Shown here: piece after piece, positions 1-64,000 of the stretch
How the letters are laid out: every line of letters starts with the position of its first letter
Numbering within the stretch: position 1 is the stretch's first letter
Program-made: the position numbers and the translations under genes
DNA from: Escherichia phage D5505
Strand: one strand, 5' to 3'
Sequence record: MK327929.1
DNA: 64,000 nucleotides
The notes under the pieces: model-generated
Told to the model about the DNA's origin: nothing
Databases searched by the model: none
The model's input: only the letters and a program-made list of their open reading frames with translations

Positions 1-413
1 TTCTGGCTTCAGTTGATACCGGCATTTCTTATGCTGCACAAGGTCTGGCTACTGGCTTTAACACTGATACTACCAAGTCAGTATTTGCTGGTGTTCTGGG
101 TGGTAAATACCGTGTATATATCGACCAGTATGCTAAACAGGATTATTTCACTGTAGGTTATAAAGGTCCGAACGAAATGGATGCTGGTATTTACTACGCT
201 CCATATGTAGCTCTGACTCCGCTGCGTGGTTCCGATCCGAAGAACTTCCAACCGGTAATGGGATTCAAAACTCGTTACGGTATCGGTATCAACCCATTTG
301 CAGAATCCGCTGCTCAGGCTCCGGCTTCTCGCATCCAGAGCGGTATGCCTTCTATTCTGAATAGCCTTGGTAAAAATGCTTACTTCCGCCGTGTATATGT
401 TAAAGGTATCTAA
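1..413 (+). CDS. 23: major capsid protein gp23, C-terminal part (5' end is upstream of the window)
   Basis: Frame open from window edge to TAA 411-413; translation ...GIYYAPYVALTPLRGSDPKNFQPVMGFKTRYGIGINPFAESAAQAPASRIQ... matches remembered T4 gp23 C-terminus. Confidence 0.85.
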   Translation, partial: LASVDTGISYAAQGLATGFNTDTTKSVFAGVLGGKYRVYIDQYAKQDYFTVGYKGPNEMDAGIYYAPYVALTPLRGSDPKNFQPVMGFKTRYGIGINPFAESAAQAPASRIQSGMPSILNSLGKNAYFRRVYVKGI

Positions 414-428
414 TCTTTGACGATTTAA

Positions 429-447
429 GGGACCTTCGGGTCCCTTT
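429..447 (+). terminator. stem-loop GGGACC-TTCG-GGTCCC followed by T-run, downstream of gene 23
   Basis: Perfect 6-bp GC stem with UUCG tetraloop and TTT seen in sequence. Confidence 0.5.
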
Positions 448-461
448 AGTTGTTTTTATGG

Positions 462-469
462 TATAAATA
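462..469 (+). promoter_or_regulatory. T4-type late promoter TATAAATA upstream of gene 24
   Basis: Exact TATAAATA about 28 nt upstream of the gene 24 ATG. Confidence 0.55.
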
Positions 470-496
470 AATCATATAAACCAAAAGGAAAGCGCA

Positions 497-1780
497 ATGG
501 CTAAAATCAACGAACTTCTGCGCGAATCAACCACAACGAATAGCAACTCAATCGGTCGCCCAAATCTCGTTGCTTTGACTCGCGCTACCACTAAATTAAT
601 ATATTCTGACATTGTAGCAACGCAAAGAACTAATCAACCTGTTGCTGCTTTTTATGGTATCAAATACCTTAACCCAGACAATGAATTTACATTTAAAACT
701 GGTGCTACTTATGCTGGCGAAGCTGGATATGTAGACCGAGAACAAATCACAGAATTAACGGAAGAGTCTAAATTAACTCTTAATAAAGGCGATTTATTCA
801 AATATAATAATATCGTTTATAAAGTATTAGAAGATACACCATTTGCTGATATTGAAGAAAGTGATTTAGAATTAGCTCTTCAGATTGCAATTGTTCTTTT
901 AAAGGTTCGTCTATTTTCTGACGCAGCGTCAACAAGCAAATTTGAAAGCTCTGATAGTGAAATTGCGGATGCTAGATTCCAGATTAATAAATGGCAAACC
1001 GCAGTTAAATCTCGTAAACTTAAAACTGGTATCACAGTTGAATTAGCACAAGATTTAGAAGCAAATGGATTCGATGCTCCTAATTTCTTGGAAGATTTGC
1101 TTGCAACTGAAATGGCAGATGAAATCAATAAAGATATTCTGCAGTCTTTGATTACAGTATCAAAACGTTATAAAGTTACAGGAATTACTGATACTGGATT
1201 CATTGATTTGAGTTATGCATCTGCACCTGAAGCTGGTCGTTCATTATACCGAATGGTATGTGAAATGGTTTCGCATATCCAAAAAGAATCAACTTATACA
1301 GCAACGTTTTGTGTTGCTTCAGCTCGTGCCGCTGCGATTCTTGCTGCATCTGGTTGGTTAAAACATAAACCAGAAGATGATAAATATCTTTCACAAAATG
1401 CCTACGGGTTCTTAGCTAATGGTTTACCGCTTTATTGCGATACTAACAGCCCATTAGATTATGTAATCGTTGGCGTAGTAGAAAATATCGGTGAAAAAGA
1501 AATTGTTGGATCAATTTTCTATGCTCCGTATACAGAAGGTCTTGACTTAGATGACCCTGAACATGTAGGTGCATTTAAAGTTGTAGTTGACCCAGAAAGT
1601 TTGCAGCCATCTATCGGTTTATTAGTTAGATATGCTTTATCAGCAAATCCTTACACTGTAGCAAAAGATGAAAAAGAAGCAAGAATAATTGATGGTGGAG
1701 ACATGGATAAAATGGCGGGTCGTTCAGATTTGTCTGTTTTATTAGGTGTTAAGCTACCAAAAATTATCGTTGATGAATAA
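497..1780 (+). CDS. 24: head vertex protein gp24
   Basis: 427-aa ORF directly after gene 23, gp23-like fold expected; length equals T4 gp24. Confidence 0.85.
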   Translation: MAKINELLRESTTTNSNSIGRPNLVALTRATTKLIYSDIVATQRTNQPVAAFYGIKYLNPDNEFTFKTGATYAGEAGYVDREQITELTEESKLTLNKGDLFKYNNIVYKVLEDTPFADIEESDLELALQIAIVLLKVRLFSDAASTSKFESSDSEIADARFQINKWQTAVKSRKLKTGITVELAQDLEANGFDAPNFLEDLLATEMADEINKDILQSLITVSKRYKVTGITDTGFIDLSYASAPEAGRSLYRMVCEMVSHIQKESTYTATFCVASARAAAILAASGWLKHKPEDDKYLSQNAYGFLANGLPLYCDTNSPLDYVIVGVVENIGEKEIVGSIFYAPYTEGLDLDDPEHVGAFKVVVDPESLQPSIGLLVRYALSANPYTVAKDEKEARIIDGGDMDKMAGRSDLSVLLGVKLPKIIVDE

Positions 1781-1786
1781 AACAAA

Positions 1787-1807
1787 GGGACCTTTCGGTC
1801 CCTTTTT
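1787..1807. terminator. bidirectional hairpin terminator between convergent genes 24 and rnlB
   Basis: GGGACC-TTTC-GGTCCC followed by TTTTT. Confidence 0.5.
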
Positions 1808-1809
1808 AT

Positions 1810-2814
1810 TTAACTTACCAATTCAATCCAAGCCGGACGAAGTACATCTTGTACCATTTTAACTAATTCCTTTTTAACCAAAGAAGGATTATCTGCTTGA
1901 GTTAGAGTAATACCTTCACGAGAAGTTTCTTCCAAAATATCTTGAACAGTTAGTCCCATCACCTTTCCAAAATCCTTCGGACCAATTTCACCAATTTTAG
2001 AAATAACGTTATTTACTCGGTTCAGTGTAACGTAGCAAGCTAAAATTCCCACCAATTTGTTATCAGCTTCTGATAGTTCAACTTTAGCTTTAATAGGCTT
2101 ATCAGACTTTTTCTTTTCACTAAATTTGGAATTCTTGCATTTGATGGCTACACGATTTCCATTATGAAGCCAAGAAGGATAACAAGGTTTCAATACATAT
2201 CCTTCAGCGGTAAATACTTCGCCTTTGGCTTCAGCTTTCCAAACACATTTGTTAGCGTCAACTAATCCAGCATGGTCTACTGTAAAATTATAATCTTGGA
2301 CGACAGAATCTAAATCATTTGGCAATTTAATAAGTTCTTCAAATTTACCACGACCTAAAAGTGGAGCCATTTTAAATTTAAATGTATTACAGAATGATTC
2401 CATCATATAATCATCGACATAAGTTACATCACCACTTTCTGTAGTGACAATAATGTCAAATACATAAAAATCTTTATCGCCATAATCGACATTCTTCTGA
2501 ATGCCAGGTCCAGCGAATTCGCCAAAGACTTGATAAGATACAACCGCTGAGGTTTCCATAATATCTTGTACTGCTTTAATAGAATCTTCGTAATTCTTTA
2601 GAATAATTTCATACCCAAAGAAATCTTCAGCAGGAAGAATCGGTCCAGTACGTTTAGCGCAAGTTACTTTATCACGCTCAATAATCAATGAGAAATTTGT
2701 GCCGTGAATCTTTTCACGAGCTACCCACTCCCCACCAGTCAATCCCAAGCTATAAAGTTTTTCAATAAATTTAGAGTTGTAATGATTTTCAAGACTGCTA
2801 TACTTTTTAAACAT
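1810..2814 (-). CDS. rnlB: RNA ligase 2 (Rnl2)
   Basis: 334 aa; N-terminal lysine nucleotidyltransferase motif EKIHGTN; position and length as T4 rnlB. Confidence 0.85.
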
Positions 2815-2823
2815 AATTAATCC

Positions 2824-3102
2824 TCAAAATGTAATTTCTAACCAATCACCATCACGCTGATCACTATTGACTTTAAAGCTGAATCCTTCTTTTCTCAGCC
2901 AATCACCAATTTCTTCAGTAATCAATTTATCACGAGCAATACAATAATAACTAAAATGTGTTTTACCTTGTTCAGCTGCTTTATTAGCAAGTTCCGAAAA
3001 ATCTTTAATAAAACACTCTAGCTTAAACTGTTTACTTTTAAGTGCTTTTTCGCGCAATTGATTAGCAAAAGATTCATTTTCATAAAGATCATACTGTTCC
3101 AT
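2824..3102 (-). CDS. hypothetical protein (T4 24.2 position)
   Basis: 92-aa ORF with ATG start, syntenic position. Confidence 0.5.
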   Translation of the reverse strand: MEQYDLYENESFANQLREKALKSKQFKLECFIKDFSELANKAAEQGKTHFSYYCIARDKLITEEIGDWLRKEGFSFKVNSDQRDGDWLEITF

Positions 3103-3304
3103 TTTTCACCTTTTTATTGATATGTCTTTTTCTATAGACGACTTTTTCTCGAGTTTCAAATTTATTTTTAGCAGTCATAGCTCGAGCCCATAATACAGCC
3201 ACTTCTTTTGCCTGTAAGTTTAATTCACGAGCAATTTCAATGAATGACTTTCCAGACTCATGAAGAGTAAACACCACAACCTCAGTTCTCATAATCAATC
3301 TCAT
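3089..3304 (-). CDS. hypothetical protein (T4 24.3 position)
   Basis: 71-aa ORF with ATG start, overlaps upstream gene end. Confidence 0.45.
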   Translation of the reverse strand: MRLIMRTEVVVFTLHESGKSFIEIARELNLQAKEVAVLWARAMTAKNKFETREKVVYRKRHINKKVKNGTV

Positions 3305-3372
3305 GTTATCGAGTTGATGCCATTATATACATCATTTTCTGAGTATGTTTTGTGTGCTTTCAAAATGAAGAA

Positions 3373-3388
3373 AGGGGCCGAAGCCCCT
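3373..3388 (-). terminator. hairpin GGGGC-CGAA-GCCCC downstream of hoc
   Basis: GC stem-loop next to T-rich run on the minus strand. Confidence 0.45.
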
Positions 3389-3417
3389 TATGATTATGAT
3401 TATGATTATGATTATGG
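3388..3417 (-). repeat. tandem hexanucleotide repeat (TCATAA)x4-5 at the hoc stop codon
   Basis: plus strand TTATGA x4 + TTATGG; on the coding strand gives TAA-TCA-TAA-TCA-TAA... in frame. Confidence 0.8.
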
Positions 3418-4542
3418 ATAGGTATAGATGATACCAGTTTCTAAAGCAGTTTTATGAATGATGTATCCATTACGCGATTCTTGAACATCAACTTCTGGAT
3501 AGTCTTTCATCATCTTCTGAAGAGTGTAACGATGTAGGTAATATTTACTATCTGGGTCGTCAGTTTTCCAATCTTTACCTTCTTCGGTCATTTTTTGGAT
3601 TTCATCCATAACCCACCAACCGCACCAGATATAAGCTGAAGTACGATGTGGAAGAGGATGAACATAAGGTAGTTCACCTTCTGGTTCTGGAGCAACTTTA
3701 TCAGTTACCTGAACTTGACCTTCTGCTGTAATAGTTTTGCTATCGTAATCAGTTGCAGTAACGACAGCAGTAACTTCAATAGTTTGACTTCCAACAGATG
3801 AGGTATCGACAGTATATACGTTAGTTGACCCTTCTACAGGAGAAGAATCTTTCTTCCATGAGTAAGTAATTTGTGCTTCTTCTGGAGCACCCGTAACATT
3901 AGCCGTAAATGTAGCCGAAGCATCTTGCTGAACATTAATAGAAGGAGGAGTCAATGTAACCTGTGGATTCATTGTCTTCTTATTAACTGTCAGTGATACT
4001 TCATTCGAAGTAACTTCCTTTGTATCATAATCTGTCGCGGTTACTTGAGCTACGCACTTAATTGTTTTAACTCCGATTGCGTCAGGAGTGTAATTGAATG
4101 TAGTGCTAGTTGCTTCGCCCACAGGAGAACCGTCAACGTACCATTGATACGTAGCGTTTGCACCTGATGGCTGTGAAGCTAAGGCAGCGGTAAATTCAAT
4201 TGGAGTTCCAATCACTCCAGCATCAGGGCTACCAGGAGTTACTGCCAAAGTAGTTGTTTGTGTCTTATTTTGAACTGTGATAGTTGTACTAATTTCAGCT
4301 GTTTCAGGTTCAGATTCTGCAACTTGATTGGTTGCAACTACTTTAATAGTCTTTTGACCGGCAGGTCCTTTTAGTACATAACTAAAAGTTGCTGACGTTT
4401 CTTCCTGTGGAGCGTCGTCTACAGTCCAAGCATATGTAATAGGTCCATCTCCAGTTTGACCACTGGGTGTAGCAGTAAACTGCTGAGTCTGATCTATAAC
4501 TCCAGTAGGTGTTTTAGGAATTATATCAACTGTAAAAGCCAT
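3412..4542 (-). CDS. hoc: Hoc, highly immunogenic outer capsid protein (Ig-like domains)
   Basis: 376 aa, repeated Ig-like segments (..YTWTVDD.., ..YQWYVDG.., ..YSWKKDS..); length and position as T4 hoc. Confidence 0.85.
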   Translation of the reverse strand: MAFTVDIIPKTPTGVIDQTQQFTATPSGQTGDGPITYAWTVDDAPQEETSATFSYVLKGPAGQKTIKVVATNQVAESEPETAEISTTITVQNKTQTTTLAVTPGSPDAGVIGTPIEFTAALASQPSGANATYQWYVDGSPVGEATSTTFNYTPDAIGVKTIKCVAQVTATDYDTKEVTSNEVSLTVNKKTMNPQVTLTPPSINVQQDASATFTANVTGAPEEAQITYSWKKDSSPVEGSTNVYTVDTSSVGSQTIEVTAVVTATDYDSKTITAEGQVQVTDKVAPEPEGELPYVHPLPHRTSAYIWCGWWVMDEIQKMTEEGKDWKTDDPDSKYYLHRYTLQKMMKDYPEVDVQESRNGYIIHKTALETGIIYTYP

Positions 4543-4551
4543 AAGTTATCC

Positions 4552-5232
4552 TTATTTTAATGTTACGAAAGAAGAATTACGTGTTTCACGAATTAGAACT
4601 GATCCGTCACGATTAATGTAGTAAATTAAGCTAAATAAAGTTTGGTGTGCCGACGCATGTTCAAAACTAGTTGGGTGAGATTTCCAATCAGGAGTTTCAG
4701 CAATCCATTGATAAATCCACCAAGGAACAGTGCAGAATCCTGGATTTTTTCCAATCAGCTGAAGATTCGGACTAAAGTTTTCCGGAAGAGTAAATACAGA
4801 CGGCTTTTCAGATTCAATAATCTCAGCTACAGCCTGTTCGAATTTTTCTTCAACAAAAGGAGTATCTTCAATTAAAACAGTGGTATTTTCAGGAATTTTA
4901 TCCGTTTCTACTACTTCAATTTTAATGTCAGATTTAACCGGAGAATCAATCAGAAGTGCTGCCTCTGGATTGACTTCTTCATCGTCATATTTTAATCCGT
5001 CTGCAGCATCAGCAGCATCAATTAAGTCTTTAATAGATAACCCATCAGTCTCTGGCATAGGTTCACTAGCGAGCTTCTGGAGGGCTTCTTCAATATCAGC
5101 AATGATATTATCAAAAGATTTATTCTTTTTGACCTTTATACCAAACTGCTCAGCATATTCAGCTAATTTAGCTTTAGCTTCTTTGTTATCATCAAGAGCC
5201 TTCAGCTCTGCAATATAATCTTTATCTATCAT
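4552..5232 (-). CDS. inh: Inh, inhibitor of prohead protease
   Basis: 226 aa acidic protein, position and length as T4 inh. Confidence 0.65.
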   Translation of the reverse strand: MIDKDYIAELKALDDNKEAKAKLAEYAEQFGIKVKKNKSFDNIIADIEEALQKLASEPMPETDGLSIKDLIDAADAADGLKYDDEEVNPEAALLIDSPVKSDIKIEVVETDKIPENTTVLIEDTPFVEEKFEQAVAEIIESEKPSVFTLPENFSPNLQLIGKNPGFCTVPWWIYQWIAETPDWKSHPTSFEHASAHQTLFSLIYYINRDGSVLIRETRNSSFVTLK

Positions 5233-5245
5233 AATATTTCCTCAG

Positions 5246-5253
5246 TATAAATA
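5246..5253 (+). promoter_or_regulatory. late promoter TATAAATA upstream of uvsW
   Basis: Exact TATAAATA about 30 nt upstream of the uvsW ATG. Confidence 0.5.
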
Positions 5254-5282
5254 TAGATATATTTATTACATGGTATTTAGAC

Positions 5283-6794
5283 ATGACTGACATTAAAGTA
5301 CATTTTTATGATTTTAGTCACGTGAGAATTGATTGTGAAGAAAGTACATTTCATGAACTCCGTGATTTCTTTAGCTTTGAAGCTGATGGGTATCGTTTTA
5401 ATCCGAAATACAAATATGGCCACTGGGATGGACGAATCCGTCTTTTAGATTATAATCGTCTTCTTCCATTCGGCTTAGTCGGGCAAATTAAAAAGTTCTG
5501 TGATAACTTTGGCTATAAAGCCTGGATTGACCCACAAATTAACGAAAAAGAAGAATTATCAAGAAAAGATTTTGATGAATGGCTTTCTAAATTAGAAATC
5601 TATTCAGGAAATAAAAGAATTGAACCGCACTGGTATCAAAAAGATGCAGTGTTCGAAGGATTAGTTAATCGTCGTAGAATTCTTAATCTTCCAACATCCG
5701 CTGGTAAATCGTTAATTCAAGCTTTGCTTGCGCGATATTATTTGGAAAATTATGAAGGTAAAATTCTTATCATTGTTCCAACAACTGCTCTAACAACTCA
5801 GATGGCTGATGACTTCGTTGACTATCGTTTATTCAGTCATGCAATGATAAAGAAAATTGGTGGCGGAGCATCAAAAGATGATAAATATAAAAATGATGCA
5901 CCAGTCGTTGTTGGTACATGGCAAACTGTAGTAAAACAACCGAAAGAATGGTTCTCACAGTTTGGAATGATGATGAATGATGAATGCCATCTTGCTACAG
6001 GAAAAAGTATTTCATCTATCATATCAGGTTTAAATAACTGCATGTTCAAATTTGGTCTATCTGGTTCATTACGTGATGGCAAAGCCAATATCATGCAGTA
6101 TGTTGGAATGTTTGGTGAAATATTTAAGCCAGTAACGACTTCTAAGTTAATGGAAGATGGACAAGTAACTGAGCTAAAAATTAATAGTATTTTTCTTCGC
6201 TATCCCGATGAGTTCACTACTAAATTAAAGGGAAAAACTTATCAAGAAGAAATAAAAATTATTACGGGGCTTAGTAAAAGAAATAAATGGATCGCTAAAT
6301 TGGCTATTAAGCTTGCACAAAAAGATGAAAACGCTTTTGTCATGTTTAAACATGTATCACATGGTAAAGCTATTTTCGATTTAATTAAAAATGAATACGA
6401 TAAAGTTTATTACGTATCAGGGGAAGTTGATACCGAAACCCGCAATATAATGAAAACCTTAGCTGAAAATGGTAAAGGAATAATTATAGTAGCTAGTTAT
6501 GGTGTATTTTCTACTGGTATTTCAGTTAAAAATCTGCATCACGTTGTTTTAGCGCACGGTGTTAAATCAAAAATCATTGTATTACAAACAATCGGTCGTG
6601 TATTACGTAAGCATGGTTCTAAAACAATCGCAACAGTCTGGGACCTCATAGATGACTGTGGTGTCAAGCCAAAATCTGCTAATACTAAAAAGAAATATGT
6701 TCACTTGAACTATCTTTTAAAACACGGCATTGATCGTATTCAGCGCTACGCAGATGAAAAATTTAATTACGTAATGAAAACAGTTAATTTATAA
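5283..6794 (+). CDS. uvsW: UvsW, SF2 RNA-DNA/DNA helicase
   Basis: 503 aa; Walker A PTSAGKS, DECH box (MMMNDECHLATG), helicase C-terminal motifs. Confidence 0.9.
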   Translation: MTDIKVHFYDFSHVRIDCEESTFHELRDFFSFEADGYRFNPKYKYGHWDGRIRLLDYNRLLPFGLVGQIKKFCDNFGYKAWIDPQINEKEELSRKDFDEWLSKLEIYSGNKRIEPHWYQKDAVFEGLVNRRRILNLPTSAGKSLIQALLARYYLENYEGKILIIVPTTALTTQMADDFVDYRLFSHAMIKKIGGGASKDDKYKNDAPVVVGTWQTVVKQPKEWFSQFGMMMNDECHLATGKSISSIISGLNNCMFKFGLSGSLRDGKANIMQYVGMFGEIFKPVTTSKLMEDGQVTELKINSIFLRYPDEFTTKLKGKTYQEEIKIITGLSKRNKWIAKLAIKLAQKDENAFVMFKHVSHGKAIFDLIKNEYDKVYYVSGEVDTETRNIMKTLAENGKGIIIVASYGVFSTGISVKNLHHVVLAHGVKSKIIVLQTIGRVLRKHGSKTIATVWDLIDDCGVKPKSANTKKKYVHLNYLLKHGIDRIQRYADEKFNYVMKTVNL

Positions 6795-6819
6795 GGGCTT
6801 CGGCCCTTTGGAGAAAAAG

Positions 6820-7050
6820 ATGTTACTAGAATTTAAACAATTTCTTTATGAAGCTTCTATTGATGAATTTATGGGTAAAATTGCCTCTTGTCAAACATTA
6901 GAAGGTTTAGAAGAACTTGAAGCTTATTATAAGAAAAGAGTTAAAGAAACTGAATTAAAAGATACTGATGACATCTCAGTCAGAGATGCTTTGGCAGGAA
7001 AAAGAGCTGAATTAGAAGATTCAGACGATGAAGTAGAAGAAAGCTTTTAA
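6820..7050 (+). CDS. uvsW.1: UvsW.1 small acidic protein
   Basis: 76 aa from the ATG with GGAG SD (track ORF begins at an upstream TTG); length as T4 UvsW.1. Confidence 0.6.
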   Translation: MLLEFKQFLYEASIDEFMGKIASCQTLEGLEELEAYYKKRVKETELKDTDDISVRDALAGKRAELEDSDDEVEESF

Positions 7051-7105
7051 ATTAAAAAAGGCCCAACCAAAAAGGAAGGGCCAAAACTATAGACTAAAGG
7101 TCACA

Positions 7106-7273
7106 CTATAGCAAAAGTTGCGTTTCATTTAATTGTTCTTCCGAACTTTCTGAAACTGGTAGTTCTTTAATGTAATTATAGCAAGGCCCAGGATGTACAG
7201 GACCTTTGTCTGTTTCAACAACCAATGCAGAATCGATTGGAGTTTTACAGACAACACAAATCTTATCTGACAT
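7106..7273 (-). CDS. small hypothetical protein (uvsY.-2 position), 55 aa
   Basis: ATG preceded by strong SD GAGGAG, not in the ORF track because under 60 aa; late promoter upstream. Confidence 0.5.
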   Translation of the reverse strand: MSDKICVVCKTPIDSALVVETDKGPVHPGPCYNYIKELPVSESSEEQLNETQLLL

Positions 7274-7298
7274 GATTGTCTCCTCTGAATTATATATC

Positions 7299-7306
7299 TA
7301 TTTATA
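7299..7306 (-). promoter_or_regulatory. late promoter TATAAATA (minus strand) upstream of the 55-aa ORF
   Basis: plus-strand TATTTATA = minus TATAAATA. Confidence 0.45.
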
Positions 7307-7526
7307 CAACTCTCATATGCATATCAATGCCCATATCTTTAGAATAAAAATATTCATCAAGATATCCGGCAAATTTTCCTTTAATATAAAGAACATCTTC
7401 ACCGCACGGGTGGTCGGCCAGGATACGAATATCCTGACGCTTGAGATTATACTTTTTCATTAAGAATTGAATTTCCGTTTCGAATTCTTCTTCATAATTA
7501 AAAGCATCATCAATGCTATATTTCAT
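7302..7526 (-). CDS. hypothetical protein (uvsY.-1 position)
   Basis: 74-aa ORF, stop overlaps uvsY. Confidence 0.5.
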   Translation of the reverse strand: MKYSIDDAFNYEEEFETEIQFLMKKYNLKRQDIRILADHPCGEDVLYIKGKFAGYLDEYFYSKDMGIDMHMRVV

Positions 7527-7939
7527 TATTTTCCAGCCTCAAATGCTCGCATGTCTTGAATATGCTTAATAGCAAATCCGCGTGATTTAATAGCATCAAG
7601 AGCTCCGCTACAGAAATCCAATAAAATTCCCCAATATTGTAATGAAGTATCAACTTTTAAAACATCCTTATCAGCTGATAGAACTGTCTTCATTTCTGAT
7701 TTCTCGTAACGATCCATACTAAATTCATCACCATCTCCTCGTCCCGAGTAGTAGTCTAATTTAGCTTTAAGAGCAACTTTTTTCTGTGCTTCAATTCTAA
7801 GCATTTCCTTTTTAATACTTGAATGCTTATTAAGCCATTTACTATATAACATCACATTATTAGCTGCTTCATACTGTAATTTAGTCGAATCTATAAACAC
7901 ATCTTTCTTCAATTCTTCTTGAAGATCTTCTAATCTCAT
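7526..7939 (-). CDS. uvsY: UvsY recombination mediator
   Basis: 137 aa, position and length as T4 uvsY. Confidence 0.85.
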   Translation of the reverse strand: MRLEDLQEELKKDVFIDSTKLQYEAANNVMLYSKWLNKHSSIKKEMLRIEAQKKVALKAKLDYYSGRGDGDEFSMDRYEKSEMKTVLSADKDVLKVDTSLQYWGILLDFCSGALDAIKSRGFAIKHIQDMRAFEAGK

Positions 7940-7979
7940 ATTGTTCTCTATTCAATTGTTATTGGATGGACTTAGATTC

Positions 7980-8008
7980 ATTATACCACGTTTATACGTG
8001 AAGCATTA
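7980..8008 (-). promoter_or_regulatory. MotA-dependent middle promoter of uvsY (oriF region in T4)
   Basis: minus strand TAATGCTTCA (MotA box) - 13 nt - TATAAT, overlapping the gene 25 stop. Confidence 0.55.
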
Positions 8009-8404
8009 TACTCTATTACTGGAAGCCAGTTGTAGTTTTATCTGCTCAATATCATCAGGGTTATCGATGACTGAAAAGCGTATTTCTACTATCAAAGTAT
8101 AATCATCATAAACCGGTATTACATTAACTGCTAATTTATCAATACGTGGCTCATAGTTTCTTACTGCGCTTTCGATATTACGCTCAACCGTGTCAGCAGT
8201 AAGAGGAGTCATATTCTCAAAAAGTTGGTCAGATAAATCGCATCCAAATTCAGGGTCAAACGGTCTTGAACCTTTTCTTGTTGTAATAATTCCTAAAAGA
8301 CTATTTTTAATTGACCTTAATCCAAGTGATCTTGAAACGTCTTTGTTCCAATCCATTTTCATCTCTGGGTCAATATCAGAATAAAGCTTATTAATATTTG
8401 CCAT
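8006..8404 (-). CDS. 25: baseplate wedge subunit gp25
   Basis: 132 aa, synteny and length as T4 gp25. Confidence 0.85.
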   Translation of the reverse strand: MANINKLYSDIDPEMKMDWNKDVSRSLGLRSIKNSLLGIITTRKGSRPFDPEFGCDLSDQLFENMTPLTADTVERNIESAVRNYEPRIDKLAVNVIPVYDDYTLIVEIRFSVIDNPDDIEQIKLQLASSNRV

Positions 8405-9030
8405 TACAATAGCTCAAAGAATTCTTTGAGTCCTCTTATTACATGAGCGTGAGTTTTTCCACACTCTGGACATTTAATTGGAACAGCCAAATAAACAGTA
8501 GGCTTTAAAAGCATATCTTTTATAGCTACAATATCTGACTCTGCGATGATAGAATATAAATCTTCCAGTTCTTTTTCATTTAAGTCTTCAACTGGAATGC
8601 TTTCACCGTTAGCATGAATCGTTTCTATACATGATACTATCATGTGGGCTATATTTTTATCATCAAAAATTTTAGGGTAATGGAATTTAATTTTAATGTC
8701 ACCCAGTGTATACCAGAGGTCTTCTGGTGCATCTATTTGTGTATGTAATAGATTTATATGGGTTGGTATTTCAGTTCCACAGGTGCACTTCCAGGAGTTT
8801 TCGTGATTAACTTCTCCAAGAGAATGCGCCCATAAATGAATCAGTAATAGTTCTGATTCTTGGCGGTTTAAATCTTTTGCATTTGTACAGTCTTTGATTA
8901 GCTTTTTAACAATCTCTTCTACTGAACCATTCTTTTTAGCAGTAATAAGTTCTAGATATTCTTTAAGAGTAAATGCGCGACAGTTGATTATTTTAGAACC
9001 AACTCTCACATCAAATTTGTATTCATACAT
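8404..9030 (-). CDS. 26: baseplate hub subunit gp26
   Basis: 208 aa, synteny. Confidence 0.8.
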
Positions 9031-9051
9031 ATTTAGCTCCTTTATTTATCA

Positions 9052-9063
9052 TATTTATAAATA
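9052..9063. promoter_or_regulatory. divergent overlapping late promoters for genes 26 (minus) and 51 (plus)
   Basis: TATTTATAAATA contains TATAAATA on both strands between divergent genes. Confidence 0.5.
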
Positions 9064-9080
9064 GAATAAAAGGAGCATCT

Positions 9081-9833
9081 ATGGCAAACATTATTCGTTG
9101 TAAATTACCAGATGGTGTTCATCGTTTTAAACCATTTACGGTAGAAGATTATCGAGATTTTTTGTTAGTTCGAAACGATATAGAACATCGGTCACCACAA
9201 GAACAAAAAGAAATAATTACTGATTTAATTGATGATTATTTTGGAGACTATCCGAAGACTTGGCAACCATTTATATTTTTGCAGGTATTTGTAGGTTCAA
9301 TAGGTAAAACTAAAGTACCAGTCACATTTGTATGTCCAAAATGTAAAAAAGAAAAGACAGTTCCATTTGAAATATATCAAAAAGAATTAAAGGAACCTAT
9401 TTTTGATGTAGCTAATGTTAAAATTAAATTAAATTTTCCTTCTGAGTTTTATGAAAATAAAGCAAAGATGATTACTGAAAATATTCATTCTGTTCAAGTA
9501 GATGAAATGTGGTATGATTGGAAGGAAATTAGTGAATCGAGTCAAATAGAACTTGTTGACGCCATCGAGATAGAAACATTAGAAAAAATTCTCGATGCAA
9601 TGAATCCTATTAATTTAACATTGCACATGTCGTGTTGTGATAAGTACATTAAAAAATACACTGATATAGTAGATGTGTTTAAGCTATTAGTTAATCCAGA
9701 TGAGATATTTACTTTTTATCAAATTAATCACACGCTTGTAAAAAGTAATTATAGCTTAAATTCAATAATGAAAATGATTCCTGCCGAGCGCGGATTCGTA
9801 TTAAAACTGATTGAGAAGGATAAACATCAATGA
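9081..9833 (+). CDS. 51: baseplate hub assembly catalyst gp51
   Basis: 250 aa, Cys-rich, synteny. Confidence 0.8.
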
Positions 9834-11002
9834 GTATGTTACAACGTCCTGGATATCCAAATCTCAGCGTTAAATTATTTGAGAGTTATGACGCTTGGAG
9901 TAATAATAGATTTGTTGAATTAGCTGCTACTATTACCACATTAACTATGCGTGACTCTCTTTATGGTCGAAATGAAGGAATGCTGCAGTTTTATGATTCT
10001 AAAAATATCCACACAAAAATGGATGGAAATGAAATAATTCAAATTTCTGTAGCTAATGCAAACGATATTAATAATGTTAAAACACGAATTTATGGATGCA
10101 AGCATTTTTCCGTGTCAGTAGATTCAAAAGGCGATAACATCATTGCTATTGAATTGGGAACTATTCATTCTATAGAAAATCTTAAATTTGGTAGACCATT
10201 TTTCCCTGATGCAGGTGAATCTATAAAAGAAATGCTTGGTGTCATTTATCAAGACCGCACATTATTAACTCCAGCAATAAATGCTATAAATGCTTATGTT
10301 CCTGATATTCCATGGACTAGTACATTTGAAAATTATTTGTCCTATGTAAGAGAAGTTGCTCTAGCGGTAGGAAGCGATAAGTTCGTATTTGTATGGCAAG
10401 ACATCATGGGAGTTAACATGATGGACTATGATATGATGATAAATCAAGAACCATATCCAATGATTGTAGGTGAGCCAACTTTAATAGGTCAATTCGTCCA
10501 AGAATTGAAATATCCATTAGCATATGATTTTGTTTGGTTGACTAAATCAAACCCGCATAAACGTGATCCAATGAAAAATGCTACTATCTATGCTCATTCG
10601 TTTTTAGATTCTTCACTGCCAATGATTACTACAGGAAAGGGTGAAAACTCTATTGTAGTGTCAAGGTCAGGTGCTTATTCTGAAATGACTTATAGAAATG
10701 GCTATGAAGAAGCTATTCGTCTTCAAACTATGGCGCAATATGATGGCTATGCTAAATGTTCTACTGTCGGTAATTTTAACTTGACTCCTGGTGTTAAAAT
10801 TATTTTTAATGATAGTAAAAACCAATTTAAAACAGAATTTTACGTTGATGAAGTTATCCATGAATTATCAAATAATAATTCAGTAACTCATCTATATATG
10901 TTCACTAATGCAACGAAACTGGAAACAATAGACCCAGTTAAGGTTAAAAATGAATTTAAATCTGATACTACCACTGAAGAAAGTAGTTCTTCCAATAAGT
11001 AA
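9830..11002 (+). CDS. 27: baseplate hub subunit gp27
   Basis: 390 aa, ATGA overlap with 51. Confidence 0.85.
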
Positions 11003-11483
11003 TAAAGAAGTTTCTATTCCTAAGATGGGTCTTAAACATTATAACATTTTAAAAGATGTTAAAGGTCCTGATGAAAATTTAAAACTTCTTATTGATTCTA
11101 TTTGTCCGAATTTATCACCGGCAGAAGTTGATTTCGTTTCCATTCATTTATTGGAATTTAATGGAAAGATTAAATCCCGTAAAGAAATAGATGGTTATAC
11201 TTATGATATTAATGACGTTTATGTATGTCAAAGATTGGAATTTCAATACCAAGGAAATACATTTTATTTTAGACCTCCTGGAAAATTTGAACAATTTTTA
11301 ACTGTAAGCGATATGTTATCCAAATGCTTGCTTAAGGTCAATGATGAAGTTAAAGAAATTAATTTTCTTGAGATGCCAGCATTTGTTTTAAAATGGGCAA
11401 ATGATATTTCTACAACTTTAGCAATTCCTGGCCCTAATGGTCCAATAACCGGAATTGGCAATATTATTGGATTATTTGAATGA
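10950..11483 (+). CDS. 28: baseplate hub distal subunit gp28
   Basis: 177 aa, starts inside the 3' end of gene 27 (53-nt overlap). Confidence 0.75.
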
Positions 11484-13252
11484 AAAAGCCACAAGAAATG
11501 CAAACGATGCGTAGAAAAGTTATTTCAGATAATAAACCAACACAGGAAGCGGCTAAATCCGCTTCTAATACTTTATCTGGTCTTAATGACATTTCTACAA
11601 AATTAGATGATGCTCAAGCTGCCTCTGAATTAATAGCTCAGACTGTTGAAGAAAAATCAAATGAAATAGTTGGAGCAATTGATAACGTTGAAAGCGCAGT
11701 AAGTGATACTACTGCCGGTTCTGAGTTAATTGCCGAGACTGTTGAAATTGGCAATAATATCAATAAAGAAATAGGCGAATCACTCGGAAGCAAATTAGAT
11801 AAATTAACGAGTTTATTAGAACAAAAAATTCAAACAGCTGGAATTCAACAGACTGGAACGAGTTTAGCAGTAGTAGAAAATGCTATTCCTGTTAAAGTCG
11901 TCGAGGATGATACAGCTGAATCTGTGGGTCCTTTATTACCGGCTTCTGAAGCAGTTAATAATGATCCTGATGCTGATTTTTTCCCTACTCCTCAGCCAAT
12001 TGAACCAAAACAAGAGTCTCCAGAAGAGAAGCAAAAAAGAGACGCATTTAACTTAAAATTATCTCAAGCTTTAGATAAATTAACAAAGACAGTTGATTTC
12101 GGATTTAAGAAATCTATTTCAATTACTGATAAAATATCTAGCATGCTATTTAAGTATACCGTCAGTGCTGCTATTGAAGCTGCTAAAATGGTTGCATTGA
12201 TAATGGCTGTTGTTATTGGAATAGACCTGCTGATGGTTCATTTTAAATACTGGTCAGATAAATTTTCAAAAGCCTGGGATTTATTTAGCACTGATTTTAA
12301 AACTTTCTCAAGCGAAACAGGAACTTGGGGCCTTTTATTACAAAGCATCTTTGAATCTATTGATGAAATTAAAAAGTTCTGGGAAGCTGGAGATTGGGGC
12401 GGATTAACAGTAGCTATTGTTGAAGGGCTTGGAAGTGTTCTTTATAATTTAGGAGAGCTTATTCAATTAGGTATGGCTAAATTATCTGCAGCAATTCTTC
12501 GAGTCATTCCTGGCATGAAGGATACTGCTGATGAAGTAGAAGGAAGAGCATTAGAAAATTTCCAAAATTCTACTGGAGCATCTCTTAATAAAGAAGACCA
12601 AGAAAAAGTAGCAAATTATCAAGATAAACGAATGAATGATGATCTTGGCCCAATAGCAAAAGGATTAGACAAAATTGCGAACTGGAAAACTCGTGCATCT
12701 AACTGGATTCGTGGTGTAGATAATAAAGAAGCATTGACTACTGACGAAGAACGTGCAGCAGAAGAAGAAAAATTAAAACAACTTTCACCGGAAGAAAGAA
12801 AAAATGCTTTAATGAAAGCTAATGAAGCTCGTGCTGCGATGATTCGTTTTGAAAAATACGCTGATTCAGCTGATATGAGCAAAGACTCGACAGTTAAATC
12901 AATTGAAGCTGCTCATGAAGACCTTAAAAAACGAATGAATGATCCGGATTTAAATAATTCACCAGCAGTTAAAAAAGAACTTGCTTCTAGATTTGCTAAA
13001 ATTGATGCCACTTATCAAGAGCTCAAGAAAAATCAACCTGAAGCAAAACCTGAAACTTCTGCTAAATCACCAGAAGCAAAACAGGTCCAGGTGATTGAAA
13101 AGAACAAAGCACAACAAGCTCCTGTTCAACAAGCATCTCCTTCAATCAATAATACTAATAATGTTATTAAGAAAAATACTGTCGTTCATAATATGACACC
13201 TGTCACAAGCACAACTGCTCCTGGTGTATTTGGTGCGACGGGAGTTAATTAA
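11480..13252 (+). CDS. 29: gp29 baseplate hub / tail length determinator
   Basis: 590 aa, coiled-coil rich, synteny. Confidence 0.85.
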   Translation: MKKPQEMQTMRRKVISDNKPTQEAAKSASNTLSGLNDISTKLDDAQAASELIAQTVEEKSNEIVGAIDNVESAVSDTTAGSELIAETVEIGNNINKEIGESLGSKLDKLTSLLEQKIQTAGIQQTGTSLAVVENAIPVKVVEDDTAESVGPLLPASEAVNNDPDADFFPTPQPIEPKQESPEEKQKRDAFNLKLSQALDKLTKTVDFGFKKSISITDKISSMLFKYTVSAAIEAAKMVALIMAVVIGIDLLMVHFKYWSDKFSKAWDLFSTDFKTFSSETGTWGLLLQSIFESIDEIKKFWEAGDWGGLTVAIVEGLGSVLYNLGELIQLGMAKLSAAILRVIPGMKDTADEVEGRALENFQNSTGASLNKEDQEKVANYQDKRMNDDLGPIAKGLDKIANWKTRASNWIRGVDNKEALTTDEERAAEEEKLKQLSPEERKNALMKANEARAAMIRFEKYADSADMSKDSTVKSIEAAHEDLKKRMNDPDLNNSPAVKKELASRFAKIDATYQELKKNQPEAKPETSAKSPEAKQVQVIEKNKAQQAPVQQASPSINNTNNVIKKNTVVHNMTPVTSTTAPGVFGATGVN

Positions 13253-13260
13253 GGAATAAT

Positions 13261-14355
13261 ATGGCAATTGTTAAAGAAATAACTGCTGATTTAATTAAAA
13301 AGTCCGGTGAAACAATTTCAGCCGGACAGAGTACTAAATCAGAAGTAGGAACTAAAACATACACAGCCCAGTTTCCAACTGGGCGTGCTAGTGGTAATGA
13401 CACTACAGGGGACTTCCAGGTAACAGATCTATATAAGAATGGATTATTATTTACTGCATACAATATGTCATCTAGGGATTCTGGAAGTCTTAGAACGATG
13501 AGATCTAACTACTCTTCTTCATCTTCGAGTATTTTACGTACAGCCAGAAACACTATCAGTAATACAGTATCAAAACTATCAAATGGACTAATATCAGATA
13601 ATAATTCAGGAGCAATAAGTAAAGTTCCTGTTGCAAATATTCTTTTACCTAGATCTAAATCTGACGTCGATACGTCATCACATAGATTTAATGATGTTCA
13701 AGATAGTCTTATTACAAAAGGTGGAGGTACTGCTACTGGTGTGCTAAGCAATATGGCTTCAACCGCAGTATTTGGAGCGCTGGAAAGTATAACACAAGGT
13801 ATAATGGCTGATAATAATGAACAGATTTATACGACAGCCAGAAGCATGTACGGCGGTGCTGAAAATAGAACTAAAGTGTTCACTTGGGATTTGACTCCGC
13901 GCTCAACAGAAGATTTAATGGCTATTATTAATATCTATCAGTATTTTAACTATTTTTCTTACGGTGAAACTGGTAAATCTCAATATGCTGCTGAAATAAA
14001 AGGATATTTAGATGAGTGGTACCGTTCTACTTTTATTGAGCCGTTAACTCCAGAAGATGCAGTTAAAAATAAGACGTTATTTGAGAAAATGACATCGAGT
14101 TTAACTAACGTTCTTGTAGTTTCAAACCCGACAATTTGGATGGTGAAAAACTTTGGTGCAACATCTAAGTTTGATGGAAAAACGGAAATATTCGGTCCAT
14201 GTCAAATCCAGAGTATCAGATTTGATAAAACACCTAATGGTAACTTTAACGGATTAGCTATTGCTCCAAATCTCCCTAGTACATTTACTCTCGAGATTAC
14301 TATGAGAGAAATTATCACGTTAAACCGTGCTTCTTTATATGCGGGGACTTTTTAA
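13261..14355 (+). CDS. 48: gp48 baseplate tail tube cap
   Basis: 364 aa, synteny. Confidence 0.85.
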   Translation: MAIVKEITADLIKKSGETISAGQSTKSEVGTKTYTAQFPTGRASGNDTTGDFQVTDLYKNGLLFTAYNMSSRDSGSLRTMRSNYSSSSSSILRTARNTISNTVSKLSNGLISDNNSGAISKVPVANILLPRSKSDVDTSSHRFNDVQDSLITKGGGTATGVLSNMASTAVFGALESITQGIMADNNEQIYTTARSMYGGAENRTKVFTWDLTPRSTEDLMAIINIYQYFNYFSYGETGKSQYAAEIKGYLDEWYRSTFIEPLTPEDAVKNKTLFEKMTSSLTNVLVVSNPTIWMVKNFGATSKFDGKTEIFGPCQIQSIRFDKTPNGNFNGLAIAPNLPSTFTLEITMREIITLNRASLYAGTF

Positions 14356-15320
14356 TGTATTCTTTAGAGGAATTTAATAATCAAGCAATAAACGCAGATT
14401 TCCAACGTAATAATATGTTCAGCTGTGTTTTTGCTACAACTCCATCAACTAAAAGCTCTTCGTTGATAAGTTCAATTAGCAACTTTTCTTATAATAACTT
14501 GGGCCTAAATTCAGATTGGTTAGGATTAACTCAAGGCGATATTAATCAGGGAATTACTACGCTAATTACAGCTGGCACACAAAAACTGATAAGAAAATCA
14601 GGGGTTAGTAAATATCTTATTGGTGCCATGAGTCAACGTACAGTTCAAAGTTTATTAGGCTCATTTACAGTTGGTACATATTTAATTGACTTCTTTAACA
14701 TGGCATATAACTCATCTGGATTGATGATATACTCTGTAAAAATGCCAGAGAATAGATTATCCTATGAAACTGACTGGAACTATAATTCTCCTAATATTCG
14801 TATAACTGGGAGAGAATTAGACCCTTTGGTTATTTCATTCAGAATGGATTCAGAAGCTTGTAACTATCGTGCAATGCAAGACTGGGTTAACGCTGTTCAA
14901 GACCCAGTAACTGGATTGCGTGCTTTGCCGCAAGATGTCGAGGCAGATATTCAGGTTAATCTTCATTCTCGCAATGGATTACCACATACTGCGGTGATGT
15001 TCACTGGATGCATTCCAGTGTCAGTGAGCGCTCCTGAGTTATCATATGATGGAGATAACCAAATAACTACATTTGATGTTACTTTTGCATATAGAGTCAT
15101 GCAGGCTGGAGCAGTTGATAGGCAAGCTGCGCTTGAATGGCTTGAATCTGCTGCTATAAATGGTATTCAAAGCGTTCTCGGAAATAGTGGAGGTGTTACT
15201 GGACTATCTAATTCGCTTTCACGACTCAGTAGATTAGGGGGAACTGCAGGAAGCATTTCAAACATTAATACTATGACAGGAATTGTCAATTCGCAAAGTA
15301 AAATATTAGGAGCAATATAA
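14355..15320 (+). CDS. 54: gp54 baseplate tail tube initiator
   Basis: 321 aa, synteny. Confidence 0.85.
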   Translation: MYSLEEFNNQAINADFQRNNMFSCVFATTPSTKSSSLISSISNFSYNNLGLNSDWLGLTQGDINQGITTLITAGTQKLIRKSGVSKYLIGAMSQRTVQSLLGSFTVGTYLIDFFNMAYNSSGLMIYSVKMPENRLSYETDWNYNSPNIRITGRELDPLVISFRMDSEACNYRAMQDWVNAVQDPVTGLRALPQDVEADIQVNLHSRNGLPHTAVMFTGCIPVSVSAPELSYDGDNQITTFDVTFAYRVMQAGAVDRQAALEWLESAAINGIQSVLGNSGGVTGLSNSLSRLSRLGGTAGSISNINTMTGIVNSQSKILGAI

Positions 15321-15324
15321 CAAT

Positions 15325-15342
15325 GGGGACCTTTCGGTCCCC
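15325..15342. terminator. hairpin GGGGACC-TTTC-GGTCCCC after gene 54
   Basis: perfect 7-bp GC stem followed by T-rich tract. Confidence 0.5.
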
Positions 15343-15348
15343 ATATTT

Positions 15349-15639
15349 TTATTTACGGAATGAAATGAAAGCAGCAACTGAAGCAACTAAACTGTCTTCA
15401 ATATAAACTTCAATTTTTACCGGAGCTTCTGACTCAAATTTACCTGTTACTACACCCTGAAAAATACTTTCAGTCTGTTCTGGCTTTGAAAAATTTTCAG
15501 AAGGAAAAATTCCGAACTTTTTATCTGTTCCAAAAATTTTGATAAATTCATCGTAAACTGCTTCATTAAAAGCATTATCAGCAGGAATAACGCCTTCAAC
15601 TACAAGTTCTTGACCTAAAAAGCGCAAAGAAGATTTCAT
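15349..15639 (-). CDS. hypothetical protein (alt.-3 position)
   Basis: 96-aa ORF with ATG, preceded by early promoter. Confidence 0.5.
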   Translation of the reverse strand: MKSSLRFLGQELVVEGVIPADNAFNEAVYDEFIKIFGTDKKFGIFPSENFSKPEQTESIFQGVVTGKFESEAPVKIEVYIEDSLVASVAAFISFRK

Positions 15640-15670
15640 TTTGTGTTCCTCATGTTATGTCAGTAAGACT

Positions 15671-15700
15671 ACTATAACACAACACGAGGGACTTGTAAAC
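15671..15700 (-). promoter_or_regulatory. sigma70-type early promoter (GTTTACA - 17 nt - TATAGT), copy A of a 54-bp repeat
   Basis: minus strand GTTTACAagtccctcgtgttgtgtTATAGT; identical element at 31595-31624. Confidence 0.55.
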
Positions 15701-17757
15701 TACATCTTGAACTTTTTAGACATTCCGTTGATGTTAACCAAAGAAGCTAAGATTTGAGAAACTTCGTTTTCCTCTTCTTTTGATTCTTCTACAAGGAATT
15801 GATTAAATCCAGCCATTGGACGAACTTCACCAGTTTCCATCAAATGATCGCCATCATATACTGATTCTTCTAATTGCTCAGAAGGAGGAACGATTGTACC
15901 TTCGATTAGATACTTGTTATAAGCAGTTTCTTTCATAAAGTAAGTACTTACTTTATTAATCTTCAGTAAAATTCCACGCGGTAGAATAACTTCAGCTTCT
16001 GATGGAAATCCTGATAAATGACCCGGAACGATAACTTTGATTCGCTCAGCTCCTTTAATTACCATACCCACGCTAGTTTCAGCATCTTCATTAGCATATG
16101 TAGAATGACTACCCATATGCATCAAATCTTCTGCATCAACGGAACCTTCTCCTTCACCAGAAAATACTGCACCGGAATCATCTAGAGCCATATAGTTTTT
16201 ACCATGCTCGCCGAAGATATTTGGTTTAAGCGATGTAGATACGAAGTTCTTGAAATAGAACATTTTGTTTTCAATGTTATGACGCAAAGTTTTAAAGGTA
16301 ACTTCTTGTCCGCGATAAAGCGTAGTTCCTGGAGGAAGAACTGAACCTTTAGCGAATGCAGAATCCAACGTCTCGATGTGCTTAATAGCTCGTTCCATAT
16401 ATTCTTCACGGGTAGAATCTGGTTTACCCAAAAGGAACGAGTTCATTTCAACATATGAATCTGCACAATAATCTTCAATTACATCAGATTCGGCCTGAGT
16501 CAGTCCTTTTGGAGTTACTTCAGTGCTTGCGTATTCATATGCCTGGGCAGCAGATTCATTAATCAATTTATAAATGCCATTCATGACAAATTGAATAATA
16601 GCTGTCTTTTCATCTGGCGTAGCTTTAGAACCTTTAACTAAATCATTAATAATTTTCTTAATAACATCAAAGCTATTAGAAATATTAATGTCAGCAAGAT
16701 CGCTTAAAATTTTATCAGTTTTATAATCAAAGAATTCTTTATTCTTTAAATATTCTTGAGAACCTTGATATGTTATATCGCTCTGCAACTTGATAGATGG
16801 ATCACGTAAACGTGCATGGGCCAATGCAATATGATTTCGGAAGCTTTCTAGTTCATAATCGCTAGATTTAAAACGAGAAGCACTTCTCATACCACCGATA
16901 GCTCCTTTGCTGAAGTTTGAACCAATCTGGATAACGCCAGAGTTCATTGGTCCTTCTGCTTTATATACCGGAACTTTAGATTCAAACTCTTGATATTTCT
17001 TGGCAGCGAAGCTATCACCCTGTAGCGAAGCATCGACAGTAGAATATTGAGCTTGTGCTGCTAATCGACGACTAATTTTAGTTTTTTGAATAACAGCTTG
17101 ATCCGTGCGCTTATCATTTTCTAAAGCAATAGAAGCAGCAACAGCGACAGCTTTAGGAACAGCATTACCTGTTTTAACATCTACATAAACATCACCGACC
17201 TTCGATTCAACTTTTGTGAATAACTCAGTTGAAATAGGAGGTACACCTGGAATGTCTTCTAAATTGGCATTTTTACGGTAAACCATAATATATGCATACT
17301 TTTTATCATAGTCCCAGATTTCCTTTAAAAGAACATATCGACCTGCTCCTTTAGTACGTACTAAACGGTCAGCAATAACTTGCATTTGACGAGCAGCGCC
17401 ATTTGTTTTACTCTTTAGTACGCGGAATAAGCATGCATCAATTTTATACTGTTTCATTGTTTGAAGAGCAGTATCAAAAACAGCGTTAATGACGCCAATT
17501 GGATTTCCACCCAAGTTTCTAAGTTTAACCAGTGATAATTTCTCGTTGACACCTATCATTACGATATGCATCATTTTATCGCCCGGCTTAACGTTTTTAT
17601 TTGTATCACCTCCAGAGGTGTATGTACAAAATCTAAATCCAGGAAGCACGCTTTCTTCGCCGGCTTGAATAGCAAAAATTTGAGGTATTTTATGCTTAGG
17701 ATTTAAGTTAACAACCGGCGCCGAAGCGCCGTCAAATAATTCTGTAATAAGTTCCAT
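15700..17757 (-). CDS. Alt-like ADP-ribosyltransferase paralog
   Basis: 685 aa; N-terminus MELITELFD shared with Alt; R-S-E ART motifs LYRGQ, FVSTSL, EVILPRG; divergent C-terminal half. Confidence 0.8.
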   Translation of the reverse strand: MELITELFDGASAPVVNLNPKHKIPQIFAIQAGEESVLPGFRFCTYTSGGDTNKNVKPGDKMMHIVMIGVNEKLSLVKLRNLGGNPIGVINAVFDTALQTMKQYKIDACLFRVLKSKTNGAARQMQVIADRLVRTKGAGRYVLLKEIWDYDKKYAYIMVYRKNANLEDIPGVPPISTELFTKVESKVGDVYVDVKTGNAVPKAVAVAASIALENDKRTDQAVIQKTKISRRLAAQAQYSTVDASLQGDSFAAKKYQEFESKVPVYKAEGPMNSGVIQIGSNFSKGAIGGMRSASRFKSSDYELESFRNHIALAHARLRDPSIKLQSDITYQGSQEYLKNKEFFDYKTDKILSDLADINISNSFDVIKKIINDLVKGSKATPDEKTAIIQFVMNGIYKLINESAAQAYEYASTEVTPKGLTQAESDVIEDYCADSYVEMNSFLLGKPDSTREEYMERAIKHIETLDSAFAKGSVLPPGTTLYRGQEVTFKTLRHNIENKMFYFKNFVSTSLKPNIFGEHGKNYMALDDSGAVFSGEGEGSVDAEDLMHMGSHSTYANEDAETSVGMVIKGAERIKVIVPGHLSGFPSEAEVILPRGILLKINKVSTYFMKETAYNKYLIEGTIVPPSEQLEESVYDGDHLMETGEVRPMAGFNQFLVEESKEEENEVSQILASLVNINGMSKKFKM

Positions 17758-17760
17758 GAT

Positions 17761-19809
17761 TTATCCTTGAACGAACTTGTAAGGCATGTTTGCAATATCT
17801 ATGCAAGACGCAATAATTCCAAGAGATGATTCTACTTTCTGTTTAACATTTGATGAAACAAATGATGCAAAGTCAACTCTATCTTCTATATCACCTGTCA
17901 TTGTAACCAATTCACCAGTTTCCATTAAATGGTCTCCGTCATAGATTACCGATTCGGTGAGTTCTTCTGTGGTCATAACTTCAGCTTGAATAAGCTTGTT
18001 GTTAGTTTTAACTGTTCCATCATTGTAAGATGCATCGGTTATTTTATTAACTTTGACCATTAATCCACGTGGCAAAATGACTTCCATTTCATTTGAAGGT
18101 GCTAAACTTCCACCGGGTAAAACAACATTGACCTTATCAGCCCCAGTAATAACCCATCCAATTCCAACTAAATTATCGCTAGAATTTACTAGTCCTTCAT
18201 CAGTTTTATCAATAGAAACACTTAGACGCTTTTCGTCTGGTAAAACACCTACAGATGAATCAGTCATCCAAGTACCAAAAATATTTGGATATAATGATGT
18301 TGACACAAAGTTTCTAAAATAAAAAACTCGATTTTTTACCATTGCTTCATATATTGAAGGTAACATTCGTTGTGAACGATACAAAGTAATACCTTTTGGT
18401 AATCGTTCACCATTTTTAAAGGCTGAATCTAAATTATCAATAGCTTTTTCTATGTCAGATGCTGTCAAAATACTTGTACGCTCATCTGGATTATATAATC
18501 CCAAAAGAGCATTATTTATATCTACATATCCTGAACCTACGTATTCACGAATTCCGCGTTTTTGCGCCGGTGTGTATTTAGATGAATCTTTATTTTCGAC
18601 TATAGGATGTAATGACCATCCAGCTGTAAGAGCATATCCACGTAATTCTCTTCGAATAATCTTTGTTTTTATTGCATTCCAAGAATTTTGTACTAACTCA
18701 TTTGCAGCATCTTGATTTAAATGCGAATGTTTGTTAATATTTCTTTCAAACCAAGCACCTTTATATTTTTCTAAAGTATCATCGACGATAGAAGCAATAG
18801 TTTCTAAAGTTTTTATTGAAGTAATAGATTCTTTTCGTAATCTTTCTAAAGCTTTATTTTTTATTTCTGTATTAACATCAGATTCTTTATCTTCAGGAAT
18901 TATAGAAGCTTCTCTGAATGCCATTCCAGCTGTAACACTATTAAGAGCATTCTCTAATGCAAATCCTGAAGTAGAAATAACAGTTAATTCGTTAGCATCG
19001 GAAATTAAAGGCGCATCAGCGGGTTTATTTAATTCTGCTGCTGAAGCCTCAAATTTTTGAAACATCGGTGTTTCAAATCTAGAAGATTCCAATGATTGAC
19101 TTTGCGCAATTGCTCTACGGGAAATTTTAACTTTAACGATTACAGCTTGGTCAGAACGTTTATCATTTTCTTGTGCAATAGATGCTGCAATTGCCTCATT
19201 TTTAGTTACTTGAGCTCCAGTATCTTTATTGATATAAACATCACCGACCTTCGATTCAACTTTAGTAAAGAGCTCGGTACTAATTTCTGGAACTCCTGGA
19301 ATGTCTTCTAGTGATACATTTTTGCGATGTATAAGAATATATGCATACTTTTTATCATAATCCCAGAGTTCCTTAAGAAGGACGTATCTGCCACCTGAAC
19401 GACTACGGATAAGTCTATCAGCAATAACTTGAATTTGTCGAGCTTGACCAGCGGTTTTAGACTTAAGAATACGGAGCATACAAGCATCAATTTTATATTG
19501 ACGCATTGTTTGCATTGCAACAGTAAAAACTGAATTGATATAATTAATTGGGCTTGGCCCAAGACCTTTCAATTTAGCAATTGAACCTTTAGCGGTTAAT
19601 GTAAAAGGAACAATATGCATCATTTTATCGCCCATTTTTAAATCGCGATTAGTATCACCTCCAGATGTATAGGTACATAAACGAAAGCCTGGCTGTTCAA
19701 TTGCATCATCAACGTGAACTGAAAAAATTTGCGGTATTTTCTTCTTTGGATTTAAGTTTGTAATCGGAAGAGTAGTATCTTCGTCAAATAATTCTGTAAT
19801 GAGTTCCAT
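17761..19809 (-). CDS. alt: Alt ADP-ribosyltransferase (packaged, injected)
   Basis: 682 aa from second ATG; motifs LYRSQ, FVSTSL, EVILPRG; matches remembered T4 Alt. Confidence 0.85.
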   Translation of the reverse strand: MELITELFDEDTTLPITNLNPKKKIPQIFSVHVDDAIEQPGFRLCTYTSGGDTNRDLKMGDKMMHIVPFTLTAKGSIAKLKGLGPSPINYINSVFTVAMQTMRQYKIDACMLRILKSKTAGQARQIQVIADRLIRSRSGGRYVLLKELWDYDKKYAYILIHRKNVSLEDIPGVPEISTELFTKVESKVGDVYINKDTGAQVTKNEAIAASIAQENDKRSDQAVIVKVKISRRAIAQSQSLESSRFETPMFQKFEASAAELNKPADAPLISDANELTVISTSGFALENALNSVTAGMAFREASIIPEDKESDVNTEIKNKALERLRKESITSIKTLETIASIVDDTLEKYKGAWFERNINKHSHLNQDAANELVQNSWNAIKTKIIRRELRGYALTAGWSLHPIVENKDSSKYTPAQKRGIREYVGSGYVDINNALLGLYNPDERTSILTASDIEKAIDNLDSAFKNGERLPKGITLYRSQRMLPSIYEAMVKNRVFYFRNFVSTSLYPNIFGTWMTDSSVGVLPDEKRLSVSIDKTDEGLVNSSDNLVGIGWVITGADKVNVVLPGGSLAPSNEMEVILPRGLMVKVNKITDASYNDGTVKTNNKLIQAEVMTTEELTESVIYDGDHLMETGELVTMTGDIEDRVDFASFVSSNVKQKVESSLGIIASCIDIANMPYKFVQG

Positions 19810-19832
19810 CATATCCTCTCTAGTGTTTATTC

Positions 19833-19840
19833 TATTTATA
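19833..19840 (-). promoter_or_regulatory. late promoter TATAAATA upstream of alt
   Basis: plus TATTTATA about 20 nt upstream of alt start. Confidence 0.5.
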
Positions 19841-19861
19841 AAATTAAAGGCCCGAAGGCCT

Positions 19862-20050
19862 TTAATAATCTATTGGTAAGAGAGTACGGTATATTTCAAA
19901 CTTTGGACCTTTTTCATAGGCATCAAATGTTTCTGTGAATTTATTATAAGCATATGCATCTACAAATTCGAGAATGACTTGTGATACAGAAGTAGAAACA
20001 TCTCCACCTTCTTTTTGAGCAATGACAATTGTTTCTAAGTAAGCTTTCAT
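19862..20050 (-). CDS. hypothetical protein
   Basis: 62-aa ORF, ATGA overlap with the gene 30 stop. Confidence 0.4.
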   Translation of the reverse strand: MKAYLETIVIAQKEGGDVSTSVSQVILEFVDAYAYNKFTETFDAYEKGPKFEIYRTLLPIDY

Positions 20051-21510
20051 AGACCAGTTACCTCATGAAAATCACCAAATACATCCTCGAATGTATTAGC
20101 TTTAGTTTTATCTTCACGTAAACGAATCGCAATCGGAAGAAATAATTTAACGTAATCAGTGCGGCCATCAGATTTTAACCAACCGTTGCATTCGCACTCT
20201 AGAATTTTTCCAATATAATAATTTTGGTTTTCCATAATGCGAGTACGGTCAAGTTCATGCGATTTTACACCGGCTTTATCTTTTAAGCCTGAACCAGCAT
20301 TTACTTTAATTTTTCCACACTCTGACTCAAGAATAAATCCACCTGCTTTAGTAGGGTCTTTACGGTGAGGATAAATTCCTACAATTTTTAAATCAACATC
20401 AATTACTTCTTTAAATTTATAGAGATTTTTTGAACGAGCATTTTCCCATAATCCATCGATATTTTTGAGAATAATACCTTCAAGACCTTGGTCAATATAC
20501 TTTTTATAAATTACCTTAGCTTCATCTAGGTTATTTACTACCTGGTTTTCAATTAAAATTACTTTATCATATCCCGATGTCATTTGTTCTAGTTTAGAAA
20601 AACGTACATCATATTTTAAACGAAACGCTGGAAGACCGTATATTTCTACCAACGGGACATAATCCCAGACCTGAAACTTCATACATTGAGCTTCTTTTTC
20701 AGAAATGGTTCCTTTTAAGGATTTATTGGCGATTCCATTAGAAGTAGTACGAGATTCCGCTACTTCGGCGAATTCTTTGGCTTTACTAATTTCAGGATAA
20801 GCATCAAAAAGAAAATCTAGGCCTTCTGGTTCCTTTTTAACTTGCTCATGGTATACCAATTCGCCATCAATTAACACACCTTCTGGATGAATCTGGCGGG
20901 CTTCAGCAGTCATTTTGATTAACTCTTCCTTAAGAAGATCTAATCCTAGATATTCATTACCAGCTCGTGATAAAAGACGAACATCATCTAATTCATCGCC
21001 TCGGACTTCAGCAAAACACCGAGCTCCATCTGCTTTTAACTGCGCAAAGGCTGGAAACTTGATATTCTTATTAATGCCTTTTTCATCATAAGAACTTGCA
21101 AGCATTTGAGGTTGTTCAGGAATTAAACCTGGCCAAACTTTATTTGCAATAGATACTGAAGCACCGCATTCAAGGTCTCGCATCATAACTCGACGCAAAA
21201 CTTCAACATCATCCTTTTTACCATCAGTGATATATCCAGTTAATTCCTCAATTGCAGCATTTCCAGTCAATTTCCGAGTAGCTAACGTGAATTCAATGAA
21301 GTCAAGCATATCGGTAATAGTCAGCATTCCAAAACTCTGGGTAGCAATACCCGGTTTAGGCCATTTCTTGATATAATACTGTAACCCACGAGAATAAGTC
21401 AGACGATATACTCGTTTAAGCAATTCATTATCTTTATTCTTTTCAAGAATTGCTTGCTTCTGCTTAGTTGAACCAATAGATGCTATTTCGTTCAGAATTT
21501 TAAGAATCAT
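20047..21510 (-). CDS. 30: ATP-dependent DNA ligase gp30
   Basis: 487 aa; adenylation motif AQLKADGARCF. Confidence 0.9.
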   Translation of the reverse strand: MILKILNEIASIGSTKQKQAILEKNKDNELLKRVYRLTYSRGLQYYIKKWPKPGIATQSFGMLTITDMLDFIEFTLATRKLTGNAAIEELTGYITDGKKDDVEVLRRVMMRDLECGASVSIANKVWPGLIPEQPQMLASSYDEKGINKNIKFPAFAQLKADGARCFAEVRGDELDDVRLLSRAGNEYLGLDLLKEELIKMTAEARQIHPEGVLIDGELVYHEQVKKEPEGLDFLFDAYPEISKAKEFAEVAESRTTSNGIANKSLKGTISEKEAQCMKFQVWDYVPLVEIYGLPAFRLKYDVRFSKLEQMTSGYDKVILIENQVVNNLDEAKVIYKKYIDQGLEGIILKNIDGLWENARSKNLYKFKEVIDVDLKIVGIYPHRKDPTKAGGFILESECGKIKVNAGSGLKDKAGVKSHELDRTRIMENQNYYIGKILECECNGWLKSDGRTDYVKLFLPIAIRLREDKTKANTFEDVFGDFHEVTGL

Positions 21511-21776
21511 TGTTCATCCTTTAGAGTTTGGTTTACAGCTCTATTATAAATCAATTCATCATTAAGCTCAGTCAAAGACCTGTGGTACGTGGTTCTAACT
21601 TTATTTCCTTGCATCCAGTGCTTGACGTAAATGAAACCTTGCTCTACACATTTTTTAAAAATTCGTTCGTCTTTTTGAGCTCGGAATTCTGGATTGCATC
21701 TAAAAAATTGATTTACGTGACCGTAATCACGTGTAGTATTACCTTCATTTTCATAAATAGTGTGAACAACAAACAT
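21507..21776 (-). CDS. hypothetical protein (30.1 position)
   Basis: 89-aa ORF. Confidence 0.5.
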   Translation of the reverse strand: MFVVHTIYENEGNTTRDYGHVNQFFRCNPEFRAQKDERIFKKCVEQGFIYVKHWMQGNKVRTTYHRSLTELNDELIYNRAVNQTLKDEQ

Positions 21777-22615
21777 TAGAATGCTCCTTGGAAAATATTA
21801 TCACCACTAGTAAATCTATTAAAATATCCTGCATCACCAGGCTTAGTATAACTCCACGTATGGAATGGATTCATATGATACGGGTGTGTATAATATGGAT
21901 TATACGGATTAAATCCAGGAGTTCTCCAGGTAGTGTTCCAACGAAAAGAATCGTTTTTAACCATCTTCTCAATTACATCTTTTATAGCTTTTTCACTATC
22001 AAAACTTTCTTTATTTTCCTTCGGTGAAAAAAGCTTATTTTCTACATCATTCCATGTATAAACTCGCTGCGCAGTTTTTGGAATATTGTCACGCTCTCCT
22101 CGAGCCATCCAATAAACAGGAACATTTAATATTTCACTCGCATGATCGCAGTGGTGGGCGAGATCGTCAATATAACAAATTACATTATATTTCTCTTTTG
22201 CCTTTTTGAATAACTCTTCTTTTGAAGAATCATGACCACACATCATTACTTCTGAGAAGGCACCAGGAAAAAGAGCATTCAAATTAAATTGACGATTCAG
22301 CAGAGCGTCAATAGAATCACCCAATGCTGTAACAGCTACAAAATTATAATCTTCTTTTAGTTTGTTAATTACGCACAGGGCATCTTTATATGGAGACAGG
22401 TAACGAATAAAATCTGATCGATTGTATTTTTCAATTAGCTTGGCACCAAGTTCTTCATCACAATTAAAGAGTTTACCCGGAGAAATAAATTTCTCATCTT
22501 GGATCATTTTTAAAATATGTTCTAACGGAAGATTATATTTCTGAGCAAAATAAGGAAGACCTGATTGCCAGCTTAAACATACTCCATCAATATCAGTTAA
22601 AATAGTAGGCTTCAT
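21776..22615 (-). CDS. HAD-superfamily hydrolase-like protein (30.2 position)
   Basis: 279 aa; N-terminal ILTDIDGV resembles HAD motif I, YIDD resembles motif IV. Confidence 0.5.
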   Translation of the reverse strand: MKPTILTDIDGVCLSWQSGLPYFAQKYNLPLEHILKMIQDEKFISPGKLFNCDEELGAKLIEKYNRSDFIRYLSPYKDALCVINKLKEDYNFVAVTALGDSIDALLNRQFNLNALFPGAFSEVMMCGHDSSKEELFKKAKEKYNVICYIDDLAHHCDHASEILNVPVYWMARGERDNIPKTAQRVYTWNDVENKLFSPKENKESFDSEKAIKDVIEKMVKNDSFRWNTTWRTPGFNPYNPYYTHPYHMNPFHTWSYTKPGDAGYFNRFTSGDNIFQGAF

Positions 22616-23076
22616 AGAGAGTCTCTTAATAGGTTTAACACATCAATAAATTCAGCTTCGGTTAGTATTGTATCATCTTTTGTTAGACCACTAGCCATGC
22701 TGTGCTTCAAAACTTTTCCTTTCGAGGCTTGTAATGCATCGCGAAAGCCCCTGTTTTGGAACGCTGCTTCAAAATATGCATTTGTGTATAATTCTTTCCA
22801 CACTGGAGAGTATCTTGAAAACGGAACTCCAAGCCAGAAGAGGGTCCCACGGTCCTGAGCTCTAGCATAAGACCTTCCAGCTTGTTGGGCGGCAAGCCCG
22901 GATAACCCAAATATACGACGTTGCTGTTCAATATTTTTCACCTTACACCCTTGGAGGAATCCTTCGAGACCTCCAAATTGGATACCATCCATAACAAAAG
23001 GCCATTGGGCGAAATTACTTAATGCGCATGATGGCCATCTAAAATTGCTTCTAATCTCTAACTCAGACATTTTCAA
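22612..23076 (-). CDS. NADAR/YbiA-like (DUF1768-type) protein (30.3 position)
   Basis: 154 aa; LSNFAQWPFVMDG resembles the YbiA/NADAR N-terminal signature as I remember it; needs HMM confirmation. Confidence 0.45.
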   Translation of the reverse strand: MKMSELEIRSNFRWPSCALSNFAQWPFVMDGIQFGGLEGFLQGCKVKNIEQQRRIFGLSGLAAQQAGRSYARAQDRGTLFWLGVPFSRYSPVWKELYTNAYFEAAFQNRGFRDALQASKGKVLKHSMASGLTKDDTILTEAEFIDVLNLLRDSL

Positions 23077-23269
23077 TACTTATAATTTCAACATCAGCCC
23101 AATGACCATAGCAAGGAAGACGAAATTCAACTGGCCAGTTAGGGTCCTTTTCTAATATAATAGACTTAACTTGTGGTTCTTCGTGTTCATCAGTATATGG
23201 ATTTTTATCTGTTACTTTATATGTGACCTTAATGTACTGAATTCCAAAAATCTTATTAATTATATTCAT
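23063..23269 (-). CDS. hypothetical protein
   Basis: 68-aa ORF. Confidence 0.45.
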   Translation of the reverse strand: MNIINKIFGIQYIKVTYKVTDKNPYTDEHEEPQVKSIILEKDPNWPVEFRLPCYGHWADVEIISIENV

Positions 23270-23463
23270 ACTAATTCCTTTAATCCGTAGATAGGAGATA
23301 ATTCATCACCCATACGAAGGTCTTCATTTCCATCTACCCAGGAAACAATATAAGCCTCTTTTATTTGAATACCACTCCATTTAAATGGAGGTAGAACCTT
23401 AGAAATTAATCCAGGTATACCAACTCCCTTTAATTCAACAGTTTGACCTAAAAAGAATTTCAT
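23266..23463 (-). CDS. hypothetical protein
   Basis: 65-aa ORF. Confidence 0.45.
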   Translation of the reverse strand: MKFFLGQTVELKGVGIPGLISKVLPPFKWSGIQIKEAYIVSWVDGNEDLRMGDELSPIYGLKELV

Positions 23464-23705
23464 TAAAACCTCATCTGAAAACCGTGCGATTTAACATTAC
23501 CGCCATTAATATCAGAACTATTAATTTCACGTGCAATTGAGGGATCAATGTCAATTTCGCGATTGAGTTTAGTGATAGCTAAAGTATCGCGCCCATTTAC
23601 AGTACGGAACTCTAAAGGGCAGACTACATTAACGTAGTTTTTAATCGATTCACTGGTAGGTTGCAAATGTGCAGGAAGGTCTTTAGGCGCCTTTGAGAAA
23701 ACCAC
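23463..23705 (-). CDS. hypothetical protein; no in-frame ATG (GTG start or frameshifted)
   Basis: 80-aa ORF begins at GTG without SD; an ATG with good SD lies one frame off just upstream. Confidence 0.35.
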   Translation of the reverse strand: MVFSKAPKDLPAHLQPTSESIKNYVNVVCPLEFRTVNGRDTLAITKLNREIDIDPSIAREINSSDINGGNVKSHGFQMRF

Positions 23706-23765
23706 TTCACAAAATTTTTACGGGTATCAAAATAAGTAGTCATAAACATAACATTTTCCTCAGTA

Positions 23766-23783
23766 AGGGGCCAAAGCCCCTCA
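23766..23783 (-). terminator. hairpin GGGGC-CAAA-GCCCC
   Basis: GC stem-loop between ORFs. Confidence 0.4.
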
Positions 23784-23789
23784 TTTATT

Positions 23790-24155
23790 TTAAATATCAA
23801 ATTCGTTAAGAACTACATCAAAGATTGCTTCAAGATGCTCAGGTTTAGCTCTGTTACTCAGAATATGACGAATCCAAGTTTTAACCAAAAGCTTGCGATT
23901 AACGCCATTCCAGCAAGGATGAGTCCCTAAATCGCGTTCACGGAAATCATCATCCAGAGCGATTTTAAAGTTGGAACCTTCCATCGTGATTGAAACCGTG
24001 ATACCGTTTTCAAATCGCATATAAACGTAATTAGGAGTCATATACTGCTCAATTTCGCATACTGATCCATTTTGATGTTTCCAAAGGCAAATAGTATCAA
24101 TAGAACCTGCAATACCATTAGAAACATATTTACGTTCAAAGTTGATGTAGTTCAT
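23790..24155 (-). CDS. hypothetical protein (30.7 position)
   Basis: 121 aa from ATG (track ORF starts at upstream TTG). Confidence 0.45.
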   Translation of the reverse strand: MNYINFERKYVSNGIAGSIDTICLWKHQNGSVCEIEQYMTPNYVYMRFENGITVSITMEGSNFKIALDDDFRERDLGTHPCWNGVNRKLLVKTWIRHILSNRAKPEHLEAIFDVVLNEFDI

Positions 24156-24180
24156 TTTATTATCCAAGATGTTTAATTGC

Positions 24181-24220
24181 GGTACAGGTATATAATATCA
24201 TATCCTGTACCAAAGTAAAC
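24181..24220 (-). promoter_or_regulatory. early promoter (GTTTACT ... TATTAT) embedded in an 8-bp inverted repeat
   Basis: GGTACAGG - 15 nt - CCTGTACC palindrome encloses the -10 region. Confidence 0.45.
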
Positions 24221-24222
24221 AA

Positions 24223-24555
24223 TTATTTTACTACTTTCCAATGCTGCATGTCAAGTTTACCAACTTTTTTCATCTTCTCAATTAAGCGTTCGGCACGTTG
24301 GCGAGCTGTAACATAATACCATTCACCTAATTCATTTTGTTCAATTTTTCCAACGATTACTGTATTCAATTCATAAATCCAACCAGTAAAGAAATTATGA
24401 ACTTGAATTGTAAAGGTGAAATCTGTTCCCATACCTTCTGTTGTTTCTACTTCAATAATATCACCTTCAACTGCCATTAAGAACCACATAGTTTCATCAT
24501 ATTTACCATTGAAGCATTTAGTTTTAACTGCAGCGTTCAGATTAATCGTTTTCAT
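24223..24555 (-). CDS. hypothetical protein (30.8 position)
   Basis: 110-aa ORF with ATG. Confidence 0.5.
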   Translation of the reverse strand: MKTINLNAAVKTKCFNGKYDETMWFLMAVEGDIIEVETTEGMGTDFTFTIQVHNFFTGWIYELNTVIVGKIEQNELGEWYYVTARQRAERLIEKMKKVGKLDMQHWKVVK

Positions 24556-24582
24556 TTTATTCTCCTTTGTTTGTGTAAGATA

Positions 24583-24612
24583 ATACTATCACAAAGGAAC
24601 CATACTGTAAAC
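24583..24612 (-). promoter_or_regulatory. early promoter GTTTACA - 17 nt - TAGTAT
   Basis: T4 early promoter consensus on the minus strand, preceded by hairpin 24642-24659. Confidence 0.5.
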
Positions 24613-24665
24613 AACTTTATGCAATCTTTGGAAAATAAAAAAGGACTCCCGAAGGAGTCCTCAAC

Positions 24666-24842
24666 TTATGCTTTCTGCTTACCAAAACGAGAAGCATCAT
24701 CTCGAAGAACCGCACGTGCTCGGCGCATGATCTTCTCAACAGTTTGATTGATACGAGAGTTCGACCCACGCTTGTAGCCAGCGCGTTTAGAATCACCAAC
24801 TTTCTTTTCAACTGCTTTCTTTGCTTTAGCTTGTTTTGCCAT
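24666..24842 (-). CDS. small basic protein (30.9 position)
   Basis: 58 aa from ATG 24842, Lys/Arg rich. Confidence 0.45.
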   Translation of the reverse strand: MAKQAKAKKAVEKKVGDSKRAGYKRGSNSRINQTVEKIMRRARAVLRDDASRFGKQKA

Positions 24843-25240
24843 TATAAATTCTCTTTTAAATGAAAATGCAGGACTTATTGGCATTGCCTGCGCAAGCCCT
24901 CAAGGGGAACATAGGTTTTTGGATATTTAACGACCAGGATAACCATAAACCCGTCATCATACCTTATAGCTCTTATCTGTTGCACACCGTTAGCTTAAAG
25001 GTTCCGGGTTCGATTTCTCGAGGATAAGATATATACTGATGGATATATAGGCCTTGAGGCGTACTCCCGATTGGCCATCACCTCGGGGTAGCATGCACTT
25101 GCCGCTATAAGAATAACATTCAAGAGGTACACCGTAAAACTGCCGGGGTCTTAAAACTATAATGATTCACAAATCATTAATCAGACAGTTCGACGGCTCC
25201 TCGTTTTAACTTCACACTAAGGCAGTGACTCTCCAATAAA

Positions 25241-25489
25241 TTACTTCAGTGTTACCACAAAGTGACGAACTGCTTTTCGTGCAGCAGAAGCCAGAGGCTT
25301 AGCATATTTAAGTTCATCTTTTTCCTGAAGCTCAGCAGCTAATGCAGTTTGAGCAGGATTCAGATGTTTGAAATAACGCAGGATTTCAAGAGCTTCGGCT
25401 TCAACATCAATAGATGCGCCATAGTTTTCGTGACCATTATTCCATGCGTTTCGTTGCAGTTCAAGAGCGTGTTGTAATTGTTTAATCAT
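25241..25489 (-). CDS. rIII: RIII lysis-inhibition accessory protein
   Basis: 82 aa, position beside gene 31, length as T4 rIII. Confidence 0.8.
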   Translation of the reverse strand: MIKQLQHALELQRNAWNNGHENYGASIDVEAEALEILRYFKHLNPAQTALAAELQEKDELKYAKPLASAARKAVRHFVVTLK

Positions 25490-25636
25490 TTAAAAATTCT
25501 CGTTAGAGATTAAAACTCGGTAGTCACGTTCTTCTGAATTTCATCTTCTTTCGACAGATCTCTCAGTTGTAGACTACCACATAGAATTGTTCGGTTAACT
25601 TATTATTCCGACACCCAATTCATATTATTATTTATA

Positions 25637-25972
25637 TCACTTATAAAGACACGGAATAGCTTTATAGTGACAGGTAACGAATTTTTGTTTAATTTCTTTT
25701 GGCTGCTTAAGACCCAGAGCTACAAAAGGGTGTGGAACGTTTCGAATTTGACCAACTGGAAGAGAAGTCAAATCACCAACTTCACAGAAACCTTCAGGAA
25801 CATCAGGACCGACAGAGTGAACTACACACAGTTCAGGAACTTCACCTTGAACACGTTTACCGATAATAAGTCCTGATTCTGTAACTTCTTCATCACCGGC
25901 TTGTGCAGGTTCAGAAACTAAAATAACATATTCACCGACAGCACGAATTGGTAGCTGTTGTACTTCAGACAT
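25637..25972 (-). CDS. 31: gp31 co-chaperonin (GroES analogue)
   Basis: 111 aa, length and position as T4 gp31. Confidence 0.85.
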
Positions 25973-26028
25973 CGTTTTTCCTTTTTGTTAACAGATGAAT
26001 TAATAATAACAAATAATTCTTAAAGCAT

Positions 26029-26337
26029 TTATTTACCAATAAATTGGAGCAAATGCTCAACTTTCATACCATTAACGGAAATCAATTTGTCAATAGAAAA
26101 ACCTCGCCATGCACCAAGCTCAACATCAAATACTGGAATCATATCAGTAGATTCTTTCCGAGTAGATTCAGTCAATTTACCAGTTTGCATGGTTGGCATA
26201 AAGTCAGCATCGCGAGTACCTTTCATAACACGAATAGTACCATCAGACTTTTCAAAAACTACGTTTGAAACACCCATGGACAATTTAGTTTTCAAAATTT
26301 CAAGAATTGCTACTTTTTGTTCAGTCGTCAGTTTCAT
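26029..26337 (-). CDS. hypothetical protein (31.1 position)
   Basis: 102-aa ORF. Confidence 0.5.
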   Translation of the reverse strand: MKLTTEQKVAILEILKTKLSMGVSNVVFEKSDGTIRVMKGTRDADFMPTMQTGKLTESTRKESTDMIPVFDVELGAWRGFSIDKLISVNGMKVEHLLQFIGK

Positions 26338-26574
26338 TTATTTACCTATTACAGTTTTAATATGAGTTGTTCCACGTTCTTTAAGAGTGGAAAGTAATTT
26401 TTGGCATTTTTCTAAATCAGATTTCCAACTATGTGGTCTATCAATACAAACCCAGTTTGACTTATAATACTGCTTCCATTTAGAGAAAAAATACTTCTTA
26501 TACTCTACAGCAAATGAAATGTTCTCGTTGGAATAAGAACTAATTGCTGTGAGCTGTACCAAACGAAATTTCAT
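26338..26574 (-). CDS. hypothetical protein (31.2 position)
   Basis: 78-aa ORF. Confidence 0.45.
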   Translation of the reverse strand: MKFRLVQLTAISSYSNENISFAVEYKKYFFSKWKQYYKSNWVCIDRPHSWKSDLEKCQKLLSTLKERGTTHIKTVIGK

Positions 26575-27155
26575 TATTCACCACAGAATTCGTTGATATT
26601 TTCCCAGTTTAACTTATTTAAGTTTTTCTTAGGAACATTAAACACTTCAATACCTGCATTTCGCAGAATATCATCCCAGCCAGGTTTATTTTTATCGTAT
26701 GTTTCACAATAAACCAGCTTTTTAATTCCAGATTGAGCTATTGCTTTTGCACAATCTGGGCAAGGAGAAAGTGTTACATACATAGTAGCACCTTCAATTG
26801 AAGAACCGTTTCGTGCAGCAAACAAAATCGCATTTAGTTCAGCATGAATTTCATTTTTAGACGACCATTCAGAGTGCGCGCTACGATGTTCTTTCGCCAA
26901 TACAAAACGATCAGTTGAACCAAACGATACACATTCAGGCTTATGACCTTGAATGATAGTATGTTTAGGCTTATTCAGCAACCAACCTTGCTCAGCAGCA
27001 TAATCACAGCAGTTCACACCACCTGCAGGTGAACCATTATATCCAGTAGAAATAATACGTCCATTCTTTTCAATTACTGCTCCTACTTTCCAGGAGCAAC
27101 ATTTTGATTCTTGTGATACTAAATATGCAATTTGAAGTACTGTACTCGCTTTCAT
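26574..27155 (-). CDS. cd: dCMP deaminase
   Basis: 193 aa; zinc-binding deaminase motifs HAELNAI and SPCPDCAKAI. Confidence 0.9.
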   Translation of the reverse strand: MKASTVLQIAYLVSQESKCCSWKVGAVIEKNGRIISTGYNGSPAGGVNCCDYAAEQGWLLNKPKHTIIQGHKPECVSFGSTDRFVLAKEHRSAHSEWSSKNEIHAELNAILFAARNGSSIEGATMYVTLSPCPDCAKAIAQSGIKKLVYCETYDKNKPGWDDILRNAGIEVFNVPKKNLNKLNWENINEFCGE

Positions 27156-27490
27156 TTCATAATCACCAGATAAGCAGATTTAGCAGTTTCAACACGATAA
27201 ATTTCGTGACGAAGTTTAGTTATACTTTTAATAACAGAACTAATTATATTCTGCCCATCTTTAAAGCGGTTTTTCTTATCAATAAAAATTGCGCCAACCA
27301 TCTTTTTGTGAAGCTCAACCGGATACTTCGTCACAATAATAGCATCATACACAGAAGGATGAATACTATTCACCAGAGTATCATTCATTAAAGTTATTCT
27401 AATGAACTTTGCTGTTTCAGAGTCAAGCGCTCTATGATCGCCAGTATCATTTTCAAGACAATTATCAATTATATCAGTTAAATTCATCAT
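27152..27490 (-). CDS. hypothetical protein (cd.1 region)
   Basis: 112-aa ORF. Confidence 0.45.
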   Translation of the reverse strand: MMNLTDIIDNCLENDTGDHRALDSETAKFIRITLMNDTLVNSIHPSVYDAIIVTKYPVELHKKMVGAIFIDKKNRFKDGQNIISSVIKSITKLRHEIYRVETAKSAYLVIMK

Positions 27491-27723
27491 AGTACGCCAT
27501 ACACCCTTTGTGCTTCAACTAATCCATCAAAATCCAATTTGAGATGTGTTATTTGGTCACCATCACCTGGATTCACAATTACTAATACCGAACGAGGAGT
27601 TTCGGTAATAACACGAACCGACGTTTCAGGAAATCGTTCAGAAACCTTATTTACCAATTCTTGAGCAAATAGTTTAACTTTTTCTTGGAATTCTTTAACA
27701 GTAATTGGTTTTTCGCTTAGCAT
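27487..27723 (-). CDS. hypothetical protein
   Basis: 78-aa ORF. Confidence 0.45.
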   Translation of the reverse strand: MLSEKPITVKEFQEKVKLFAQELVNKVSERFPETSVRVITETPRSVLVIVNPGDGDQITHLKLDFDGLVEAQRVYGVL

Positions 27724-28244
27724 GTTGATCCTAGCTCCTTACTTTCAACATTTTTAACTAATTTGACAGAAACTAATTCAGCATCTTGGGTAATCATTAC
27801 CGGACCTTCTTCATGCTCTTCAAGATATTCTAGAGCTTTCTTTTTAGCTTCTTCCTTCGTATCAGTTTGAGCATAGATATAGAACATACAACCAGTAATA
27901 CCTACTACTTTCCACTTAATTTCTTTATCAGTTTTAATTTCAAATTTACTTACAGAATCATCTTTTTGAACTTCTTCGAAAAAAGAATATTCTAACATAT
28001 AAGCAATTGAAAATAACGGGCTAACTTTATAGGATTCACCCATTACATCAACAGCTTTATACCAACAATCATCAATTTCACGTTTAATGCTAATAACATT
28101 TTTCGCAGGATCTATTTTTACTTTAAATGAATTTTCCCCAATAAACTGGGCAATTCGTTTATTAGCCCCGCAAGTTTCATTAAAAATATCTTTATACCCA
28201 GTTTTAAAGCGATAAACCTTATCTTCTTCAAACCATTCGCTCAT
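27717..28244 (-). CDS. hypothetical protein
   Basis: 175-aa ORF, early promoter GTTTACT...TATTAT upstream (28262-28291). Confidence 0.5.
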   Translation of the reverse strand: MSEWFEEDKVYRFKTGYKDIFNETCGANKRIAQFIGENSFKVKIDPAKNVISIKREIDDCWYKAVDVMGESYKVSPLFSIAYMLEYSFFEEVQKDDSVSKFEIKTDKEIKWKVVGITGCMFYIYAQTDTKEEAKKKALEYLEEHEEGPVMITQDAELVSVKLVKNVESKELGSTC

Positions 28245-28305
28245 TTCAATTTCCTCGTTTGTTTTGGTAGAGCTATAATATCACAACTCTACCGTAAAGT
28301 AAACT

Positions 28306-28581
28306 TTAAATTGCTTTGAATTCTGATGTCTGTGATTCAAAGCGAATATCGCCTTTGATGACTAGCTCAGCATCAAGACCGAATACGACAATGATATGCG
28401 CGGAACCTGGATACAACGTGATGGCAACAGAATCCACCTGGTCTGGAAGCAAAGTGTTCAATACATGAGTCACTTGAGCATGGATTCGAAGCTCAGCTGC
28501 GTTATCAAGTTTTTCAAACATATTATTAGCGATAATTTGGCTAAACACTACTTCTACGATTTTAGAGTAAGTCGGAAACAT
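28306..28581 (-). CDS. hypothetical protein
   Basis: 91-aa ORF. Confidence 0.4.
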   Translation of the reverse strand: MFPTYSKIVEVVFSQIIANNMFEKLDNAAELRIHAQVTHVLNTLLPDQVDSVAITLYPGSAHIIVVFGLDAELVIKGDIRFESQTSEFKAI

Positions 28582-28583
28582 AT

Positions 28584-28776
28584 TTACCTCACATAATTTT
28601 CTTCAAGCCAATCAATAACATCCAAAGCGTTATCAAAAGTTGCGCCATCTACTTTGTCTTCTGTTTCATAATCAAGAACATCTAGGCCTACTCTTCCGTC
28701 AACAATAGGCCATAGACAAAATAGATATTTCTTTTCTTTTTCAATTTTATCACAAAGACGATAAATCTTTTCTAGG

Positions 28777-28784
<8 letters not shown>
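28584..28784 (-). CDS. hypothetical protein
   Basis: 66-aa ORF. Confidence 0.4.
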
Positions 28785-30192
<1,408 letters not shown>

Positions 30193-30196
<4 letters not shown>

Positions 30197-30423
30197 TTAT
30201 TTTTCTCAACTAATGATTGAATATAATCATGCAGGTCTTTAGATGCTTTACCCCACTTATTTTGATATTCATTTTTGAGATTAGCACGGGATTGAGCTAA
30301 TAAAACATCATTAGTTGGAGGTAAAGATTCTAACCGCTGAATCTGGCGTCCATAAATCATTGCAGCCATCTCGGATTCATAAATCAATCCTTTGAGATGT
30401 TCAAATTGATGCCATGAAATCAT
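30193..30423 (-). CDS. hypothetical protein
   Basis: 76-aa ORF. Confidence 0.45.
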
Positions 30424-30719
30424 TTACATTTATCCTCTTTTAACTCTTGACGATAATAACATATCATAGTTTTTTGGTCATGTACATATCGTTTTACATC
30501 ATTAAGCCAAATACGAAATTCCTGGGAATCTTCAAATGGCATACCGACCCAAGCTTTACCATCAATAACTTTAACTTGCCAAGATAGTTTAGCTTCATCA
30601 TATGACTTTATCTGTACAGGCCAATTAGGATGAACTGTTTCTTTCTTTACTTCTAGAGGCTTTGTCGAACAACCAGCTAGAAGACCGATAGATAATATTA
30701 CTGCTGATAGTCTAATCAT
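30420..30719 (-). CDS. o-spanin (outer-membrane lipoprotein, T4 PseT.2-like)
   Basis: 99 aa; signal peptide with lipobox LLAGC|S. Confidence 0.65.
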   Translation of the reverse strand: MIRLSAVILSIGLLAGCSTKPLEVKKETVHPNWPVQIKSYDEAKLSWQVKVIDGKAWVGMPFEDSQEFRIWLNDVKRYVHDQKTMICYYRQELKEDKCK

Positions 30720-31069
30720 TTAGAAAGGTCCTGGATGTCTTCTGCGAACTTGTTGAAGGAGTTGTTGATTTGTTTTTCAACCAATCCTGGCTTACGAGCC
30801 ACCACATCCGCCTTCTTTGCATCTTTGCGGAGTTTTTCATTTTCACGCTCAATAGCAGCAATCGCCTCACGATTTTTATTATTCATCGCATCAATATAAT
30901 TATACTGAATTCGCAAATTATTTAATGCTAAGGCGTTTTCATTGGCCGTTTTTGTAATTTCTACAACAGACGTTTCTAATCTTTCAATTTTATTTTTTAA
31001 AATTAAAGAAGTTCCGCCTAATGCAATTACAATTAATAGCAAACCTGCTGTCGTATTACTTAATTGCAT
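30716..31069 (-). CDS. i-spanin (inner-membrane, T4 PseT.3-like)
   Basis: 117 aa; N-terminal TM helix then coiled-coil; overlaps the o-spanin gene. Confidence 0.65.
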   Translation of the reverse strand: MQLSNTTAGLLLIVIALGGTSLILKNKIERLETSVVEITKTANENALALNNLRIQYNYIDAMNNKNREAIAAIERENEKLRKDAKKADVVARKPGLVEKQINNSFNKFAEDIQDLSK

Positions 31070-31566
31070 AAAGTTTTAATAACCTCTATAATATCGTCTT
31101 GAGAAAGACCGTTAATTAAAATATGATGTTCAGCCGGAGATTTAGAAATTTTAAAGCATGCCTCAACATCTTCTGCCATATCCGATGCGCTACGATTTGG
31201 ATTACTAATTCCAAGACGATGTTTTCCCGTTAAAGGATTAACGATGATATAGCATTTACAGTTGTTAATATGAACATTAGGTTGAGTCTGATTAATGAAC
31301 ACATCGCAATCATATTTCGCAAGCTGATTTTCTAAAAAGACTTTCATCTCCTCAACCGCATCAGGAAGCATATCACGGGCTTGCTCAAGACGACGATTTC
31401 GATATTCTTTAATGGTCGTTTTCCGCTTGACTTGCTTAGCTAAATCTTTCTTAAGATCGGTGATATATCCAACTCGACGATTTCCTTTAAATACAGAAAT
31501 CCCATCTGTAGTATCACCGTATGCTTCAACGACCATTTCAGTAGTAATAAGCTGCAAATCCATCAT
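31060..31566 (-). CDS. alc: Alc, inhibitor of host transcription
   Basis: 168 aa, position between spanins and rnlA as in T4. Confidence 0.65.
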   Translation of the reverse strand: MMDLQLITTEMVVEAYGDTTDGISVFKGNRRVGYITDLKKDLAKQVKRKTTIKEYRNRRLEQARDMLPDAVEEMKVFLENQLAKYDCDVFINQTQPNVHINNCKCYIIVNPLTGKHRLGISNPNRSASDMAEDVEACFKISKSPAEHHILINGLSQDDIIEVIKTLCN

Positions 31567-31594
31567 AAAGTCCTCATGTTATGTCAGTAAGACT

Positions 31595-31624
31595 ACTATA
31601 ACACAACACGAGGGACTTGTAAAC
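31595..31624 (-). promoter_or_regulatory. early promoter, copy B of the 54-bp repeat
   Basis: identical to 15671-15700: GTTTACA - 17 nt - TATAGT. Confidence 0.55.
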
Positions 31625-31627
31625 AGC

Positions 31628-33215
<1,588 letters not shown>

Positions 33216-33225
33216 AATAAAATGG

Positions 33226-33241
33226 GCCTTGCGGCCCACTC
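33226..33241 (-). terminator. hairpin GGGCC-TTGC-GGCCC between nrdB and denA
   Basis: GC stem-loop. Confidence 0.4.
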
Positions 33242-33242
33242 C

Positions 33243-34421
33243 TTAAAAGTATTTTTTAAAACTCATCATAACTTTATCATCAACATCATTATCAATCTGT
33301 GCAACAAGATAAGATGACAGTTCTACTTCTTGTGGTGCTGATTGAACATTATCAGAATTAAGATATTCACGAATCCAAGGATATGGATGTTTAACCGGAG
33401 CATCGGTAATTGGGCATGGAAGACCACACTGTTTCATACGAGATACAGTTAAGTAATCAATAAAGCTCCACATGCTATTTGTATTTAATCCAGGAACATC
33501 GCCATCTTTAAATAAATGAACTGCCCAATCTTTTTCTTGGCGGTTAACTTCCATGAAAATATCAACTGCTTCTTGCTCGCACTCTTGAGCAATTTTAACC
33601 CATTCATCGCCATCAGTACCAGATTGAAGTTGACGAATAATATATTGTGTACCTTTAAGATGAAGCTGCTCATCACGTGCAATGAACTTCATAATCTTGG
33701 CATTACCTTCCATGATTTCCATGTTTTTATGGAAGTTAAAGGTACACGCAAAGGATACATAAAAACGAATAGCTTCTAATGCATTAATAACGTGCAAACA
33801 GAGGTAAAGAGATTTCATTAGCTCACGCTTCCAATATGTCTCATGCTCAATAGCATCTTCAATAACGTCTTCGTCTGCATTAATTTCTTTTTGGTATTCG
33901 ATATCAGCTTTAGCGTTTTCCCAATAACGAGTTTTAATCAGAACATCATCATAATAACGTCCAATGGATTCAGCACGTTTCATAATAGCTTCATCTAATA
34001 CAATTTCATCAAATACCTTCGATGGATCAGTATAAAGATTTCGCATGATATGAGTATATGAACGACTGTGAATAGTTTCACTAAAAGTCCATGTAGCAAC
34101 CCATGTATCAAGGCTTGGGTCTGAAATTAATGACATAAGTACAGCAGATGGCGCGCGACCCTGAATGCTATCTAAAAGTGATTGATACTTCAAGTTGTTA
34201 GTAAAAATATTTTGCTGATACTGAGGAAGCTTATTAAACTGTGCAGCATCCATCATCAAGTTTACTTCTTCAGGACGCCAGAAAAATGATAATTGCTTTT
34301 CGGTTAAATCTTCAAAAACTTTATGACGTTGAATATCATAACGCGCAATACCAAGACCTGAACCAAAAAACATAGGTTCTTTTAAAACATCAACTGGATT
34401 TGTATTAAAAACTGTGCTCAT
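33243..34421 (-). CDS. nrdB: ribonucleotide reductase small subunit, uninterrupted (no intron)
   Basis: 392-aa continuous ORF with di-iron/tyrosyl-radical R2 motifs. Confidence 0.9.
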   Translation of the reverse strand: MSTVFNTNPVDVLKEPMFFGSGLGIARYDIQRHKVFEDLTEKQLSFFWRPEEVNLMMDAAQFNKLPQYQQNIFTNNLKYQSLLDSIQGRAPSAVLMSLISDPSLDTWVATWTFSETIHSRSYTHIMRNLYTDPSKVFDEIVLDEAIMKRAESIGRYYDDVLIKTRYWENAKADIEYQKEINADEDVIEDAIEHETYWKRELMKSLYLCLHVINALEAIRFYVSFACTFNFHKNMEIMEGNAKIMKFIARDEQLHLKGTQYIIRQLQSGTDGDEWVKIAQECEQEAVDIFMEVNRQEKDWAVHLFKDGDVPGLNTNSMWSFIDYLTVSRMKQCGLPCPITDAPVKHPYPWIREYLNSDNVQSAPQEVELSSYLVAQIDNDVDDKVMMSFKKYF

Positions 34422-34472
34422 AAATTTTCCGCTTAGTTAATAGTTGGTGACTCGTCCGTGAGTCAAATTATA

Positions 34473-36737
34473 TCATAATTTACAGGATGAACAATCTTCA
34501 GCTTTTGGAGTTTCTATTTCATAATCATCAGTACCAGAACCATCGCGGGTATTATGATAATAGAAATTTTTTCCGCCAAAATACCAAAAATACAAAAGGT
34601 CATCAATCATTATTGACATTGGAACCTTGCCTTTAGGGAAGATTTGGGGGTCATAGTATGTATTCGCCGAAGCTGATTGACAAACCCATTTCAGCATAAT
34701 AGCTACCTGCGTAAGATAAGGTTTATTACCTTTCTTAGCTAATTTCCATGTATAGTCGTAAAGGTCTATGTTATGCTCAATATTGGGCACGACTTGATTA
34801 AAGGAGCCCTCTTTTGATTCTTTAACAGAGACTGGTCCACGTGGAGGCTCGATACCGTTTGTACTGTTAGATACCTGACTGGATGATTCGCAAGGCATCA
34901 ACGCGGATAAAGTAGAATTTCTAATTCCATGCTGTTTGAGTTCAGATCGAAGTTCGTCCCAATCACAAACGTATTTTGGAGCTGCGATTTGGTCAATCTT
35001 TTTATTGTACCAGTCAATAGGTAATTCGCCTCGAGACCAACGAGTGTCTGAATAATATTCGCAAGGTCCTTTTTCTTTGGCGAGTTTAATGGATGCTTTA
35101 ATGAGTCCATACTGTAATCTCTCAAATAGTTCATGTGTTAAATCGTTAGCATCTTCATAAGAAGCAAAGTTACTTGCCAGCCAAGCTGCATAGTTAGTAA
35201 CACCTACACCGAGGTTACGACGCTTTTTAGCTTTTTCTGCTTCAGGAACTGGATATCCTTGGTAATCCAAAAGATTATCAAGAGCACGAACTTGAACTTC
35301 TGCCAATTCATTAATTTTATCTTGGTCTTGCCAGTCAAAATTATCTAGTACGAATGCAGAGAGAGTACACAATCCAATTTCAGCATCAGGACTATTCACA
35401 TCATTTGTTGGAATAGCAATTTCACAACACAAGTTACTCTGACGAATAGGCGCCTTTTCACGAATAAACGGAGTATAGTTATTCGTATTATCAATGAACT
35501 GCACATAAATCCTTGCGGTTCCTGAACGTTCAGTCATGAGCAATTCAAATAGTTCACGGGCTTTAATACGCTTTTTACGAATATTAGGGTCTTTTTCTGC
35601 TGCTTCGTATAATTCACGGAAACGGTTTTGGTCTTTAAAATAAGAATAATAAAGCTCGCCACCCATTTCATGTGGACTGAACAAAGTAATGTAATCGTTC
35701 TTTCCGAATCGTTCCATCATCAAATCATTCAGTTGAACACCATAATCCATATGACGAATGCGGTTTTCTTCTACGCCTTTGTTATTTTTCAAAACGAGAA
35801 GATTTTCAACTTCCAAATGCCAAATAGGATAATAAGCAGTAGCAGCGCCGCCACGAATTCCGCCCTGTGAGCATGATTTAACAGCAGTCTGAAAATGTTT
35901 CCAAAAAGGAATAACACCAGTATGACGCACTTCACCCATGCCAATCTTAGAACCTTCGGCACGAATCATACCAACGTTAATACCAATTCCAGCACGTTTG
36001 GAGATATATTCAACAATTGAAGCAGAAGCCTTATTAATAGACTTTAATGAATCACCTGCCTCAATAACAACGCATGAACTAAACTGCCGAGTTGGAGTAC
36101 GGCAACCAGCCATAATAGGAGTTGGTAATGAAATCTGTCGAGTAGATACTGCTTCATAAAAACGAATAACATGTTTTAATCTATCAACAGGTTCATCTTG
36201 ATGCAATGCCATTCCAATAGTCATAAATGCAAACTGTGGAGTTTCATAAATTTGACCAGTGGTTTTATCTTTAACTAGATATTTTTCTTTTAATTGCATC
36301 GCCCCGGAATAAGTAAATTCCATATCCCGTTCGTGCTTAATTTTTGATTCTAAAAATGTAATTTCTTCTGCTGAATATTTTGACAACAGTTCAGGGTCGT
36401 ATTTACCTTCATTTACACAGTAAGAAATATGGTCAATAAATGAACGCGGTTCATACTGCCCATAAACATGCTTACGAAGAGCGAACATTAGACAACGTGC
36501 AGCTACATATTGATAATCAGGCTCTTCAACCGAAATAGAATTCGCAGCGGCCTTAATGACAATAGTCTGAATATCATCAGTTGTCATTCCATCACGGAGA
36601 TAAGATTTAATATTTTCATATAATTCATAAGGATCTACTGATGTTCCCTCAGCTGCCCAAGATAAAACTTTAATAATTTTTTGTGGGTCAAAGCTCTGAG
36701 AAACACCACTACTTTTGATAACATTAATTAATTGCAT
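34473..36737 (-). CDS. nrdA: ribonucleotide reductase large subunit
   Basis: 754 aa; class I RNR active-site region ...NLCCEIAIPT... Confidence 0.9.
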   Translation of the reverse strand: MQLINVIKSSGVSQSFDPQKIIKVLSWAAEGTSVDPYELYENIKSYLRDGMTTDDIQTIVIKAAANSISVEEPDYQYVAARCLMFALRKHVYGQYEPRSFIDHISYCVNEGKYDPELLSKYSAEEITFLESKIKHERDMEFTYSGAMQLKEKYLVKDKTTGQIYETPQFAFMTIGMALHQDEPVDRLKHVIRFYEAVSTRQISLPTPIMAGCRTPTRQFSSCVVIEAGDSLKSINKASASIVEYISKRAGIGINVGMIRAEGSKIGMGEVRHTGVIPFWKHFQTAVKSCSQGGIRGGAATAYYPIWHLEVENLLVLKNNKGVEENRIRHMDYGVQLNDLMMERFGKNDYITLFSPHEMGGELYYSYFKDQNRFRELYEAAEKDPNIRKKRIKARELFELLMTERSGTARIYVQFIDNTNNYTPFIREKAPIRQSNLCCEIAIPTNDVNSPDAEIGLCTLSAFVLDNFDWQDQDKINELAEVQVRALDNLLDYQGYPVPEAEKAKKRRNLGVGVTNYAAWLASNFASYEDANDLTHELFERLQYGLIKASIKLAKEKGPCEYYSDTRWSRGELPIDWYNKKIDQIAAPKYVCDWDELRSELKQHGIRNSTLSALMPCESSSQVSNSTNGIEPPRGPVSVKESKEGSFNQVVPNIEHNIDLYDYTWKLAKKGNKPYLTQVAIMLKWVCQSASANTYYDPQIFPKGKVPMSIMIDDLLYFWYFGGKNFYYHNTRDGSGTDDYEIETPKAEDCSSCKL

Positions 36738-37054
36738 AAGTCCTCAACTTGAAAATCGTCTTTAAACAATCGGTTAACTATATGAGCTATTATATCACCA
36801 TGGCACGGCTTTGGTTTACATGTGCATCCTAGCCTCATTCCACGTAAAGGCTCTAAATGTGCTTTAGTTATTTCTCCGGATTTAATTCGACGTATAAAAT
36901 CTTTTTTGAATAATTCAATGGCAGCCTCCCGGCTGCCAGCATCTTTACCGACGTAATTTCCCCAAAATGTACCACGGTGAATATTCACATCAAAGTCGGA
37001 TTTGTATTTATTCACTACCCGACATAGACGGCCCGCGCGGTGATAATTCGGCAT
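36728..37054 (-). CDS. hypothetical Cys/His-motif protein (nrdA.1 position)
   Basis: 108 aa; [12 protein letters not shown] motif. Confidence 0.5.
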
Positions 37055-37271
37055 ATTGTTTTTCCGTTAAAACAGTAATATCGTAGTAACAGTCAGAAGA
37101 AGTTTTAACTGTGGAAATTTTATTATCAAAATACTCACGAGTCATTTTATGAGTATAATATTTTTTGCCATAAATGATAATAGGCTGATTTGGTCCTGGA
37201 ACTTCTAACTCACTTGGGTTAGGAAGTGTAAAAAGAACTACACCAGAAGTATCTTTAAATCGTAAAATCAT
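37008..37271 (-). CDS. hypothetical protein (nrdA.2 position)
   Basis: 87-aa ORF. Confidence 0.45.
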
Positions 37272-37294
37272 AAATCCTCACAATTAAATTAAAA

Positions 37295-37606
37295 TTACAC
37301 CGCCATTTTTCCTTTCAAGACGCCGTGGGACTGATAATCTTTGAGAACGAAATCTTTAGGCCTGAGTTTAAGAATGTATTCCAATTGTTCTTTAGTAGAA
37401 AGATAGCGGAATTTATAAGGCAATCCGCCTATTACCAGTTCACAAAGCTCTTTAGGTTCACGACGCAAAATTTCTTTACATTGTTCTACGTGATTCATAT
37501 AGATATGAGTATTACCACCGGAAAATATCAAATATCCCGGAATAAGATTACACATCTTAGCTACAATATGAACTAACGTAGCATATGATGCAATATTAAA
37601 TGGAAG
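37295..37606 (-). CDS. td: thymidylate synthase, exon 2
   Basis: begins CTT CCA TTT (LPFNIAS...) right after intron terminal G at 37607; exon1+exon2 = 286 aa. Confidence 0.85.
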   Translation of the reverse strand, partial: LPFNIASYATLVHIVAKMCNLIPGYLIFSGGNTHIYMNHVEQCKEILRREPKELCELVIGGLPYKFRYLSTKEQLEYILKLRPKDFVLKDYQSHGVLKGKMAV

Positions 37607-38622
37607 CATTATGTTCAGATAAGGTCGTTAATCTTACCCCGGAATTATATCCAGCTGCATGTCACCATGCAGATCAGACTATATCTCCAACTTGTTAAAG
37701 CAAGTTGTCTATCGTTTCGAGTCACTTGACCCTACTCCCCAAAGGGATAGTCGTTAGGCATTTATGTAGAACCAATTCCATTTATCAGATTTTACACGAT
37801 AAGTAACTAATCCAGACGAAATTTTAAAATGTCTAGCTGCATCTGCTGCACAATCAAAAATAACCCCATCACATGAAATCTTTTTAATATTACTAGGCTT
37901 TTTACCTTTCATCTTTTCTGATATTTTAGATTTAGTTATGTCTGAATGCTTATGATTAAAGAATGAATTATTTTCACCTGAACGATTTCTGCATTTACTA
38001 CAAGTATAAGCAGAAGTTTGTATGCGAACACCGCACTTACAAAACTTATGGGTTTCTGGATTCCAACGCCCGTTTTTACTTCCGGGTTTACTGTAAAGAG
38101 CTTTCCGACCATCAGGTCCAAGTTTAAGCATCTTAGCTTTAACAGTTTCAGAACGTTTCTTAATAATTTCTTCTTTTAATGGATGCGTAGAACATGTATC
38201 ACCAAACGTTGCGTCAGCAATATTGTATCCATTAATTTTAGAATTAAGCTCTTTAATCCAAAAATTTTCTCGTTCAATAATCAAATCTTTCTCATATGGA
38301 ATTTCTTCCAAAATAGAACATTCAAACACATTACCATGTTTGTTAAAAGACCTCTGAAGCTTTATAGAAGAATGGCATCCTTTTTCTAAATCTTTAAAAT
38401 GCCTCTTCCATCTCTTTTCAAAATCTTTAGCACTTCCTACATATACTTTATTGTTTAAAGTATTTTTAATCTGATAAATTCCGCTTTTCATAAATACCTC
38501 TTTAAATATAGAAGTATTTATTAAAGGGCAGTCCTACAATTTAGCACGGGATTGTCTACTAGAGAGGTTCCCCGTTTAGATAGATTACAAGTATAAGTCA
38601 CCTTATACTCAGGCCTCAATTA
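37607..38622 (-). mobile_element. group I self-splicing intron of td (1016 nt) carrying I-TevI
   Basis: 5' junction TTGGGT|TAATTGAGGCCTGAGTATAAGG..., 3' junction ...CATAATG|CTTCCA; matches remembered T4 td intron. Confidence 0.85.
37754..38491 (-). CDS. I-TevI: I-TevI GIY-YIG homing endonuclease (intron-encoded)
   Basis: 245 aa; N-terminal GIYQIKN...KVYVGS GIY-YIG motif; C-terminal Zn finger/HTH region. Confidence 0.9.
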   Translation of the reverse strand: MKSGIYQIKNTLNNKVYVGSAKDFEKRWKRHFKDLEKGCHSSIKLQRSFNKHGNVFECSILEEIPYEKDLIIERENFWIKELNSKINGYNIADATFGDTCSTHPLKEEIIKKRSETVKAKMLKLGPDGRKALYSKPGSKNGRWNPETHKFCKCGVRIQTSAYTCSKCRNRSGENNSFFNHKHSDITKSKISEKMKGKKPSNIKKISCDGVIFDCAADAARHFKISSGLVTYRVKSDKWNWFYINA

Positions 38623-39170
38623 ACCCAAGAAAACATCTACTGATCGTTGATACCACTGCAAATCCAAATAGCCATTACGCACATTAAACTGATAGAACAT
38701 ATGACAAGGCGGTAATGCCATCTGCTTGAGTTCAGCTGGATTCCATGCTGAAACAATTTGACGCCTATCATTTGGCAGTTTTTTAATACGATCAATAACT
38801 TCTATAATTTGGTCTACACCACCAAAATCACGCCACTGTTTTCCATAAATTGGACCAAGTTCACCGCTATGGTATCCTAAATCTTTTGCTTGATTTTCGT
38901 AATTTTCATCCCAAACTGTTTTGCCTTGGATTAACGAATCATGTTGAATTAATCGCAAATCATTGACATTTGTGCTTCCCGATAAAAACCAAAGCAGCTC
39001 AGCAATGCAAGCTTTCCAGGCGAGCTTCTTAGTTGTTACTGCAGGAAAACCTTTAGTTAAATCCCAGCGTAATTTAGTACCGAACAAAGCAATTGTTCCT
39101 GTGCCTGTTCGGTCATCGGTTTCGTAGCCATTTTCCAGGATATCTTTAATTAAAAATTGGTATTGTTTCA

Positions 39171-39171
<1 letters not shown>
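38623..39171 (-). CDS. td: thymidylate synthase, exon 1
   Basis: from ATG 39171 (MKQYQF...), ends ...VDVFLG at the 5' splice site. Confidence 0.85.
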
Positions 39172-40200
<1,029 letters not shown>

Positions 40201-40211
40201 ATTATCTCCTA

Positions 40212-40544
40212 TTAAAAAGGATCAGGAACATATCCGCTAGCTTTAATCATTTTAATTAACGTTAACATTCCTTTGTTAACTGCTCGTGAGATTTCATCAA
40301 AAACTTCATCACTAAAAAGTTCTAACACGCCCTTCTGAACTTTTAATTTACAGCCAACAATTTCGTCATCTCCTATAGTAAATTCGCTTCCGCCAATTCC
40401 GCCGAAAAACTTAATTACGCCAGTTAACTGTCTTCCACGAGAATATGGGTCGTGTGATAAAGTAATATGAGTCACCCCAGGTACAGTTTTAAATTGGCAG
40501 CGGATGTTTACTTGAGCAATTCCAGTTACATGAATGTCAGACAT
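40212..40544 (-). CDS. hypothetical protein
   Basis: 110-aa ORF. Confidence 0.45.
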   Translation of the reverse strand: MSDIHVTGIAQVNIRCQFKTVPGVTHITLSHDPYSRGRQLTGVIKFFGGIGGSEFTIGDDEIVGCKLKVQKGVLELFSDEVFDEISRAVNKGMLTLIKMIKASGYVPDPF

Positions 40545-40554
40545 ATTATTTTCC

Positions 40555-40797
40555 TCAAACAGACTTTTTCACAATTTTCCAATCAGCTTTAAACTGATCA
40601 ACATCAGAATGATAAATCCAGAATCCTGCGCTTTCTCCGTCTTCATAAAGAGGACATCCATCGCATTCATCTTCCCACCCCATATCGCGTAAAAGATGTT
40701 CAGCTTTTTCAACAAGCCCAGAATCTTTACCGATGATATTAAAATACCATTTACCTTTAACTTCTGAATCTTTGATGCTCTGGCGTTGTAATCTCAT
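40555..40797 (-). CDS. hypothetical protein
   Basis: 80-aa ORF. Confidence 0.45.
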   Translation of the reverse strand: MRLQRQSIKDSEVKGKWYFNIIGKDSGLVEKAEHLLRDMGWEDECDGCPLYEDGESAGFWIYHSDVDQFKADWKIVKKSV

Positions 40798-40807
40798 TTT
40801 ATTCTCC

Positions 40808-40876
40808 TTAGCAAGCTTTAATCAAAAGATATAAACAGACCAACATAACTGCTGCCATAATATAAGGTGCGAACAT
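40808..40876 (-). CDS. possible 22-aa hydrophobic peptide
   Basis: ATG with GGAG SD 9 nt upstream, directly downstream of an early promoter; MFAPYIMAAVMLVCLYLLIKAC. Confidence 0.25.
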   Translation of the reverse strand: MFAPYIMAAVMLVCLYLLIKAC

Positions 40877-40935
40877 TTTCTTTTCTCCATTAGTTTTGAT
40901 AGGGTAATAGTATCACACTACTACCCTTCTGTAAA

Positions 40936-41301
40936 CTACTTTTTGAAAGTTTTTCGCAAAAGTTCAATGATTTCATCTACATTGTTTTCGTCAACAATGC
41001 AGTGAATTTTTGTTACGCCAGAAACTTTGTCTTTGACTTCATCTTCTTCAGAAGTCGGTTCTTTATACTCACGAAAACAATGAAATTCGTCTTCACAAAC
41101 GTTAAAGTAAAAATGCTTTCCATTTGCGCATTCAATGTGTTTTATTACTCTAAATCCATCAACAAAGAAAGCTTCTTTAACTTCAAACCATCCGCCATTT
41201 TCTTGAATAATTTTAACTATCGATGAATTAGAACGTGGGCGATAATTAATAAATGTATCAATAAGTCTTGGAACAAGCTCATACTTTTTGCCAATATACA
41301 T
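40936..41301 (-). CDS. hypothetical protein
   Basis: 121-aa ORF with ATG. Confidence 0.45.
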   Translation of the reverse strand: MYIGKKYELVPRLIDTFINYRPRSNSSIVKIIQENGGWFEVKEAFFVDGFRVIKHIECANGKHFYFNVCEDEFHCFREYKEPTSEEDEVKDKVSGVTKIHCIVDENNVDEIIELLRKTFKK

Positions 41302-41346
41302 TACGTTTTCCTCATTTTAACGGGGCTTGTAATAGCCCCTTGATAA

Positions 41347-41577
41347 TTATTGTTCAATCAATCCCATGTAAAATTCTGCGTCTTCAGAATCCATACCATC
41401 ACAATATTCATTAGCCATAAAGCGGGTGAGGTCTTCAAGAGGACCTTCAATGACAATAGAAAAATTGCAATAATTGGGATCATCGTGAATACTTGTGATA
41501 CTAAGTTCAGGATAACGATTACGAATAATTTCTTCAATATATTCAAAATCAACGATGTCAATATCAACTTTAGCCAT
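41347..41577 (-). CDS. hypothetical acidic protein
   Basis: 76 aa from ATG with AGAGGA SD; track ORF extends upstream through the promoter. Confidence 0.45.
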
Positions 41578-41622
41578 ATTATTTTCCTCTTTAATTATCA
41601 GCAGTATTGCCGATAGTTGTAT

Positions 41623-41652
41623 AGTACCATGGAAGGACAAGGATGTAAACAG
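41623..41652 (-). promoter_or_regulatory. early promoter GTTTACA - 17 nt - TACTAT with conserved A/T upstream element
   Basis: near-identical cassettes at 58483-58512 and 62138-62167. Confidence 0.5.
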
Positions 41653-41682
41653 TTTTGTGAAAAAATTTTTGAAATAAAAAGG

Positions 41683-41701
41683 GGACCTCTAGGGTCCCCA
41701 A
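41683..41701 (-). terminator. hairpin GGGGACC-TCTAG-GGTCCCC downstream of gene 32
   Basis: 7-bp GC stem. Confidence 0.5.
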
Positions 41702-41721
41702 TTAATTAGTAATATAATCTG

Positions 41722-42630
41722 TTAAAGGTCATTCAAAAGGTCATCTAGATCCGTGTCATCAGCACTAGATGAACTGCCAGAGCTTGAGCTCATAAAATCA
41801 TCTTCAGTTTTTGTTTTGAAGTCATCAACATTGAATGCATCCAAATCATCAGCAACTTTATCAGCTTTCTTAGCGGCAGTTGCAGCGGCACCACCCATTG
41901 CAGCAGTTCCCATAACTTGACTGAACTTAGTGCTCAGTTCTTCAAATGATTTGAATTTATCTTTAGAAGTCATTTCAGAAAGGTCAACCATTTGTTCGAA
42001 CAGTTCTTTCTGGAAAGATTCATCGTCAATGTTTGGAATCGCAGATTGATTCAGGAATTTAGATTCGTCGTAGTTACTAAAACCAGAAACTTGTTTAACT
42101 TTCAGTACAAAGTTAGCACCTTCCCACGGACAAGTTACATCAACCGGAGTTTCACCCATTTCAACATCAACTGCAATCATTGCATTGATTTTATCCCAGA
42201 TTTTCTTACCGAAACGATATTTAAATACTTTACCTTCGTTTTCTGGAGCAGCTGGGTCTTTTACAACAAGAATGTTAGCCCAGTAAGAAGTTTTACGTTT
42301 AACAAGACTGTACTCTTTATTGTCAGTGTTGTACAGATCATTTTTACTGATGTACTGACATACTGGGCAAGAATCGTAATCACCGTGGGTAGATGAGCAA
42401 TTTTCGATATACCATTTACCGTTTTTCTTGAAACCGTGATTTACAAGAATTGCGAATGGTGCTTGTTCATCATTTTTAGACGGAAGAAAACGAATTACTG
42501 CTTGACCGTTACCCGCATTATCGAGTTTCAGTTTCCACTCGCCTTTATCTTCAGAAGAAAAACCACCTTTATTTCCAGCCAGTTTAGCCATTTGTGCAGC
42601 GAGTTCAGCAGTAGATTTACGTTTAAACAT
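41722..42630 (-). CDS. 32: gp32 single-stranded DNA-binding protein
   Basis: 302 aa; Zn-binding Cys/His cluster, acidic Ser/Asp-rich C-terminus. Confidence 0.9.
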
Positions 42631-42713
42631 TTTTATTTCCTTTTTAATTTAATTAACAGTTGGTGCTATGACGATGTATGACCTCATAGCTGGTCAGTGA
42701 GATAATTATAATC

Positions 42714-42721
42714 TATTTATA
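42714..42721 (-). promoter_or_regulatory. late promoter TATAAATA upstream of gene 32
   Basis: plus TATTTATA in the 32-59 intergenic region. Confidence 0.4.
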
Positions 42722-42729
42722 ATAAGCAA

Positions 42730-43383
42730 TTAATACTTGCAAGATTTCACAGTTTCAATGAAAACATTTTTAGCTTTCTGTGAATCAATATTTAAAATTT
42801 TTCTATAAGCTTTTAACTTTATAGAATAATTGTTCCAAACTAAATTATCAGTCTGTTCATCATGTTTATCGATTATATTTAAAAACGAATCAAGCAAGAT
42901 AAACGTCTCAAACGAAATTATATTCGATTGAAGTAGTTTAAAAATATAACTCGACTGAACTTTTGGATTATACTCAAAGATTTCTTTAAAAGCAGAAACT
43001 TCAACTTTTTTACTAAAATAATAGATATTCCTAATATCTTCTTCAAACTTAAATTTAATTTGCTTTAAGCGTCCGATATATTCACGATAAAATACTAATG
43101 CATCAGCGTCAGAGATATCACCAATCCAAGCATCTTGGTTAGCTACAAGATTGCTAATAAAAATTAAAGTTAATTCTTTTAATTTATACTTTTCTGATAG
43201 CTTTTGGAAAAAATACTTATCCCTTCGCTTTTGATAAGCGGCATCAGACACCCGCATGCACCAATTATACTTAATAACATCATACTTTCCATTCATATGT
43301 TGTTTTATCATTAAGTATAATTTATAAACTGATTTACCATCAATGTATCTTTCACCATCAGCAGGCATGCGGAGTTTAATCAT
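42730..43383 (-). CDS. 59: gp59 helicase loader
   Basis: 217 aa, synteny and length. Confidence 0.85.
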   Translation of the reverse strand: MIKLRMPADGERYIDGKSVYKLYLMIKQHMNGKYDVIKYNWCMRVSDAAYQKRRDKYFFQKLSEKYKLKELTLIFISNLVANQDAWIGDISDADALVFYREYIGRLKQIKFKFEEDIRNIYYFSKKVEVSAFKEIFEYNPKVQSSYIFKLLQSNIISFETFILLDSFLNIIDKHDEQTDNLVWNNYSIKLKAYRKILNIDSQKAKNVFIETVKSCKY

Positions 43384-43718
43384 AGTAGAAAATCTAATGT
43401 ATTAGTTTTTTCACAACGAACAACAGAAGGACGTAAAAGATTTTCGTCAATGGCTTCTGACTGAATTTTTTCAATTATACCCGAAGGAATAAATTTAGCA
43501 AATTGAGTTTCAGGAATAGAGTTTTCTTCCAAAAATGCTGTTGTAGCTTCAAGATAACTCATTCCAAATTCTTCTACCATTTTTTCAATAATAAATCCAT
43601 TTTCTTGACGATCAAGAAGCTTTGCTATTTCATCCTTTTCTTTCTTGATTGAAAGTTCTTTTTCTGAAAGACCGGTCTCATCGACCGGACGAATATCATT
43701 TAGAGAAAACTGTGTCAT
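43380..43718 (-). CDS. 33: gp33 late transcription co-activator
   Basis: 112 aa from MTQFSLNDI. Confidence 0.8.
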   Translation of the reverse strand: MTQFSLNDIRPVDETGLSEKELSIKKEKDEIAKLLDRQENGFIIEKMVEEFGMSYLEATTAFLEENSIPETQFAKFIPSGIIEKIQSEAIDENLLRPSVVRCEKTNTLDFLL

Positions 43719-43965
43719 AAAGTTCAACTACCTCTTCAGTTTCAGCTTCAAACACATCACGGTTATCTTTATGATACAAAGCTAATAGACGATTAAACAT
43801 CTTACCATCAACGCCAAGTTCATCTTTGGCACGAATTCGAATATCTTTAATCAGTTCATTATAACCGGAAATTTTCAGTTTATGATCAGATGCTTCTTTA
43901 ATAAATTTAGCCAAGTCTTCGCCATGGATAGCTTCATCAAATTCAACCATTTCTTTTTTAGCCAT
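43696..43965 (-). CDS. dsbA: DsbA double-stranded DNA binding protein
   Basis: 89 aa, synteny. Confidence 0.7.
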   Translation of the reverse strand: MAKKEMVEFDEAIHGEDLAKFIKEASDHKLKISGYNELIKDIRIRAKDELGVDGKMFNRLLALYHKDNRDVFEAETEEVVELYDTVFSK

Positions 43966-43973
43966 TATTCACC

Positions 43974-44891
43974 TCAAAATTCATTAATGCTATTAGTTAA
44001 TTTAGAAAGACCCGCTTTTACAAAATATGAATAAATTTTGCCACGCGGTGGTAATTTATATGAATTATAGTAATTCACAATGTTTGAAGCAATATTATCA
44101 GGAATATAATCAAAATCAATTAGAACTAAATTTTCTTTATAACGATTATATTCAGATTCTGTGAGAAGCACCTTAGCTTGCTCACGGTCATTAGCAATAG
44201 CTTCAACGATTGAAGTTTTCATTGAAGGAGTTCGTTCACCTTCAACTCTGGTAAACCAAAAGTCAGAACGTACTTTAACTGAAGCAACATTATCCTTTTT
44301 GTCACCCTTAAGAATTTTAGTCATACAATCAATTTCAGCAGAACCGCTTTTAATTTTAACCCATTTCTTATGCATCGGTGACCATTGCTTAACATTTGGA
44401 TATTTGTGAAGCTGTGTAAAGTCACCATCCGATGAAATGATTAAAATCTTATGTCCTTCTAAAGAGAACTTTTTAACAAGAACAGCAATGTGGTCATCTG
44501 CTTCATACTTATCAATATCCATAACAATGTATGGCATATAAGCTTTCAATTCATCTATAACTTTATGGCTGGATTCAAAATAACCTTCCCAGTCCCAAGT
44601 AGATTCTTCTCGTGCTTTTCCACGGTTTTTCTTATAATAATAAGCGAAATCACGACGCCAGTATCCAGATTTCGCGTTATCAATACACAGTACAATTTTA
44701 GTGTATCCAAGCGTTTTTGCTTTTTTGACATTAAACTTAATTGAGTTCAATATCAAATGACGAACCATTGATAAATTAATTTTTTCTTTATCTGGGAAGT
44801 TTACCAGAGCAGTTGAAAGAGCAATTTGACTAAAGTCAATAAAGCAAATTCCTTCTTTGTAATCTTCATCCAGCATCATTTCTAAATCCAT
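43974..44891 (-). CDS. rnh: RNase H / 5'-3' flap exonuclease
   Basis: 305 aa from MDLEMM; FEN-family acidic motifs. Confidence 0.85.
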   Translation of the reverse strand: MDLEMMLDEDYKEGICFIDFSQIALSTALVNFPDKEKINLSMVRHLILNSIKFNVKKAKTLGYTKIVLCIDNAKSGYWRRDFAYYYKKNRGKAREESTWDWEGYFESSHKVIDELKAYMPYIVMDIDKYEADDHIAVLVKKFSLEGHKILIISSDGDFTQLHKYPNVKQWSPMHKKWVKIKSGSAEIDCMTKILKGDKKDNVASVKVRSDFWFTRVEGERTPSMKTSIVEAIANDREQAKVLLTESEYNRYKENLVLIDFDYIPDNIASNIVNYYNSYKLPPRGKIYSYFVKAGLSKLTNSINEF

Positions 44892-44953
44892 ATGAACCTC
44901 GTTCAATTAGTGAGATTTCTATTATATACTATCTAAATCTTAAAGTAAACAGG

Positions 44954-44961
44954 TATAAATA
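44954..44961 (+). promoter_or_regulatory. late promoter TATAAATA upstream of gene 34
   Basis: exact TATAAATA 35 nt upstream of ATG 44996. Confidence 0.55.
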
Positions 44962-44995
44962 CTTATTATTGAAAACACAATAGGAGCCCGGGAGA

Positions 44996-47900
44996 ATGGC
45001 CGAGATTAAAAGAAAGTTCAGAGCAGAAGATGGTCTGGACGCAGGTGGCGATAAAATAATCAACGTAGCTTTAGCTGACCGTACCGTAGGAACTGACGGT
45101 GTTAACGTTGATTACTTAATTCAAGAAAACACAGTTCAGCAATATGATCCAACTCGTGGATATTTAAAAGATTTTGTAATCATTTATAATAATCGTTTTT
45201 GGGCAGCAACGGATAATATTCCAAAACCTGCTGGAAATTTTAATAGAATTCGTTGGAAAGCATTACGTACTGATGCCGTATATACAACCGTATCATCTGG
45301 ACCATATCAATTAAAATCCGGAGAAGCAATTTCAGTAGATACATCAGTTGGCAATGACATTGAGTTTACTTTACCACCTTCTCCGCTTGATGGAGAAACC
45401 GTAATAATTCAAGATATCGGTGGAAAACCTGGCATAAATCAGGTTAAAATAAATTCTTCAAATCAGAGTATTGTCAATTTTAGAGGTGAACAGGTACGTT
45501 CAGTTTTAATGACTCATCCAAAGTCACAGATGATATTCATTTTTAATAATCGTTTGTGGCAAATGTATGTTGCTGATTATAGCAGAGAAGCTGCGATTGT
45601 TACTCCATCGACTGCGTATCAAGCACAATCTAATGATTTTATCGTACGTAGATTTACTTCTGCTGCACCAATTAATGTTAAACTTCCGAGATTTGCTAAT
45701 CATGGCGATATTATTAATTTCGTTGATTTAGATAAACTGAATCCACTTTATCATACAATTGTTACTACATACGATGAAACGACTTCAGTACAAGAAGTTG
45801 GAACTCATTCCATTGAAGGCCGTACATCGATTGACGGTTTCTTGATGTTTGACGATAATGAGAAATTGTGGAGATTGTTTGACGGGGATAGTAAAGCACG
45901 TTTACGCATTATAACAACTAATTCAAATATTCGTCCAAATGAAGAAGTCATGGTATTTGGCGCGAATAATGGAACAACCCAAACAATTGAACTTCAGCTT
46001 CCGACTGATATTTCTGTTGGTGATACTGTTAAAATTTCCATGAATTACATGAGAAAAGGACAAACAGTTAAAATCAAAGCTGCTGGTGAAGATAAAATTG
46101 CTTCTTCAGTTCAATTGCTGCAATTCCCAAAACGTTCAGAATATCCGCCTGAAGCTGAATGGGTAACAGTTCAAGAATTAGTTTTTAACGGTGAAACTAT
46201 TTATGTTCCAGTTTTACAACTTGCTTATATAGAAGATTCTGATGGAAAATACTGGGTTGTACAGCAAAACGTTCCAACTGTAGAAAGAGTAGACTCTTTA
46301 AATGCTTCTACTAGAGCAAGATTAGGCGTAATTGCTTTAGCTACGCAAGCTCAAGCAAATGCTGATTTAGAAAATTCTCCACAAAAAGAATTGGCAATTA
46401 CTCCAGAAACGTTAGCTAATCGTACTGCTACAGAAACTCGCAGAGGTATCGCAAGAATAGCAACTACTGCTCAAGTAAACTGCTACAGAAACTCGCAGAG
46501 GTATCGCAAGAATAGCAACTACTGCTCAAGTAAATCAGAACACTACATTCTCTTTTGCTGATGACCTTATCATCACTCCTAAAAAGCTGAATGAAAGAAC
46601 TGCTACAGAAACTCGCAGAGGTGTTGCTGAAATTGCTACGCAGCAGGAAACTAATACAGGTATCGATGATACTACAATCATCACTCCTAAAAAGCTTCAA
46701 GCTCGTCAAGGTTCTGAAACATTATCGGGTATTGTAACTTTTGTATCTACCGCAGGAGCTACTCCAGCCTCTAGTCGTGAATTAAATGGTACAAATGTTT
46801 ATAATAAAAACACTAATAATTTAGTTGTTTCACCTAAAGCTTTGGATCAGTATAAAGCTACTCCAACGCAACAAGGCGCAGTAATTTTAGCAGTTGAAAG
46901 TGAAGTAATTGCTGGACAAAGCCAAGAAGGATGGGCAAATGCGGTTGTAACGCCAGAAACGTTACATAAAAAGACATCAACTGATGCAAGAATTGGTTTA
47001 ATTGAAATTGCTACACAAAGTGAAGTTAATACAGGAACTGATTATACTCGTGCAGTCACTCCTAAAACTTTAAATGACCGTAGAGCAACTGAAAGTTTAA
47101 GTGGTATAGCTGAAATTGCTACACAGGTTGAATTCGACGCAGGCGTCGACGATACTCGTATCTCTACACCATTAAAAATTAAAACCAGATTTAATAATAC
47201 TGATCGTACTTCTGTTGTTGCTCTATCTGGATTAGTTGAATCAGGAACTCTCTGGGACCATTATACCCTTAATATTCTTGAAGCAAATGAGACACAGCGT
47301 GGTACACTTCGTGTAGCTACACAAGTTGAAGCTGCTGCAGGAACATTAGATAATGTTTTAATAACTCCTAAAAAGCTTTTAGGTACTAAATCTACCGAAT
47401 CGCAAGAAGGTGTTATTAAAGTTGCAACTCAGTCTGAAACTGTGACTGGAACGTCAGCAAATACTGCTGTATCTCCAAAAAATTTAAAATGGATTGTGCA
47501 GAGTGAACCAACTTGGGCAGCAACTACTCTGATAAGAGGGTTTGTTAAAACTTCTTCTGGTTCATTAACGTTTGTTGGTAATGATACGGTAGGTTCAACA
47601 CAGCCATTAGAATCATATGAGAAAAATGGTTATGCAGTATCACCATATGAATTAAATCGCGTATTAGCAAATTATTTGCCATTAAAAGCAAAAGCTGTAG
47701 ATAGTAATTTATTAGATGGTCTAGATTCGCTCCAGTTCATTCGTAGGGACATTGCACAAACAGTTAATGGTTCACTAACCTTAACCCAACAAACGAATCT
47801 GGGTGCCCCTCTTGTATCATCTAGTACTGCTACATTCGGTGGATCAGTTTCAGCAAATAGTACATTAACTATTTCTAATACTGGAACGGCAACTCGTCTG

Positions 47901-48920
47901 ATTTTTGAGAAAGGACCTCAAACTGGAACAAACCCGGCTCAAACGATGACAGTCAGAGTGTGGGGAAATCAATTTAGCGGGGAATCAGACACAACACGTT
48001 CTACCGTATTTGAAGTTAGTGATGAAACGTCTAGTCATTTTTATTCTCAGCGTAATAAAGCTGGAAATATAACATTTAATATCAACGGTACAGTAACACC
48101 GATAAATGTTAATGCTTCAGGAACATTGAATGCAAATGGTGTAGCAACATTTGGTAATTCAGTCACTGCAACTGGTGAAATTATTTCTCGAAGCGCAAAT
48201 GCTTTCCGTGCTATTAGCGGAAATTATGGTTTCATTGTTCGCAATGACGGGTCAGTAACGAATTTTATGCTTACTGCATCGGGTGATCAGACTGGCGGAT
48301 TTAATGGATTGCGTCCTTTAGCTATTAATAATGCATCTGGCCAAGTAACGATTGGTGAAAGCTTAATCATTGCCAAAGGTGCTACTATAAGTTCGGGTGG
48401 TTTGACTGTTAACTCGAGAATTCGTTCTCAGGGCACTAAAACATCTGATTTATACACCCGCGCTCCAACATCTGATACTGTAGGATTCTGGTCAATTGAT
48501 ATTAACGATTCAGCCACTTATAACCAGTTCCCGGGTTATTTTAAAATGGTTGAAAAAACTAATGAAGTGACTGGGCTTCCATACTTAGAACGTGGCGAAG
48601 AAGTTAAATCTCCTGGTACATTGACTCAGTTTGGTAACACACTTGATTCGCTTTACCAAGATTGGATTACTTATCCAACGACCCCAGAAGCACGTACCAC
48701 TCGCTGGACGCGTACATGGCAGAAAACTAAAAATTCTTGGTCAAGTTTTGTTCAGGTATTTGATGGAGGTAACCCTCCTCAACCTTCGGATATAGGAGCG
48801 ATCCCATCTGATAATGGAATAATAGGTAATCTTACTATTCGTGATTTCTTACGAATTGGTAATGTTCGCATTATTCCTGACCCAGTGAATAAAACTGTTA
48901 AATTTGAATGGGTTGAATAA
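44996..48920 (+). pseudogene. 34: long tail fibre proximal subunit gp34, disrupted by 55-bp tandem duplication (frameshift)
   Basis: ATG-frame terminates at TGA 46559-46561; remainder open in +1 frame 46479-48920; removing one repeat copy gives one 1289-codon ORF. Confidence 0.85.
46424..46533 (+). repeat. perfect tandem direct repeat, 2 x 55 bp, inside gene 34
   Basis: unit ACTGCTACAGAAACTCGCAGAGGTATCGCAAGAATAGCAACTACTGCTCAAGTAA at 46424-46478 and 46479-46533. Confidence 0.95.
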
Positions 48921-48928
48921 GAGGTATT

Positions 48929-50044
48929 ATGGAAAAATTTATGGCAGAGTTTGGACAAGGATATGTCCAAACGCCATTTTTATCGGAAAGCAATTCAGTA
49001 AGATATAAAATAAGCATAGCGGGTTCTTGCCCGCTTTCTACTGCGGGGCCATATGTTAAATTTCAGGATAATCCCGTTGGAAATCAAACATTTAGTGCAG
49101 GTCTTCATTTAAGAGTTTTTGACCCTTCTACAGGAGCATTAGTTGATAGTAAGTCATATGCTTTTTCTGCTTCAAACAATACAACATCTGCCGCTTTTGT
49201 TAGTTTCATGAATTCTTTGTCAAACAATAGACTTGTTGCTATATTAACTAGCGGAAAGGTTAATTTTCCTCCTGAAGTGGTATCTTGGTTAAGGGGAGCA
49301 GGAACTTCAGTTTTTCCATCAGATTCAGTATTGTCAAGATTTGACGTGTCATATGCTGCTTTTTACACTTCTTCTAAAAGAGCTATCGCATTAGAGCATG
49401 TTAAACTAAGTAATAGAAAAAGCACAGATGACTATCAAACTATGTTAGATGTTGTATTTGATAGTTTAGAAGACGTCGGAGCTACAGGATTTCCTAAAAG
49501 AACATACGAAAGCGTTGAGCAATTTATGTCTGCGGTTGGTGGAACTAATAACGAAATTGCGCGATTGCCAACTTCAGCTGCTATAAGTAAACTTTCTGAC
49601 TACAATTTAATTCCTGGTGATGTTCTTTATCTTAAAGCACAACTATATGCTGATGCTGATTTACTTGATCTTGGAACTGCAAATATATCTATTCGTTTTT
49701 ATGATGCATCAAATGGATATATTTCCTCGACCCAAGCTGAGTTTACTGGGCAAGCTGGGTCTTGGGAATTAAAAGAAGATTATGTAGTTGTTCCTGAAAA
49801 TGCAGTAGGATTTACGATATATGCACAAAGAACTGCCCAAGCAGGTCAAGGCGGCATGAGAAATTTAAGCTTTTCTGAAGTATCAAGAAATGGCGGAATT
49901 TCAAAACCTGCTGAATTTGGTGTCAATGGTATTCGTGTTAATTATATCGGTGAATCCTCTTTACCTCCAGATATAATGGTACTTCCTACACAGGCATCGT
50001 CTAAAACTGGTAAAGTGTTTGGACAGGAATTTAGAGAAGTTTAA
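48929..50044 (+). CDS. 35: gp35 long tail fibre hinge connector
   Basis: 371 aa, synteny. Confidence 0.8.
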   Translation: MEKFMAEFGQGYVQTPFLSESNSVRYKISIAGSCPLSTAGPYVKFQDNPVGNQTFSAGLHLRVFDPSTGALVDSKSYAFSASNNTTSAAFVSFMNSLSNNRLVAILTSGKVNFPPEVVSWLRGAGTSVFPSDSVLSRFDVSYAAFYTSSKRAIALEHVKLSNRKSTDDYQTMLDVVFDSLEDVGATGFPKRTYESVEQFMSAVGGTNNEIARLPTSAAISKLSDYNLIPGDVLYLKAQLYADADLLDLGTANISIRFYDASNGYISSTQAEFTGQAGSWELKEDYVVVPENAVGFTIYAQRTAQAGQGGMRNLSFSEVSRNGGISKPAEFGVNGIRVNYIGESSLPPDIMVLPTQASSKTGKVFGQEFREV

Positions 50045-50050
50045 ACTGAG

Positions 50051-50072
50051 GGAGCCTTCGGGTTCCTTTTTT
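50051..50072 (+). terminator. hairpin GGAGCC-TTCG-GGTTCC + TTTTTT after gene 35
   Basis: stem-loop with T-run. Confidence 0.5.
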
Positions 50073-50075
50073 CTT

Positions 50076-50083
50076 TATAAATA
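50076..50083 (+). promoter_or_regulatory. late promoter TATAAATA upstream of gene 36
   Basis: exact TATAAATA. Confidence 0.55.
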
Positions 50084-50106
50084 ATATTAAAATAAAGGGG
50101 CATACA

Positions 50107-50757
50107 ATGGCTGATTTAAAAGTAGGTTCAACTGTAGGTGGATCTGTCATTTGGCATCAAGGAAATTTTCCGTTGAATTCAGCCGGTGACGATGTACTCT
50201 ACAAATCATTTAAAATATATTCAGAATATAATAAACCACAGGCAGCTGATAATGATTTCGTTTCTAAATCTACTGGTGGTACTTACACAGGCCCAGTTAC
50301 TATTAATTATGGTGTAAATAGTTATCTTCAATTAAGTAATAATGAAACCCCCATCCGAATTCGTTCTGGTGGCGGCACTGGCAATACTCTTGTAGTTGGT
50401 GGCTCTTCTGGCGGTATTAGTTTTAGACCAGCAGGTAGTGAAATCACTACTGGACAAATTACTATTACGCCAGAAGGTTTGACAACATTTACCAAAGCTG
50501 TAAAGGCTCCATCTGTAACTGTTACATCTACTCCTTCCGCAGCATCTGATGCTACTCGTAAAGATTATGTTGATGGAGCAATAAATACTGTTACAGCAAA
50601 TGCAAACTCTAGGGTATTACGCTCTGGAGACACTATGACAGGAAATTTAACTGCGCCAAACCTTTTTTCACAGAATCCTGCATCTCAACCTTCACACGTT
50701 CCACGATTTGACCAAATCGTAATTAAGGATTCTGTTCAAGATTTCGGCTATTATTAA
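50107..50757 (+). CDS. 36: gp36 long tail fibre distal connector
   Basis: 216 aa, synteny. Confidence 0.8.
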
Positions 50758-50765
50758 GAGGACTT

Positions 50766-53711
50766 ATGGCTACTTTAAAACAAATACAATTTAAAAGAAG
50801 CAAAACTGCAGGTCAACGTCCTGCTGCTTCAGTATTAGCCGAAGGTGAATTGGCTATAAACTTAAAAGATAAAACAATTTTCACAAAAGATGACTCAGGT
50901 AGTGTTATAGAATTAGGTTTAAAATATGGAGGAACTATAAATGGGTCTTTAGAGGTTACAGAAAATATAACTGGAACTTTAATTGGAAATTCTAGCACAG
51001 CTACTAAATTGCAAACACCTAGGAAAATTAATGGTATATCTTTTGATGGGTCAAAGGACATTACCTTAACTCCATCTGACATAAATGTCAATAGCACAAC
51101 ATTTATAAAAAATAATGGCGAATTACCTACTGATGCTAATTTAGATACGTATGGGCCCATTGAAGAATATCTTGGTGTTTGGTCGAAATCTACTTCAACA
51201 AATGCGCAACCAGCAAATAAATTCCCAGAAGAAAATGCCGTAGGTGTACTAGAAGTGTTTGTGGCCGGCCAATTTGCTGGCACTCAGCGTTATACTGTAA
51301 GATCTGGTAACGTCTATATTCGTTCCTTATCTGCTAAATGGAATGGCGTCGATGGTCCATGGGGTGTGTGGCGTAATGTTCAAGCGTCAACTCGTCCACT
51401 TTCACAAACGATTGACCTTGATAGCTTGGGAGAATTAGAACATTGTGGCTTATGGCGAAACAGTTCAAGCGCAATCGCATCATTTGATCGCCATTATCCA
51501 GAAGAAGGATCAGCCGCACAAGGATTTTTAGAAATATTTGAAGGTGGTTTATACACGAGAACTCAGCGTTATACTACCCGCATGGGTATGGTTTATACTC
51601 GTTGTCTCGCTGCTGCATGGGATGCTAGTGCACCTAAGTGGGAGGAATGGAAGCAGGTTGGTCATGGCACACCAGCGACTTTCTATGATGGTGACCTTAA
51701 TGATTTTAAAACTCCTGGGTTATATAATATTTTAGGCACCGATGCCGTTATTAACTGCCCTACAGGTGAAGGTTTGCCGCCTGTTATTGTTGGTTTGCTG
51801 GAAGTTAAACAGCGTGCTTCTGGTGGTGCTATTTTCCAAAAATTTACTACTGCCGGAACAGGCGCAACTACTCGCGGACGTATTTTTGAGCGTGCATATA
51901 CTGGTGGTGCGTGGGGTGCATGGAACGAAGTATATACATCTTACTCTCTGCCAATTACTTTGGGTATGGGTGGTATTAAAGCTCAATTAGCGGAGTTAGA
52001 TTGGCAAACCTTTGATTTTGTTCCTGGTAGTATGTTTAGCGTTCCTTTAAACAAAATAAAGAACATGCCAGCAAATATGGATTGGGGGACGATTGACGGA
52101 AACTTGGTTATGTTTTCCGTTGGTCCTAGCGAACACACTGGCACAGGGCGTACTGTTCAGGTTTGGCGCGGTACTGTATCCCAGACAAACTACCGTTATT
52201 TCGTTGTTCGTATCGCTGGTAATCCAGGAAGTAGGACTAATACTTGTCGCCGTGTTGTTCTTGAAGACGGATCACATACTTGGACTGCTCAACAAAACTT
52301 TAGGGGATTGCTGAATATCACTGCTGCTGTTAATCTTGGTGCTAATCAGAAAATTTCACTTGCTCCAGGAGCATATATTCAAGCCCCTGCTAGCGGTTCT
52401 GGTTCTAATACTTACGCAAATCAGAATACTACCATTGCGCCATTATATCAGGCTATTGACGATTCAAATAAAAACCAGTTTGCGCCAATTGTTAAACAGA
52501 AAAATACTGTAAGTAATATCACCTTTGCCACTGGTATGGCTATAGGTACATCCGAATATAAGATCATTGCTCAGGGTGATTTATCCGCTGATGGAACAGC
52601 AGATGGGTTAAAACAGTGGACTTTCATGCCGTCAGGTTATTTTAAATCTCCAGGGCGTGTATATGTCGGTGATGCGTTCCTTAATACAGATGGTAATATT
52701 GCCGGTTCAATCTGGAAGAAATATAACAATGCGACAAATTTAGATGCTGCCTTGAATACTCGCGTAGGTAAAGGCGGTGATACGATGACAGGTCGGTTAA
52801 CAATCAATGCACCTAATGATTCTATTGTATTATCAACGACTGCTAGTAATTCTTTGCATATTCGTGGTGACATAGACGGGACTGGTAACTGGTATATTGG
52901 TAAGGGTGGTGCTGATAATTCGCTAGCATTTTATAGCTATGCTTCTCAGGCGGCAGTACATATCACAAACAATGGTGAGATTGCGTTAAACCCGCAAAAT
53001 ACCGCAATGGTTAACGTTAACCGTGACCGTGTACACATTAACGGTTCTGGATGGATTGCTAGACAACCGGGTGATTGGGGCAACCAATGGCGAGTAGAAG
53101 CTCCATTATTCGTTGATCATGGTTATGTTTCACAGGATTGTTATTATCCTATTCTTAAAGCAAGAAGCGTTATAACCAATCAAGGATATAGCACCGCTGT
53201 TGACTTTGGTATGCGTCGTATTCCATCACAGTGGGGGCAAGCAATCATTCGTGTCGGATCCACGGAGGCTTCTCCTGATGCTGGACACCCACAAGCTGTG
53301 TTTGAATTCCATCATGATGGATTCTTTTATACACCAGGAAATGGTAGCTTTAGCGATGTGTATATTCGTTCTGACTCCCGTCTCAAGATTAATAAAGAAG
53401 AATTAGAATATGGAGCGGTCGAAAAAGTTTGCCGACTGAAAGTTTATATTTACGATAAAGTTAAGTCTATTAAAGACCGTAGTGTTATTAAACGTGAAGT
53501 TGGTATTATTGCTCAGGACCTTGAAAAGGAATTACCGGAAGCTGTATCTAAAGTTGAAGTTGATGGATCTGATGTTCTGACAATTTCTAACTCTGCTGTG
53601 AATGCTCTTTTAATTAAGGCTATTCAGGAAATGAGTGAAGAAATTAAAGAATTGAAAACGCCTCTCTTTACTAAAATTGTTCGCAAAATTAGTAAATATT
53701 TTAAATTCTAA
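50766..53711 (+). CDS. 37: gp37 long tail fibre distal subunit with C-terminal intramolecular chaperone domain (T2-type)
   Basis: 981 aa; C-terminal ...[12 protein letters not shown]... resembles the S74 autoproteolytic chaperone signature. Confidence 0.8.
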
Positions 53712-53716
53712 CAACA

Positions 53717-53734
53717 AGGGGGAAATGCCCCCTT
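53717..53734 (+). terminator. hairpin GGGGG-AAAT-GCCCCC + TTT
   Basis: GC stem-loop between 37 and 38. Confidence 0.45.
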
Positions 53735-53747
53735 TGGAGTATAAATT

Positions 53748-54527
53748 ATGGCAGTAGTTGGTGTTCCTGGTTGGATTGGAAGTTCAGCCGCAAATGAAAC
53801 AGGACAGCGCTGGATGAGTCAAGCGGCTGGTCAATTAAGATTGGGTGTTCCTTGCTGGATGAGTCAATTTGCAGGTCGCTCACGAGAAATTATTCACACG
53901 CTTGGAGCAGACCATAACTTCAATGGTCAATGGTTCCGAGATAGATGTTTTGAGGCAGGTAGTGCACCTATAGTGTTTAATATTACAGGTGATTTAGTAT
54001 CATATTCTAAAGATGTTCCTTTATTCTTCATGTACGGAGATACACCAAATGAATATGTTCAGTTAAATATACATGGCGTAACGATGTATGGTCGTGGAGG
54101 TAATGGTGGTAGCAATAGTCCTGGCTCAGCTGGGGGTCATTGTATTCAAAACGATATTGGTGGGAGACTAAGAATTAATAATGGTGGAGCTATTGCTGGC
54201 GGTGGCGGTGGCGGTGGCGGCGGATATTATTCTCCTTTTTCACAAATGAGATTAACCTTTGGCGGTGGTGGGCGTCCGTTTGGTGCACCTGGCGGATCTA
54301 TTGATATGCAATCAGGCGCAACTGCTGGTACTATTTCTGCACCTGGCTCAGGATCCGTGAATGGTATCTATAATGGTGGAAACGGTGGTGAAGTAGGTTC
54401 CGCGGGAGGTAGATGCAATATTCGCGGTCAAGGATCTGAATATAATGGCGGCGCTGCTGGTTATGCTGTCATAGGGTCTGCTCCAACGTGGCAAAATGTT
54501 GGAGCAATATATGGTCCAAGAGTATAA
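53748..54527 (+). CDS. 38: gp38 tail-fibre tip adhesin (T2-type, glycine-rich motifs)
   Basis: 259 aa; GRMs including a run of 9 Gly (GGC/GGT codons 54198-54224). Confidence 0.75.
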
Positions 54528-54557
54528 TGTGAATAAATACCCTTAAAAGGAGGGTCT

Positions 54558-55214
54558 ATGGCAGCACCTAGAATATCATTTTCGCCCTCTGATATTCTGT
54601 TTGGTGTTCTAGATCGCTTGTTCAAAGATAACGCTACCGGGAAGGTTCTTGCTTCCCGAGTAGCTGTCGTAATTCTTTTATTTATGATGGCGATTGTTTG
54701 GTATAGGGGAGATAGTTTCTTTGAGTACTATAAGCAATCAAAGTATGAAACATACAGTGAAATTATTGAAAAGGAAAGAAATGCACGCTTTGAATCTGTC
54801 GCCCTGGAACAACTCCAGATAGTTCATATATCATCTGAGGCAGACTTTAGTGCGGTGTATTCTTTCCGCCCTAAAAACTTAAACTATTTTGTTGATATTA
54901 TAGCATATGAAGGAAAATTACCTTCAACAATAAGTGAAAAATCACTTGGAGGATATCCTGTTGATAAAACTATGGATGAATATACAGTTCATTTAAATGG
55001 ACGTCATTATTATTCCGACTCAAAATTTGCTTTTTTACCAACTAAAAAGCCTACTCCCGAAATAAACTACATGTACAGTTGTCCATATTTTAATTTGGAT
55101 AATATCTATGCTGGAACAATAACCATGTACTGGTATAGAAATGATCATATAAGTAATGACCGCCTTGAATCAATATGTGCTCAGGCGGCCAGAATATTAG
55201 GAAGGGCTAAATAA
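54558..55214 (+). CDS. t: holin T
   Basis: 218 aa; single N-terminal TM segment and large periplasmic domain. Confidence 0.85.
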   Translation: MAAPRISFSPSDILFGVLDRLFKDNATGKVLASRVAVVILLFMMAIVWYRGDSFFEYYKQSKYETYSEIIEKERNARFESVALEQLQIVHISSEADFSAVYSFRPKNLNYFVDIIAYEGKLPSTISEKSLGGYPVDKTMDEYTVHLNGRHYYSDSKFAFLPTKKPTPEINYMYSCPYFNLDNIYAGTITMYWYRNDHISNDRLESICAQAARILGRAK

Positions 55215-55487
55215 TTATTTGTTCGTATACATCTCTAGATATCGATATACACCCTCAAAACCCTCGTTGAATTCGTCGATGAGGGTTTTCTTATCTTCTT
55301 GAGTTAATTCAGAAACAATTTTACGGAATGAATTCTGATTTAACTTTCTACCTTCATGTGTTACTCCAATCTCATTCAGAAATGCAATAAAATTAGCACG
55401 ATTTTCAACAATATCTTCTCTGGAAAATTTAATCAAAATAGACGCAACAGTAATAATTTCACGAACTGTATCAATGTTTTTATTCAT
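55215..55487 (-). CDS. asiA: AsiA anti-sigma70 factor
   Basis: 90 aa; matches remembered AsiA sequence. Confidence 0.8.
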   Translation of the reverse strand: MNKNIDTVREIITVASILIKFSREDIVENRANFIAFLNEIGVTHEGRKLNQNSFRKIVSELTQEDKKTLIDEFNEGFEGVYRYLEMYTNK

Positions 55488-55518
55488 TAACTATACCACT
55501 CAATTAGTTGACTTTGTT

Positions 55519-55548
55519 ATAATATCATCAGACACTTGATTTGTAAAC
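55519..55548 (-). promoter_or_regulatory. early promoter GTTTACA - 17 nt - TATTAT upstream of asiA
   Basis: T4 early consensus on the minus strand. Confidence 0.5.
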
Positions 55549-55648
55549 TGGTCTGTGTTATTTTCTTCAAAAATTTTTTCTACGAATTCCTTGAACGACT
55601 CGCGTTCCTGAGCTACATTATGCTCGATTACCATTTCAAGATTATGAC

Positions 55649-55927
55649 TCATTCGAAATAATCTTCAATTTCGTAATCATGGACATAAATCATTATAGTT
55701 TTTAATACATCATCAATACTTTTTCCTGGAGCTGGAATTACGTAAAAATATCCTGCTTTTGAGAGGTCTTTATAAGTTCCAACCAAGAAATCATTATTCT
55801 CGAGATGTAATTCTTCAACTAATTCATTAACAATTGAATGGTATAAATTTGGTAGAAACTTATATAGCTTTTCTAGAATATCAATTTTGATTGTATATTG
55901 AACCACAGATTGAGAATCAATAATCAT
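55649..55927 (-). CDS. arn: Arn, anti-restriction (McrBC inhibitor)
   Basis: 92 aa, position and length as T4 arn. Confidence 0.6.
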   Translation of the reverse strand: MIIDSQSVVQYTIKIDILEKLYKFLPNLYHSIVNELVEELHLENNDFLVGTYKDLSKAGYFYVIPAPGKSIDDVLKTIMIYVHDYEIEDYFE

Positions 55928-56010
55928 AGACCTTCCCCTTATGTTTCTGTTTGCGATTAGATTCTTTAAACGCTTTCTTCTTATCCTTATGAACAGAAGC
56001 TTTATTAAAA

Positions 56011-56229
56011 TTATGTTTTGCGACTAAATTGTTCATAGTGCTGAATTACCTCTCTCAAACATTTGCATGTGAATGAAAACTTTTTAGCTACACCACATTC
56101 AAATATATGTTCTCTTAAATCACGTGTGTCAGTATATCCCATCTCAACAATAAAATGTCGTATTAGATTTTTATCTTTATCATTGAGAGAATTAAAATAA
56201 TCGGATTTTGAATTAATTTCCCTGGCCAA
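56011..56229 (-). CDS. hypothetical protein (arn.1 position)
   Basis: 72-aa ORF. Confidence 0.4.
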   Translation of the reverse strand: MAREINSKSDYFNSLNDKDKNLIRHFIVEMGYTDTRDLREHIFECGVAKKFSFTCKCLREVIQHYEQFSRKT

Positions 56230-56509
56230 ATTGAATCACCTTCAGTTGACGTTTTAGTTCTTTTATCATTTCTTCATTCATCGCAATATAAAGATCGCGT
56301 AAAGCGGGTTTTAACATTCCATTTACTGGAGAACTAAATGGACATACATAATCTTTTCCTACGAGCTTTTTAGTGAATTCCATATTACAGAACTGAAATG
56401 CCGGTTCATTAGCATAAATTCCCCAATTGGTTGACATCATTTTATTGGCATATTCCAATGCTTGGATTTGATTAGTAATTCCATCAATTTGAAACTTTTT
56501 AATATTCAT
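56213..56509 (-). CDS. hypothetical protein
   Basis: 98-aa ORF. Confidence 0.45.
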   Translation of the reverse strand: MNIKKFQIDGITNQIQALEYANKMMSTNWGIYANEPAFQFCNMEFTKKLVGKDYVCPFSSPVNGMLKPALRDLYIAMNEEMIKELKRQLKVIQFGQGN

Positions 56510-56976
56510 TAGTAAAGGTCCTCGGAGTAAAGTTCTTTTTCACTACCACCACGTTCAATACGCACTTGTCCAGCGTAAGTTGCAATAATCATTGCTTCTT
56601 CACGTGTCCAGTAATTGCTATACTGGTCAATAAATCCTTGGTCTTCACCACAAACATGGTCTGATACAAGTTTATCACTTACCTGGTCAAGAACTTCAGC
56701 CATATCTTTAGAATAATGACGAGCACCAGGAATAACCAGAGTCCCACCATCTTTTAACTTAAAGCGGTTGGCTGCACACACAATTCGACGTTGATATTTT
56801 TCATTATTGTTCCAATGTGCTACTTGCCAACAGATTTCAGGAACCTCTTCTAAAACATCCTCTTCCGTATATTCGGTGTAGTCGCCATAGGCCTGTAATT
56901 TAGCTGCTAGACTTTCTGGAGTTTCACGTAATAAAGCCAGGTCTAATAATTCAAGACGCTCTTTGAAGGTTTTCAT
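56509..56976 (-). CDS. hypothetical protein
   Basis: 155-aa ORF. Confidence 0.45.
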
Positions 56977-57124
56977 TTGGTTTCCTCAACACTTTTAATT
57001 TTTATAGCTTGTTTAGAACTTTCAAAGCATTGACAATATACTCTTACCGCATCAAACTGGTTGGCCGCTTTAAGATGGACTACACCTTCGTCGTTATAAA
57101 ATTCTACGACAATTTTAAATGTTT

Positions 57125-57454
57125 TCATTTAAACCATCCTTTAATACGTTGCCATAAAGTTTTCTGTTGAGCTTTGTTAACACCAATTGAACGAATAACT
57201 GGTTGAGATTCCTGAAATTCTTTATAATCAGCAAGGTAAATTTCGTAAGCTGCATCCGTAAATGAACTTATCGCTGCCATAAAATTATTGCGAATACCTA
57301 CTGAAGCATCTTTACTTTCACGAATAATCATGTATTTACCAGTCTTAATCTTTACGATAGTTCCAAGATAAGCTCCATGGTACCAGATGTCCCAACCCTC
57401 TTGAGTAGGTTCTACACAACGACGAAGTTCATTGACAATTTCTAACTTGTTCAT
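57125..57454 (-). CDS. hypothetical protein (motA.1 position)
   Basis: 109-aa ORF. Confidence 0.45.
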   Translation of the reverse strand: MNKLEIVNELRRCVEPTQEGWDIWYHGAYLGTIVKIKTGKYMIIRESKDASVGIRNNFMAAISSFTDAAYEIYLADYKEFQESQPVIRSIGVNKAQQKTLWQRIKGWFK

Positions 57455-57464
57455 TATTTATTCC

Positions 57465-58100
57465 TCACAGTTCAGATGCTACAGTGATTACAGCTTCAAT
57501 GTTTTCTGCCGAGCGTTTAATGTCAAGATACACATTACCGTTTTTAGCGATTTTACATGACATTCCGATGTCAGTAAATTTCTGAATATGATGTTCCATC
57601 ATTTTGTATCCAAAAATTCGCATATTTCCATTGTTGTTAATTTCAAAATTACGAATTCCGTGAGTGCGTTTTTCTAAAATAGCGAGATAGTTACTGCGGT
57701 AAGTTTCAACCTTTTTAAGAACAAATCCATTTTCATCTAAAAGTTTTAACATGAAGTCTTTATCTTCTTCCATATCAGAGGTAATTTCGCGAGCTTTACG
57801 AGTTGCTCGTTTTTTCAGTAGTTCCGGAGCGTTTTCCTGCGCGTATAAAGTTGCTGCATTTGAAATAATATCCTGAGCTTCACCAGTAATGATTAATCCA
57901 TCACCAGATTTCTCCACCAGGCCTTTTTTAATCAATACCCCAATATTACTATTAACTACTGCGTTACCTAAATCTGGATGCACCTCACGAACTTCTGCGG
58001 CTGTAATGAAATCTTTCTTAGCAATGGTAATTAAAATCGCAGCAGTTTTTTCATTCAGAACATCGTTAGAAGCTTTGATGATGTAAGTTACTTTAGACAT
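57465..58100 (-). CDS. motA: MotA middle-transcription activator
   Basis: 211 aa, length and position as T4 MotA. Confidence 0.85.
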   Translation of the reverse strand: MSKVTYIIKASNDVLNEKTAAILITIAKKDFITAAEVREVHPDLGNAVVNSNIGVLIKKGLVEKSGDGLIITGEAQDIISNAATLYAQENAPELLKKRATRKAREITSDMEEDKDFMLKLLDENGFVLKKVETYRSNYLAILEKRTHGIRNFEINNNGNMRIFGYKMMEHHIQKFTDIGMSCKIAKNGNVYLDIKRSAENIEAVITVASEL

Positions 58101-58205
58101 TTTAATCTCCGTTTCAGTTCATTTATTTGATAGGTCTATAGTATCATGTTTAAAGCAGAAGTAAACACTTTTTTGCACTCTTTTTCAAGAGCTCTAATAA
58201 AGTAC

Positions 58206-58433
58206 TTACTTAATGTTCAGATTACGAACTTCGATTTCGTCTTCATGGGCAAAATCAAACTGTTTGAATTCTGTGTCACCTTTAAATTTAAAAATCATTG
58301 TGAAGAAAGTCAGAACACCAGGTTTTTCTTCACGAACTCCACAGATATCATATTCAATACCATCTACAACCAGTTTGTTAGCAGTCAGAGCATTTTTAGC
58401 TTTAACGATTTCGTTTTCGATTTTAAATTTCAT
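58206..58433 (-). CDS. hypothetical protein
   Basis: 75-aa ORF downstream of early promoter 58483-58512. Confidence 0.45.
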   Translation of the reverse strand: MKFKIENEIVKAKNALTANKLVVDGIEYDICGVREEKPGVLTFFTMIFKFKGDTEFKQFDFAHEDEIEVRNLNIK

Positions 58434-58482
58434 TTTTTGTATCTCCGGGTTGTTTGTTTCAGTTCATTTATTTGATAGTTGT

Positions 58483-58512
58483 ATAGTACCACAGTATGCT
58501 TTGGTTGTAAAC
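58483..58512 (-). promoter_or_regulatory. early promoter GTTTACA - 17 nt - TACTAT
   Basis: consensus cassette preceded by terminator hairpin 58544-58563. Confidence 0.5.
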
Positions 58513-58543
58513 CGTTTTGTGAAAAAATTTTTGAAATAAAAAA

Positions 58544-58563
58544 GGGAGAGCCTCGGCTCTCCC
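58544..58563 (-). terminator. hairpin GGGAGAGC-CTCG-GCTCTCCC
   Basis: 8-bp GC stem. Confidence 0.5.
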
Positions 58564-58568
58564 TAAAA

Positions 58569-58718
58569 TTACTGCATGACTGTGATAACTGTCATGATAA
58601 CACGTTGAATTCCGAACGCAAGAAGACCTCCTGTTACGGCAGGAACAACACCTAAACCCGCCAGTAAAATGCCACCAGATACTAATGCAGCGCTTGTGAT
58701 ACCAATGAATGGACTCAT
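58569..58718 (-). CDS. 49-aa hydrophobic membrane peptide, translationally coupled to gene 52
   Basis: ATGA overlap with gene 52 stop; SD AGAGGAAA; MSPFIGITSAALVSGGILLAGLGVVPAVTGGLLAFGIQRVIMTVITVMQ. Confidence 0.45.
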   Translation of the reverse strand: MSPFIGITSAALVSGGILLAGLGVVPAVTGGLLAFGIQRVIMTVITVMQ

Positions 58719-60043
58719 TTGATTTCCTCTAAATCTTTGGTGTATTCTGTAACTACATCAGTAGTTTTCCAATATTCGTTTTCTTCTTTTTTGGCTTTAG
58801 CTTCTTCAGCAAGTTTCTTTGCTTCGTCGGAAGTCATATGAAAAATGTTCATTCCAACTAGTTTATCAACATAAGAAGAATACATATCAATTTTAGAAAG
58901 TTCTTCGGTCAGTTCTTTGCGAGTTTTACCTTGTACAACAATTTCACCTGAAATTACTTTCTTAATGAAATGTGCCTTGGCAAAAGCTAAACGAAATGCT
59001 GATTCAGTTTCTTTGATTTTGTTATCAATTCGTTTTTGGACATAAGTTTTACGAACTTCAACGAAGTCTTTGATTAAATCAACTACATTATCGTAAACTT
59101 GCAGCTTTCCTTTCTCATTAATGACGGTAATATTCTGGGAACGACGCTCAATCAACCCGAAGTCTTTCATAATTTTTGCATGGCGTTCTTCTTCATTATC
59201 GCTCAAAGAGTATTCTTTTCGGAATTTAACTTTGAATCCAAAACCATGCTCACCACAAGCATCATCCCATGTAATGAAGCCTTTATCTTCAAGCGGGTCT
59301 AAGATTTTACTCACATAAGTTTCACGATCATACTTATATGGAATCTCAGTGATATGCATTTGAGTTCGTGAAGTAAACTTATATGTTCCACGAATTTCAT
59401 ATTGCCCATCAATTTCAACGACTTCACCACGAAATTCTGGGAATTCTACCTTCGGTTTAGTTACTTTCTTTCCTTGAAGAGCTTGCAGTACAGCTTTCTT
59501 GACAGAAGAAACACTATGAGGAAGAATGTAAGTTGCATAACCAGTTGCAATACCGGAAACGCCATTAAGAAGAACAGTAGGAATAATAGGCAAATAGAAA
59601 GCAGGCGGAATGTGTTCTTTATCTTGATGTACTGGAGCATATTCAGTATCTTTATATACGTTATAGAAATTTTTACTTACACGAGCAAAAATATAACGAC
59701 TTGCTGCTGCCTTTTGGACAGTACGAGAACCAAAGTTTCCTTGACCGTCTAACAGAGGAAAGTTATTATTCCAAGTGTTAGCCATCAAAGCACCTGCGTC
59801 TTGCGCAGAGTTTTCACCATGATGATATCCAAGGTCCGCTACACCGCCTGCGATAGAAGCGAGTTTGTGAAACTTATCTTTATTTCCTCGTGCCAAATCA
59901 AGAGCTCGAGCAATAACAAATCGTTGAACTGGCTTAAATCCGTCAATCATATTTGGAATGGCACGATTTTCAACCGTGTACATAGCATAAGCCAATGCTT
60001 CATTATCAATGATACTTTTTAAATCACGATTATTCAGTTGCAT
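58715..60043 (-). CDS. 52: gp52 DNA topoisomerase II medium subunit
   Basis: 442 aa; GyrA-like N-terminal region. Confidence 0.9.
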   Translation of the reverse strand: MQLNNRDLKSIIDNEALAYAMYTVENRAIPNMIDGFKPVQRFVIARALDLARGNKDKFHKLASIAGGVADLGYHHGENSAQDAGALMANTWNNNFPLLDGQGNFGSRTVQKAAASRYIFARVSKNFYNVYKDTEYAPVHQDKEHIPPAFYLPIIPTVLLNGVSGIATGYATYILPHSVSSVKKAVLQALQGKKVTKPKVEFPEFRGEVVEIDGQYEIRGTYKFTSRTQMHITEIPYKYDRETYVSKILDPLEDKGFITWDDACGEHGFGFKVKFRKEYSLSDNEEERHAKIMKDFGLIERRSQNITVINEKGKLQVYDNVVDLIKDFVEVRKTYVQKRIDNKIKETESAFRLAFAKAHFIKKVISGEIVVQGKTRKELTEELSKIDMYSSYVDKLVGMNIFHMTSDEAKKLAEEAKAKKEENEYWKTTDVVTEYTKDLEEIK

Positions 60044-60047
60044 AAAT

Positions 60048-60188
60048 TTACCATACTAGTGAATGTAGTGCCATAATAACATCAGAAATGAAAAGCACGA
60101 CTTGAATTAATCCGAACATTATTCCGTAATATAATGCTATCAATAAAATAGCAAGGGCTAATGAATAGCCCAAGATTTTCTTAATCAT
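60048..60188 (-). CDS. 46-aa hydrophobic peptide (52.1 position)
   Basis: ATG immediately after gene 52 region; MIKKILGYSLALAILLIALYYGIMFGLIQVVLFISDVIMALHSLVW. Confidence 0.35.
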   Translation of the reverse strand: MIKKILGYSLALAILLIALYYGIMFGLIQVVLFISDVIMALHSLVW

Positions 60189-60339
60189 TAGTAGATAACA
60201 ACACAAATGTTAAATATGCACACATACCCTGAGCTAAAGCTTGCGAAAACACACTGCTGGCATCAATACAGATAGTTAAAACACATGCTACTATCCAACA
60301 AATAAATGAAATAACTCCTAATAATTTTGCGATATTCAT
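60181..60339 (-). CDS. ac: Ac (acridine sensitivity) membrane peptide
   Basis: 52-aa hydrophobic ORF between 52 and stp as in T4. Confidence 0.45.
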   Translation of the reverse strand: MNIAKLLGVISFICWIVACVLTICIDASSVFSQALAQGMCAYLTFVLLSTND

Positions 60340-60346
60340 ATTTTCC

Positions 60347-60427
60347 TCACTGGCGTCCGAAGACGCCTTTAGTTTTAAGATTATTACGATAGAACTGCAT
60401 CACGTGTTCGTTGTGGAAATTACTCAT
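60347..60427 (-). CDS. stp: Stp peptide (suppressor of three-prime phosphatase; 26 aa)
   Basis: [26 protein letters not shown] matches remembered T4 Stp; TAATG overlap with ndd stop. Confidence 0.75.
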
Positions 60428-60885
60428 TAATATGCCTGCAAAACGAATTTAAAATTATCAGCCAACATACGGTTCATTTCTTCAAGTGTTTGATACTCAG
60501 AATGATGATTACGAGTAAACGCTAAAGCTAACTGTCCTTTTCCAAATCCCGTCGTCAGAGGTTTCATCTTAGAAGCAGGCAGATAAAATACTGCGTATGG
60601 AACATTGTTATTTGCAATAGTACGTGCAAGCTGAGACCGACGTTGACGAATATGACTTAGAACTGCACTGAATCCTTGCTTAGAACGCTGATTACCTACA
60701 TAAAATCGTGCAGACACGCATGGATTACTAAATGGACGACCATCTAATTTACTCACTAAAAAGTAAAATCCAGGTTTAGATAAAAAGTCTTTATGCGGAG
60801 TTCCCAAAAACCATTCACCGTTCTTGATTGTACCAATAACGGTAGCGCCCGCATTATTCAGATCAGTAGCAGTCATGTATTTCAT
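60427..60885 (-). CDS. ndd: Ndd nucleoid disruption protein
   Basis: 152 aa from MKYMTATDL; position beside stp. Confidence 0.75.
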
Positions 60886-60945
60886 ATTAATTTCCTCTAA
60901 ATTATTTTCTACTCCAAGGCCGCATGAATACACGCGGCCATTAAA

Positions 60946-61161
60946 TTAATCGTCGCAGTCGACGCTCAATTCCCAAAACTCTTCTACGGTATAAGTTTCA
61001 GTATCATTTTCAATACAGAAACGTTCATTACTGTTATTTGCTAAAGTAGCATTAACTGTCGGTTTCTCGCTAGTGCTCTTAAGAGGTGAAATACGAATTA
61101 ACTGATCACCATTATCTAAACAAAAAATTTCACCAACTTTTACATCTTTAAAACTTTTCAT
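60946..61161 (-). CDS. hypothetical protein (ndd.1 region)
   Basis: 71-aa ORF. Confidence 0.4.
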   Translation of the reverse strand: MKSFKDVKVGEIFCLDNGDQLIRISPLKSTSEKPTVNATLANNSNERFCIENDTETYTVEEFWELSVDCDD

Positions 61162-61276
61162 AATTCACCTCAAGGAGTATAAAATCCAAACGCAGTTGTT
61201 GACCATCCCATCCAATATGGAAAATTTGCACCAATGTAAAACATAAGAATATAAAACCAACCGCTCAGCAAATTCA

Positions 61277-61474
61277 TCATTTTACACCATTCCAAATTGT
61301 TTCAACCACGGATTTTAAACCATTTTGATGAATATCAATTCCGACTACTGTCATCAAATAGATTCCAACTACAACTGAACCTAAGGCAAAAATCAGCATG
61401 AAAATGAATAAAGCCGGAAAAATATTATCGAAAAACCATTCAATAAATGTAAAAGCACTGCGTTTACGCTTCAT
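61277..61474 (-). CDS. small membrane protein
   Basis: 65 aa from ATG with GAGGAAA SD; hydrophobic. Confidence 0.4.
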   Translation of the reverse strand: MKRKRSAFTFIEWFFDNIFPALFIFMLIFALGSVVVGIYLMTVVGIDIHQNGLKSVVETIWNGVK

Positions 61475-61481
61475 ATTTTCC

Positions 61482-61595
61482 TCACATAAATCCAAAGTAA
61501 GCGTTTAATACATCAATCATTAAAACGATTGGGAATATACTCAAAACTACTAGTATTATAACTACATTCCATATAGCTTTAACAATCTTTTTCAT
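61482..61595 (-). CDS. 37-aa membrane peptide
   Basis: ATG downstream of early promoter 61624-61653; hydrophobic. Confidence 0.3.
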   Translation of the reverse strand: MKKIVKAIWNVVIILVVLSIFPIVLMIDVLNAYFGFM

Positions 61596-61839
61596 TTTCT
61601 GTTCCTCCGTAGTTGATAGGGTAATAGTACCACGGAAGAACAGTCTTGTAAACAACTTTTTTTAAAAATATTCGTAATAAATGTGAATACCAACTACTAC
61701 CGCTGAAACCTGTGCAACCCACCACGCACAAGCAATAAGTACAGAATTCAAAATTTTCATAATAACCTCATTACAAAAGTAAATGTTAAACAAATTAATG
61801 GAATACTAATTAACCAAACAAAACACCACCATAATGAAC

Positions 61840-62103
61840 TCATAGTTCAATCTCAGCGATTTTCATTTCATTATTGTTAATAGCATTTTTAAGACTATCC
61901 GAAAGAATTACATTCCAGTGGTCATTCATATGACCATTAACTAAGCGTGTAATTTCTTCGGGAGTTGAAAAATAAGGCGTATCAGACTCCCAATGCGATA
62001 ATCCTAAGCGAGTATAAATCATGCCTTCATCATCGCTAGAATATTCAACTGACACAAACTCATCAGTTATTTTATGTTTAGCGTAATAAAATTTAAATTT
62101 CAT
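61840..62103 (-). CDS. hypothetical protein
   Basis: 87 aa from ATG downstream of early promoter 62138-62167 (track ORF extends upstream through promoter). Confidence 0.45.
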   Translation of the reverse strand: MKFKFYYAKHKITDEFVSVEYSSDDEGMIYTRLGLSHWESDTPYFSTPEEITRLVNGHMNDHWNVILSDSLKNAINNNEMKIAEIEL

Positions 62104-62183
62104 TTTACTCTCCAAATCCGTATCAGTTGATAGTTGTATAGTACCACGGTCCTTGTGGTATGTAAACCATTTTGTGAAATTTT

Positions 62184-62741
62184 TTAAATGGAAAGATACC
62201 ATCCGCTGTAGTTGCTTTTTCTTACAACCTTACGAAGGTCTTCTCTATCACCGATGAACTTCGGAGTGTATTGGATGACACCTGGATGAATTTCTTTAGT
62301 GTTGAATATAATTATACAGTCAGCGACTTGATGATTTAGAATGGGCCCTAGATTTATTCCAGAACCATATGGATACTCTCCGCTGCATCCTGTTGTCACC
62401 GAAATCCAACGTGAGTCAGTTTGATGTGTCTTAACTTCTACACGAAGCCCGCAGTATCTTGGATGCGCCAATACATCCCATGCATATGTGTACGGATCAT
62501 CGACATCTTCTTGACCTTTGTTAACATACCCGCTCAGCCAATCTGCTACAAAAAACTCTGCGTACACAGCGATACGGCATCTTTCGATAACTTCTGCCTT
62601 ATCCTGATTTGGGTTTTGTTTTAAAGAGTATCTTGCAGTATCAACAATTTTGACCTTCATTTCACTAGTCAAGTCACTGTTCGATAGGGTAAATGTCGGA
62701 ATCTGAAATAGTCTCTGTAACCCCGGATTCGTTTTCTGCAT
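62184..62741 (-). CDS. denB: endonuclease IV (DenB)
   Basis: 185 aa, adjacent to rIIB, length as T4 denB. Confidence 0.65.
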   Translation of the reverse strand: MQKTNPGLQRLFQIPTFTLSNSDLTSEMKVKIVDTARYSLKQNPNQDKAEVIERCRIAVYAEFFVADWLSGYVNKGQEDVDDPYTYAWDVLAHPRYCGLRVEVKTHQTDSRWISVTTGCSGEYPYGSGINLGPILNHQVADCIIIFNTKEIHPGVIQYTPKFIGDREDLRKVVRKSNYSGWYLSI

Positions 62742-62827
62742 TTAAACTTTCCTTTTATGTCTGAATCACTGGTATTCATATAATAAATCATAATTTCTCT
62801 TAAAACAAAAGGGCCGAAGCCCTTATT

Positions 62828-63022
62828 TTATTTGAATTGTGCAATTCTTTTCTCTAGACATTCAGCATAAGATTTCATTGAGATAAACTGCGAAAGTAAC
62901 AGTTCTTGCTCAACTGCATTAACTGTTAGAAACTTTGCGCTTTCTAAAAATTTGCTCAGTGCATTAATTTTGAGCATTAATTGATCGTATTCTTCTTTTA
63001 CTCGTGCTTGATAACCTAACAT
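62828..63022 (-). CDS. hypothetical protein flanked by identical hairpins
   Basis: 64-aa ORF between two copies of AAGGGCCGAAGCCCTTATTT. Confidence 0.4.
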   Translation of the reverse strand: MLGYQARVKEEYDQLMLKINALSKFLESAKFLTVNAVEQELLLSQFISMKSYAECLEKRIAQFK

Positions 63023-63050
63023 AATTTTCCTCAGTTAAGGGCCGAAGCCC

Positions 63051-63989
63051 TTATTTAAATTGTTCAGTAACGTCTTCAACTACTTCGTATTGGCAGGTAC
63101 GCATTTTAGCATCGTTGTAATCAATCGGAATTGATACTACATCACGCGGATGTACTTTAACTTTTACAACTCGGCTAGTTGAACTGCCAAAGTGACGAAT
63201 ATAAGATTTAGAACACACATGCAGACCGCGAGAACAAGTTTGTGTATCATCGTCATTCACACGAGTACGCGGCATTTTAACTACTTTACCAGGACTGTTA
63301 TCAAAAGTGTTTGAGTGACAATCAAAGTAATTGCTACGAACTACTTTCCAAGCATAGAAGTAACCATCTTCTGTAATTTCAATATCGTTTGCTACTAAGA
63401 AATCAAAGAGTCGAGATACCGCTTTCTGGCTTGGGTTTTCCAGCAGATTTTCCAAGAACGGAAAATAAAATTCAAAGTTTTCGCCTTTTTCCATCGAATC
63501 AAGAATACGATCAACCAAACCAGACCGCAATTCAATATTTTGATAGAATAAGCTTCCACCTTCAATTCGAACATCGCCGGAAATATATTTTTCAACAGCG
63601 CGACGAACATTAATTTTTTGTGCTGCTTCTTCTAACTTATCTGCTACGAGCAGATTAAGAATTTCCTGGAAGTTTGAATGAGTATTAGGTGTTGCATTAT
63701 AAGTTACACCATCAACAGTAATCGAAATGAATTTTTTAGATGCATTCCAAATAATGTCAGATTTAGCAACTGGAGCAATAACTGCATCGCTATTAACTTT
63801 AACTGTAATATCACCGCTAATAGTAACTTTAGGGCGTTTAGCTTCTTCAGCATTTTTCAAAACACGACGGATTGTGTCAACCGATACACCTTGCCAATCA
63901 GCCAATTCCTGCTGAGTGTAATTACCACTTGAATACAGTTTAACAATTTCAGCTTGTTCGTTTTTGGTCAGGCATTTAATATTGTACAT
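63051..63989 (-). CDS. rIIB: RIIB membrane-associated protein
   Basis: 312 aa; start codon near window end; length as T4 rIIB. Confidence 0.85.
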   Translation of the reverse strand: MYNIKCLTKNEQAEIVKLYSSGNYTQQELADWQGVSVDTIRRVLKNAEEAKRPKVTISGDITVKVNSDAVIAPVAKSDIIWNASKKFISITVDGVTYNATPNTHSNFQEILNLLVADKLEEAAQKINVRRAVEKYISGDVRIEGGSLFYQNIELRSGLVDRILDSMEKGENFEFYFPFLENLLENPSQKAVSRLFDFLVANDIEITEDGYFYAWKVVRSNYFDCHSNTFDNSPGKVVKMPRTRVNDDDTQTCSRGLHVCSKSYIRHFGSSTSRVVKVKVHPRDVVSIPIDYNDAKMRTCQYEVVEDVTEQFK

Positions 63990-64000
63990 AATTTTCCTTA

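Follow-up and report, generated by a model that had tools for sequence, protein, structure and literature searches.

An early-promoter cassette repeated upstream of alt.-3 and alc in Tequatrovirus, and the Shine-Dalgarno-masking hairpin predicted within it

The phage T4 genes e, soc, 49 and I-TevI have a promoter located inside a hairpin that sequesters the ribosome-binding site (PMC3014915). On long transcripts of these genes the Shine-Dalgarno sequence (SD) is held in a helix, the promoter lies in or on the 5' strand of that helix, and transcripts started at the gene's own promoter lack the 5' arm. These promoters are late and translation is switched on late; an early-promoter case is absent from the review of such promoters (PMC3014915), older T4 literature aside. 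A second group of related elements is formed by the PeSL cassettes, early-promoter units for which a role as recombination substrates has been published (Arbiol 2010, PMC2839356; Comeau 2014, PMC4122927). In RB49 and phi1 their stem-loops lie 'between -35 and -10 or overlapping the -10 box' and were read as attenuators (PMC2839356), and terminator activity was measured for one RB49 PeSL stem-loop (Arbiol 2010, PMC2839356). For PST/T4, the same authors place the stem-loops upstream of the promoter, as terminators. The PeSL papers do not discuss translation (PMC2839356, PMC4122927). Standard T4 early promoters, finally, consist of an UP element, a -35 box, TGn and a -10 box (Hinton 2010, PMC2988021). 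Here we describe a repeated early promoter of a T4-like phage that has features of all three.

We analysed a stretch of 64,000 nucleotides from Escherichia phage D5505 (MK327929.1), hereafter the window, which belongs to a Tequatrovirus (T4-like phage). The first-pass annotation had noticed an exact 54-bp repeat at two distant loci, and a repeat search and direct reading agree on it: the two copies are direct repeats 15,924 bp apart, and their flanks diverge at once on either side (table 1). The genes at both loci lie on the minus strand, and the sequence of the unit on it is GTTTACAAGTCCCTCGTGTTGTGTTATAGTAGTCTTACTGACATAACATGAGGA. Numbering it from 1 to 54, both copies contain GTTTACA, with TTTACA at nt 2-7, a 17-nt spacer (nt 8-24), TATAGT (nt 25-30) and a leader ending in the GAGG SD, with GAGGA at nt 50-54. 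The spacer ends in TGT, i.e. an extended -10 TGn with TG at -15/-14. According to the T4 annotation, from which all gene names used here are taken, the 96-aa ORF downstream of copy 1 is alt.-3 and the ORF downstream of copy 2 is alc, as had been proposed for the latter; the 685-aa ORF is the Alt paralog and a 683-aa ORF is alt. Both copies had been described as starting right after the preceding stop codon: copy 1 has as its nt 1 the final G of the TAG that ends the Alt paralog, and copy 2 starts 3 nt past the TAA of rnlA. At its 3' end the GAGGA of the repeat sits 4-7 nt before an ATG, so that the unit has the boundaries of a PeSL, a stop codon on one side and an SD with start codon on the other.

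Table 1. Position of the two cassette copies, their neighbouring genes, the predicted hairpins and two early promoters of related build in the window.
Feature	Coordinates	Strand	Details
Copy 1 of the 54-bp cassette, upstream of alt.-3	15647..15700	-	-35 GTTTAC 15700-15695; -10 TATAGT 15676-15671; SD GAGGA 15651-15647
Copy 2 of the 54-bp cassette, upstream of alc	31571..31624	-	-35 31624-31619; -10 31600-31595; SD 31575-31571
alt.-3, 96 aa, Pfam DUF5498, served by copy 1	15349..15639	-	T4 annotation and domain match
alc, 168 aa, inhibitor of host transcription, served by copy 2	31060..31566	-	T4 annotation
Alt paralog, 685 aa, ADP-ribosyltransferase domain	15700..17757	-	stop codon overlaps nt 1 of copy 1
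rnlA (RNA ligase 1), 386 aa	31628..32788	-	ends 3 nt before copy 2
Predicted hairpin of copy 1	15648..15689	-	-26.2 kcal/mol, z = -4.7; 0/200 dinucleotide shuffles as stable
Predicted hairpin of copy 2, same arms and 3 extra pairs with its own flank	31572..31613	-	-27.3 kcal/mol, z = -4.2; 0/200 dinucleotide shuffles as stable
Early promoter built in the same way; CTGTTCTTCCGT in the spacer pairs with ACGGAGGAACAG in the leader, SD included	61587..61653	-	predicted -22.7 kcal/mol, z = -4.8
Gene 30.8 early promoter, weaker spacer/SD hairpin	24553..24612	-	predicted -12.5 kcal/mol, z = -2.2

The repeat is not peculiar to this phage. A BLAST search of GenBank phages matched both loci in about 500 Tequatrovirus records at 93-100% identity, and the 54-mer alone occurs at 997 places in 499 phage records, about two per record. 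T4 itself has an exact copy at 136283-136336 and one at 123040-123093 with a single mismatch (G40A), by which its two copies differ. Since the pair recurs in this way, T4 included, the sequence comparison identifies it as a fixed feature of the genus Tequatrovirus. This presence in 499 records rules out chance or an assembly artefact, and a chance origin is also ruled out by shuffling of the homologous T4 stretch, where 200 shuffles yielded no match at up to three mismatches. The Alt paralog upstream of copy 1 is mostly deleted in T4. A search against Rfam returned no family at gathering score anywhere in the window.

The reading of the repeat as an early promoter with its 5' UTR is well supported. 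Scanning for GTTTAC...TAnnnT revealed 13 typical T4 early promoters on the minus strand of the window, the two copies among them, and both copies match the T4-type early (sigma-70) consensus with GTTTACA, 17 nt ending in TGT, and TATAGT. In RefSeq NC_054924.1 a promoter is annotated over nt 1-30 of copy 1. A published T4 time course of RNA and protein (Wolfram-Schauerte et al. 2022; PMC9697503, supplementary files 4 and 6) classes both alt.-3 and alc as 'early RNA, early protein', rnlA as 'early RNA, late protein', and alt.-1 and alt.-2 as 'middle' RNA. Judged by the usual distance from the -10 box, the start site would be at about nt 36-38 of the element. Copy 2 is preceded by an A/T-rich UP-like tract, TTTTTGAAAAATTATAAAAAATTT, about 20-45 nt upstream, and copy 1 just by CTAAAAAGTTCAA, about 10 nt off the position usual among the other early promoters of the window; both tracts fall inside the upstream ORFs, outside the repeat, and are unlike between the loci. 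The 54-mer as read contains no MotA box, RegB GGAG site or tRNA motif, and these roles were set aside. We therefore regard it as nearly certain that the 54-bp unit is a duplicated early promoter/leader cassette. In its GTTTACA, 17-nt spacer, TGn and TAnnnT, and in the early genes it drives, it resembles the standard T4 early promoters (PMC2988021), from which it differs in that the two copies have the whole spacer and leader in common. The other early promoters of the window have the consensus motifs alone in common.

This last point bears on a second family of early-promoter cassettes that the first-pass annotation had described as near-identical, with a TACTAT -10 box and a preceding GC hairpin. 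TACTAT -10 matches do occur at 41621-41650 (2 nt off the position given for it), 58483-58512, 61624-61653 and 62138-62167. Over 74 nt, however, these early promoters are 61-85% identical, and their spacers are unrelated. A GC hairpin with a T-run precedes two of them (41699-41681 and 58564-58543), while the terminator scans, which covered 40500-42000 and 57000-63500, found none before 61653 or 62167.

Folding of the read-through RNA predicted one long stem in both copies, formed by nt 12-25 and nt 40-53, together with a 4-bp inner one (nt 28-31 with nt 36-39). The 5' arm is the promoter spacer plus the first base of the -10 box, and the 3' arm is the leader including the SD: GAGG (nt 50-53) is paired with CCUC (nt 12-15) in the minimum-energy and the centroid folds of both read-through RNAs. 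Within the -10 hexamer (nt 25-30), nt 25 sits atop the 5' arm, nt 26-27 are unpaired and nt 28-30 are in the inner stem, so the stem-loop overlaps the -10 box in both copies as it does in PeSLs; the start site would fall in the 3' strand of the inner stem. RNA from nt 26 on, the second base of the -10 box, is without the 5' arm and is predicted to fold at -2.5 and -5.7 kcal/mol, with z about 0. The limits of the repeat, from -35 to SD, are near the base of the stem, which would explain the conservation of spacer and leader as a block. We rejected an intrinsic (rho-independent) terminator: the next bases after the hairpin are GGAACACAAAAUG in copy 1 and GGACUUUAUGAUG in copy 2, and with the hairpin running into AACACAAAAUG and CUUUAUGAUG, respectively, neither copy has a U-run.

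In Tequatrovirus the fold favours the sense strand (-24.4 versus -15.4 kcal/mol for antisense) because two to three G.U pairs become A.C mismatches on the other strand. Every variant among 40 Tequatrovirus copies keeps the fold at -15.8 kcal/mol or below. The 18 single substitutions in these copies were no milder in their effect on the fold than random ones (P = 0.5).

Alc is at least 97% identical within Tequatrovirus and at most 60% identical outside it. In Gelderlandvirus, Jiaodavirus, Karamvirus, Bragavirus, Dhakavirus and Winklervirus, the alc promoter has GTTTACA and, next to it, a spacer whose reverse complement forms the SD region of the leader, with z = -2.4 to -5.7 for this pairing. 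The arm pairs are unlike among these six genera, e.g. UCUCCGUUUAGUU/AACUAAACGGAGA, UCCUCAUCAG/CUGAUGAGGA and AACCUCUCAUUUUU/AAAAAUGAGAGGUU. An alignment search of IMG/VR with Alc gave 40 loci and 29 further distinct cassettes outside Tequatrovirus, in 22 of which the stem ends in the SD. The SD is not sequestered at alc in a Mosigvirus-type phage, in Providencia phage PSTCR6 and in some others.

Two tests support real covariation between the arms at the sequence level. In an alignment-free comparison of 34 sequences, the cognate spacer-leader duplex was better than every non-cognate one in 25 (mean -17.4 versus -9.0 kcal/mol). In a gap-free alignment of 11 sequences, 93.6% of cells pair, a share that drops to 37-47% if the 3' partner is shifted by 1-3 columns; at four pairs both sides have changed, and none of 500 shuffles attained the covariation score. 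Two other alignments were excluded from the pair counts, the MAFFT alignment of all alc cassettes because its 3' arms are out of register, and the covariance-model alignment because it holds reverse-strand matches of the palindrome. The covariance model itself (R1), built from the gap-free 11-sequence alignment, matched copy 1 at 15637-15700 and copy 2 at 31560-31624, and also recovered the window promoters at 61653 and 24612. Across genera we found no strand asymmetry of the fold (sense -19.4 versus antisense -18.5 kcal/mol, P = 0.39). Overall, we consider it very probable that the hairpin is a selected feature.

Stems over the -10 box are common among the early promoters of the window, 8 of 13 having one at z <= -2.1. 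Such a stem includes the SD at four promoters (15700, 31624, 61653 and 24612; table 1) and leaves it outside at three (40936, 28304 and 24220), while the stem at 41650 is weak. Since the stems at 40936, 28304 and 24220 omit the SD, stems of this kind must have some use other than SD masking.

How alt.-3 acquired its copy can be approached through its homologues, which are present in other genera. The alt.-3 promoters of Karamvirus, Mosigvirus, Gaprivervirus and Marfavirus also directly follow the alt stop codon, but their spacer itself contains a small hairpin (CAC-AAGGA-GTG), and they have z about 0 and no pairing to the SD. Because these promoters are of a different type, the hairpin type appears native to alc and the alt.-3 copy derived; on this sequence comparison, the alc cassette was probably copied onto alt.-3 in the Tequatrovirus ancestor. 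In other genera the leaders of both genes end in ...CATGAGGA, and GTTTACA(A) opens both promoters. The repeat therefore has generic motifs at its two ends, and these could have anchored a short conversion tract. Both the direction and the mechanism of the copying are inferred from such comparisons. The first-pass annotation had left the hairpin unremarked, and the anti-SD pairing and the copying from alc to alt.-3 go beyond it.

Exchange between the copies may have continued. Within 16 genomes or contigs the two copies differ by 0-5 nt (none in the window, PP01 and UFV10, one in T4, five in T2 and in T6). The mean distance within genomes is 2.5, compared with 2.9 between genomes (permutation P = 0.05, in a sample chosen for divergence). 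These copy-to-copy distances of 2.5-2.9 are about those between orthologous copies (2.2-3.2), and there are no fixed differences between the loci. Seven variants are common to both loci, the recurring polymorphisms including A16, C27, A29, A32, A33 and T34, and PP01 and UFV10 carry A29 and A32 together in both copies. These patterns hint at occasional conversion between the copies, although recurrent mutation at a few variable sites could explain the shared variants.

The alc and alt.-3 cassettes of Mosigvirus are 79% identical to each other, compared with 72% in Karamvirus. This hints at an older exchange in Mosigvirus, but 79% is too near the consensus background for a claim.

The first-pass annotation had further suggested that such cassettes act as substrates for the modular shuffling of small early genes, as in the PeSL model. 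We compared the window with T4, and the segment between alt and alc with nine relatives, for insertions and deletions. Several events agree with the suggestion. T2 is without gene 30.8, and the junction lies in AATAAAATGAA, common to the leaders of the promoters at 24612 and 24220. An extra 75-aa ORF (58206..58433) is located between duplicated motA promoter cassettes, two in number, that have a 36-nt leader repeat in common. At the cd.2 promoter (28304), an indel of a 175-aa ORF begins immediately past the SD. Directly after the promoter at 62167 there is a 225-bp difference bounded by AAATGAAA; since an 8-codon remnant persists in T4, the sequence was lost there by deletion. The remaining five events in the alt-alc segment are not near any cassette.

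For the 54-bp pair itself the suggestion is not supported: among about 500 genomes we found no rearrangement between or at the two copies. Copy 2 is collinear in 494 of the 499 records, and the only polymorphism adjoining copy 1 is the T4 deletion of the Alt paralog, which joins at an 8-bp CTAAA[A/G]AG microhomology 11-19 nt upstream of copy 1, outside the cassette. Indel junctions are thus found inside other cassettes of the window and not inside this pair. A crossover between the copies would delete genes 30 and 31, and the reciprocal duplication of 15.9 kb would exceed the T4 headful margin; the products of such a crossover would not survive. What the pair probably records is a single ancient transfer of the entire cassette, from alc to alt.-3.

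In build, the cassette is close to a PeSL: the stop codon of the upstream gene is followed at once by a strong early promoter of sigma-70-like type, a stem-loop covers the -10 box, and the SD and start codon of the downstream gene close the unit. Like a PeSL it occurs more than once in the genome, and the neighbouring cassettes of the window flank indels, as expected of the proposed substrates for homologous recombination. It differs from PeSLs in that the 3' arm is the SD with no U-run after it, and in that the two copies, 15.9 kb apart around the essential genes 30 and 31, have no indel at their borders. With e, soc, 49 and I-TevI it has in common, in the predicted folds, an SD that is paired on upstream transcripts and an own transcript that is unstructured. 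The embedded promoter is early here, in contrast to the late promoters of those genes, and the modelled logic would be reversed: on early, and silent on later read-through RNA.

We put at roughly 0.6 the probability that the 54-bp unit is a cassette of the PeSL kind in which a sigma-70 early promoter lies inside an SD-masking hairpin, and which was copied from alc to alt.-3. The 5' arm, the spacer between -35 and -10, would act as an anti-SD, the 3' arm would be the leader including the SD, and the -10 box and the start site would lie in the loop. RNA from the cassette's own promoter would lack the 5' arm and leave the SD free, so that alc and alt.-3 would be translated immediately after infection. 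Read-through RNA, likely arriving from rnlA into copy 2 and from the Alt paralog into copy 1, would have both arms, fold and hide the SD, and the downstream gene would be translated only while its own early promoter fires. That the role of the hairpin is this silencing of read-through RNA is suggested by its geometry and predicted energy, and we consider it slightly less probable than the sum of other roles. Since the two arms must match, the cassette would be indivisible between the -35 box and the SD. The hairpin build would be ancestral at the rnlA-alc junction across Straboviridae, and the whole unit would have been copied onto the alt.-3 promoter in the Tequatrovirus ancestor, probably by ectopic gene conversion anchored on GTTTACA and CATGAGGA, which would have put alt.-3 under the same signals as alc. 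More tentatively still, anti-SD hairpins of early promoters may be a conserved gate in T4-like phages that depends on the transcription start site: alc and other immediate-early genes, in Tequatrovirus also alt.-3, the gene after 61653 and 30.8, would be translatable only from RNA of their own promoter and silent on middle and late read-through RNA. The promoter-to-SD unit would then move between loci as a block, which would account for the exact 54-bp repeat.

Other explanations are less probable. The stem-loop might be a transcription attenuator, or a 3'-end stabiliser for the RNA of the upstream gene, that covers the SD incidentally to a short leader. This is how PeSL stem-loops have been read, with the measured activity of the RB49 example (Arbiol 2010, PMC2839356) in its favour. 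The distribution of stems in the window also fits, because those straddling the -10 box are found mainly at promoters that abut an upstream ORF without a separate terminator, while the promoters preceded by a terminator (58512 and 41650) are mostly without them, and the three stems at 40936, 28304 and 24220 leave the SD out. The lack of a U-run after the hairpin in either copy argues against it, as does the 3' arm at alc, which in most genera ends exactly at the SD, a precision that an attenuator would not need. We therefore consider an attenuator or stabiliser unlikely.

Two further readings seem less probable still. The inverted repeat could act in DNA, as a cruciform or a single-strand hairpin for recombination, replication restart or promoter opening, with the copies kept alike by recombination. 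The equal folding of sense and antisense strands across genera fits this reading and would also suit an antisense role, and some 50 bp of homology is enough for recombination in T4 (Singer 1982, as cited in PMC2839356). The polymorphisms common to both loci, A29 and A32 of PP01 and UFV10 among them, would also be expected, but they could be recurrent transitions at a few free sites. The stability of both loci in about 500 genomes and the weaker antisense fold of the Tequatrovirus stem, caused by its G.U pairs, speak against a role in DNA, and arms that vary between genera make a sequence-specific protein site unlikely. The other reading is a simple duplicated promoter whose hairpin is a by-product of composition and whose identity reflects shared descent with little time, with no function past transcription and ribosome binding. 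The within-genus substitutions, unbiased towards keeping pairs, are consistent with it, and the similar copy-to-copy and orthologous distances look as if little had happened since the duplication. Composition does not account, however, for a stability that shuffles never reached, nor for complementarity that at least six other genera maintain with sequences of their own, and cognate arms beat non-cognate ones. We thus retain the SD-masking promoter cassette as the preferred reading.

The repeat itself is ordinary, being present in T4 and essentially every sequenced Tequatrovirus, and the idea of a recombination substrate has already been published. If the SD-masking reading is true, some T4 early promoters would owe the block-wise conservation of their spacer and leader to the second role of the spacer as an anti-SD. 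It would also offer a simple means of restricting Alc, and with it the shut-off of host transcription, to the earliest minutes after infection, although rnlA transcripts run on into alc. The same control would then apply to alt.-3, mutants of which escape the CmdTAC defence system (PMC11618068). For the engineering of T4-like phages, the 54-bp unit may serve as a compact, portable cassette for early expression, whose two arms are best kept together. More generally, the classic 'promoter inside a hairpin' switch of T4 would extend from late to early genes.

In the T2 locus (L011 10550–10700, compared with minus-strand window positions 24140–24660), both gene 30.8 and the 30.7 promoter are missing. 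The deletion junction falls within the 11-nt AATAAAATGAA, and because this stretch is common to the leaders of both cassettes, the T2 loss of 30.8 is a cassette-to-cassette deletion. A further variable gene, the 175-aa phrog_3710 ORF, lies exactly between the SD of early promoter 28304 and cd.2. It is carried by D5505, T6, PP01 and SA20RB, and is missing from T4, T2, P8, UFV10, KIT03 and PV654517.

Around motA, the leaders of promoters 58512 and 58166 have in common a 36-nt repeat (92% identity). T4 has only one promoter, immediately 5' of motA, whereas D5505 has two cassettes around a 75-aa ORF. The 87-aa ORF downstream of promoter 62167 is largely deleted from T4, in frame and between two AAATGAAA repeats. 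Only its last eight codons remain there (T4 166993–167019), as an unannotated mini-ORF, the stop of which overlaps the ndd.6 start. Next to the alt.-3 copy of the 54-bp element, D5505 carries two full-length Alt paralogs in tandem. T4 (123065–123450) has lost approximately 1.7 kb of the first paralog, deleted at an 8-bp CTAAA[A/G]AG microhomology, and T4 alt.-1 and alt.-2 are what remains of it. About 400 of 500 relatives retain this paralog in full.

Features located in the D5505 window (promoters are named by -35 position)
Feature	Coordinates	Strand	Method
Two full-length Alt ADP-ribosyltransferase paralogs in tandem, 685 and 683 aa	15700–19812	-	
AUG in conserved leader of 54-bp element (nt 48–50), overlapping SD, with its short reading frame	15637–15653 and 31562–31577	-	Read from sequence
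GC-rich palindromic terminator-like hairpin, AAGGGCCGAAGCCCTT type, three sites	23753–23791, 62809–62834, 63024–63062		Repeat search
Early promoters with -10-straddling stem, SD unpaired	40907–40936, 28275–28304, 24192–24220	-	
175-aa ORF, phrog_3710	27717–28244	-	
55-nt unit, two perfect tandem copies	46424–46533	+	Repeat search
Third copy of 55-nt unit, 67% identity, 120 nt farther along	46599–46653	+	
Cassettes of early promoters 58512 and 58166	58095–58560	-	
75-aa ORF, phrog_10955, between promoters 58512 and 58166	58206..58433	-	
87-aa ORF, phrog_2390	61840–62103	-	
Spacer mini-hairpin promoter 62167	62138–62167	-	

The leader of the 54-bp element itself contains an AUG, which has no SD of its own in either copy as read from the sequence. 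It opens a frame of five sense codons in the alt.-3 copy and four in the alc copy, ending in both at a UGA that overlaps an AUG of the main ORF (AUGA).

Other repeats were also detected. The three AAGGGCCGAAGCCCTT-type hairpins are 77–92% identical, and the one at 62809–62824 received a terminator score on both strands in a terminator scan. Because D5505 is collinear with T4 there, the 55-nt repeat region (46424–46653) is placed within tail-fibre gene 34; a related 29-nt family has members at 46560, 46668 and 47349. Collinearity also extends over 34477–39172 (T4 140420–145113), where T4 carries I-TevI in the td group I intron, yet an Rfam scan of the whole window at the gathering threshold returned zero families. 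Compared with T4, the window lacks the nrdB intron, mobE/nrdB.1 and segG.

Early promoters differed in architecture. At promoters 40936, 28304 and 24220, predicted folds gave strong stems, with energies between -16 and -19 kcal/mol and z between -3.2 and -5.0. SD masking, the pairing of a promoter-spacer arm with the SD in read-through RNA proposed for the 54-bp pair, does not account for these stems. A second early-promoter type carries a mini-hairpin within the spacer, CAC(n)AAGGA(n)GTG. Besides promoter 62167, it is present in promoters of alt.-3 in Karam-, Mosig-, Gapriver- and Marfavirus, as well as those of alc in Mosigvirus (comparison loci L021, L081–L084, L107 and L126). The two cassettes of Mosigvirus LF82-4, at alc and at alt.-3, share 79% identity, a likeness that may reflect an exchange opposite in direction to the one proposed for Tequatrovirus.

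Follow-up and report, generated by a model that had tools for sequence, protein, structure and literature searches.

An intact second Alt-family ADP-ribosyltransferase gene beside alt in Escherichia phage D5505, with a decayed counterpart in phage T4

We analyzed a 64,000-nucleotide stretch of Escherichia phage D5505 (MK327929.1), which we call the window, and all positions refer to it. The ORF listing includes two adjacent reading frames, 15700..17757 (685 aa) and 17761..19812 (683 aa), both on the minus strand. The original prediction of two tandem Alt-family ORFs at 15700-19812 matches these coordinates and lengths exactly. It did not mention the minus strand, and it called the 17761-19812 copy the downstream one. 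This is correct in plus-strand coordinates, but because both genes are on the minus strand, transcription reaches this copy (the ortholog of T4 Alt) before the paralog at 15700-17757. We refer to the two genes as alt and alt2. They lie between DNA ligase/alt.1 and alt.-3/gene 54 and have a putative late promoter, which is the setting of an Alt-family locus. In the order of transcription, the features are:

19862..20050, minus strand: alt.1 ortholog, 62 aa (ORF; Pfam PF24647, 2.1e-29; same position as T4 alt.1)
19846..19863, minus strand: terminator-like hairpin AAAGGCC-TTCG-GGCCTTT, read from the sequence (a putative terminator is annotated there in phage G28)
19833..19840, minus strand: T4-type late promoter box TATAAATA; the first alt ATG is 20 nt downstream
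17761..19812, minus strand: alt, the T4 Alt ortholog (identity to T4; PF03496, 1.1e-35; phrog_802, 2e-263)
17764..17768, minus strand: Shine-Dalgarno-like AAGGA within the last alt codons, read from the sequence
15700..17757, minus strand: alt2, intact second Alt-family ADP-ribosyltransferase, 685 aa (PF03496, 5.8e-20; phrog_802, 2e-256)
15671..15699, minus strand: sigma-70/T4-early-like promoter TTTACA-17-TATAGT (with TG), a consensus match only
15349..15639, minus strand: alt.-3 ortholog, 96 aa, DUF5498 (PF17602, 1.4e-64; matches translated T4 alt.-3)
15323..15344, both strands: bidirectional hairpin terminator between alt.-3 and gene 54 (annotated as a terminator in phage G28)

The alt.1 ortholog precedes alt and overlaps the end of the DNA ligase gene 30 (20047-21510). 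At the other end, the alt.-3 ortholog is the final gene of the leftward unit and is convergent with gene 54; the hairpin at 15323..15344 has a 9-bp stem with 6 GC pairs and T-runs on both strands. The hairpin at 19846..19863 overlaps the alt.1 stop codon (19864-19862) at its final two bases and extends just beyond it. This terminator-like element may divide an early/middle unit from the late alt promoter. The late-promoter 8-mer TATAAATA occurs 12 times in the window versus 8.8 expected, which is not an enrichment, so the promoter assignment at 19833..19840 rests on position; that position suits a late gene. A box scan of the window found no late-promoter box between alt and alt2. Just 3 nt separate the alt stop codon TAA (17763-17761) from the alt2 ATG (17757), and this arrangement, along with the AAGGA, suggests that alt and alt2 are co-transcribed and translationally coupled. 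The promoter match at 15671..15699 is directly 3' of the alt2 stop and upstream of alt.-3; the promoter scan as a whole was not above chance.

The first gene encodes a protein that is identical to T4 Alt (NP_049811) at 675 of 682 residues (99%) over its full length, so the statement in the original prediction that this copy matches T4 Alt was right. The length of 683 aa counts from the first of two adjacent ATGs, while T4 Alt uses the second (19809), which gives 682 aa. The motifs of Alt are LYRSQ (476-480), FVSTSL (501-506), and E-M-E-VILPRG (574-582), with catalytic residues R478, S503/S505, and E574/E576. T4 Alt is cleaved by gp21 at ITE-6 and LTE-619 to give a product of 68.2 kDa (PMC5694885). 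Both cleavage motifs are present in Alt at the same positions, and the computed mass of residues 7-619 (68.2 kDa) agrees with this. T4 Alt is an enzyme of host takeover and is not essential (PMC9026906), and the word "toxin" that had been applied to these proteins is loose.

The protein encoded by alt2 can be divided as follows:

17053..17757, minus strand: codons 1-235, N-terminal propeptide and alpha/beta N-terminal domain (63-69% identity to Alt)
16513..17052, minus strand: codons 236-415, divergent all-helical middle domain (22% identity to Alt; AF2 helices)
15883..16512, minus strand: codons 416-625, ART catalytic domain
15703..15864, minus strand: codons 632-685, predicted C-terminal propeptide after the L-E-E631 motif and before S (homologous to the T4 Alt LTE-619 site)

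Alt2 has the motifs LYRGQ (480-484), FVSTSL (505-510), and E-A-E-VILPRG (587-595). The codons of the catalytic residues, all on the minus strand, are at 16312-16314 (R482), 16237-16239 (S507), 16231-16233 (S509), 15997-15999 (E587), and 15991-15993 (E589). The R-S-E motifs that the original prediction quoted are therefore all found in both proteins. Missing catalytic residues had been named beforehand as something to check for, and none are missing: in alignments, R482, S507, S509, E587, and E589 are invariant across 14 diverse members and 6 further paralogs. Both proteins exceed the gathering cut-off of PF03496, ADPrib_exo_Tox (23.4 bits), with 71.9 bits for Alt2 and 123.3 bits for Alt, and the phrog_802 profile covers Alt2 residues 1-685. 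The pairwise alignment and HMM searches that had been proposed (BLASTP, PF03496, phrog_802) thus identify both as Alt-family R-S-E ADP-ribosyltransferases, and Alt2 has the C3/VIP2-like ART fold expected of that family. The E-x-E motif is typical of arginine-specific ADP-ribosyltransferases. We infer that Alt2 transfers ADP-ribose to arginine residues of host proteins.

BLASTP aligns Alt and Alt2 at 41% identity with E = 1e-164, so similarity by chance is not an issue. We considered whether alt2 might be the ortholog of T4 Alt and rejected this, as its identity to NP_049811 is 41% overall and 22% in the middle domain. By segment (in Alt2 numbering), the identity of the two paralogs is 63% (1-60), 69% (61-235), 22% (236-415), 43% (416-520), 26% (521-570), 33% (571-625), and 42% (626-685). 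By region, it is about 65% up to residue 235, about 22% across the ~180 residues of the helical middle, and 26-43% in the ART domain. The claim that the central and C-terminal regions strongly differ holds up, with 22-43% identity in the segments past residue 235. Alt2 also differs from Alt in a variable insert (aa 521-570) and in the segment before E-x-E (LSGFPSEAE versus SLAPSNEME in Alt). The helices of the Alt2 middle domain are predicted confidently by AF2. Its identity to the corresponding part of Alt proteins from other genera, such as the JS10-type protein P0012, is 44-58%. We suspect that this domain is a substrate-selection or adaptor module.

Because the middle domain (22% identity) and the active-site loops differ, Alt2 most likely has other host targets than Alt. 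It seems unlikely that Alt2 is instead a redundant second copy that acts on the substrates of Alt (RNA polymerase alpha and others) and is kept for dosage or back-up. The AF2 models of Alt and Alt2 have the same overall architecture, so the middle domains may be diverged homologs with the same job rather than modules of different specificity, and both proteins have the E-x-E class of catalytic motif. T4 Alt is reported to modify many proteins (Depping et al. 2005, cited in PMC5512222), so its specificity is broad anyway. However, the paralogs retain just 22% identity in the middle domain and 26-33% in the active-site loops, although they are side by side and under strong purifying selection.

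The two proteins begin alike (MELITELFDGA... in Alt2, MMELITELFDED... in Alt), so the conserved Alt N-terminal start that had been recognized in both ORFs is there, and both contain the N-terminal propeptide (in Alt2, aa 1-6, MELITE, followed by L). The alpha/beta N-terminal domain (PF26846, Tevenvirinae_ADPRT) is common to all Alt paralogs. Precomputed annotation places PF26846 on hybrids and on P0001, the cluster representative whose identity to Alt2 is 99%; the local Pfam copy gave no direct report of it on Alt2 itself. In the AF2 model, the N-terminal region is a strand/helix domain (pLDDT about 65-87), and in natural Alt/Alt2 hybrids, this module is interchangeable. Codons 1-235 are a candidate module for association with the prohead core.

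At columns that are homologous to the T4 Alt cleavage sites, Alt2 has the gp21 motifs ITE-6 and LEE-631, in which E6 and E631 are invariant. The C-terminal propeptide contains conserved YDGD...METGE and KF motifs; in the alignment of 14 diverse family members, E631, Y634-D637, E641, G643, and E644 are invariant. Residues 630-685 are disordered in the AF2 model (pLDDT below 50). Processing of Alt2 by gp21 would yield a mature protein of about 69 kDa. We consider it highly improbable that Alt2 is not packaged or not enzymatic, that is, a late enzyme at work in the cell that produces the phage (as ModA and ModB work within infected cells) or mainly a structural protein of the core. The literature that we searched contained no report of virion proteomics on Alt2, which leaves room for this idea, and so does the weaker Pfam ART score of Alt2 (72 versus 123 bits), which counts against the explanation that we favor below. 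Against it, both gp21 motifs and the entire C-terminal propeptide are conserved, the N-terminal module is freely swapped with that of Alt in viable isolates, the catalytic residues are all invariant, and dN/dS is 0.03-0.06.

Whether the paralog corresponds to a described T4 gene had been left open, and the answer is that it corresponds to alt.-1 and alt.-2, which are a remnant of alt2. T4 alt.-1 (NP_049810) matches Alt2 residues 1-54 and alt.-2 (NP_049809) matches residues 62-116, with about 97% nucleotide identity to alt2, and the PHROG families of alt.-1 and alt.-2 score higher on Alt2 than on Alt. Judged by sequence, Alt2 is a paralog of Alt and is orthologous to T4 alt.-1/alt.-2. In the T4 record, alt.-1/alt.-2 are explained as an ancient duplication of the beginning of alt; here, they are a decayed copy of a full-length paralog that is intact in most relatives, and the same gene as alt2. 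T4 lacks this part:

15720..17409, no strand assigned: stretch of about 1.69 kb absent from T4, Alt2 codons about 117-680 (blastn and junction read-out)

The T4 deletion junction falls inside an 8-nt microhomology, CTTTTTAG / CTCTTTAG. In T4, alt2 is broken by a 1-nt deletion (a frameshift) in an A-run and truncated by the out-of-frame 1.69-kb deletion. Because T4 lost Alt2 in this way, alt2 is missing from the T4 literature. The T4-type junction is found in 91 of 499 related phage records (T4 and 90 others), so alt2 is dispensable, a point against the explanation that we favor.

At 95% identity or higher, about 396 phage records have an intact alt2, T2 and RB51 among them; by this comparison, alt2 is present in most T-even phages and lost from T4. 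Its dN/dS is 0.025-0.057, which indicates strong purifying selection. The first gene of the locus has T4-type or T2-type effector alleles that are very different from each other, and T4 carries the minority allele of alt. Arrays at the locus contain up to three Alt-family genes, and some phages have a single Alt/Alt2 hybrid gene that keeps only the Alt2 effector. This last pattern also fits partial redundancy: either effector is lost in nature, by the T4-type deletion in 91 records or in the single hybrids. But two very different effector alleles in the first position look like diversifying effector repertoires and not like dosage copies.

Presence/absence and allele swapping among close relatives also resemble the behavior of accessory counter-defense genes. 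Alt2 might be an anti-defense effector that is injected before gene expression and disables a host immunity or toxin protein by ADP-ribosylation, instead of reprogramming transcription. Delivery ahead of all phage gene expression would suit counter-defense, and the MazF toxin is a reported ADP-ribosylation target of T4 Alt. However, the sequence and context point to no particular defense system, and we found no literature on this, so we regard it as quite improbable; it is also a refinement of our preferred explanation rather than an alternative to it.

The gene itself is not new, contrary to what the original prediction had implied. Under the names "Alt2", "alt_2", or "Alt-like", it already has annotations in about 400 phage genomes, T2 among them. 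Proteins annotated as "Alt2", "alt_2", or "Alt-like RNA polymerase ADP-ribosyltransferase" are 98-100% identical to Alt2 and in the same position; examples come from WilhelmHis/Bas35 (QXV85868, "ADP-ribosyltransferase Alt2"), G4498, and T2 (AYD82791, whose CDS is noted as "alt.-1"). These sequences are no different from alt2 here, and the annotations are in name only. The possibility had been raised that the paralog would prove to be well characterized and annotated: it is annotated, but its function is not known from any work that we found, as the literature searched contained no functional study of Alt2 and no direct evidence for its presence in virions, cleavage, injection, catalytic activity, or targets. 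alt2 is an ordinary gene that is already catalogued, its family, fold, and locus are known, and nothing about it is categorically new.

Our preferred explanation, which we consider reasonably likely, is that alt and alt2 make up a late operon of two genes for two paralogous capsid-packaged mono-ADP-ribosyltransferases, with Alt2 probably having a different substrate set. Transcription would start from the late promoter at 19833-19840, whose position we see but whose use is predicted, and translation of alt2 would be coupled to that of alt, given the stop codon, 3 nt, ATG, and Shine-Dalgarno in the end of alt. Both precursors would enter the prohead core via the shared N-terminal module and the terminal propeptides, as their conservation suggests. 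Trimming by gp21 is known for T4 Alt and is predicted for Alt2 from ITE-6 and LEE-631. Ejection with the DNA is likewise known for Alt, and Alt2 would follow. Both would then transfer ADP-ribose from NAD+ to arginines of host proteins, as suggested by the C3/Vis/iota-like fold and by the R / S-T-S / E-x-E site, which is intact. The weakest step is the last, in which Alt2 would modify a host-protein set other than that of Alt. That both proteins are injected and have distinct targets, as originally suggested, is predicted from the conserved cleavage motifs and the divergent regions that face the substrate.

More tentatively, we speculate that the alt locus is a polymorphic "effector cassette" in which constant delivery parts are combined with interchangeable ART warheads. 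The delivery parts would be two propeptides cleaved by gp21 and an N-terminal module that binds the core. Tequatrovirus alone has at least three types of warhead, T4-Alt, T2-Alt, and Alt2, with between one and three genes per array, and recombination inside the conserved module may reshuffle them. Alt2 and the T2-type proteins would hit targets that T4 Alt does not, possibly immunity proteins, and the repertoire would add to host range. If this is true, then T4-based work has missed a contribution of injected ARTs to host range.

Knowledge of injected phage ADP-ribosyltransferases comes almost entirely from T4, which is a reduced case that has deleted alt2. If our inference about Alt2 holds, then a second ART is injected by about 400 sequenced relatives, T2 and many therapy candidates among them. 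A role for this second enzyme in wider host takeover or counter-defense might partly account for the dispensability of alt alone in T4. The interest is modest: T4, the model phage, under-represents the set of injected effectors.

Alt2 resembles T4 Alt (NP_049811) in its full-length Pfam/PHROG families, its locus between alt.1 and gene 54, the propeptide MELITE before L, the homologous C-terminal cleavage motif and propeptide, and the R / S-T-S / E-x-E site. It is unlike T4 Alt in the insert after S-T-S, the segment before E-x-E, and the helical middle (22%). T4 ModA and ModB are early proteins of about 200 aa, without the N-terminal packaging module or propeptides; instead of being injected, they are synthesized after infection in the host cell. 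Like Alt2, they belong to the R-S-E Alt/VIP2 clade of phage ARTs, which modify host transcription and translation proteins (PMC5512222). The bacterial proteins Vis, C3bot, CDTa, iota/CPILE-a, and VIP2 share the fold of the catalytic domain and the R-S-E motifs with Alt2, but these C3-like and binary-toxin ARTs are 14-26% identical, have wholly different delivery modules, and act on eukaryotic or small-molecule targets. [quoted passage not shown] The IPs are small and basic, with about 360 copies and a capsid-targeting sequence of 10-20 residues, whereas Alt-family proteins are enzymes of about 76 kDa, with about 40 copies and two propeptides.

The window is a segment of a Tequatrovirus (T4-like) genome. 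Over 15300-20100, it shares 99.5% identity with phages vB_EcoM-CHD94UKE2, G3F7, and WilhelmHis (Bas35). A search of phage records found 529 that match this region. The gene order is as in T4: gene 30, alt.1, two Alt-family genes, alt.-3, and then the convergent baseplate genes 54, 48, and 29. An Rfam scan of the window gave no match. The genes of the locus are:

20047-21510, DNA ligase (gene 30), placed as in T4
19862-20050, alt.1 (Pfam PF24647, "Phage blade protein")
17761-19812, - strand, alt, 683 amino acids
15700-17757, - strand, alt2, 685 amino acids
15349-15639, alt.-3 (DUF5498)

The two adjacent ORFs are thus exactly as originally predicted. The copy at 17761-19812 had been matched to T4 Alt, and 675 of 682 residues are indeed identical to T4 Alt; the extra codon at the start of the window's Alt comes solely from a second in-frame ATG. 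Both proteins belong to the Alt family, as claimed: they match the PHROG "Alt-like RNA polymerase ADP-ribosyltransferase" over their full length (E = 2e-256 for Alt2 and 2e-263 for Alt), and both pass the gathering score for Pfam's ADP-ribosyltransferase exoenzyme domain. Alt and Alt2 can be aligned over their whole length, with 41% identity (E = 1e-164).

The original prediction left it uncertain whether the upstream paralog (Alt2) corresponds to a T4 gene. It does. In T4, what lies between alt and alt.-3 is a pair of small ORFs, alt.-1 and alt.-2 (5065-5451 of the T4 locus compared here); the T4 record explains them as an old duplicate of the start of alt. Their translations are near-identical to residues 1-54 and 62-116 of Alt2, not to Alt, and the PHROG families of these two ORFs give Alt2 roughly double the score that they give Alt. 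By DNA alignment, 15720-17409 of the window (~1.69 kb) is absent from T4. The deletion junction, which is out of frame, falls in an 8-nt microhomology (CTTTTTAG / CTCTTTAG), and the remnant is split into two ORFs by a 1-nt deletion in an A-run. The match to the remnant, the 1.69-kb gap, and the A-run deletion indicate that T4 carries a decayed copy of the gene that is intact in the window. Sequence comparison thus places Alt2 firmly in the family of T4 Alt, as the orthologue of alt.-1/alt.-2. Because alt.-1/alt.-2 are ~97% identical in DNA to intact alt2 genes in relatives, and because the microhomology junction is clean, they appear to derive from the full-length gene by a fairly recent deletion.

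Among the records of our phage collection, 396 carry an Alt2 with at least 95% identity, T2 and RB51 among them. The T4-type junction is found in 91 of 499 related records, which include natural isolates as well as laboratory stocks of T4; slur03, SG1, and JEP6 are among the natural isolates with this junction.

The novelty implied by the original prediction did not hold up, as the gene is already known and named in public records. GenBank names for the intact gene include "ADP-ribosyltransferase Alt2" (in Bas35), "alt_2", "Alt-like RNA polymerase ADP-ribosyltransferase", and, in T2, "hypothetical protein, alt.-1". Paralogous duplications of alt in T4-like phages were noted by Nolan et al. 2006 (PMC1524935). 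We found no functional study of Alt2 in the literature we searched, which covered Alt2 itself, the T4 ORFs alt.-1/alt.-2, Alt-like proteins, and the Alt of T2 and T6.

alt2 appears to be an intact enzyme gene. Relative to the orthologues from T2 and G28, its dN/dS is 0.025-0.057 (42-88 synonymous and 4-20 non-synonymous differences). On these low ratios (0.03-0.06), and because hundreds of genomes keep the 685-aa frame intact, we rejected the idea that alt2 is a decaying pseudogene. The R-S-E motifs that had been reported also survive careful alignment: R482, S507 and S509 (S-T-S), and E587 and E589 (E-x-E) are invariant in 14 diverse family members, and they remain so after adding the T2 allele of Alt and three paralogues from phage LQ5.

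The divergence between the two proteins is uneven. For each segment of Alt2 (in its own numbering), the identity to Alt is:

1-60, 63%
61-235, 69%
236-415, 22%
416-520, 43%
521-570, 26%
571-625, 33%
626-685, 42%

The central and C-terminal regions are therefore divergent, as first described, with 22% identity at 236-415 and 26-43% over 416-685. Conservation holds at the ends associated with delivery. It is lost in the middle domain, in the insert that follows S-T-S, and in the residues preceding E-x-E (LSGFPSEAE in Alt2 versus SLAPSNEME in Alt). For C3-like and iota-like enzymes, part of substrate recognition comes from the loop that precedes the catalytic glutamates, and this is the main reason that we expect different substrates for Alt2. 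The proposal that Alt2 is injected and has targets distinct from those of Alt is reasonable but unproven.

We also compared AlphaFold2 models. In the model of Alt2 (mean pLDDT 74), an alpha/beta N-terminal domain (~1-195) leads through linker helices into an all-helical middle (~250-470); the ADP-ribosyltransferase (ART) core and a disordered tail (630-685) complete the four parts. The model of Alt (pLDDT 68) has the same layout of secondary structure, so the middle domains may be very diverged homologues rather than unrelated insertions. A fold comparison was needed, because a search of PDB sequences found no match for Alt2 and just a marginal match of Alt to CDTa (E = 0.0094). With Alt2 residues 234-444 (211 amino acids of the divergent middle) as the query, a word-indexed protein search gave no match and so missed even the parent cluster, which we take as a limit of the word index; full-length Alt2 as the query did retrieve a 99%-identical cluster, of 772 members.

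Mass spectrometry of T4 Alt has shown that 6 N-terminal residues (ITE-6) and 63 C-terminal residues (LTE-619) are removed to give a mature protein of 68.2 kDa (PMC5694885; processing is reviewed in PMC9026906). Residues 7-619 of the window's Alt have a computed mass of 68.2 kDa, which confirms our mapping of the cleavage sites. Alt2 has ITE-6 as well, and it has LEE-631 at the column homologous to the T4 Alt site. E6, E631, and the YDGD/ETGE motifs after E631 are invariant across the family. From these conserved motifs, it is well motivated to infer that Alt2 is packaged, cleaved, and ejected; the predicted mature Alt2 is 69.1 kDa.

Upstream of alt, at a distance of 20 nt and just past the hairpin that follows alt.1, is the T4 late-promoter box TATAAATA; there is no such box between alt and alt2. 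The stop codon of alt is separated from the ATG of alt2 by a 3-nt gap, with AAGGA within the last codons of alt. Together, these features lead us to infer that alt and alt2 would share one late transcript and that their translation would be coupled. Another copy of TATAAATA falls within alt (18513-18520, - strand). We considered it as a promoter dedicated to alt2 and rejected it: it is ~750 nt upstream, and the 8-mer is not enriched in the window (12 found versus 8.8 in shuffles). A sigma-70 scan of the region was at chance level (17 found versus 18.4 expected), and the sole site listed from it, directly upstream of alt.-3, is a tentative candidate.

The locus also varies in which warhead it encodes, by which we mean the middle plus the ART part, as opposed to the N-terminal delivery module. 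The first-position alt is dimorphic. The allele in T2 and G28 (904-2997 in each of the two loci; compared with 17761-19809 of the window) encodes 697 amino acids. It is identical to T4 Alt over about residues 1-240; identity is 80-95% across roughly the final 110 residues and only 17-73% between these two stretches. At 90% identity or above, 174 records have the T4-type warhead and 319 have the T2-type. In some phages, a single hybrid gene with the N-terminus of Alt and the warhead of Alt2 is alone between alt.1 and alt.-3, for example in:

L007:4001-6055, metagenome contig
L008:4001-6061, metagenome contig
JX128259, phage ECML-134
ON506924, phage SCS4
KF208315, Yersinia phage PST

We rejected the idea that the hybrids (protein clusters P0003, P0005, and P0006) are assembly chimeras, as a single such gene is present in cultured isolates (ECML-134, SCS4, and PST) and the DNA of alt and alt2 is just ~69% identical. 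The crossovers differ between cases (near residue 55 or residue 195). The hybrids imply unequal recombination between the tandem paralogues, and their state is reciprocal to that of T4, which keeps only the Alt warhead. alt.1 and alt.-3 are in place in every variant of the locus that we examined (two-gene, T4-deleted, and hybrid).

Escherichia phage LQ5 carries three Alt-family ORFs in tandem (L006:1012-7124; 631, 693, and 707 amino acids), all with PF03496 and the invariant catalytic residues, so the array can reach three genes in other Tevenvirinae. These variants show that either warhead can be lost and that the N-terminal module is interchangeable; recombination within this module reshuffles the array. 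It is of modest interest that T4, the model phage, represents a reduced state of a variable locus for injected effectors. Alt proteins of other genera, such as those of the JS10 type, have the Alt2-type middle in common (44-58% identity).

Follow-up and report, generated by a model that had tools for sequence, protein, structure and literature searches.

Genes 30.3 (adfN) and 30.2 of the T4-like Escherichia phage D5505: an intact NADAR allele and a predicted NT5C-like HAD phosphatase, very likely independent neighbors

NADAR enzymes and the T-even locus

NADAR enzymes reverse the ADP-ribosylation of guanine, and those of phages carry a His where others have a Glu or Asp in the last strand (Schuller et al., PMC11543638); Glu and Lys serve in catalysis (E36 and K43 of T4 AdfN), and it is the last-strand His that constitutes the phage-NADAR hallmark (PMC11825919, PMC11543638, PMC11125620). 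In 2024, the gp30.3 NADAR of an E. coli phage was reported to hydrolyze guanine-ADPr in vitro, with specificity for guanine-ADPr (PMC11125620). Johannesman et al. renamed T4 gene 30.3 adfN (anti-DarT factor NADAR), and T4 AdfN proved to be both necessary and sufficient for resistance to DarTG1; the purified protein strips ADP-ribose from DNA and is impaired by the substitutions E36A and K43A and by loss of the C-terminal helix (PMC11825919). Phage RB69 is DarTG1-sensitive, as a frameshift truncates its adfN allele and the lost C-terminal helix reduces activity (PMC11825919). In uninfected cells, AdfN fails to neutralize DarT1, and its rescue of phages T5 or Bas25 is marginal (PMC11825919; also PMC11125620), and the authors of the AdfN study suspect that an additional T-even factor is needed in vivo (PMC11825919).

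The window, i.e., the whole 64,000-nucleotide stretch of Escherichia phage D5505 that was analyzed, represents a T4-like (Tequatrovirus) genome. Over the 1.9 kb around genes 30.2 and 30.3, which match 693 Tequatrovirus-type records, identity to Escherichia phages ES12 and 132 is 98.6%, and the minus-strand order is that of T4: alt, alt.1, 30 (ligase), 30.1, 30.2, 30.3, 30.4. The features relevant to the locus are as follows.

17761..19812, minus strand: alt, packaged and injected ADP-ribosyltransferase, given for context only (99% identity to T4 Alt over 501 aa)
20047..21510, minus strand: gene 30, ATP-dependent DNA ligase, 487 aa (T4 synteny)
21507..21776, minus strand: gene 30.1 (DUF3045, 89 aa), between the HAD and ligase genes (Pfam PF11243, 2.9e-64; T4 synteny)
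21776..22615, minus strand: gene 30.2, 279-aa HAD-superfamily protein, predicted NT5C-like phosphatase
22612..22615, minus strand: ATGA overlap of 4 nt between the 30.2 start codon and the 30.3 stop codon (read directly from the sequence)
22612..23070, minus strand: gene 30.3 (adfN), 152-aa NADAR-superfamily protein, predicted DNA ADP-ribosylglycohydrolase (ORF and translation, T4 identity, Pfam, model)
22963-22965, 22942-22944 and 22702-22704, minus strand: adfN catalytic codons E36, K43 and H123, respectively (translation)
23063..23269, minus strand: gene 30.4, 68 aa, directly upstream of adfN and overlapping its start (ORF; phrog_2042; T4 synteny)

A first-pass annotation of this DNA had proposed that a HAD-like hydrolase gene and an overlapping downstream NADAR/YbiA-like gene, lying next to DNA ligase in a phage that also injects an ADP-ribosyltransferase, form a paired module with a salvage or anti-defense function. 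Both ORFs exist on the minus strand: one of 279 aa, in which residues 5-12 read ILTDIDGV and residues 148-151 YIDD, the other of 154 aa containing LSNFAQWPFVMDG; the injected ADP-ribosyltransferase is likewise present, in the form of Alt. The two genes do overlap, but, read along the coding strand, the NADAR gene lies upstream of the HAD gene rather than downstream, and the HAD gene is set apart from the ligase gene by gene 30.1. Stop/start overlaps are usual across this block of genes, and since 30.4/30.3 (8 nt), 30.2/30.1 (1 nt) and 30.1/30 (4 nt) overlap likewise, the ATGA junction is not specific evidence of coupling. A scan of positions 21300-25300 for promoters and terminators gave counts not above those expected from shuffled sequence (promoter-like sites, 19 vs. 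14.1 ± 4.1; terminator-like sites, 3 vs. 2.1).

The adfN allele of phage D5505

The ORF finder reported gene 30.3 in a 154-aa form with a TTG start at 23076 (22612-23076). The ATG at 23070 appears to be the more likely start, because a protein of 152 aa agrees with the length annotated in T4 and with the residue numbers published for E36 and K43. In this form, the protein is 97% identical to T4 gp30.3 over all 152 residues and differs from it by five conservative substitutions (I47V, V90A, F104I, R107K and M125I) that leave the catalytic positions untouched. It is full length and, like the T4 protein, ends in ...EFIDVLNLLRDSL, with a helix at residues 138-151 of the model. E36, K43 and H123 are all present; E36 and H123 do not vary among 47 homologues, in which K43 is at least 90% conserved.

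The family membership of the protein is supported by several independent lines. Pfam PF08010 (Phage_30_3) matches with an E-value of 1.6e-68 (229.3 bits; cut-off, 36) over profile positions 1-138 of 138. A search of PDB sequences with the single 30.3 sequence returned nothing usable; distant PDB relatives of both 30.3 and 30.2 were sought with family profiles, single-sequence searches being too weak. A profile built from the 47 gp30.3 homologues reaches E. coli YbiA (E 0.002) exactly over the pattern SNFA..PF..DG..E..Q..KF. The AF2 model has a pLDDT of 93.5, and its top three Foldseek matches are YbiA (2b3w; E 3.3e-5, TM 0.69), PnNADAR of Phytophthora (8bau) and the DarT1-linked GlNADAR of Geobacter (8bat), while all PDB matches beyond these three NADAR structures have E-values above 2. 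Neither NCBIfam nor PADLOC returned a match for the 30.3 or the 30.2 protein. Taken together, the Pfam match, the fold, the catalytic residues and the identity to T4 AdfN place 30.3 in the phage gp30.3/AdfN family of the NADAR superfamily. The first-pass annotation had made this assignment from a short motif and had called for profile searches and structure prediction, and both bear it out. The SNFA..PF..DG..E..Q..KF motif in this ORF, as well as the HAD motifs in its neighbor, are more than chance resemblances.

By analogy with the T4 protein, gp30.3 would be a small stand-alone NADAR enzyme that cleaves the N-glycosidic bond linking ADP-ribose to guanine in DNA. Catalysis would proceed via E36 and K43, the residues identified by mutation in T4 AdfN, presumably with the participation of H123. 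Such an enzyme would clear the marks of host DarT1 from phage DNA, allowing replication to continue in DarTG1-carrying hosts. Given the 97% identity, the attribution of a de-ADP-ribosylating, anti-DarTG1 function to the 30.3 of the window may be regarded as correct. This function is already known, having been published for T4 in 2024-25 (PMC11825919, PMC11125620), and the idea in the first-pass annotation that the locus removes ADP-ribose from DNA as an anti-defense measure holds for the NADAR gene, though not for the HAD gene. adfN matters as a phage counter-defense against DarTG1 DNA ADP-ribosylation, to which the window adds only another intact allele.

Gene 30.2 and the NT5C branch of the HAD superfamily

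The 30.2 protein of the window is 93% identical to T4 gp30.2. It occurs in 1457 phage records (Straboviridae), and those sampled are mostly labeled hypothetical; PHROGs assigns it to phrog_420, of unknown function. No functional or biochemical work on gp30.2 came up in literature searches for this protein, alone or combined with AdfN. Its parts map as follows.

22016-22615 (approximate), minus strand: gp30.2 catalytic core and C1 helical cap, residues 1-200
21779-22015, minus strand: gp30.2 disordered aromatic/Pro/Asn-rich tail, residues 201-279
22580-22594, minus strand: gp30.2 motif I (D8-I-D10-G-V)
22328-22330, minus strand: gp30.2 T96
22220-22222, minus strand: gp30.2 K132
22163-22168, minus strand: gp30.2 D150-D151

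All four HAD motifs are complete: motif I, DxDx(T/V), as D8-I-D10-G-V12, motif II as T96, motif III as K132 and motif IV as D150-D151. D8, D10 and K132 never vary among 44 homologues, in which conservation at T96, D150 and D151 is 90% or more, and the invariance of D8, D10 and K132 persists in a set of 45 sequences that includes relatives at 22-33% identity. The predicted structure comprises a Rossmann-like HAD core with a full four-helix C1 cap (residues about 13-90), followed by a tail (residues 201-279) that is predicted to be disordered and is variable or absent in other lineages. In Pfam, the window protein stays below threshold (HAD_2, E 0.14, 12.7 bits vs. 23.8) and does not itself match NT5C (PF06941), while among the 44 family members subthreshold matches to PF00702 and HAD_2 occur in 12 and 6 cases, respectively. 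The profile check that the first-pass annotation had wanted for this ORF thus falls short in Pfam, whereas the motifs in the 44 homologues and the predicted fold speak for HAD. By its fold and all four catalytic motifs, gp30.2 belongs to the HAD superfamily, as had been proposed, even though it is sub-threshold in Pfam.

Within this superfamily, the best PDB sequence match of gp30.2, for both the single sequence (E 1.5) and the profile, is the mouse cytosolic 5′(3′)-deoxyribonucleotidase (cdN). The alignment pairs DGVLADFESGL of cdN with DGVCLSWQSGL of gp30.2, placing Trp16 on the cap Phe, eight residues past the nucleophile. In cdN and mdN, we take this Phe to be the base-stacking residue. 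Trp16 is invariant in the 44 gp30.2 homologues and at least 90% conserved in the 45-sequence set with distant relatives. Subthreshold NT5C matches are found in 10 of the 44 close homologues (best, 1.2e-4). An exhaustive gp30.2 profile search yielded 1354 cluster representatives; 20 of 44 relatives at E about 1e-21 match NT5C, and two relatives retrieved by the profile at that level pass the NT5C cut-off (35.6 and 36.8 bits vs. 24.8). A look for informative domain fusions in the distant relatives P0244, P0298, P0197 and P0235 showed extra regions without a Pfam match. The most specific affinity of gp30.2 appears to be to the NT5C 5′(3′)-deoxyribonucleotidase branch, the placement being transitive.

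From its motifs and fold, gp30.2 can be read as an active Mg2+-dependent HAD phosphomonoesterase acting on a small substrate. Asp8 would be the nucleophile that forms the phospho-aspartyl intermediate and Asp10 the general acid/base; Thr96 and Lys132 would grip the phosphate, with the metal bound by Asp150/Asp151. Because the invariant Trp16 of the four-helix C1 cap sits where 5′(3′)-deoxyribonucleotidases have their base-stacking Phe, the substrate is most likely a small phospho-ester and probably a (deoxy)nucleoside monophosphate. gp30.2, widespread in Straboviridae, may now be described as an NT5C-like HAD phosphatase with its catalytic motifs intact.

Genomic linkage and the relation between the two genes

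The distribution of the two genes in other viral genomes was assessed from both sides. Among 80 HAD-centered viral loci, a NADAR gene adjoins the HAD gene in 18 and lies within 2 kb in 19 (37/80 within 6 kb), and none occurs within 6 kb in the remaining 43; among 80 NADAR-centered loci, a HAD partner within 6 kb is present in 20 and absent in 60. Eight complete genomes possess both 30.2- and 30.3-type genes at a distance of 54-64 kb from each other, so that co-localization is not conserved across lineages. Where the genes are linked, their order is constant (NADAR upstream, same strand) across lineages down to about 40% identity, reaching distant Aeromonas- and Acinetobacter-type phages. A loose-threshold search around the unlinked NADAR genes turned up another HAD gene at one locus alone, L027; it is divergent and lies upstream of the NADAR gene, 1.7 kb away.

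The stable genomic partner of the HAD gene is DNA ligase, not adfN. A ligase homologue lies in the flank of 75 of the 80 HAD-centered loci, almost always immediately downstream, and near an unlinked NADAR gene in only 1 of 60 loci. The genes between HAD and ligase come and go, gene 30.1 being present in just 24 of the 80 HAD-centered loci. The HAD-ligase linkage offers a clue, although synteny of the T4 core might be all that lies behind it.

Published HIDEN-SEQ transposon data for T4 bear directly on the relation between the two genes (bioRxiv 10.1101/2025.11.20.689424). On K-12, insertions in 30.2 were obtained at 72 of 72 sites. In the comparison of control and DarTG1 hosts, for which the command line given lists a single replicate per condition, insertions in 30.3 were lost (log2FC -7.25, q 0), 30.2 was neutral (log2FC -0.12, p 0.61, q 1, 71 sites) and 30.4 displayed a mild DarTG1-dependent depletion (log2FC -1.79, q 0.014), while the DarTG2 screen had a single hit, tk.4 (bioRxiv 10.1101/2025.11.20.689424). 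The 30.2 rows used here are those for DarTG1, K-12 essentiality and the comparison of two independent libraries, with the RexAB, RnlAB, M9 and clinical-isolate rows left out. In the laboratory, the phage can do without gene 30.2, counter-defense against DarTG1 does not depend on it, and in these data the two genes are not both required for the same phenotype. The 30.2-neutral result also led to rejection of gp30.2 as the missing T-even cofactor of AdfN, which removes it from the list of candidates at least for the DarTG1 system tested.

In light of these data, it is very likely that 30.3 (adfN) and 30.2 (HAD phosphomonoesterase) are two independent T4-type genes that are neighbors by chance in the T-even lineage. 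The paired module of phosphatase and NADAR envisaged by the first-pass annotation finds no support, because 30.2 is neutral and 30.3 required on DarTG1 hosts, the genes are unlinked in many T4-like lineages, and the HAD gene tracks ligase. Given the constant linked order and the L027 locus, 30.2 and adfN may still have some functional relation under other conditions.

An unlikely alternative is that gp30.2 is a nucleotide-directed phosphatase in an unrecognized role: as a ligase partner, or as an anti-defense or pool-sanitizing enzyme that removes a toxic or signaling nucleoside monophosphate and possibly aids AdfN against other DarT variants, with the variable aromatic tail tethering it to a partner protein.

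A more specific proposal, that gp30.2 partners DNA ligase as a DNA-end 3′-phosphatase (comparable to the T4 polynucleotide kinase HAD domain) or as a remover of the ligase by-products AMP or pyrophosphate, draws on the persistence of the ligase directly beside the HAD gene in very divergent T4-like phages despite variable intervening genes, and on a weak PHROG match of gp30.2 to polynucleotide kinase (E 0.002). Nevertheless, gp30.2 possesses a full C1 helical cap. In HAD enzymes, a C1 cap usually limits access to small molecules, and DNA-end phosphatases of the Pnkp type have no cap. Moreover, the nearest sequence relatives of gp30.2 are NT5C nucleotidases, the ligase is essential and 30.2 is not, and in genomes as strongly syntenic as those of T4-like phages, adjacency to a core gene may be functionally meaningless; a ligase partnership is accordingly rated as quite improbable.

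Also quite improbable is a two-enzyme module in which gp30.2 processes ADP-ribose, ribose-5-phosphate or ADP-ribose-1″-phosphate, or supplies the T-even cofactor that AdfN lacks: the ATGA overlap, the retained order in 37 of 80 HAD-centered loci, the L027 arrangement and the poor performance of AdfN in uninfected cells and in T5 and Bas25, both devoid of 30.2, would accord with it, but the neutrality of 30.2 largely refutes it for DarTG1, the only DarTG2 hit is another gene, and 60 of 80 NADAR loci and the eight genomes with widely separated genes dispense with linkage. A paper on NARP3 NAD salvage contains no HAD or NADAR link.

The new content is modest, namely that gp30.2 is placed as NT5C-like and that its gene is linked to ligase, both genes being orthologues of characterized or catalogued T4 genes. 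With regard to known phosphatases, gp30.2 shares the HAD core and four-helix C1 cap with cdN and mdN (PF06941; 2jao, 2i7d, 1q92) and the S. epidermidis deoxyribonucleotidase-like protein 3bwv, which are among its best fold matches; also common to them are DxDGV, an aromatic residue eight positions on (Trp16 in gp30.2, Phe in the others) and the SGL and Y..S..F cap segment. It differs from this group in having just 15-21% identity to its members and an extra disordered aromatic tail of ~80 residues. The HAD domain of T4 polynucleotide kinase/phosphatase (PseT) lacks a cap and works on the 3′ ends of DNA or RNA, whereas gp30.2 has a closed C1 cap, as is typical for phosphatases of small molecules.

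The window 30.3 agrees with T4 AdfN in genomic position, catalytic E36 and K43, phage-type H123 and an intact C-terminal helix, and it differs from the truncated, inactive adfN of RB69 in being full length. With the DarG1/DarT1-associated NADAR antitoxins (BC4488 family; PDB 8bat) and with YbiA (2b3w), it has in common the NADAR fold and the catalytic Glu/Lys pair, the chemistry common to AdfN, DarG1-type NADARs and YbiA being hydrolysis of guanine-linked ADP-ribose. The last-strand catalytic residue is His in AdfN, Asp in DarG1 and Glu in YbiA. Unlike the DarG1-type antitoxins, AdfN is the product of an orphan gene without a toxin partner and does not neutralize DarT1 in uninfected cells.

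The HAD gene, DNA ligase and gene 30.1

Across very divergent T4-like phages, the DNA ligase gene directly adjoins the HAD gene in 75 of the 80 HAD-centred viral loci (L082-L161), an arrangement whose equivalent in the window spans 20047-22615. Gene 30.1, which lies between the two in the window, was found in only 24 of these 80 loci. One GenBank record names a HAD-gene homologue (P0076) "DNA ligase".

A single database protein, P0013 (302 aa, from a Logan contig of 1378 nt), carries the 30.2 HAD core fused in frame to the 30.1/DUF3045 domain, the window equivalent being 21507-22615. It is either a genuine fusion, hinting at a functional link between 30.2 and 30.1, or a product of read-through or an assembly artefact.

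The C-terminal tail of gp30.2

21779-22015, minus strand: tail of gp30.2, residues 201-279, rich in aromatic residues, Pro and Asn

The tail is predicted to be disordered, with pLDDT below 50 at most positions of residues 226-279. The tail is missing from many lineages, which encode forms of 196-220 aa, and its sequence has diverged from that of T4. Despite this divergence, the final nine residues, GDNIFQGAF, are the same as in T4; Klebsiella- and Enterobacter-type gp30.2 homologues instead have in common a GTGIEYL..QPTA motif. The end of the tail may be a short docking motif.

Reading frames overlapping adfN

23063-23269, minus strand: gene 30.4, adjoining adfN on its upstream side
22707-22931, minus strand: putative ORF 30.3', annotated in T4, within adfN in another reading frame

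Gene 30.4 overlaps the start of adfN, the NADAR gene, by 8 nt. In the transposon table comparing control and DarTG1 hosts, T4 gene 30.4 is slightly but significantly depleted on DarTG1 (log2FC -1.79, q 0.014; bioRxiv 10.1101/2025.11.20.689424), which could reflect a polar effect on adfN or a role of 30.4 as an accessory factor.

Among 14 adfN orthologues of the T-even and RB69-like type, 13 retain a stop-free stretch of 76 codons at ORF 30.3'; distant homologues lack it, their stop-free run amounting to just 22-60 codons.

Length variation of adfN

In a set of phage records the adfN query (window 22612-23070) aligned over residues 1-144 only. Such matches are not in themselves proof of truncation, because the sole locus of this kind that was translated, L006, encodes a full-length product of 152 aa. 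Public data contain many shortened adfN alleles, which form clusters of 83-126 aa; phages SV76, NR1 and UGJNEcP4 are examples. These shortened alleles suggest that the counter-defence gene adfN is often lost or varied, beyond the known frameshift in RB69.

Follow-up and report, generated by a model that had tools for sequence, protein, structure and literature searches.

A covarying structured RNA with a kissing loop predicted between rIII and 30.9 of T4-related phages

Sequence comparison across T-even-type phages makes it near certain that the stretch 24958–25116 of the Escherichia phage D5505 window encodes, on the minus strand, a structured RNA of about 155 nt; its strand and its fold are regarded as equally secure. 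The window is the whole stretch of DNA that was analysed, 64,000 nucleotides in length, and all coordinates refer to it. The element (159 nt, read from 25116 to 24958 and called the core below) was delimited by a covariance model, by its absence in T4 and by covariation among its relatives. We put at roughly 60% the probability that it is a stand-alone accessory RNA, binding a protein or a ligand and carried on the rIII–30.9 transcript, while the details of its mode of action are proposed with low confidence. A structured RNA had been among the suggestions of the original prediction, which in its interpretation is partly supported: covariation argues strongly for the RNA, but on the strand opposite to the one analysed there and within only 24958–25116 of the flagged stretch.

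The source of the window is a T4-like phage of the genus Tequatrovirus that is 99.8% identical to JB75 and PYPS2T over the locus. The order of genes on the minus strand is 31, rIII, 30.9 and then an intrinsic terminator. The upstream gene rIII (25241–25489) codes for a lysis-inhibition accessory protein and was assigned by PHROG 1457 (E=5e-44) together with the annotation of relatives. The downstream gene 30.9 (24666–24842), assigned by PHROG 1427 and the T4 annotation, codes for a very basic protein of 58 aa for which no relative was found in Pfam, NCBIfam or PDB. The terminator at 24641–24662 was found by a terminator scan, is also annotated as such in JB75, Merlin and Muldoon, and closes the unit of rIII, RNA and 30.9.

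Between the two genes lies a non-coding gap of 398 nt (24843–25240), the equivalent of which in T4 is 244 nt. The original prediction had been partly right on the observations made here. The gap is real and so is its enrichment in GC, as 24885–25240 has 43.8% GC against 35.8% for the window, a value reached by 2.9% of 356-nt windows. The promised absence of a promoter was also borne out, in that a promoter and terminator scan of the gap returned no sigma-70-type site with at least 9/12 matches and no terminator. The claim that no open reading frame exceeds about 35 codons fails, however, since frames of 55 aa on the plus strand (24860–25027) and 45 aa on the minus strand (24995–25132) are present. 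Several GenBank records have open reading frames annotated over the gap, none of which is conserved across genera; the "hypothetical proteins" placed over the RNA in these records are a matter for annotation correction.

Alignment to T4 revealed a clean extra block of 153 nt in the window, at about 24961–25113, that is absent in T4. The sequences to either side of it, region A (25117–25240) and region C (24843–24957), are nearly identical to T4. Among close relatives the junction at which the core sits has three alleles, namely empty (T4), a 50–57-nt cassette (T2-type) and the core itself. Region A, recognized by alignment to T4, directly follows the rIII stop codon and contains an A/U hairpin, UAAUGAUU-UGUG-AAUCAUUA, at 25160–25179. 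This corresponds to the palindrome AATGATT/AATCATT noted originally, the arms of which were correctly placed at 25161–25167 and 25172–25178, whereas the spacer given as TGTG reads CACA on the plus strand. Region A further contains a weak site resembling an early promoter, made up of TTTACG (25133–25138), a 17-nt spacer and TATTCT (25110–25115). It matches the sigma-70 consensus at 8/12 positions, which is below the scan threshold, and its -10 element TATTCT falls exactly at the cassette junction. A promoter reading of TTTACG-N17-TATTCT can be suggested from this resemblance. As a promoter of the core itself the site was rejected, as transcription from it would start inside the closing stem P1, in conflict with the covariation of P1.

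On the other side of the core, an "H" module that is also found in T4 spans 24915–24962 of the minus strand and consists of GUAUGAUG, a hairpin and then GUUAAAUAUCC. In the hairpin GACGGG (24950–24955) pairs with CCUGGUC (24932–24938) around the loop UUUAUGGUUAU. The module is conserved across genera, with compensatory changes in its stem and a near-invariant GGUYAUC loop, and lies 3' of the core in the window and in the T4-type, Cronus and PG7 lineages and 5' of it in JD18, EK29 and Muldoon. Just upstream of 30.9, at 24868–24907 of the minus strand, a "T" hairpin, CCCCUUGAGGG (24897–24907), is followed by CUUGCG and a second hairpin, GCAGG...CCUGC (24868–24891), and the pattern CCCYUnnRGGGCUUGCG is conserved there in most genera. 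The H, T and A/U hairpins of regions A and C are common to T4 and the window.

The predicted fold of the core is a four-way junction closed by P1 and carrying three arms, all read on the minus strand. P1 has 7 bp in the window, formed between 25104–25110 (CUUAUAG) and 24964–24970 (CUAUAAG). Its consensus comprises the four inner pairs (25104–25107 with 24967–24970), three of which covary, with 97.7% of cells paired and AU, UA, GC, CG and GU all occurring as pair types. P1 opens straight into the junction with zero linker bases. Arm 1 (25050–25103), defined by covariation and invariance, begins with P1b, in which GGC (25101–25103) and GCC (25050–25052) never vary, and continues with an internal loop of AAGUGCAU (25093–25100) against CUCAAG (25053–25058), most of which is invariant. 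It ends in P2 (25084–25092 with 25059–25069; 9 pairs, 5 of them with compensatory changes, 97.5% of cells paired) and its loop L2 (25070–25083). Arm 2 is the hairpin P3 (25030–25049), which pairs 25043–25049 with 25030–25036 through 7 pairs, 3 of them covarying, at 99.4% of cells paired.

The 6-nt loop of P3 (25037–25042) is wholly taken up by a kissing helix, a pseudoknot of 6 bp between UGAUGG of L2 (25075–25080) and CCAUCA of L3 (25037–25042). This complementarity between the loops of P2 and P3 was first noticed by eye and then scored. The helix is 100% paired in all 22 sequences aligned and three of its six pairs covary (15 CG and 7 UA; 18 GC, 2 AU and 2 UA; 20 GC and 2 AU); CGAUGG/CCAUCG in JD18, CUAUGG/CCAUAG in Muldoon and CAAUGA/UCAUUG in Cronus replace the sequences of the window. 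An inner stem placed in the P2 loop by RNAalifold (columns 37–39 with 44–46) was rejected, as the kissing helix covaries better and has no mismatches.

Arm 3 (24971–25029) is formed by P4 enclosing P5 and P6. P4 (25023–25029 with 24971–24977) has 7 bp, with compensatory changes in three of them, P5 (25018–25021 with 25010–25013) encloses a GAAA loop (25014–25017) and has compensatory changes in three of four pairs, and P6 (25005–25009 with 24984–24989) carries a conserved 15-nt loop (24990–25004) and shows compensatory changes in one of five pairs. The junction GCAACA (24978–24983) is invariant. The 7-bp helix that had been likened to a tRNA acceptor stem is real and covarying and is in fact P4, although it had been placed one base off. 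The neighbouring string taken for a T-arm, GGGTTCGATTTC at 25006–25017, is likewise present but is not a T-loop; it lies on the antisense strand and is the complement of the 5' strand of P6, the 3' strand of P5 and the P5 tetraloop. TTCGATT in the window reads TCCGATT in JD18 and TCTGATT in PG7, changes that keep both P5 and P6. Further tertiary pairs, for instance UGCAU with GUGCA, were discarded because they clash with the covariation of P6, and no additional clean covarying pair emerged from an all-against-all column scan. An 11-nt receptor for a GAAA tetraloop was also rejected, as the P5 loop varies between GAAA, GUAA, UAAA and UAAU.

The covariation on which this fold is based was evaluated over an alignment of 22 distinct copies of the core. 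RNAalifold returned 43 pairs, and compensatory double changes were seen in 20 of these. With the kissing helix included, the fold comprises 8 helices with 45 base pairs, and across the 22 sequences 99.1% of cells are paired. Comparison with other T4-like phages, proposed originally as a check, thus gave 21 of 45 pairs with compensatory double changes against 8.7±1.7 in shuffles, and 0/500 shuffles reached 21. As the 22 sequences share a phylogeny, the shuffle statistics overstate their independence; slid controls, in which partners were moved by 1–3 columns and which preserve relatedness, gave 2–6 pairs with double changes. Several pairs of the core fold occur as three or four pair types. Out of the 72 alignment columns that are invariant, 31 are unpaired.

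The strand follows from the wobble pairs, as paired cells contain 35 G·U and 0 A·C when the minus strand is read. The P5 tetraloop takes its four forms, GNRA-type loops among them, in the minus sense only. Folding with shuffled controls gave a modest energy signal for the minus strand (z=-1.9) and a lower one for the plus strand (z=-0.9), and an RNA from the plus strand is excluded by the G·U asymmetry. No frame is uninterrupted in all 22 sequences, which differ by indels of 1, 2 and 7 nt, and every reading frame is lost in Cronus, Muldoon, PG7 and L026. The sole core ORF scanned, of 34 aa, matched no PHROG family. A small protein gene was rejected on account of these frame-breaking indels and the absence of a frame conserved across relatives.

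The core is widely distributed. It was found by blastn in 407 phage records, at one place per record except for a single record with two, and belongs to at least 8 genera of T-even-type phages of Enterobacterales. Annotated carriers are JD18 (Jiaodavirus), PG7 (Karamvirus), Merlin (Moonvirus), JS98 (Dhakavirus), EK29 (Marfavirus) and Cronus (Roskildevirus), as well as Muldoon and COW86c. In every annotated case the core lies between rIII and 30.9 and in the sense of both genes, and 15 of 40 rIII loci from viral contigs have it, all on the rIII strand and with a start 3–130 nt past rIII. Identity ranges over 65–100% across carriers, where the flanks are unalignable or rearranged. In the annotated phages the distance from the rIII stop codon to the core varies over about 5–124 nt and that from the core to the start of 30.9 over about 44–185 nt, the latter being filled by varying modules (H, T or other hairpins). 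When the window was searched with the covariance model R1 with filters off, the core was the sole match (185 bits, E=1e-40). Its carriers include hundreds of sequenced coliphages along with phages of Klebsiella, Enterobacter, Citrobacter, Serratia and Erwinia, many of which are candidates for therapy.

T4, T2-type and many other relatives are without the core. No match was returned by blastn of the core against 5,426 E. coli genomes, the only two matches in plasmids were judged to be due to chance, and so were ten pattern matches in bacterial genome contigs and the pattern matches in metagenomes outside the T4 group. Further pattern scans of viral contigs combined with the covariance model brought up no more distant family members. 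Absence from T4 lends weak support to the original suggestion of a horizontally acquired fragment; the presence of the core at the same locus in at least 8 genera speaks against it. Between genera the identity of the core (94, 93, 85 and 70%) is close to that of 30.9 (87, 85, 84 and 78%). As locus and divergence are shared in this way, the core is probably an old inheritance that was lost or exchanged as a cassette several times, and less likely a recent horizontal import. A hunt for a partner gene returned three ORFs of the window that are absent from T4, and their distributions over records (302, 708 and 477) are unlike that of the core.

The accessory reading of the core is modelled on these observations. 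We infer transcription, processing and stability of the RNA from the sequence. The core would be part of the rIII–30.9 message and be made from rIII promoters, as neither a promoter nor a terminator was found that belongs to it and P1 uses bases just upstream; the transcript would probably end at the terminator at 24641–24662. The element is not bracketed by a promoter or terminator, and a separate RNA may never be formed from it. It would fold as an autonomous domain and act through its tertiary structure, the autonomy being suggested by the variable distances to rIII and 30.9 and by the occurrence of the H module on either side. The kissing helix locks arm 1 to arm 2 and would probably bring two conserved loop regions together, and the loops so joined would bind a conserved partner, most likely a protein of host or phage or else a small ligand. 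A dispensable accessory RNA, as opposed to a regulator wired to 30.9, appears the most likely description, and any function it has is dispensable in T4, T2 and other relatives, which are without it. T4 and T2 thereby constitute natural knock-outs, and an alternative cassette is found at the same site as well.

A more far-reaching reading, which we regard as possible though tentative, is that the core represents a new functional RNA class. It might be a new ribozyme that cleaves itself, or else an aptamer or riboswitch of phages that recognises a metabolite or protein of the host, an RNA decoy against host defence being one example. The two invariant loop regions, brought together by the kissing loop, would then make up the active or binding site. 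A cis-regulatory leader or riboswitch for 30.9, sensing a metabolite or gp30.9 and controlling translation or read-through, is favoured by the position of the core, always upstream of 30.9 on the same strand, by its aptamer-like multi-helix junction closed by P1 with a loop–loop contact and many invariant unpaired bases, and by gp30.9, a small and very basic protein that could plausibly be an RNA binder. By generic criteria for riboswitches, an aptamer-like fold with invariant loop and junction nucleotides was found but a coupled expression platform at a fixed position was not. The spacing to 30.9 varies over 44–185 nt with different modules between, P1 and the 3' flank vary by lineage, and no conserved alternative pairing was seen; this modularity, lineage-specific P1 and want of alternative pairing disfavour a riboswitch wired to 30.9. 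In addition, T4 keeps 30.9 without the core, and the searches of bacteria and other sources showed no homologue in front of a different gene. We therefore consider the riboswitch rather unlikely.

Self-cleaving ribozymes are common in phage genomes, and an RNA of about 155 nt with a multi-helix junction, a kissing loop and two invariant unpaired blocks in different arms has a constitution that a ribozyme of a new class cutting the rIII–30.9 transcript might be expected to have. By analogy with the VS and hairpin ribozymes, the conserved internal loop of arm 1 would be brought up against the conserved region of P6 and J6-4 through the kissing loop. The core matches no Rfam ribozyme family even at E<=10, however, it is like these ribozymes in topology alone and its sequence does not point to a cleavage site, so that cleavage, too, seems unlikely, and a little more doubtful than sensing. 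Improbable is the idea that the core is a passive mRNA element of the rIII 3' UTR that blocks 3'-to-5' exonucleases or shapes processing by RNase E, its compact fold stabilising the rIII or 30.9 mRNA. The core does lie inside an mRNA with A/U-rich flanks, and in Merlin, PG7, Cronus and COW86c just 5–15 nt separate it from the stop codon of rIII. Yet a simple hairpin would suffice for this task, whereas the covariation of the kissing helix and the invariance of 31 unpaired nucleotides go well beyond what stability requires, and the fold energy is but modestly better than that of shuffles. It is the invariant unpaired bases together with the tertiary contact that disfavour a mere stability hairpin.

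Highly improbable is a role of the cassette as DNA, be it as a recombination and promoter module like PeSL, a mobile inverted repeat or a folded single-stranded site, or as a small protein gene. The three-allele hotspot, the inverted repeat formed by the ends of the core and the weak TTTACG-N17-TATTCT at the junction are features such a cassette would have, covariation taken by itself is also compatible with folded single-stranded DNA of the same strand, and ORFs are annotated here in some GenBank records. Against this, the core is single-copy in each genome, compensatory changes in seven helices along with strand-specific G·U pairs are unexpected of a site in duplex DNA, and the frames are neither conserved nor free of disrupting indels. 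A decayed tRNA or tRNA-like element, suggested by the resemblance of GGGTTCGATTTC to a T-loop on the plus strand and a 7-bp helix nearby, is scarcely credible, as ARAGORN found 0 tRNA genes in the whole window, Rfam gave no tRNA or tmRNA match at E<=10 in 24600–25600, the T-loop-like string varies between genera while keeping P5 and P6, the RNA belongs to the opposite strand by its G·U asymmetry, the covariance model does not match the tRNA/rnaC/rnaD region of T4, and the 159 nt fold into a four-way junction with a kissing loop as opposed to a cloverleaf.

Comparison with known systems leaves the RNA between rIII and 30.9 as a family of its own. The core matches none of the 4227 families of Rfam 15; there was no gathering-level match in the 64 kb and no match at E<=10 inside 24843–25240, while the sub-threshold matches to Atu_C8 and Phe_leader correspond to the 30.9 terminator. 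In the literature on the locus and on T-even non-coding RNAs no description of the core was found, though a 2023 bulk catalogue of viral structured RNAs may list it. We file the core as a new RNA family of a known kind, the orphan structured non-coding RNAs. It shares with the orphan motifs of the Weinberg/Breaker type in Rfam an intergenic position with covariation, a complex fold, conserved unpaired bases and no assigned function, and differs from them in being restricted to one locus of one phage subfamily and in lying outside Rfam 15.

Like the purine and lysine riboswitches, the core has a multi-helix junction closed by P1 in which neighbouring arms are joined by a Watson–Crick loop–loop contact, but it exceeds them in size and has a four-way junction to which a three-way branch is added. 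An expression platform is not conserved next to it, the downstream gene lies at varying distances, and Rfam shows no similarity. The VS (Varkud satellite) and hairpin ribozymes use helical junctions to join two conserved internal loops, with a kissing loop in addition in VS, which has about 150 nt. To our knowledge the VS ribozyme occurs only in Neurospora mitochondria. The core appears to resemble both in topology and VS in size, with no similarity in sequence or model.

PeSL (promoter-early stem-loop) cassettes (PMC2839356, PMC4122927; the latter gives the T4-type consensus) also occupy intergenic junctions that undergo insertion, deletion and replacement between close relatives, and region A has a stem-loop followed by putative T4-early-like -35 and -10 elements (8/12 to sigma-70, sub-threshold). 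PeSL cassettes are, in contrast, short units of promoter plus hairpin repeated around the genome, whereas the core is a single-copy fold of 159 nt with covarying tertiary structure. Also comparable are rnaC and rnaD of T4, the species 1 and 2 stable RNAs, the roles of which are still unknown (PMC3014915). Like the core they are phage-encoded structured RNAs of T-even phages, about 120–140 nt in length, but they lie in the tRNA cluster, a different locus, and T4 has both without the core. When model R1 was run with filters off over the T4 tRNA/rnaC/rnaD region, the best match reached 6.3 bits (E=0.37) and fell elsewhere in the locus, and kinship was rejected for lack of covariance-model similarity. 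According to a 2010 review, T4 had yielded no riboswitch and no trans-acting small RNA of characterised function, and candidates might come from the genomes of T4 relatives (PMC3014915). The core is such a candidate, with a complex fold and very strong comparative support in an intensively studied group of viruses.

A conserved element, the H module, was found at 24915-24962 on the minus strand, where it consists of GUAUGAUG, a hairpin and GUUAAAUAUCC, and occurs only once in the window. Its stem carries compensatory changes between genera (GAC/GUC, GGC/GCC, GUG/CAC and GUC/GAC), and the loop, UUnUnGGUYAUC, is almost invariant. Whether the module is 5' or 3' of the core, the structured RNA between rIII and 30.9, depends on the lineage, and it is also carried by T4 (L003) and by the phage sequences L067-L095. 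Immediately 5' of 30.9, at 24897-24907 and 24868-24891 on the minus strand, most genera conserve the hairpin CCCCUUGAGGG and, after it, CUUGCG, which may serve for processing or for the regulation of 30.9. In JD18-type phages this pair is followed by a long GGGAGC...GCUCCC hairpin.

At 24627-24710 on the minus strand, two Rfam families, Atu_C8 (31 bits, E=4e-4) and Phe_leader, matched below threshold. Both matches are accounted for by the strong intrinsic terminator past 30.9, GAGGACUCC-UUCG-GGAGUCCUU followed by a U-run, and do not represent a small RNA.

Several GenBank records place 'hypothetical protein' CDSs over the core, namely MH355584 (JB75_0063A), MZ234027 (CHD2BS1_176/177) and PP597396 (COW86c_228), as do many records of Klebsiella phages. 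Some of these CDSs have TTG starts. Their reading frames do not persist from genus to genus, and the CDSs are probably annotation artefacts. At the edge of the core, TTTACG and TATTCT separated by a 17-nt spacer (25110-25138, minus strand) resemble, as sequence, the T4-type early promoter consensus TTTACW-N17-TAYWAT and match sigma-70 at 8 of 12 positions. Transcription from it would begin at about 25103, within the core and past the 5' strand of its closing stem P1, and the site is not conserved in other genera.

Comparison with T4 103-169 kb by blastn gave no match for window segments 15720-17073, 27723-28241, 29877-30189, 39173-39373, 39972-40532, 58147-58468 and 61873-62097, for the long stretch 50921-54532, or for four further, shorter segments. 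The unmatched segments include a divergent part of alt, an ORF of 175 aa close to the cd genes, another of 106 aa adjoining pseT and small ORFs near frd. None of the three ORFs compared from such segments had the same distribution across phages as the core.

At the core site itself (window about 24958-25116), close relatives (L067, L069, L072-L075, L078, L080 and L082) were compared and three alleles were observed: empty, as in T4, the core, or a T2-type cassette of 50-57 nt, ATTTTATACTATCACGCGTCAGAAAAAGGTTATCTGTCTAAGTCGTGGTTG, in which the GGUUAUC motif recurs. This looks like the cassette exchange described for the promoter-early stem-loop (PeSL) elements of T4-type phages.

Follow-up and report, generated by a model that had tools for sequence, protein, structure and literature searches.

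Genomes of T4-type phages are circularly permuted, and their short reads therefore assemble into a circle. Assemblers of the SPAdes type print such a circle as a linear contig in which the first k bases are the same as the last k, the default largest k being 55 for SPAdes with reads shorter than ~150 nt, where k takes the values 21, 33 and 55, as well as for metaSPAdes. Tandem-duplication frameshifts of T4 are in turn part of the classical genetics of its rII and lysozyme genes. Terminal repeats of ~55 bp have been described on SPAdes circular contigs (PMC12509680), as have k-mer-length terminal repeats of 127 bp on circular contigs (PMC5923482). Gene 34 counts as essential (PMC8573959, Table 3), and a lesion that breaks it is therefore not expected in a propagated phage. 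The T4 product of the gene, gp34, is represented by the PDB entries 9x3r, 5nxh, 5nxf and 4uxe, where chain 9x3r_M has a length of 1289 residues.

We analysed a window of 64,000 nt (64 kb) from Escherichia phage D5505 (MK327929.1), focusing on a locus that is gene 34 (long tail fibre proximal subunit) of a T4-like phage, a Tequatrovirus. A 600-nt query across the site matched 505 phage records, all of them annotated as long tail fibre proximal subunit. The protein restored by removing one of two tandem 55-nt copies contains the Pfam domains Gp34_trimer (PF21446, 110 bits) and Gp34_2nd (PF21560, 129 bits; score cutoff 27 for each), and the displaced downstream part (46536-48917, residues 1-794 of its translation) aligned end to end with residues 496-1289 of 9x3r_M (E=0). 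The gene order agrees with the annotated genomes of G4498 and Sf21: rnh precedes gene 34 on the opposite strand, while genes 35, 36, 37 and 38 are colinear downstream. Since gene 35 is intact, the fibre operon is otherwise normal. Upstream of the gene lies a TATAAATA motif, the T4 late-promoter consensus and here a putative late promoter. Once one 55-nt copy is removed, the locus has the same 1289 codons, domains and neighbours as T4 gp34, and every feature by which we recognise the family identifies it as an ordinary gp34 ortholog. As written, in contrast, its ORF splits after residue 495 with a displacement of +1 nt, and a single ORF of ~1289 codons colinear with gp34 appears only upon removal of that copy. 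The coordinates of the locus are collected in Table 1.

Table 1 Features of the gene 34 locus, in positions of the window
Feature	Position	Strand	Remarks
TATAAATA motif	44954..44961	+	Pattern match, 35 nt before the ATG of gene 34
Gene 34 as written	44996..46561	+	521-codon ORF: 495 native gp34 residues and 26 out-of-frame; TGA 46559-46561
Copy 1 of the 55-nt unit	46424..46478	+	Native; codes for gp34 residues 477-495
Copy 2 of the 55-nt unit	46479..46533	+	100% identical to copy 1
Gene 34 remainder, residues 496-1289 and stop codon	46536..48920	+	Intact, one base off the ATG frame
R2, second native copy of the 24-nt ACTGCTACAGAAACTCGCAGAGGT	46599..46622	+	R1 at 46424-46447
Gene 35 (long tail fibre proximal connector)	48929..50044	+	Intact; size and position as annotated in G4498 and Sf21

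The duplication described in an earlier, sequence-only reading of this DNA was borne out by direct string comparison, which showed two identical 55-nt units head-to-tail at 46424-46478 and 46479-46533, as well as by Tandem Repeats Finder (period 55, 2.0 copies, 100% matches and a score of 222 for 46424-46533). It is the sole long tandem repeat within the 64 kb. Aligned to G4498 by BLAST, the sequence splits in two exactly at 46479, and the two segments overlap by 56 nt in the reference. The copy-to-copy junction between 46478 and 46479 reads ...GCTCAAGTAA followed directly by ACTGCTACAG..., or over a wider stretch GCAACTACTGCTCAAGTAA followed by ACTGCTACAGAAACTCGCAG. At the borders of the duplication, the unit begins with ACTGCTACAG and the sequence next to it continues with ATCAGAACAC, the two having only 1 nt in common.

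With its 55 nt, which are not divisible by 3, the extra unit makes gene 34 appear frameshifted. The sequence-only reading had the ATG frame running through 26 aberrant codons into a TGA, and the ORF reading gave the same result with 521 codons in total, of which the 495 native residues are 99.8% identical to gp34 of phage G4498. Likewise, the remaining ~2.4 kb of gp34 had been described as open to 48920 with neither a start nor a Shine-Dalgarno sequence of its own; we found this second frame open from 46479 to 48920, its earliest start-type codon being a TTG at 46842 that lacks a Shine-Dalgarno sequence. Deletion of one unit restored a 1289-codon ORF, as had been predicted, and this single-copy gene of 3870 nt equals the G4498, Sf21 and BW-1 genes in length and corresponds to the PDB chain 9x3r_M.

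An internal restart was rejected as a means of rescue because the TTG at 46842 lacks a Shine-Dalgarno sequence, no promoter-like signal above chance was found in 46479-46842, and the product would lack the amino-terminal 495 residues. Rescue by ribosomal frameshifting was likewise rejected, as inspection revealed no recognised +1 shift motif between 46479 and 46558/46561. A recoded gene would combine a conserved split with a shift-prone site; all relatives have one continuous ORF. In the sequence as written we thus found no route to a working gp34.

Alignment to gene 34 of close relatives, which the sequence-only reading had proposed as a check, revealed a single copy of the unit in ~500 Tequatrovirus records and the junction in none of them. 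For the relatives listed, the 600-nt query was covered as 545 nt in two pieces, corresponding to one copy. When 60 nt spanning this junction symmetrically were searched against 50,697 phage records, no match covered them in one piece, and neither IMG/VR nor the JGI metagenome contigs contained the exact 42-nt junction. Look-ups of the exact 521-aa gene 34 product and of the exact gp35 product found neither on record, no phage record was at least 99% identical to the window over 24 kb, and the literature searched yielded no case of a real duplication in gene 34. The single-copy gene is 99.15% identical to that of G4498, with no indels relative to G4498, Sf21 or BW-1. Downstream of the repeat, 20 codon differences from G4498 are synonymous and 7 nonsynonymous. 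Judged from these comparisons, the 2.4 kb outside the ATG frame have not decayed. We rejected an old pseudogene given the absence of indels and the mostly synonymous downstream substitutions. A generally poor assembly was rejected as well, because with ORFs of at least 80 aa compared to G4498 no other annotated gene in the 64 kb is broken except for the intron-type split of td.

The first 24 nt of the unit, ACTGCTACAGAAACTCGCAGAGGT, recur at 46599-46622, in agreement with the sequence-only reading, which had considered slippage or unequal recombination between such intragenic repeats a plausible origin of the duplication. This part of the earlier reading was not supported. In single-copy coordinates R1 starts at 46424 and R2 at 46544, a spacing of 120 nt or 40 codons, so that recombination between them would give an in-frame duplication of 120 nt rather than one of 55 nt, and no public record carries the junction of a 120-nt R2-to-R1 duplication. 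Of the features that mark a repeat-mediated duplication, neither a direct repeat or microhomology at the borders (1 nt) nor a length equal to the repeat spacing (120 versus 55 nt) was found. Slippage between flanking repeats was not supported either, the unit borders having 1 nt in common, and the ACTGCT hexamers inside the unit were rejected as an origin since they lie 42 nt apart, not 55.

That the unit and R1 begin with the same base is nevertheless a real, non-random coincidence. The window contains only 10 to 55 boundaries of such repeats, and the chance that a random 55-nt unit starts or ends on one of them is of the order of 0.001, with a range of 0.0003-0.002 for repeats of 16 to 24 nt or longer. 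We built the sequence resulting from a switch from R2 to R1, whose junction would read ...CTGAATGAAAGA+ACTGCT...GGT+ATCGCAAG..., and listed its k-mers at k=33, 55, 77, 99 and 127. At k=55 this path comprises 30 novel k-mers. It departs from the native sequence at the 55-mer whose last bases are R2, and its point of return is a node corresponding to 46424-46478, base for base the observed unit. At none of the other values, k=33, 77, 99 and 127, does the rejoin node match the unit. A k=55 graph with a weak R-mediated path thus predicts where the unit starts and where it ends, with no parameter left to adjust, and the geometry of a de Bruijn graph at k=55 best explains the coincidence.

Taken together, the evidence makes it very probable that the second 55-nt copy is an assembly artefact, namely an untrimmed circular-contig overlap, and not a mutation of the virus. 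Most likely, gp34 of the actual phage is normal, with 1289 residues. The locus combines two identical copies of the default k length of 55, a re-opened record, a unit that coincides with a k-mer node, and relatives with a single copy. The conventional T4 map origin, located 11 nt past the rIIB start codon, is where the window ends; its last base is also the last base of the G4498, phage 107, APTC-EC-2A and UTI-E4 records, which are opened at the T4 origin, and its last 120 nt (63881-64000) align in register with the final stretch of the G4498 record, rIIB being the last gene. This position of the end shows that the source sequence was deliberately rotated, or re-opened, after assembly. The locus resembles the described k-mer terminal repeats in being an exact repeat of the default k length, in belonging to a permuted circular genome and in being absent from relatives. 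It differs in that the repeat is internal and in tandem rather than at the ends of the record, and would require a rotation that preceded trimming.

The artefact could have arisen as follows. SPAdes at k=55 would have been the assembler, and a rare R2-to-R1 read path, originating from a chimera or a rare recombinant, would have turned the 55-mer starting at the first base of R1 into a junction node. Once this path had been pruned, the circular genome may have been left as a loop anchored on this node, so that the circular assembly was anchored on the R1 55-mer. The sequence was later re-opened at the conventional T4 origin, the divide between rIIA and rIIB, as shown by the window end. If one overlap copy was left in place before this rotation, a contig of the form U-X...Y-U would have become ...Y-U-U-X.... 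The original contig would then have begun with what is now copy 2 and ended with what is now copy 1, 55 nt each, and its ends would meet between 46478 and 46479. Against this scheme stands that a k=55 graph is unbranched at a 24-nt repeat unless the reads hold an R2-to-R1 junction, the minority path being hypothetical.

A non-biological error of a different kind would make the length of 55 nt coincidental. It could be a mis-join, made by hand or by a script, between two overlapping contigs or between both ends of one linear contig, a fault in polishing or merging, or a change made after assembly. The perfect identity of the copies, the single-copy relatives and the rotated record would all fit such an error, and an assembler with words of 24 nt or less would end its contigs at the 24-nt repeat, a possible reason why the unit starts at R1. 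However, nothing in such a small-k break leads one to expect that the overlap measures precisely 55 nt (R plus 31 nt), whereas the k=55 node accounts for both unit ends without a free parameter. We regard errors of this kind as very unlikely. The sequence-only reading had concluded that gene 34 is inactivated in the phage, leaving a real conditional or revertible mutation, population heterogeneity, and an assembly or sequencing artefact as options. The evidence favours the last of these and does not support inactivation or a real mutation.

A real spontaneous 55-bp tandem duplication would create a null frameshift of gene 34, either as the majority genotype or in a subpopulation complemented in trans at high multiplicity, and would readily revert by homologous recombination between the copies with loss of one. 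The duplication is present in the sequence as written, the undecayed downstream part would fit a very recent event, and both tandem duplications and duplication frameshifts are classical in T4. With the spontaneous T4 duplication frameshifts it shares the head-to-tail arrangement, a length that is not a multiple of 3, the location in a coding sequence and a would-be revertibility. Unlike those, it has no flanking repeat beyond 1 nt, affects an essential structural gene of a presumably propagated phage, and matches an assembler node in both length and phase. A plaque-purified stock should furthermore not have a lesion in an essential gene (PMC8573959, Table 3) as its consensus. The border microhomology of 1 nt, the prediction of 120 nt rather than 55 from the R1/R2 repeat, the lack of a restart or recoding signal in 46479-46842, and the absence of the junction from every other source searched (phage records, IMG/VR and JGI metagenome contigs) also argue against a real event, which would moreover leave the match to the default assembler k and to the k=55 graph node unexplained. 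Overall, a real duplication appears highly improbable. Similarly improbable in our estimation is a lysate dominated by, or mixed with, a gene 34 frameshift mutant that would be maintained by trans-complementation, revert frequently through recombination between the copies, and act as a natural, reversible on/off switch of long-tail-fibre production in a T4-like phage.

With the untrimmed overlap as the preferred reading, the biological weight of the duplication is small, as the phage almost certainly has a normal gp34. It has more weight for data quality, where its practical use is to correct the record. The record would be 55 bases too long, show an essential gene as truncated when it is not, and invite a misleading 'fibreless' annotation, and these errors could spread into tail-fibre and host-range databases. 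As a diagnostic for this class of error, we propose a perfect internal tandem repeat with the length of a default k (55, 77, 99 or 127) in a rotated genome that is circular or permuted. Artefact repeats of k length would often start at the boundary of a short native repeat.

Elsewhere in the window, the thymidylate synthase gene td is split on the minus strand (37295-39171). Exon 1 (39171..38623, 183 aa) is 91.8% identical to the intron-less Td of G4498 and exon 2 (37606..37295) 69.5% identical to G4498 Td. The exons are separated by a putative intron of 1016 bp (37607-38622), as long as the group I intron of T4 td including the homing-endonuclease ORF. An Rfam gathering scan of the whole window returned no family, including over the td gap. 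The adjacent segment 39176-39366 gave no alignment with G4498, and the 115-aa hypothetical gene G4498_00247, which G4498 has between td and frd, is without a counterpart in the window.

An exact 54-nt dispersed repeat occurs at 15647-15700 and 31571-31624, 16 kb apart. On the minus strand it contains a promoter-like site consisting of TTTACA, a 17-nt spacer and TATAGT (10/12 matches plus a TG extension), followed in both copies by GAGGA and ATG. In the corresponding region G4498 has only the first copy, and the repeat may be a mobile early-promoter cassette like those of T4-type phages. Further exact repeats of 30 nt (17185-17214 and 19234-19263) and 24 nt (17287-17310 and 19336-19359) have a common offset of 2049 nt and sit in a pair of neighbouring paralogues, each ~2 kb long and hypothetical according to the G4498 annotation. 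Finally, the exact 24-nt direct repeat GTTTTGTGAAAAAATTTTTGAAAT is found at 41652-41675 and 58514-58537, 17 kb apart.
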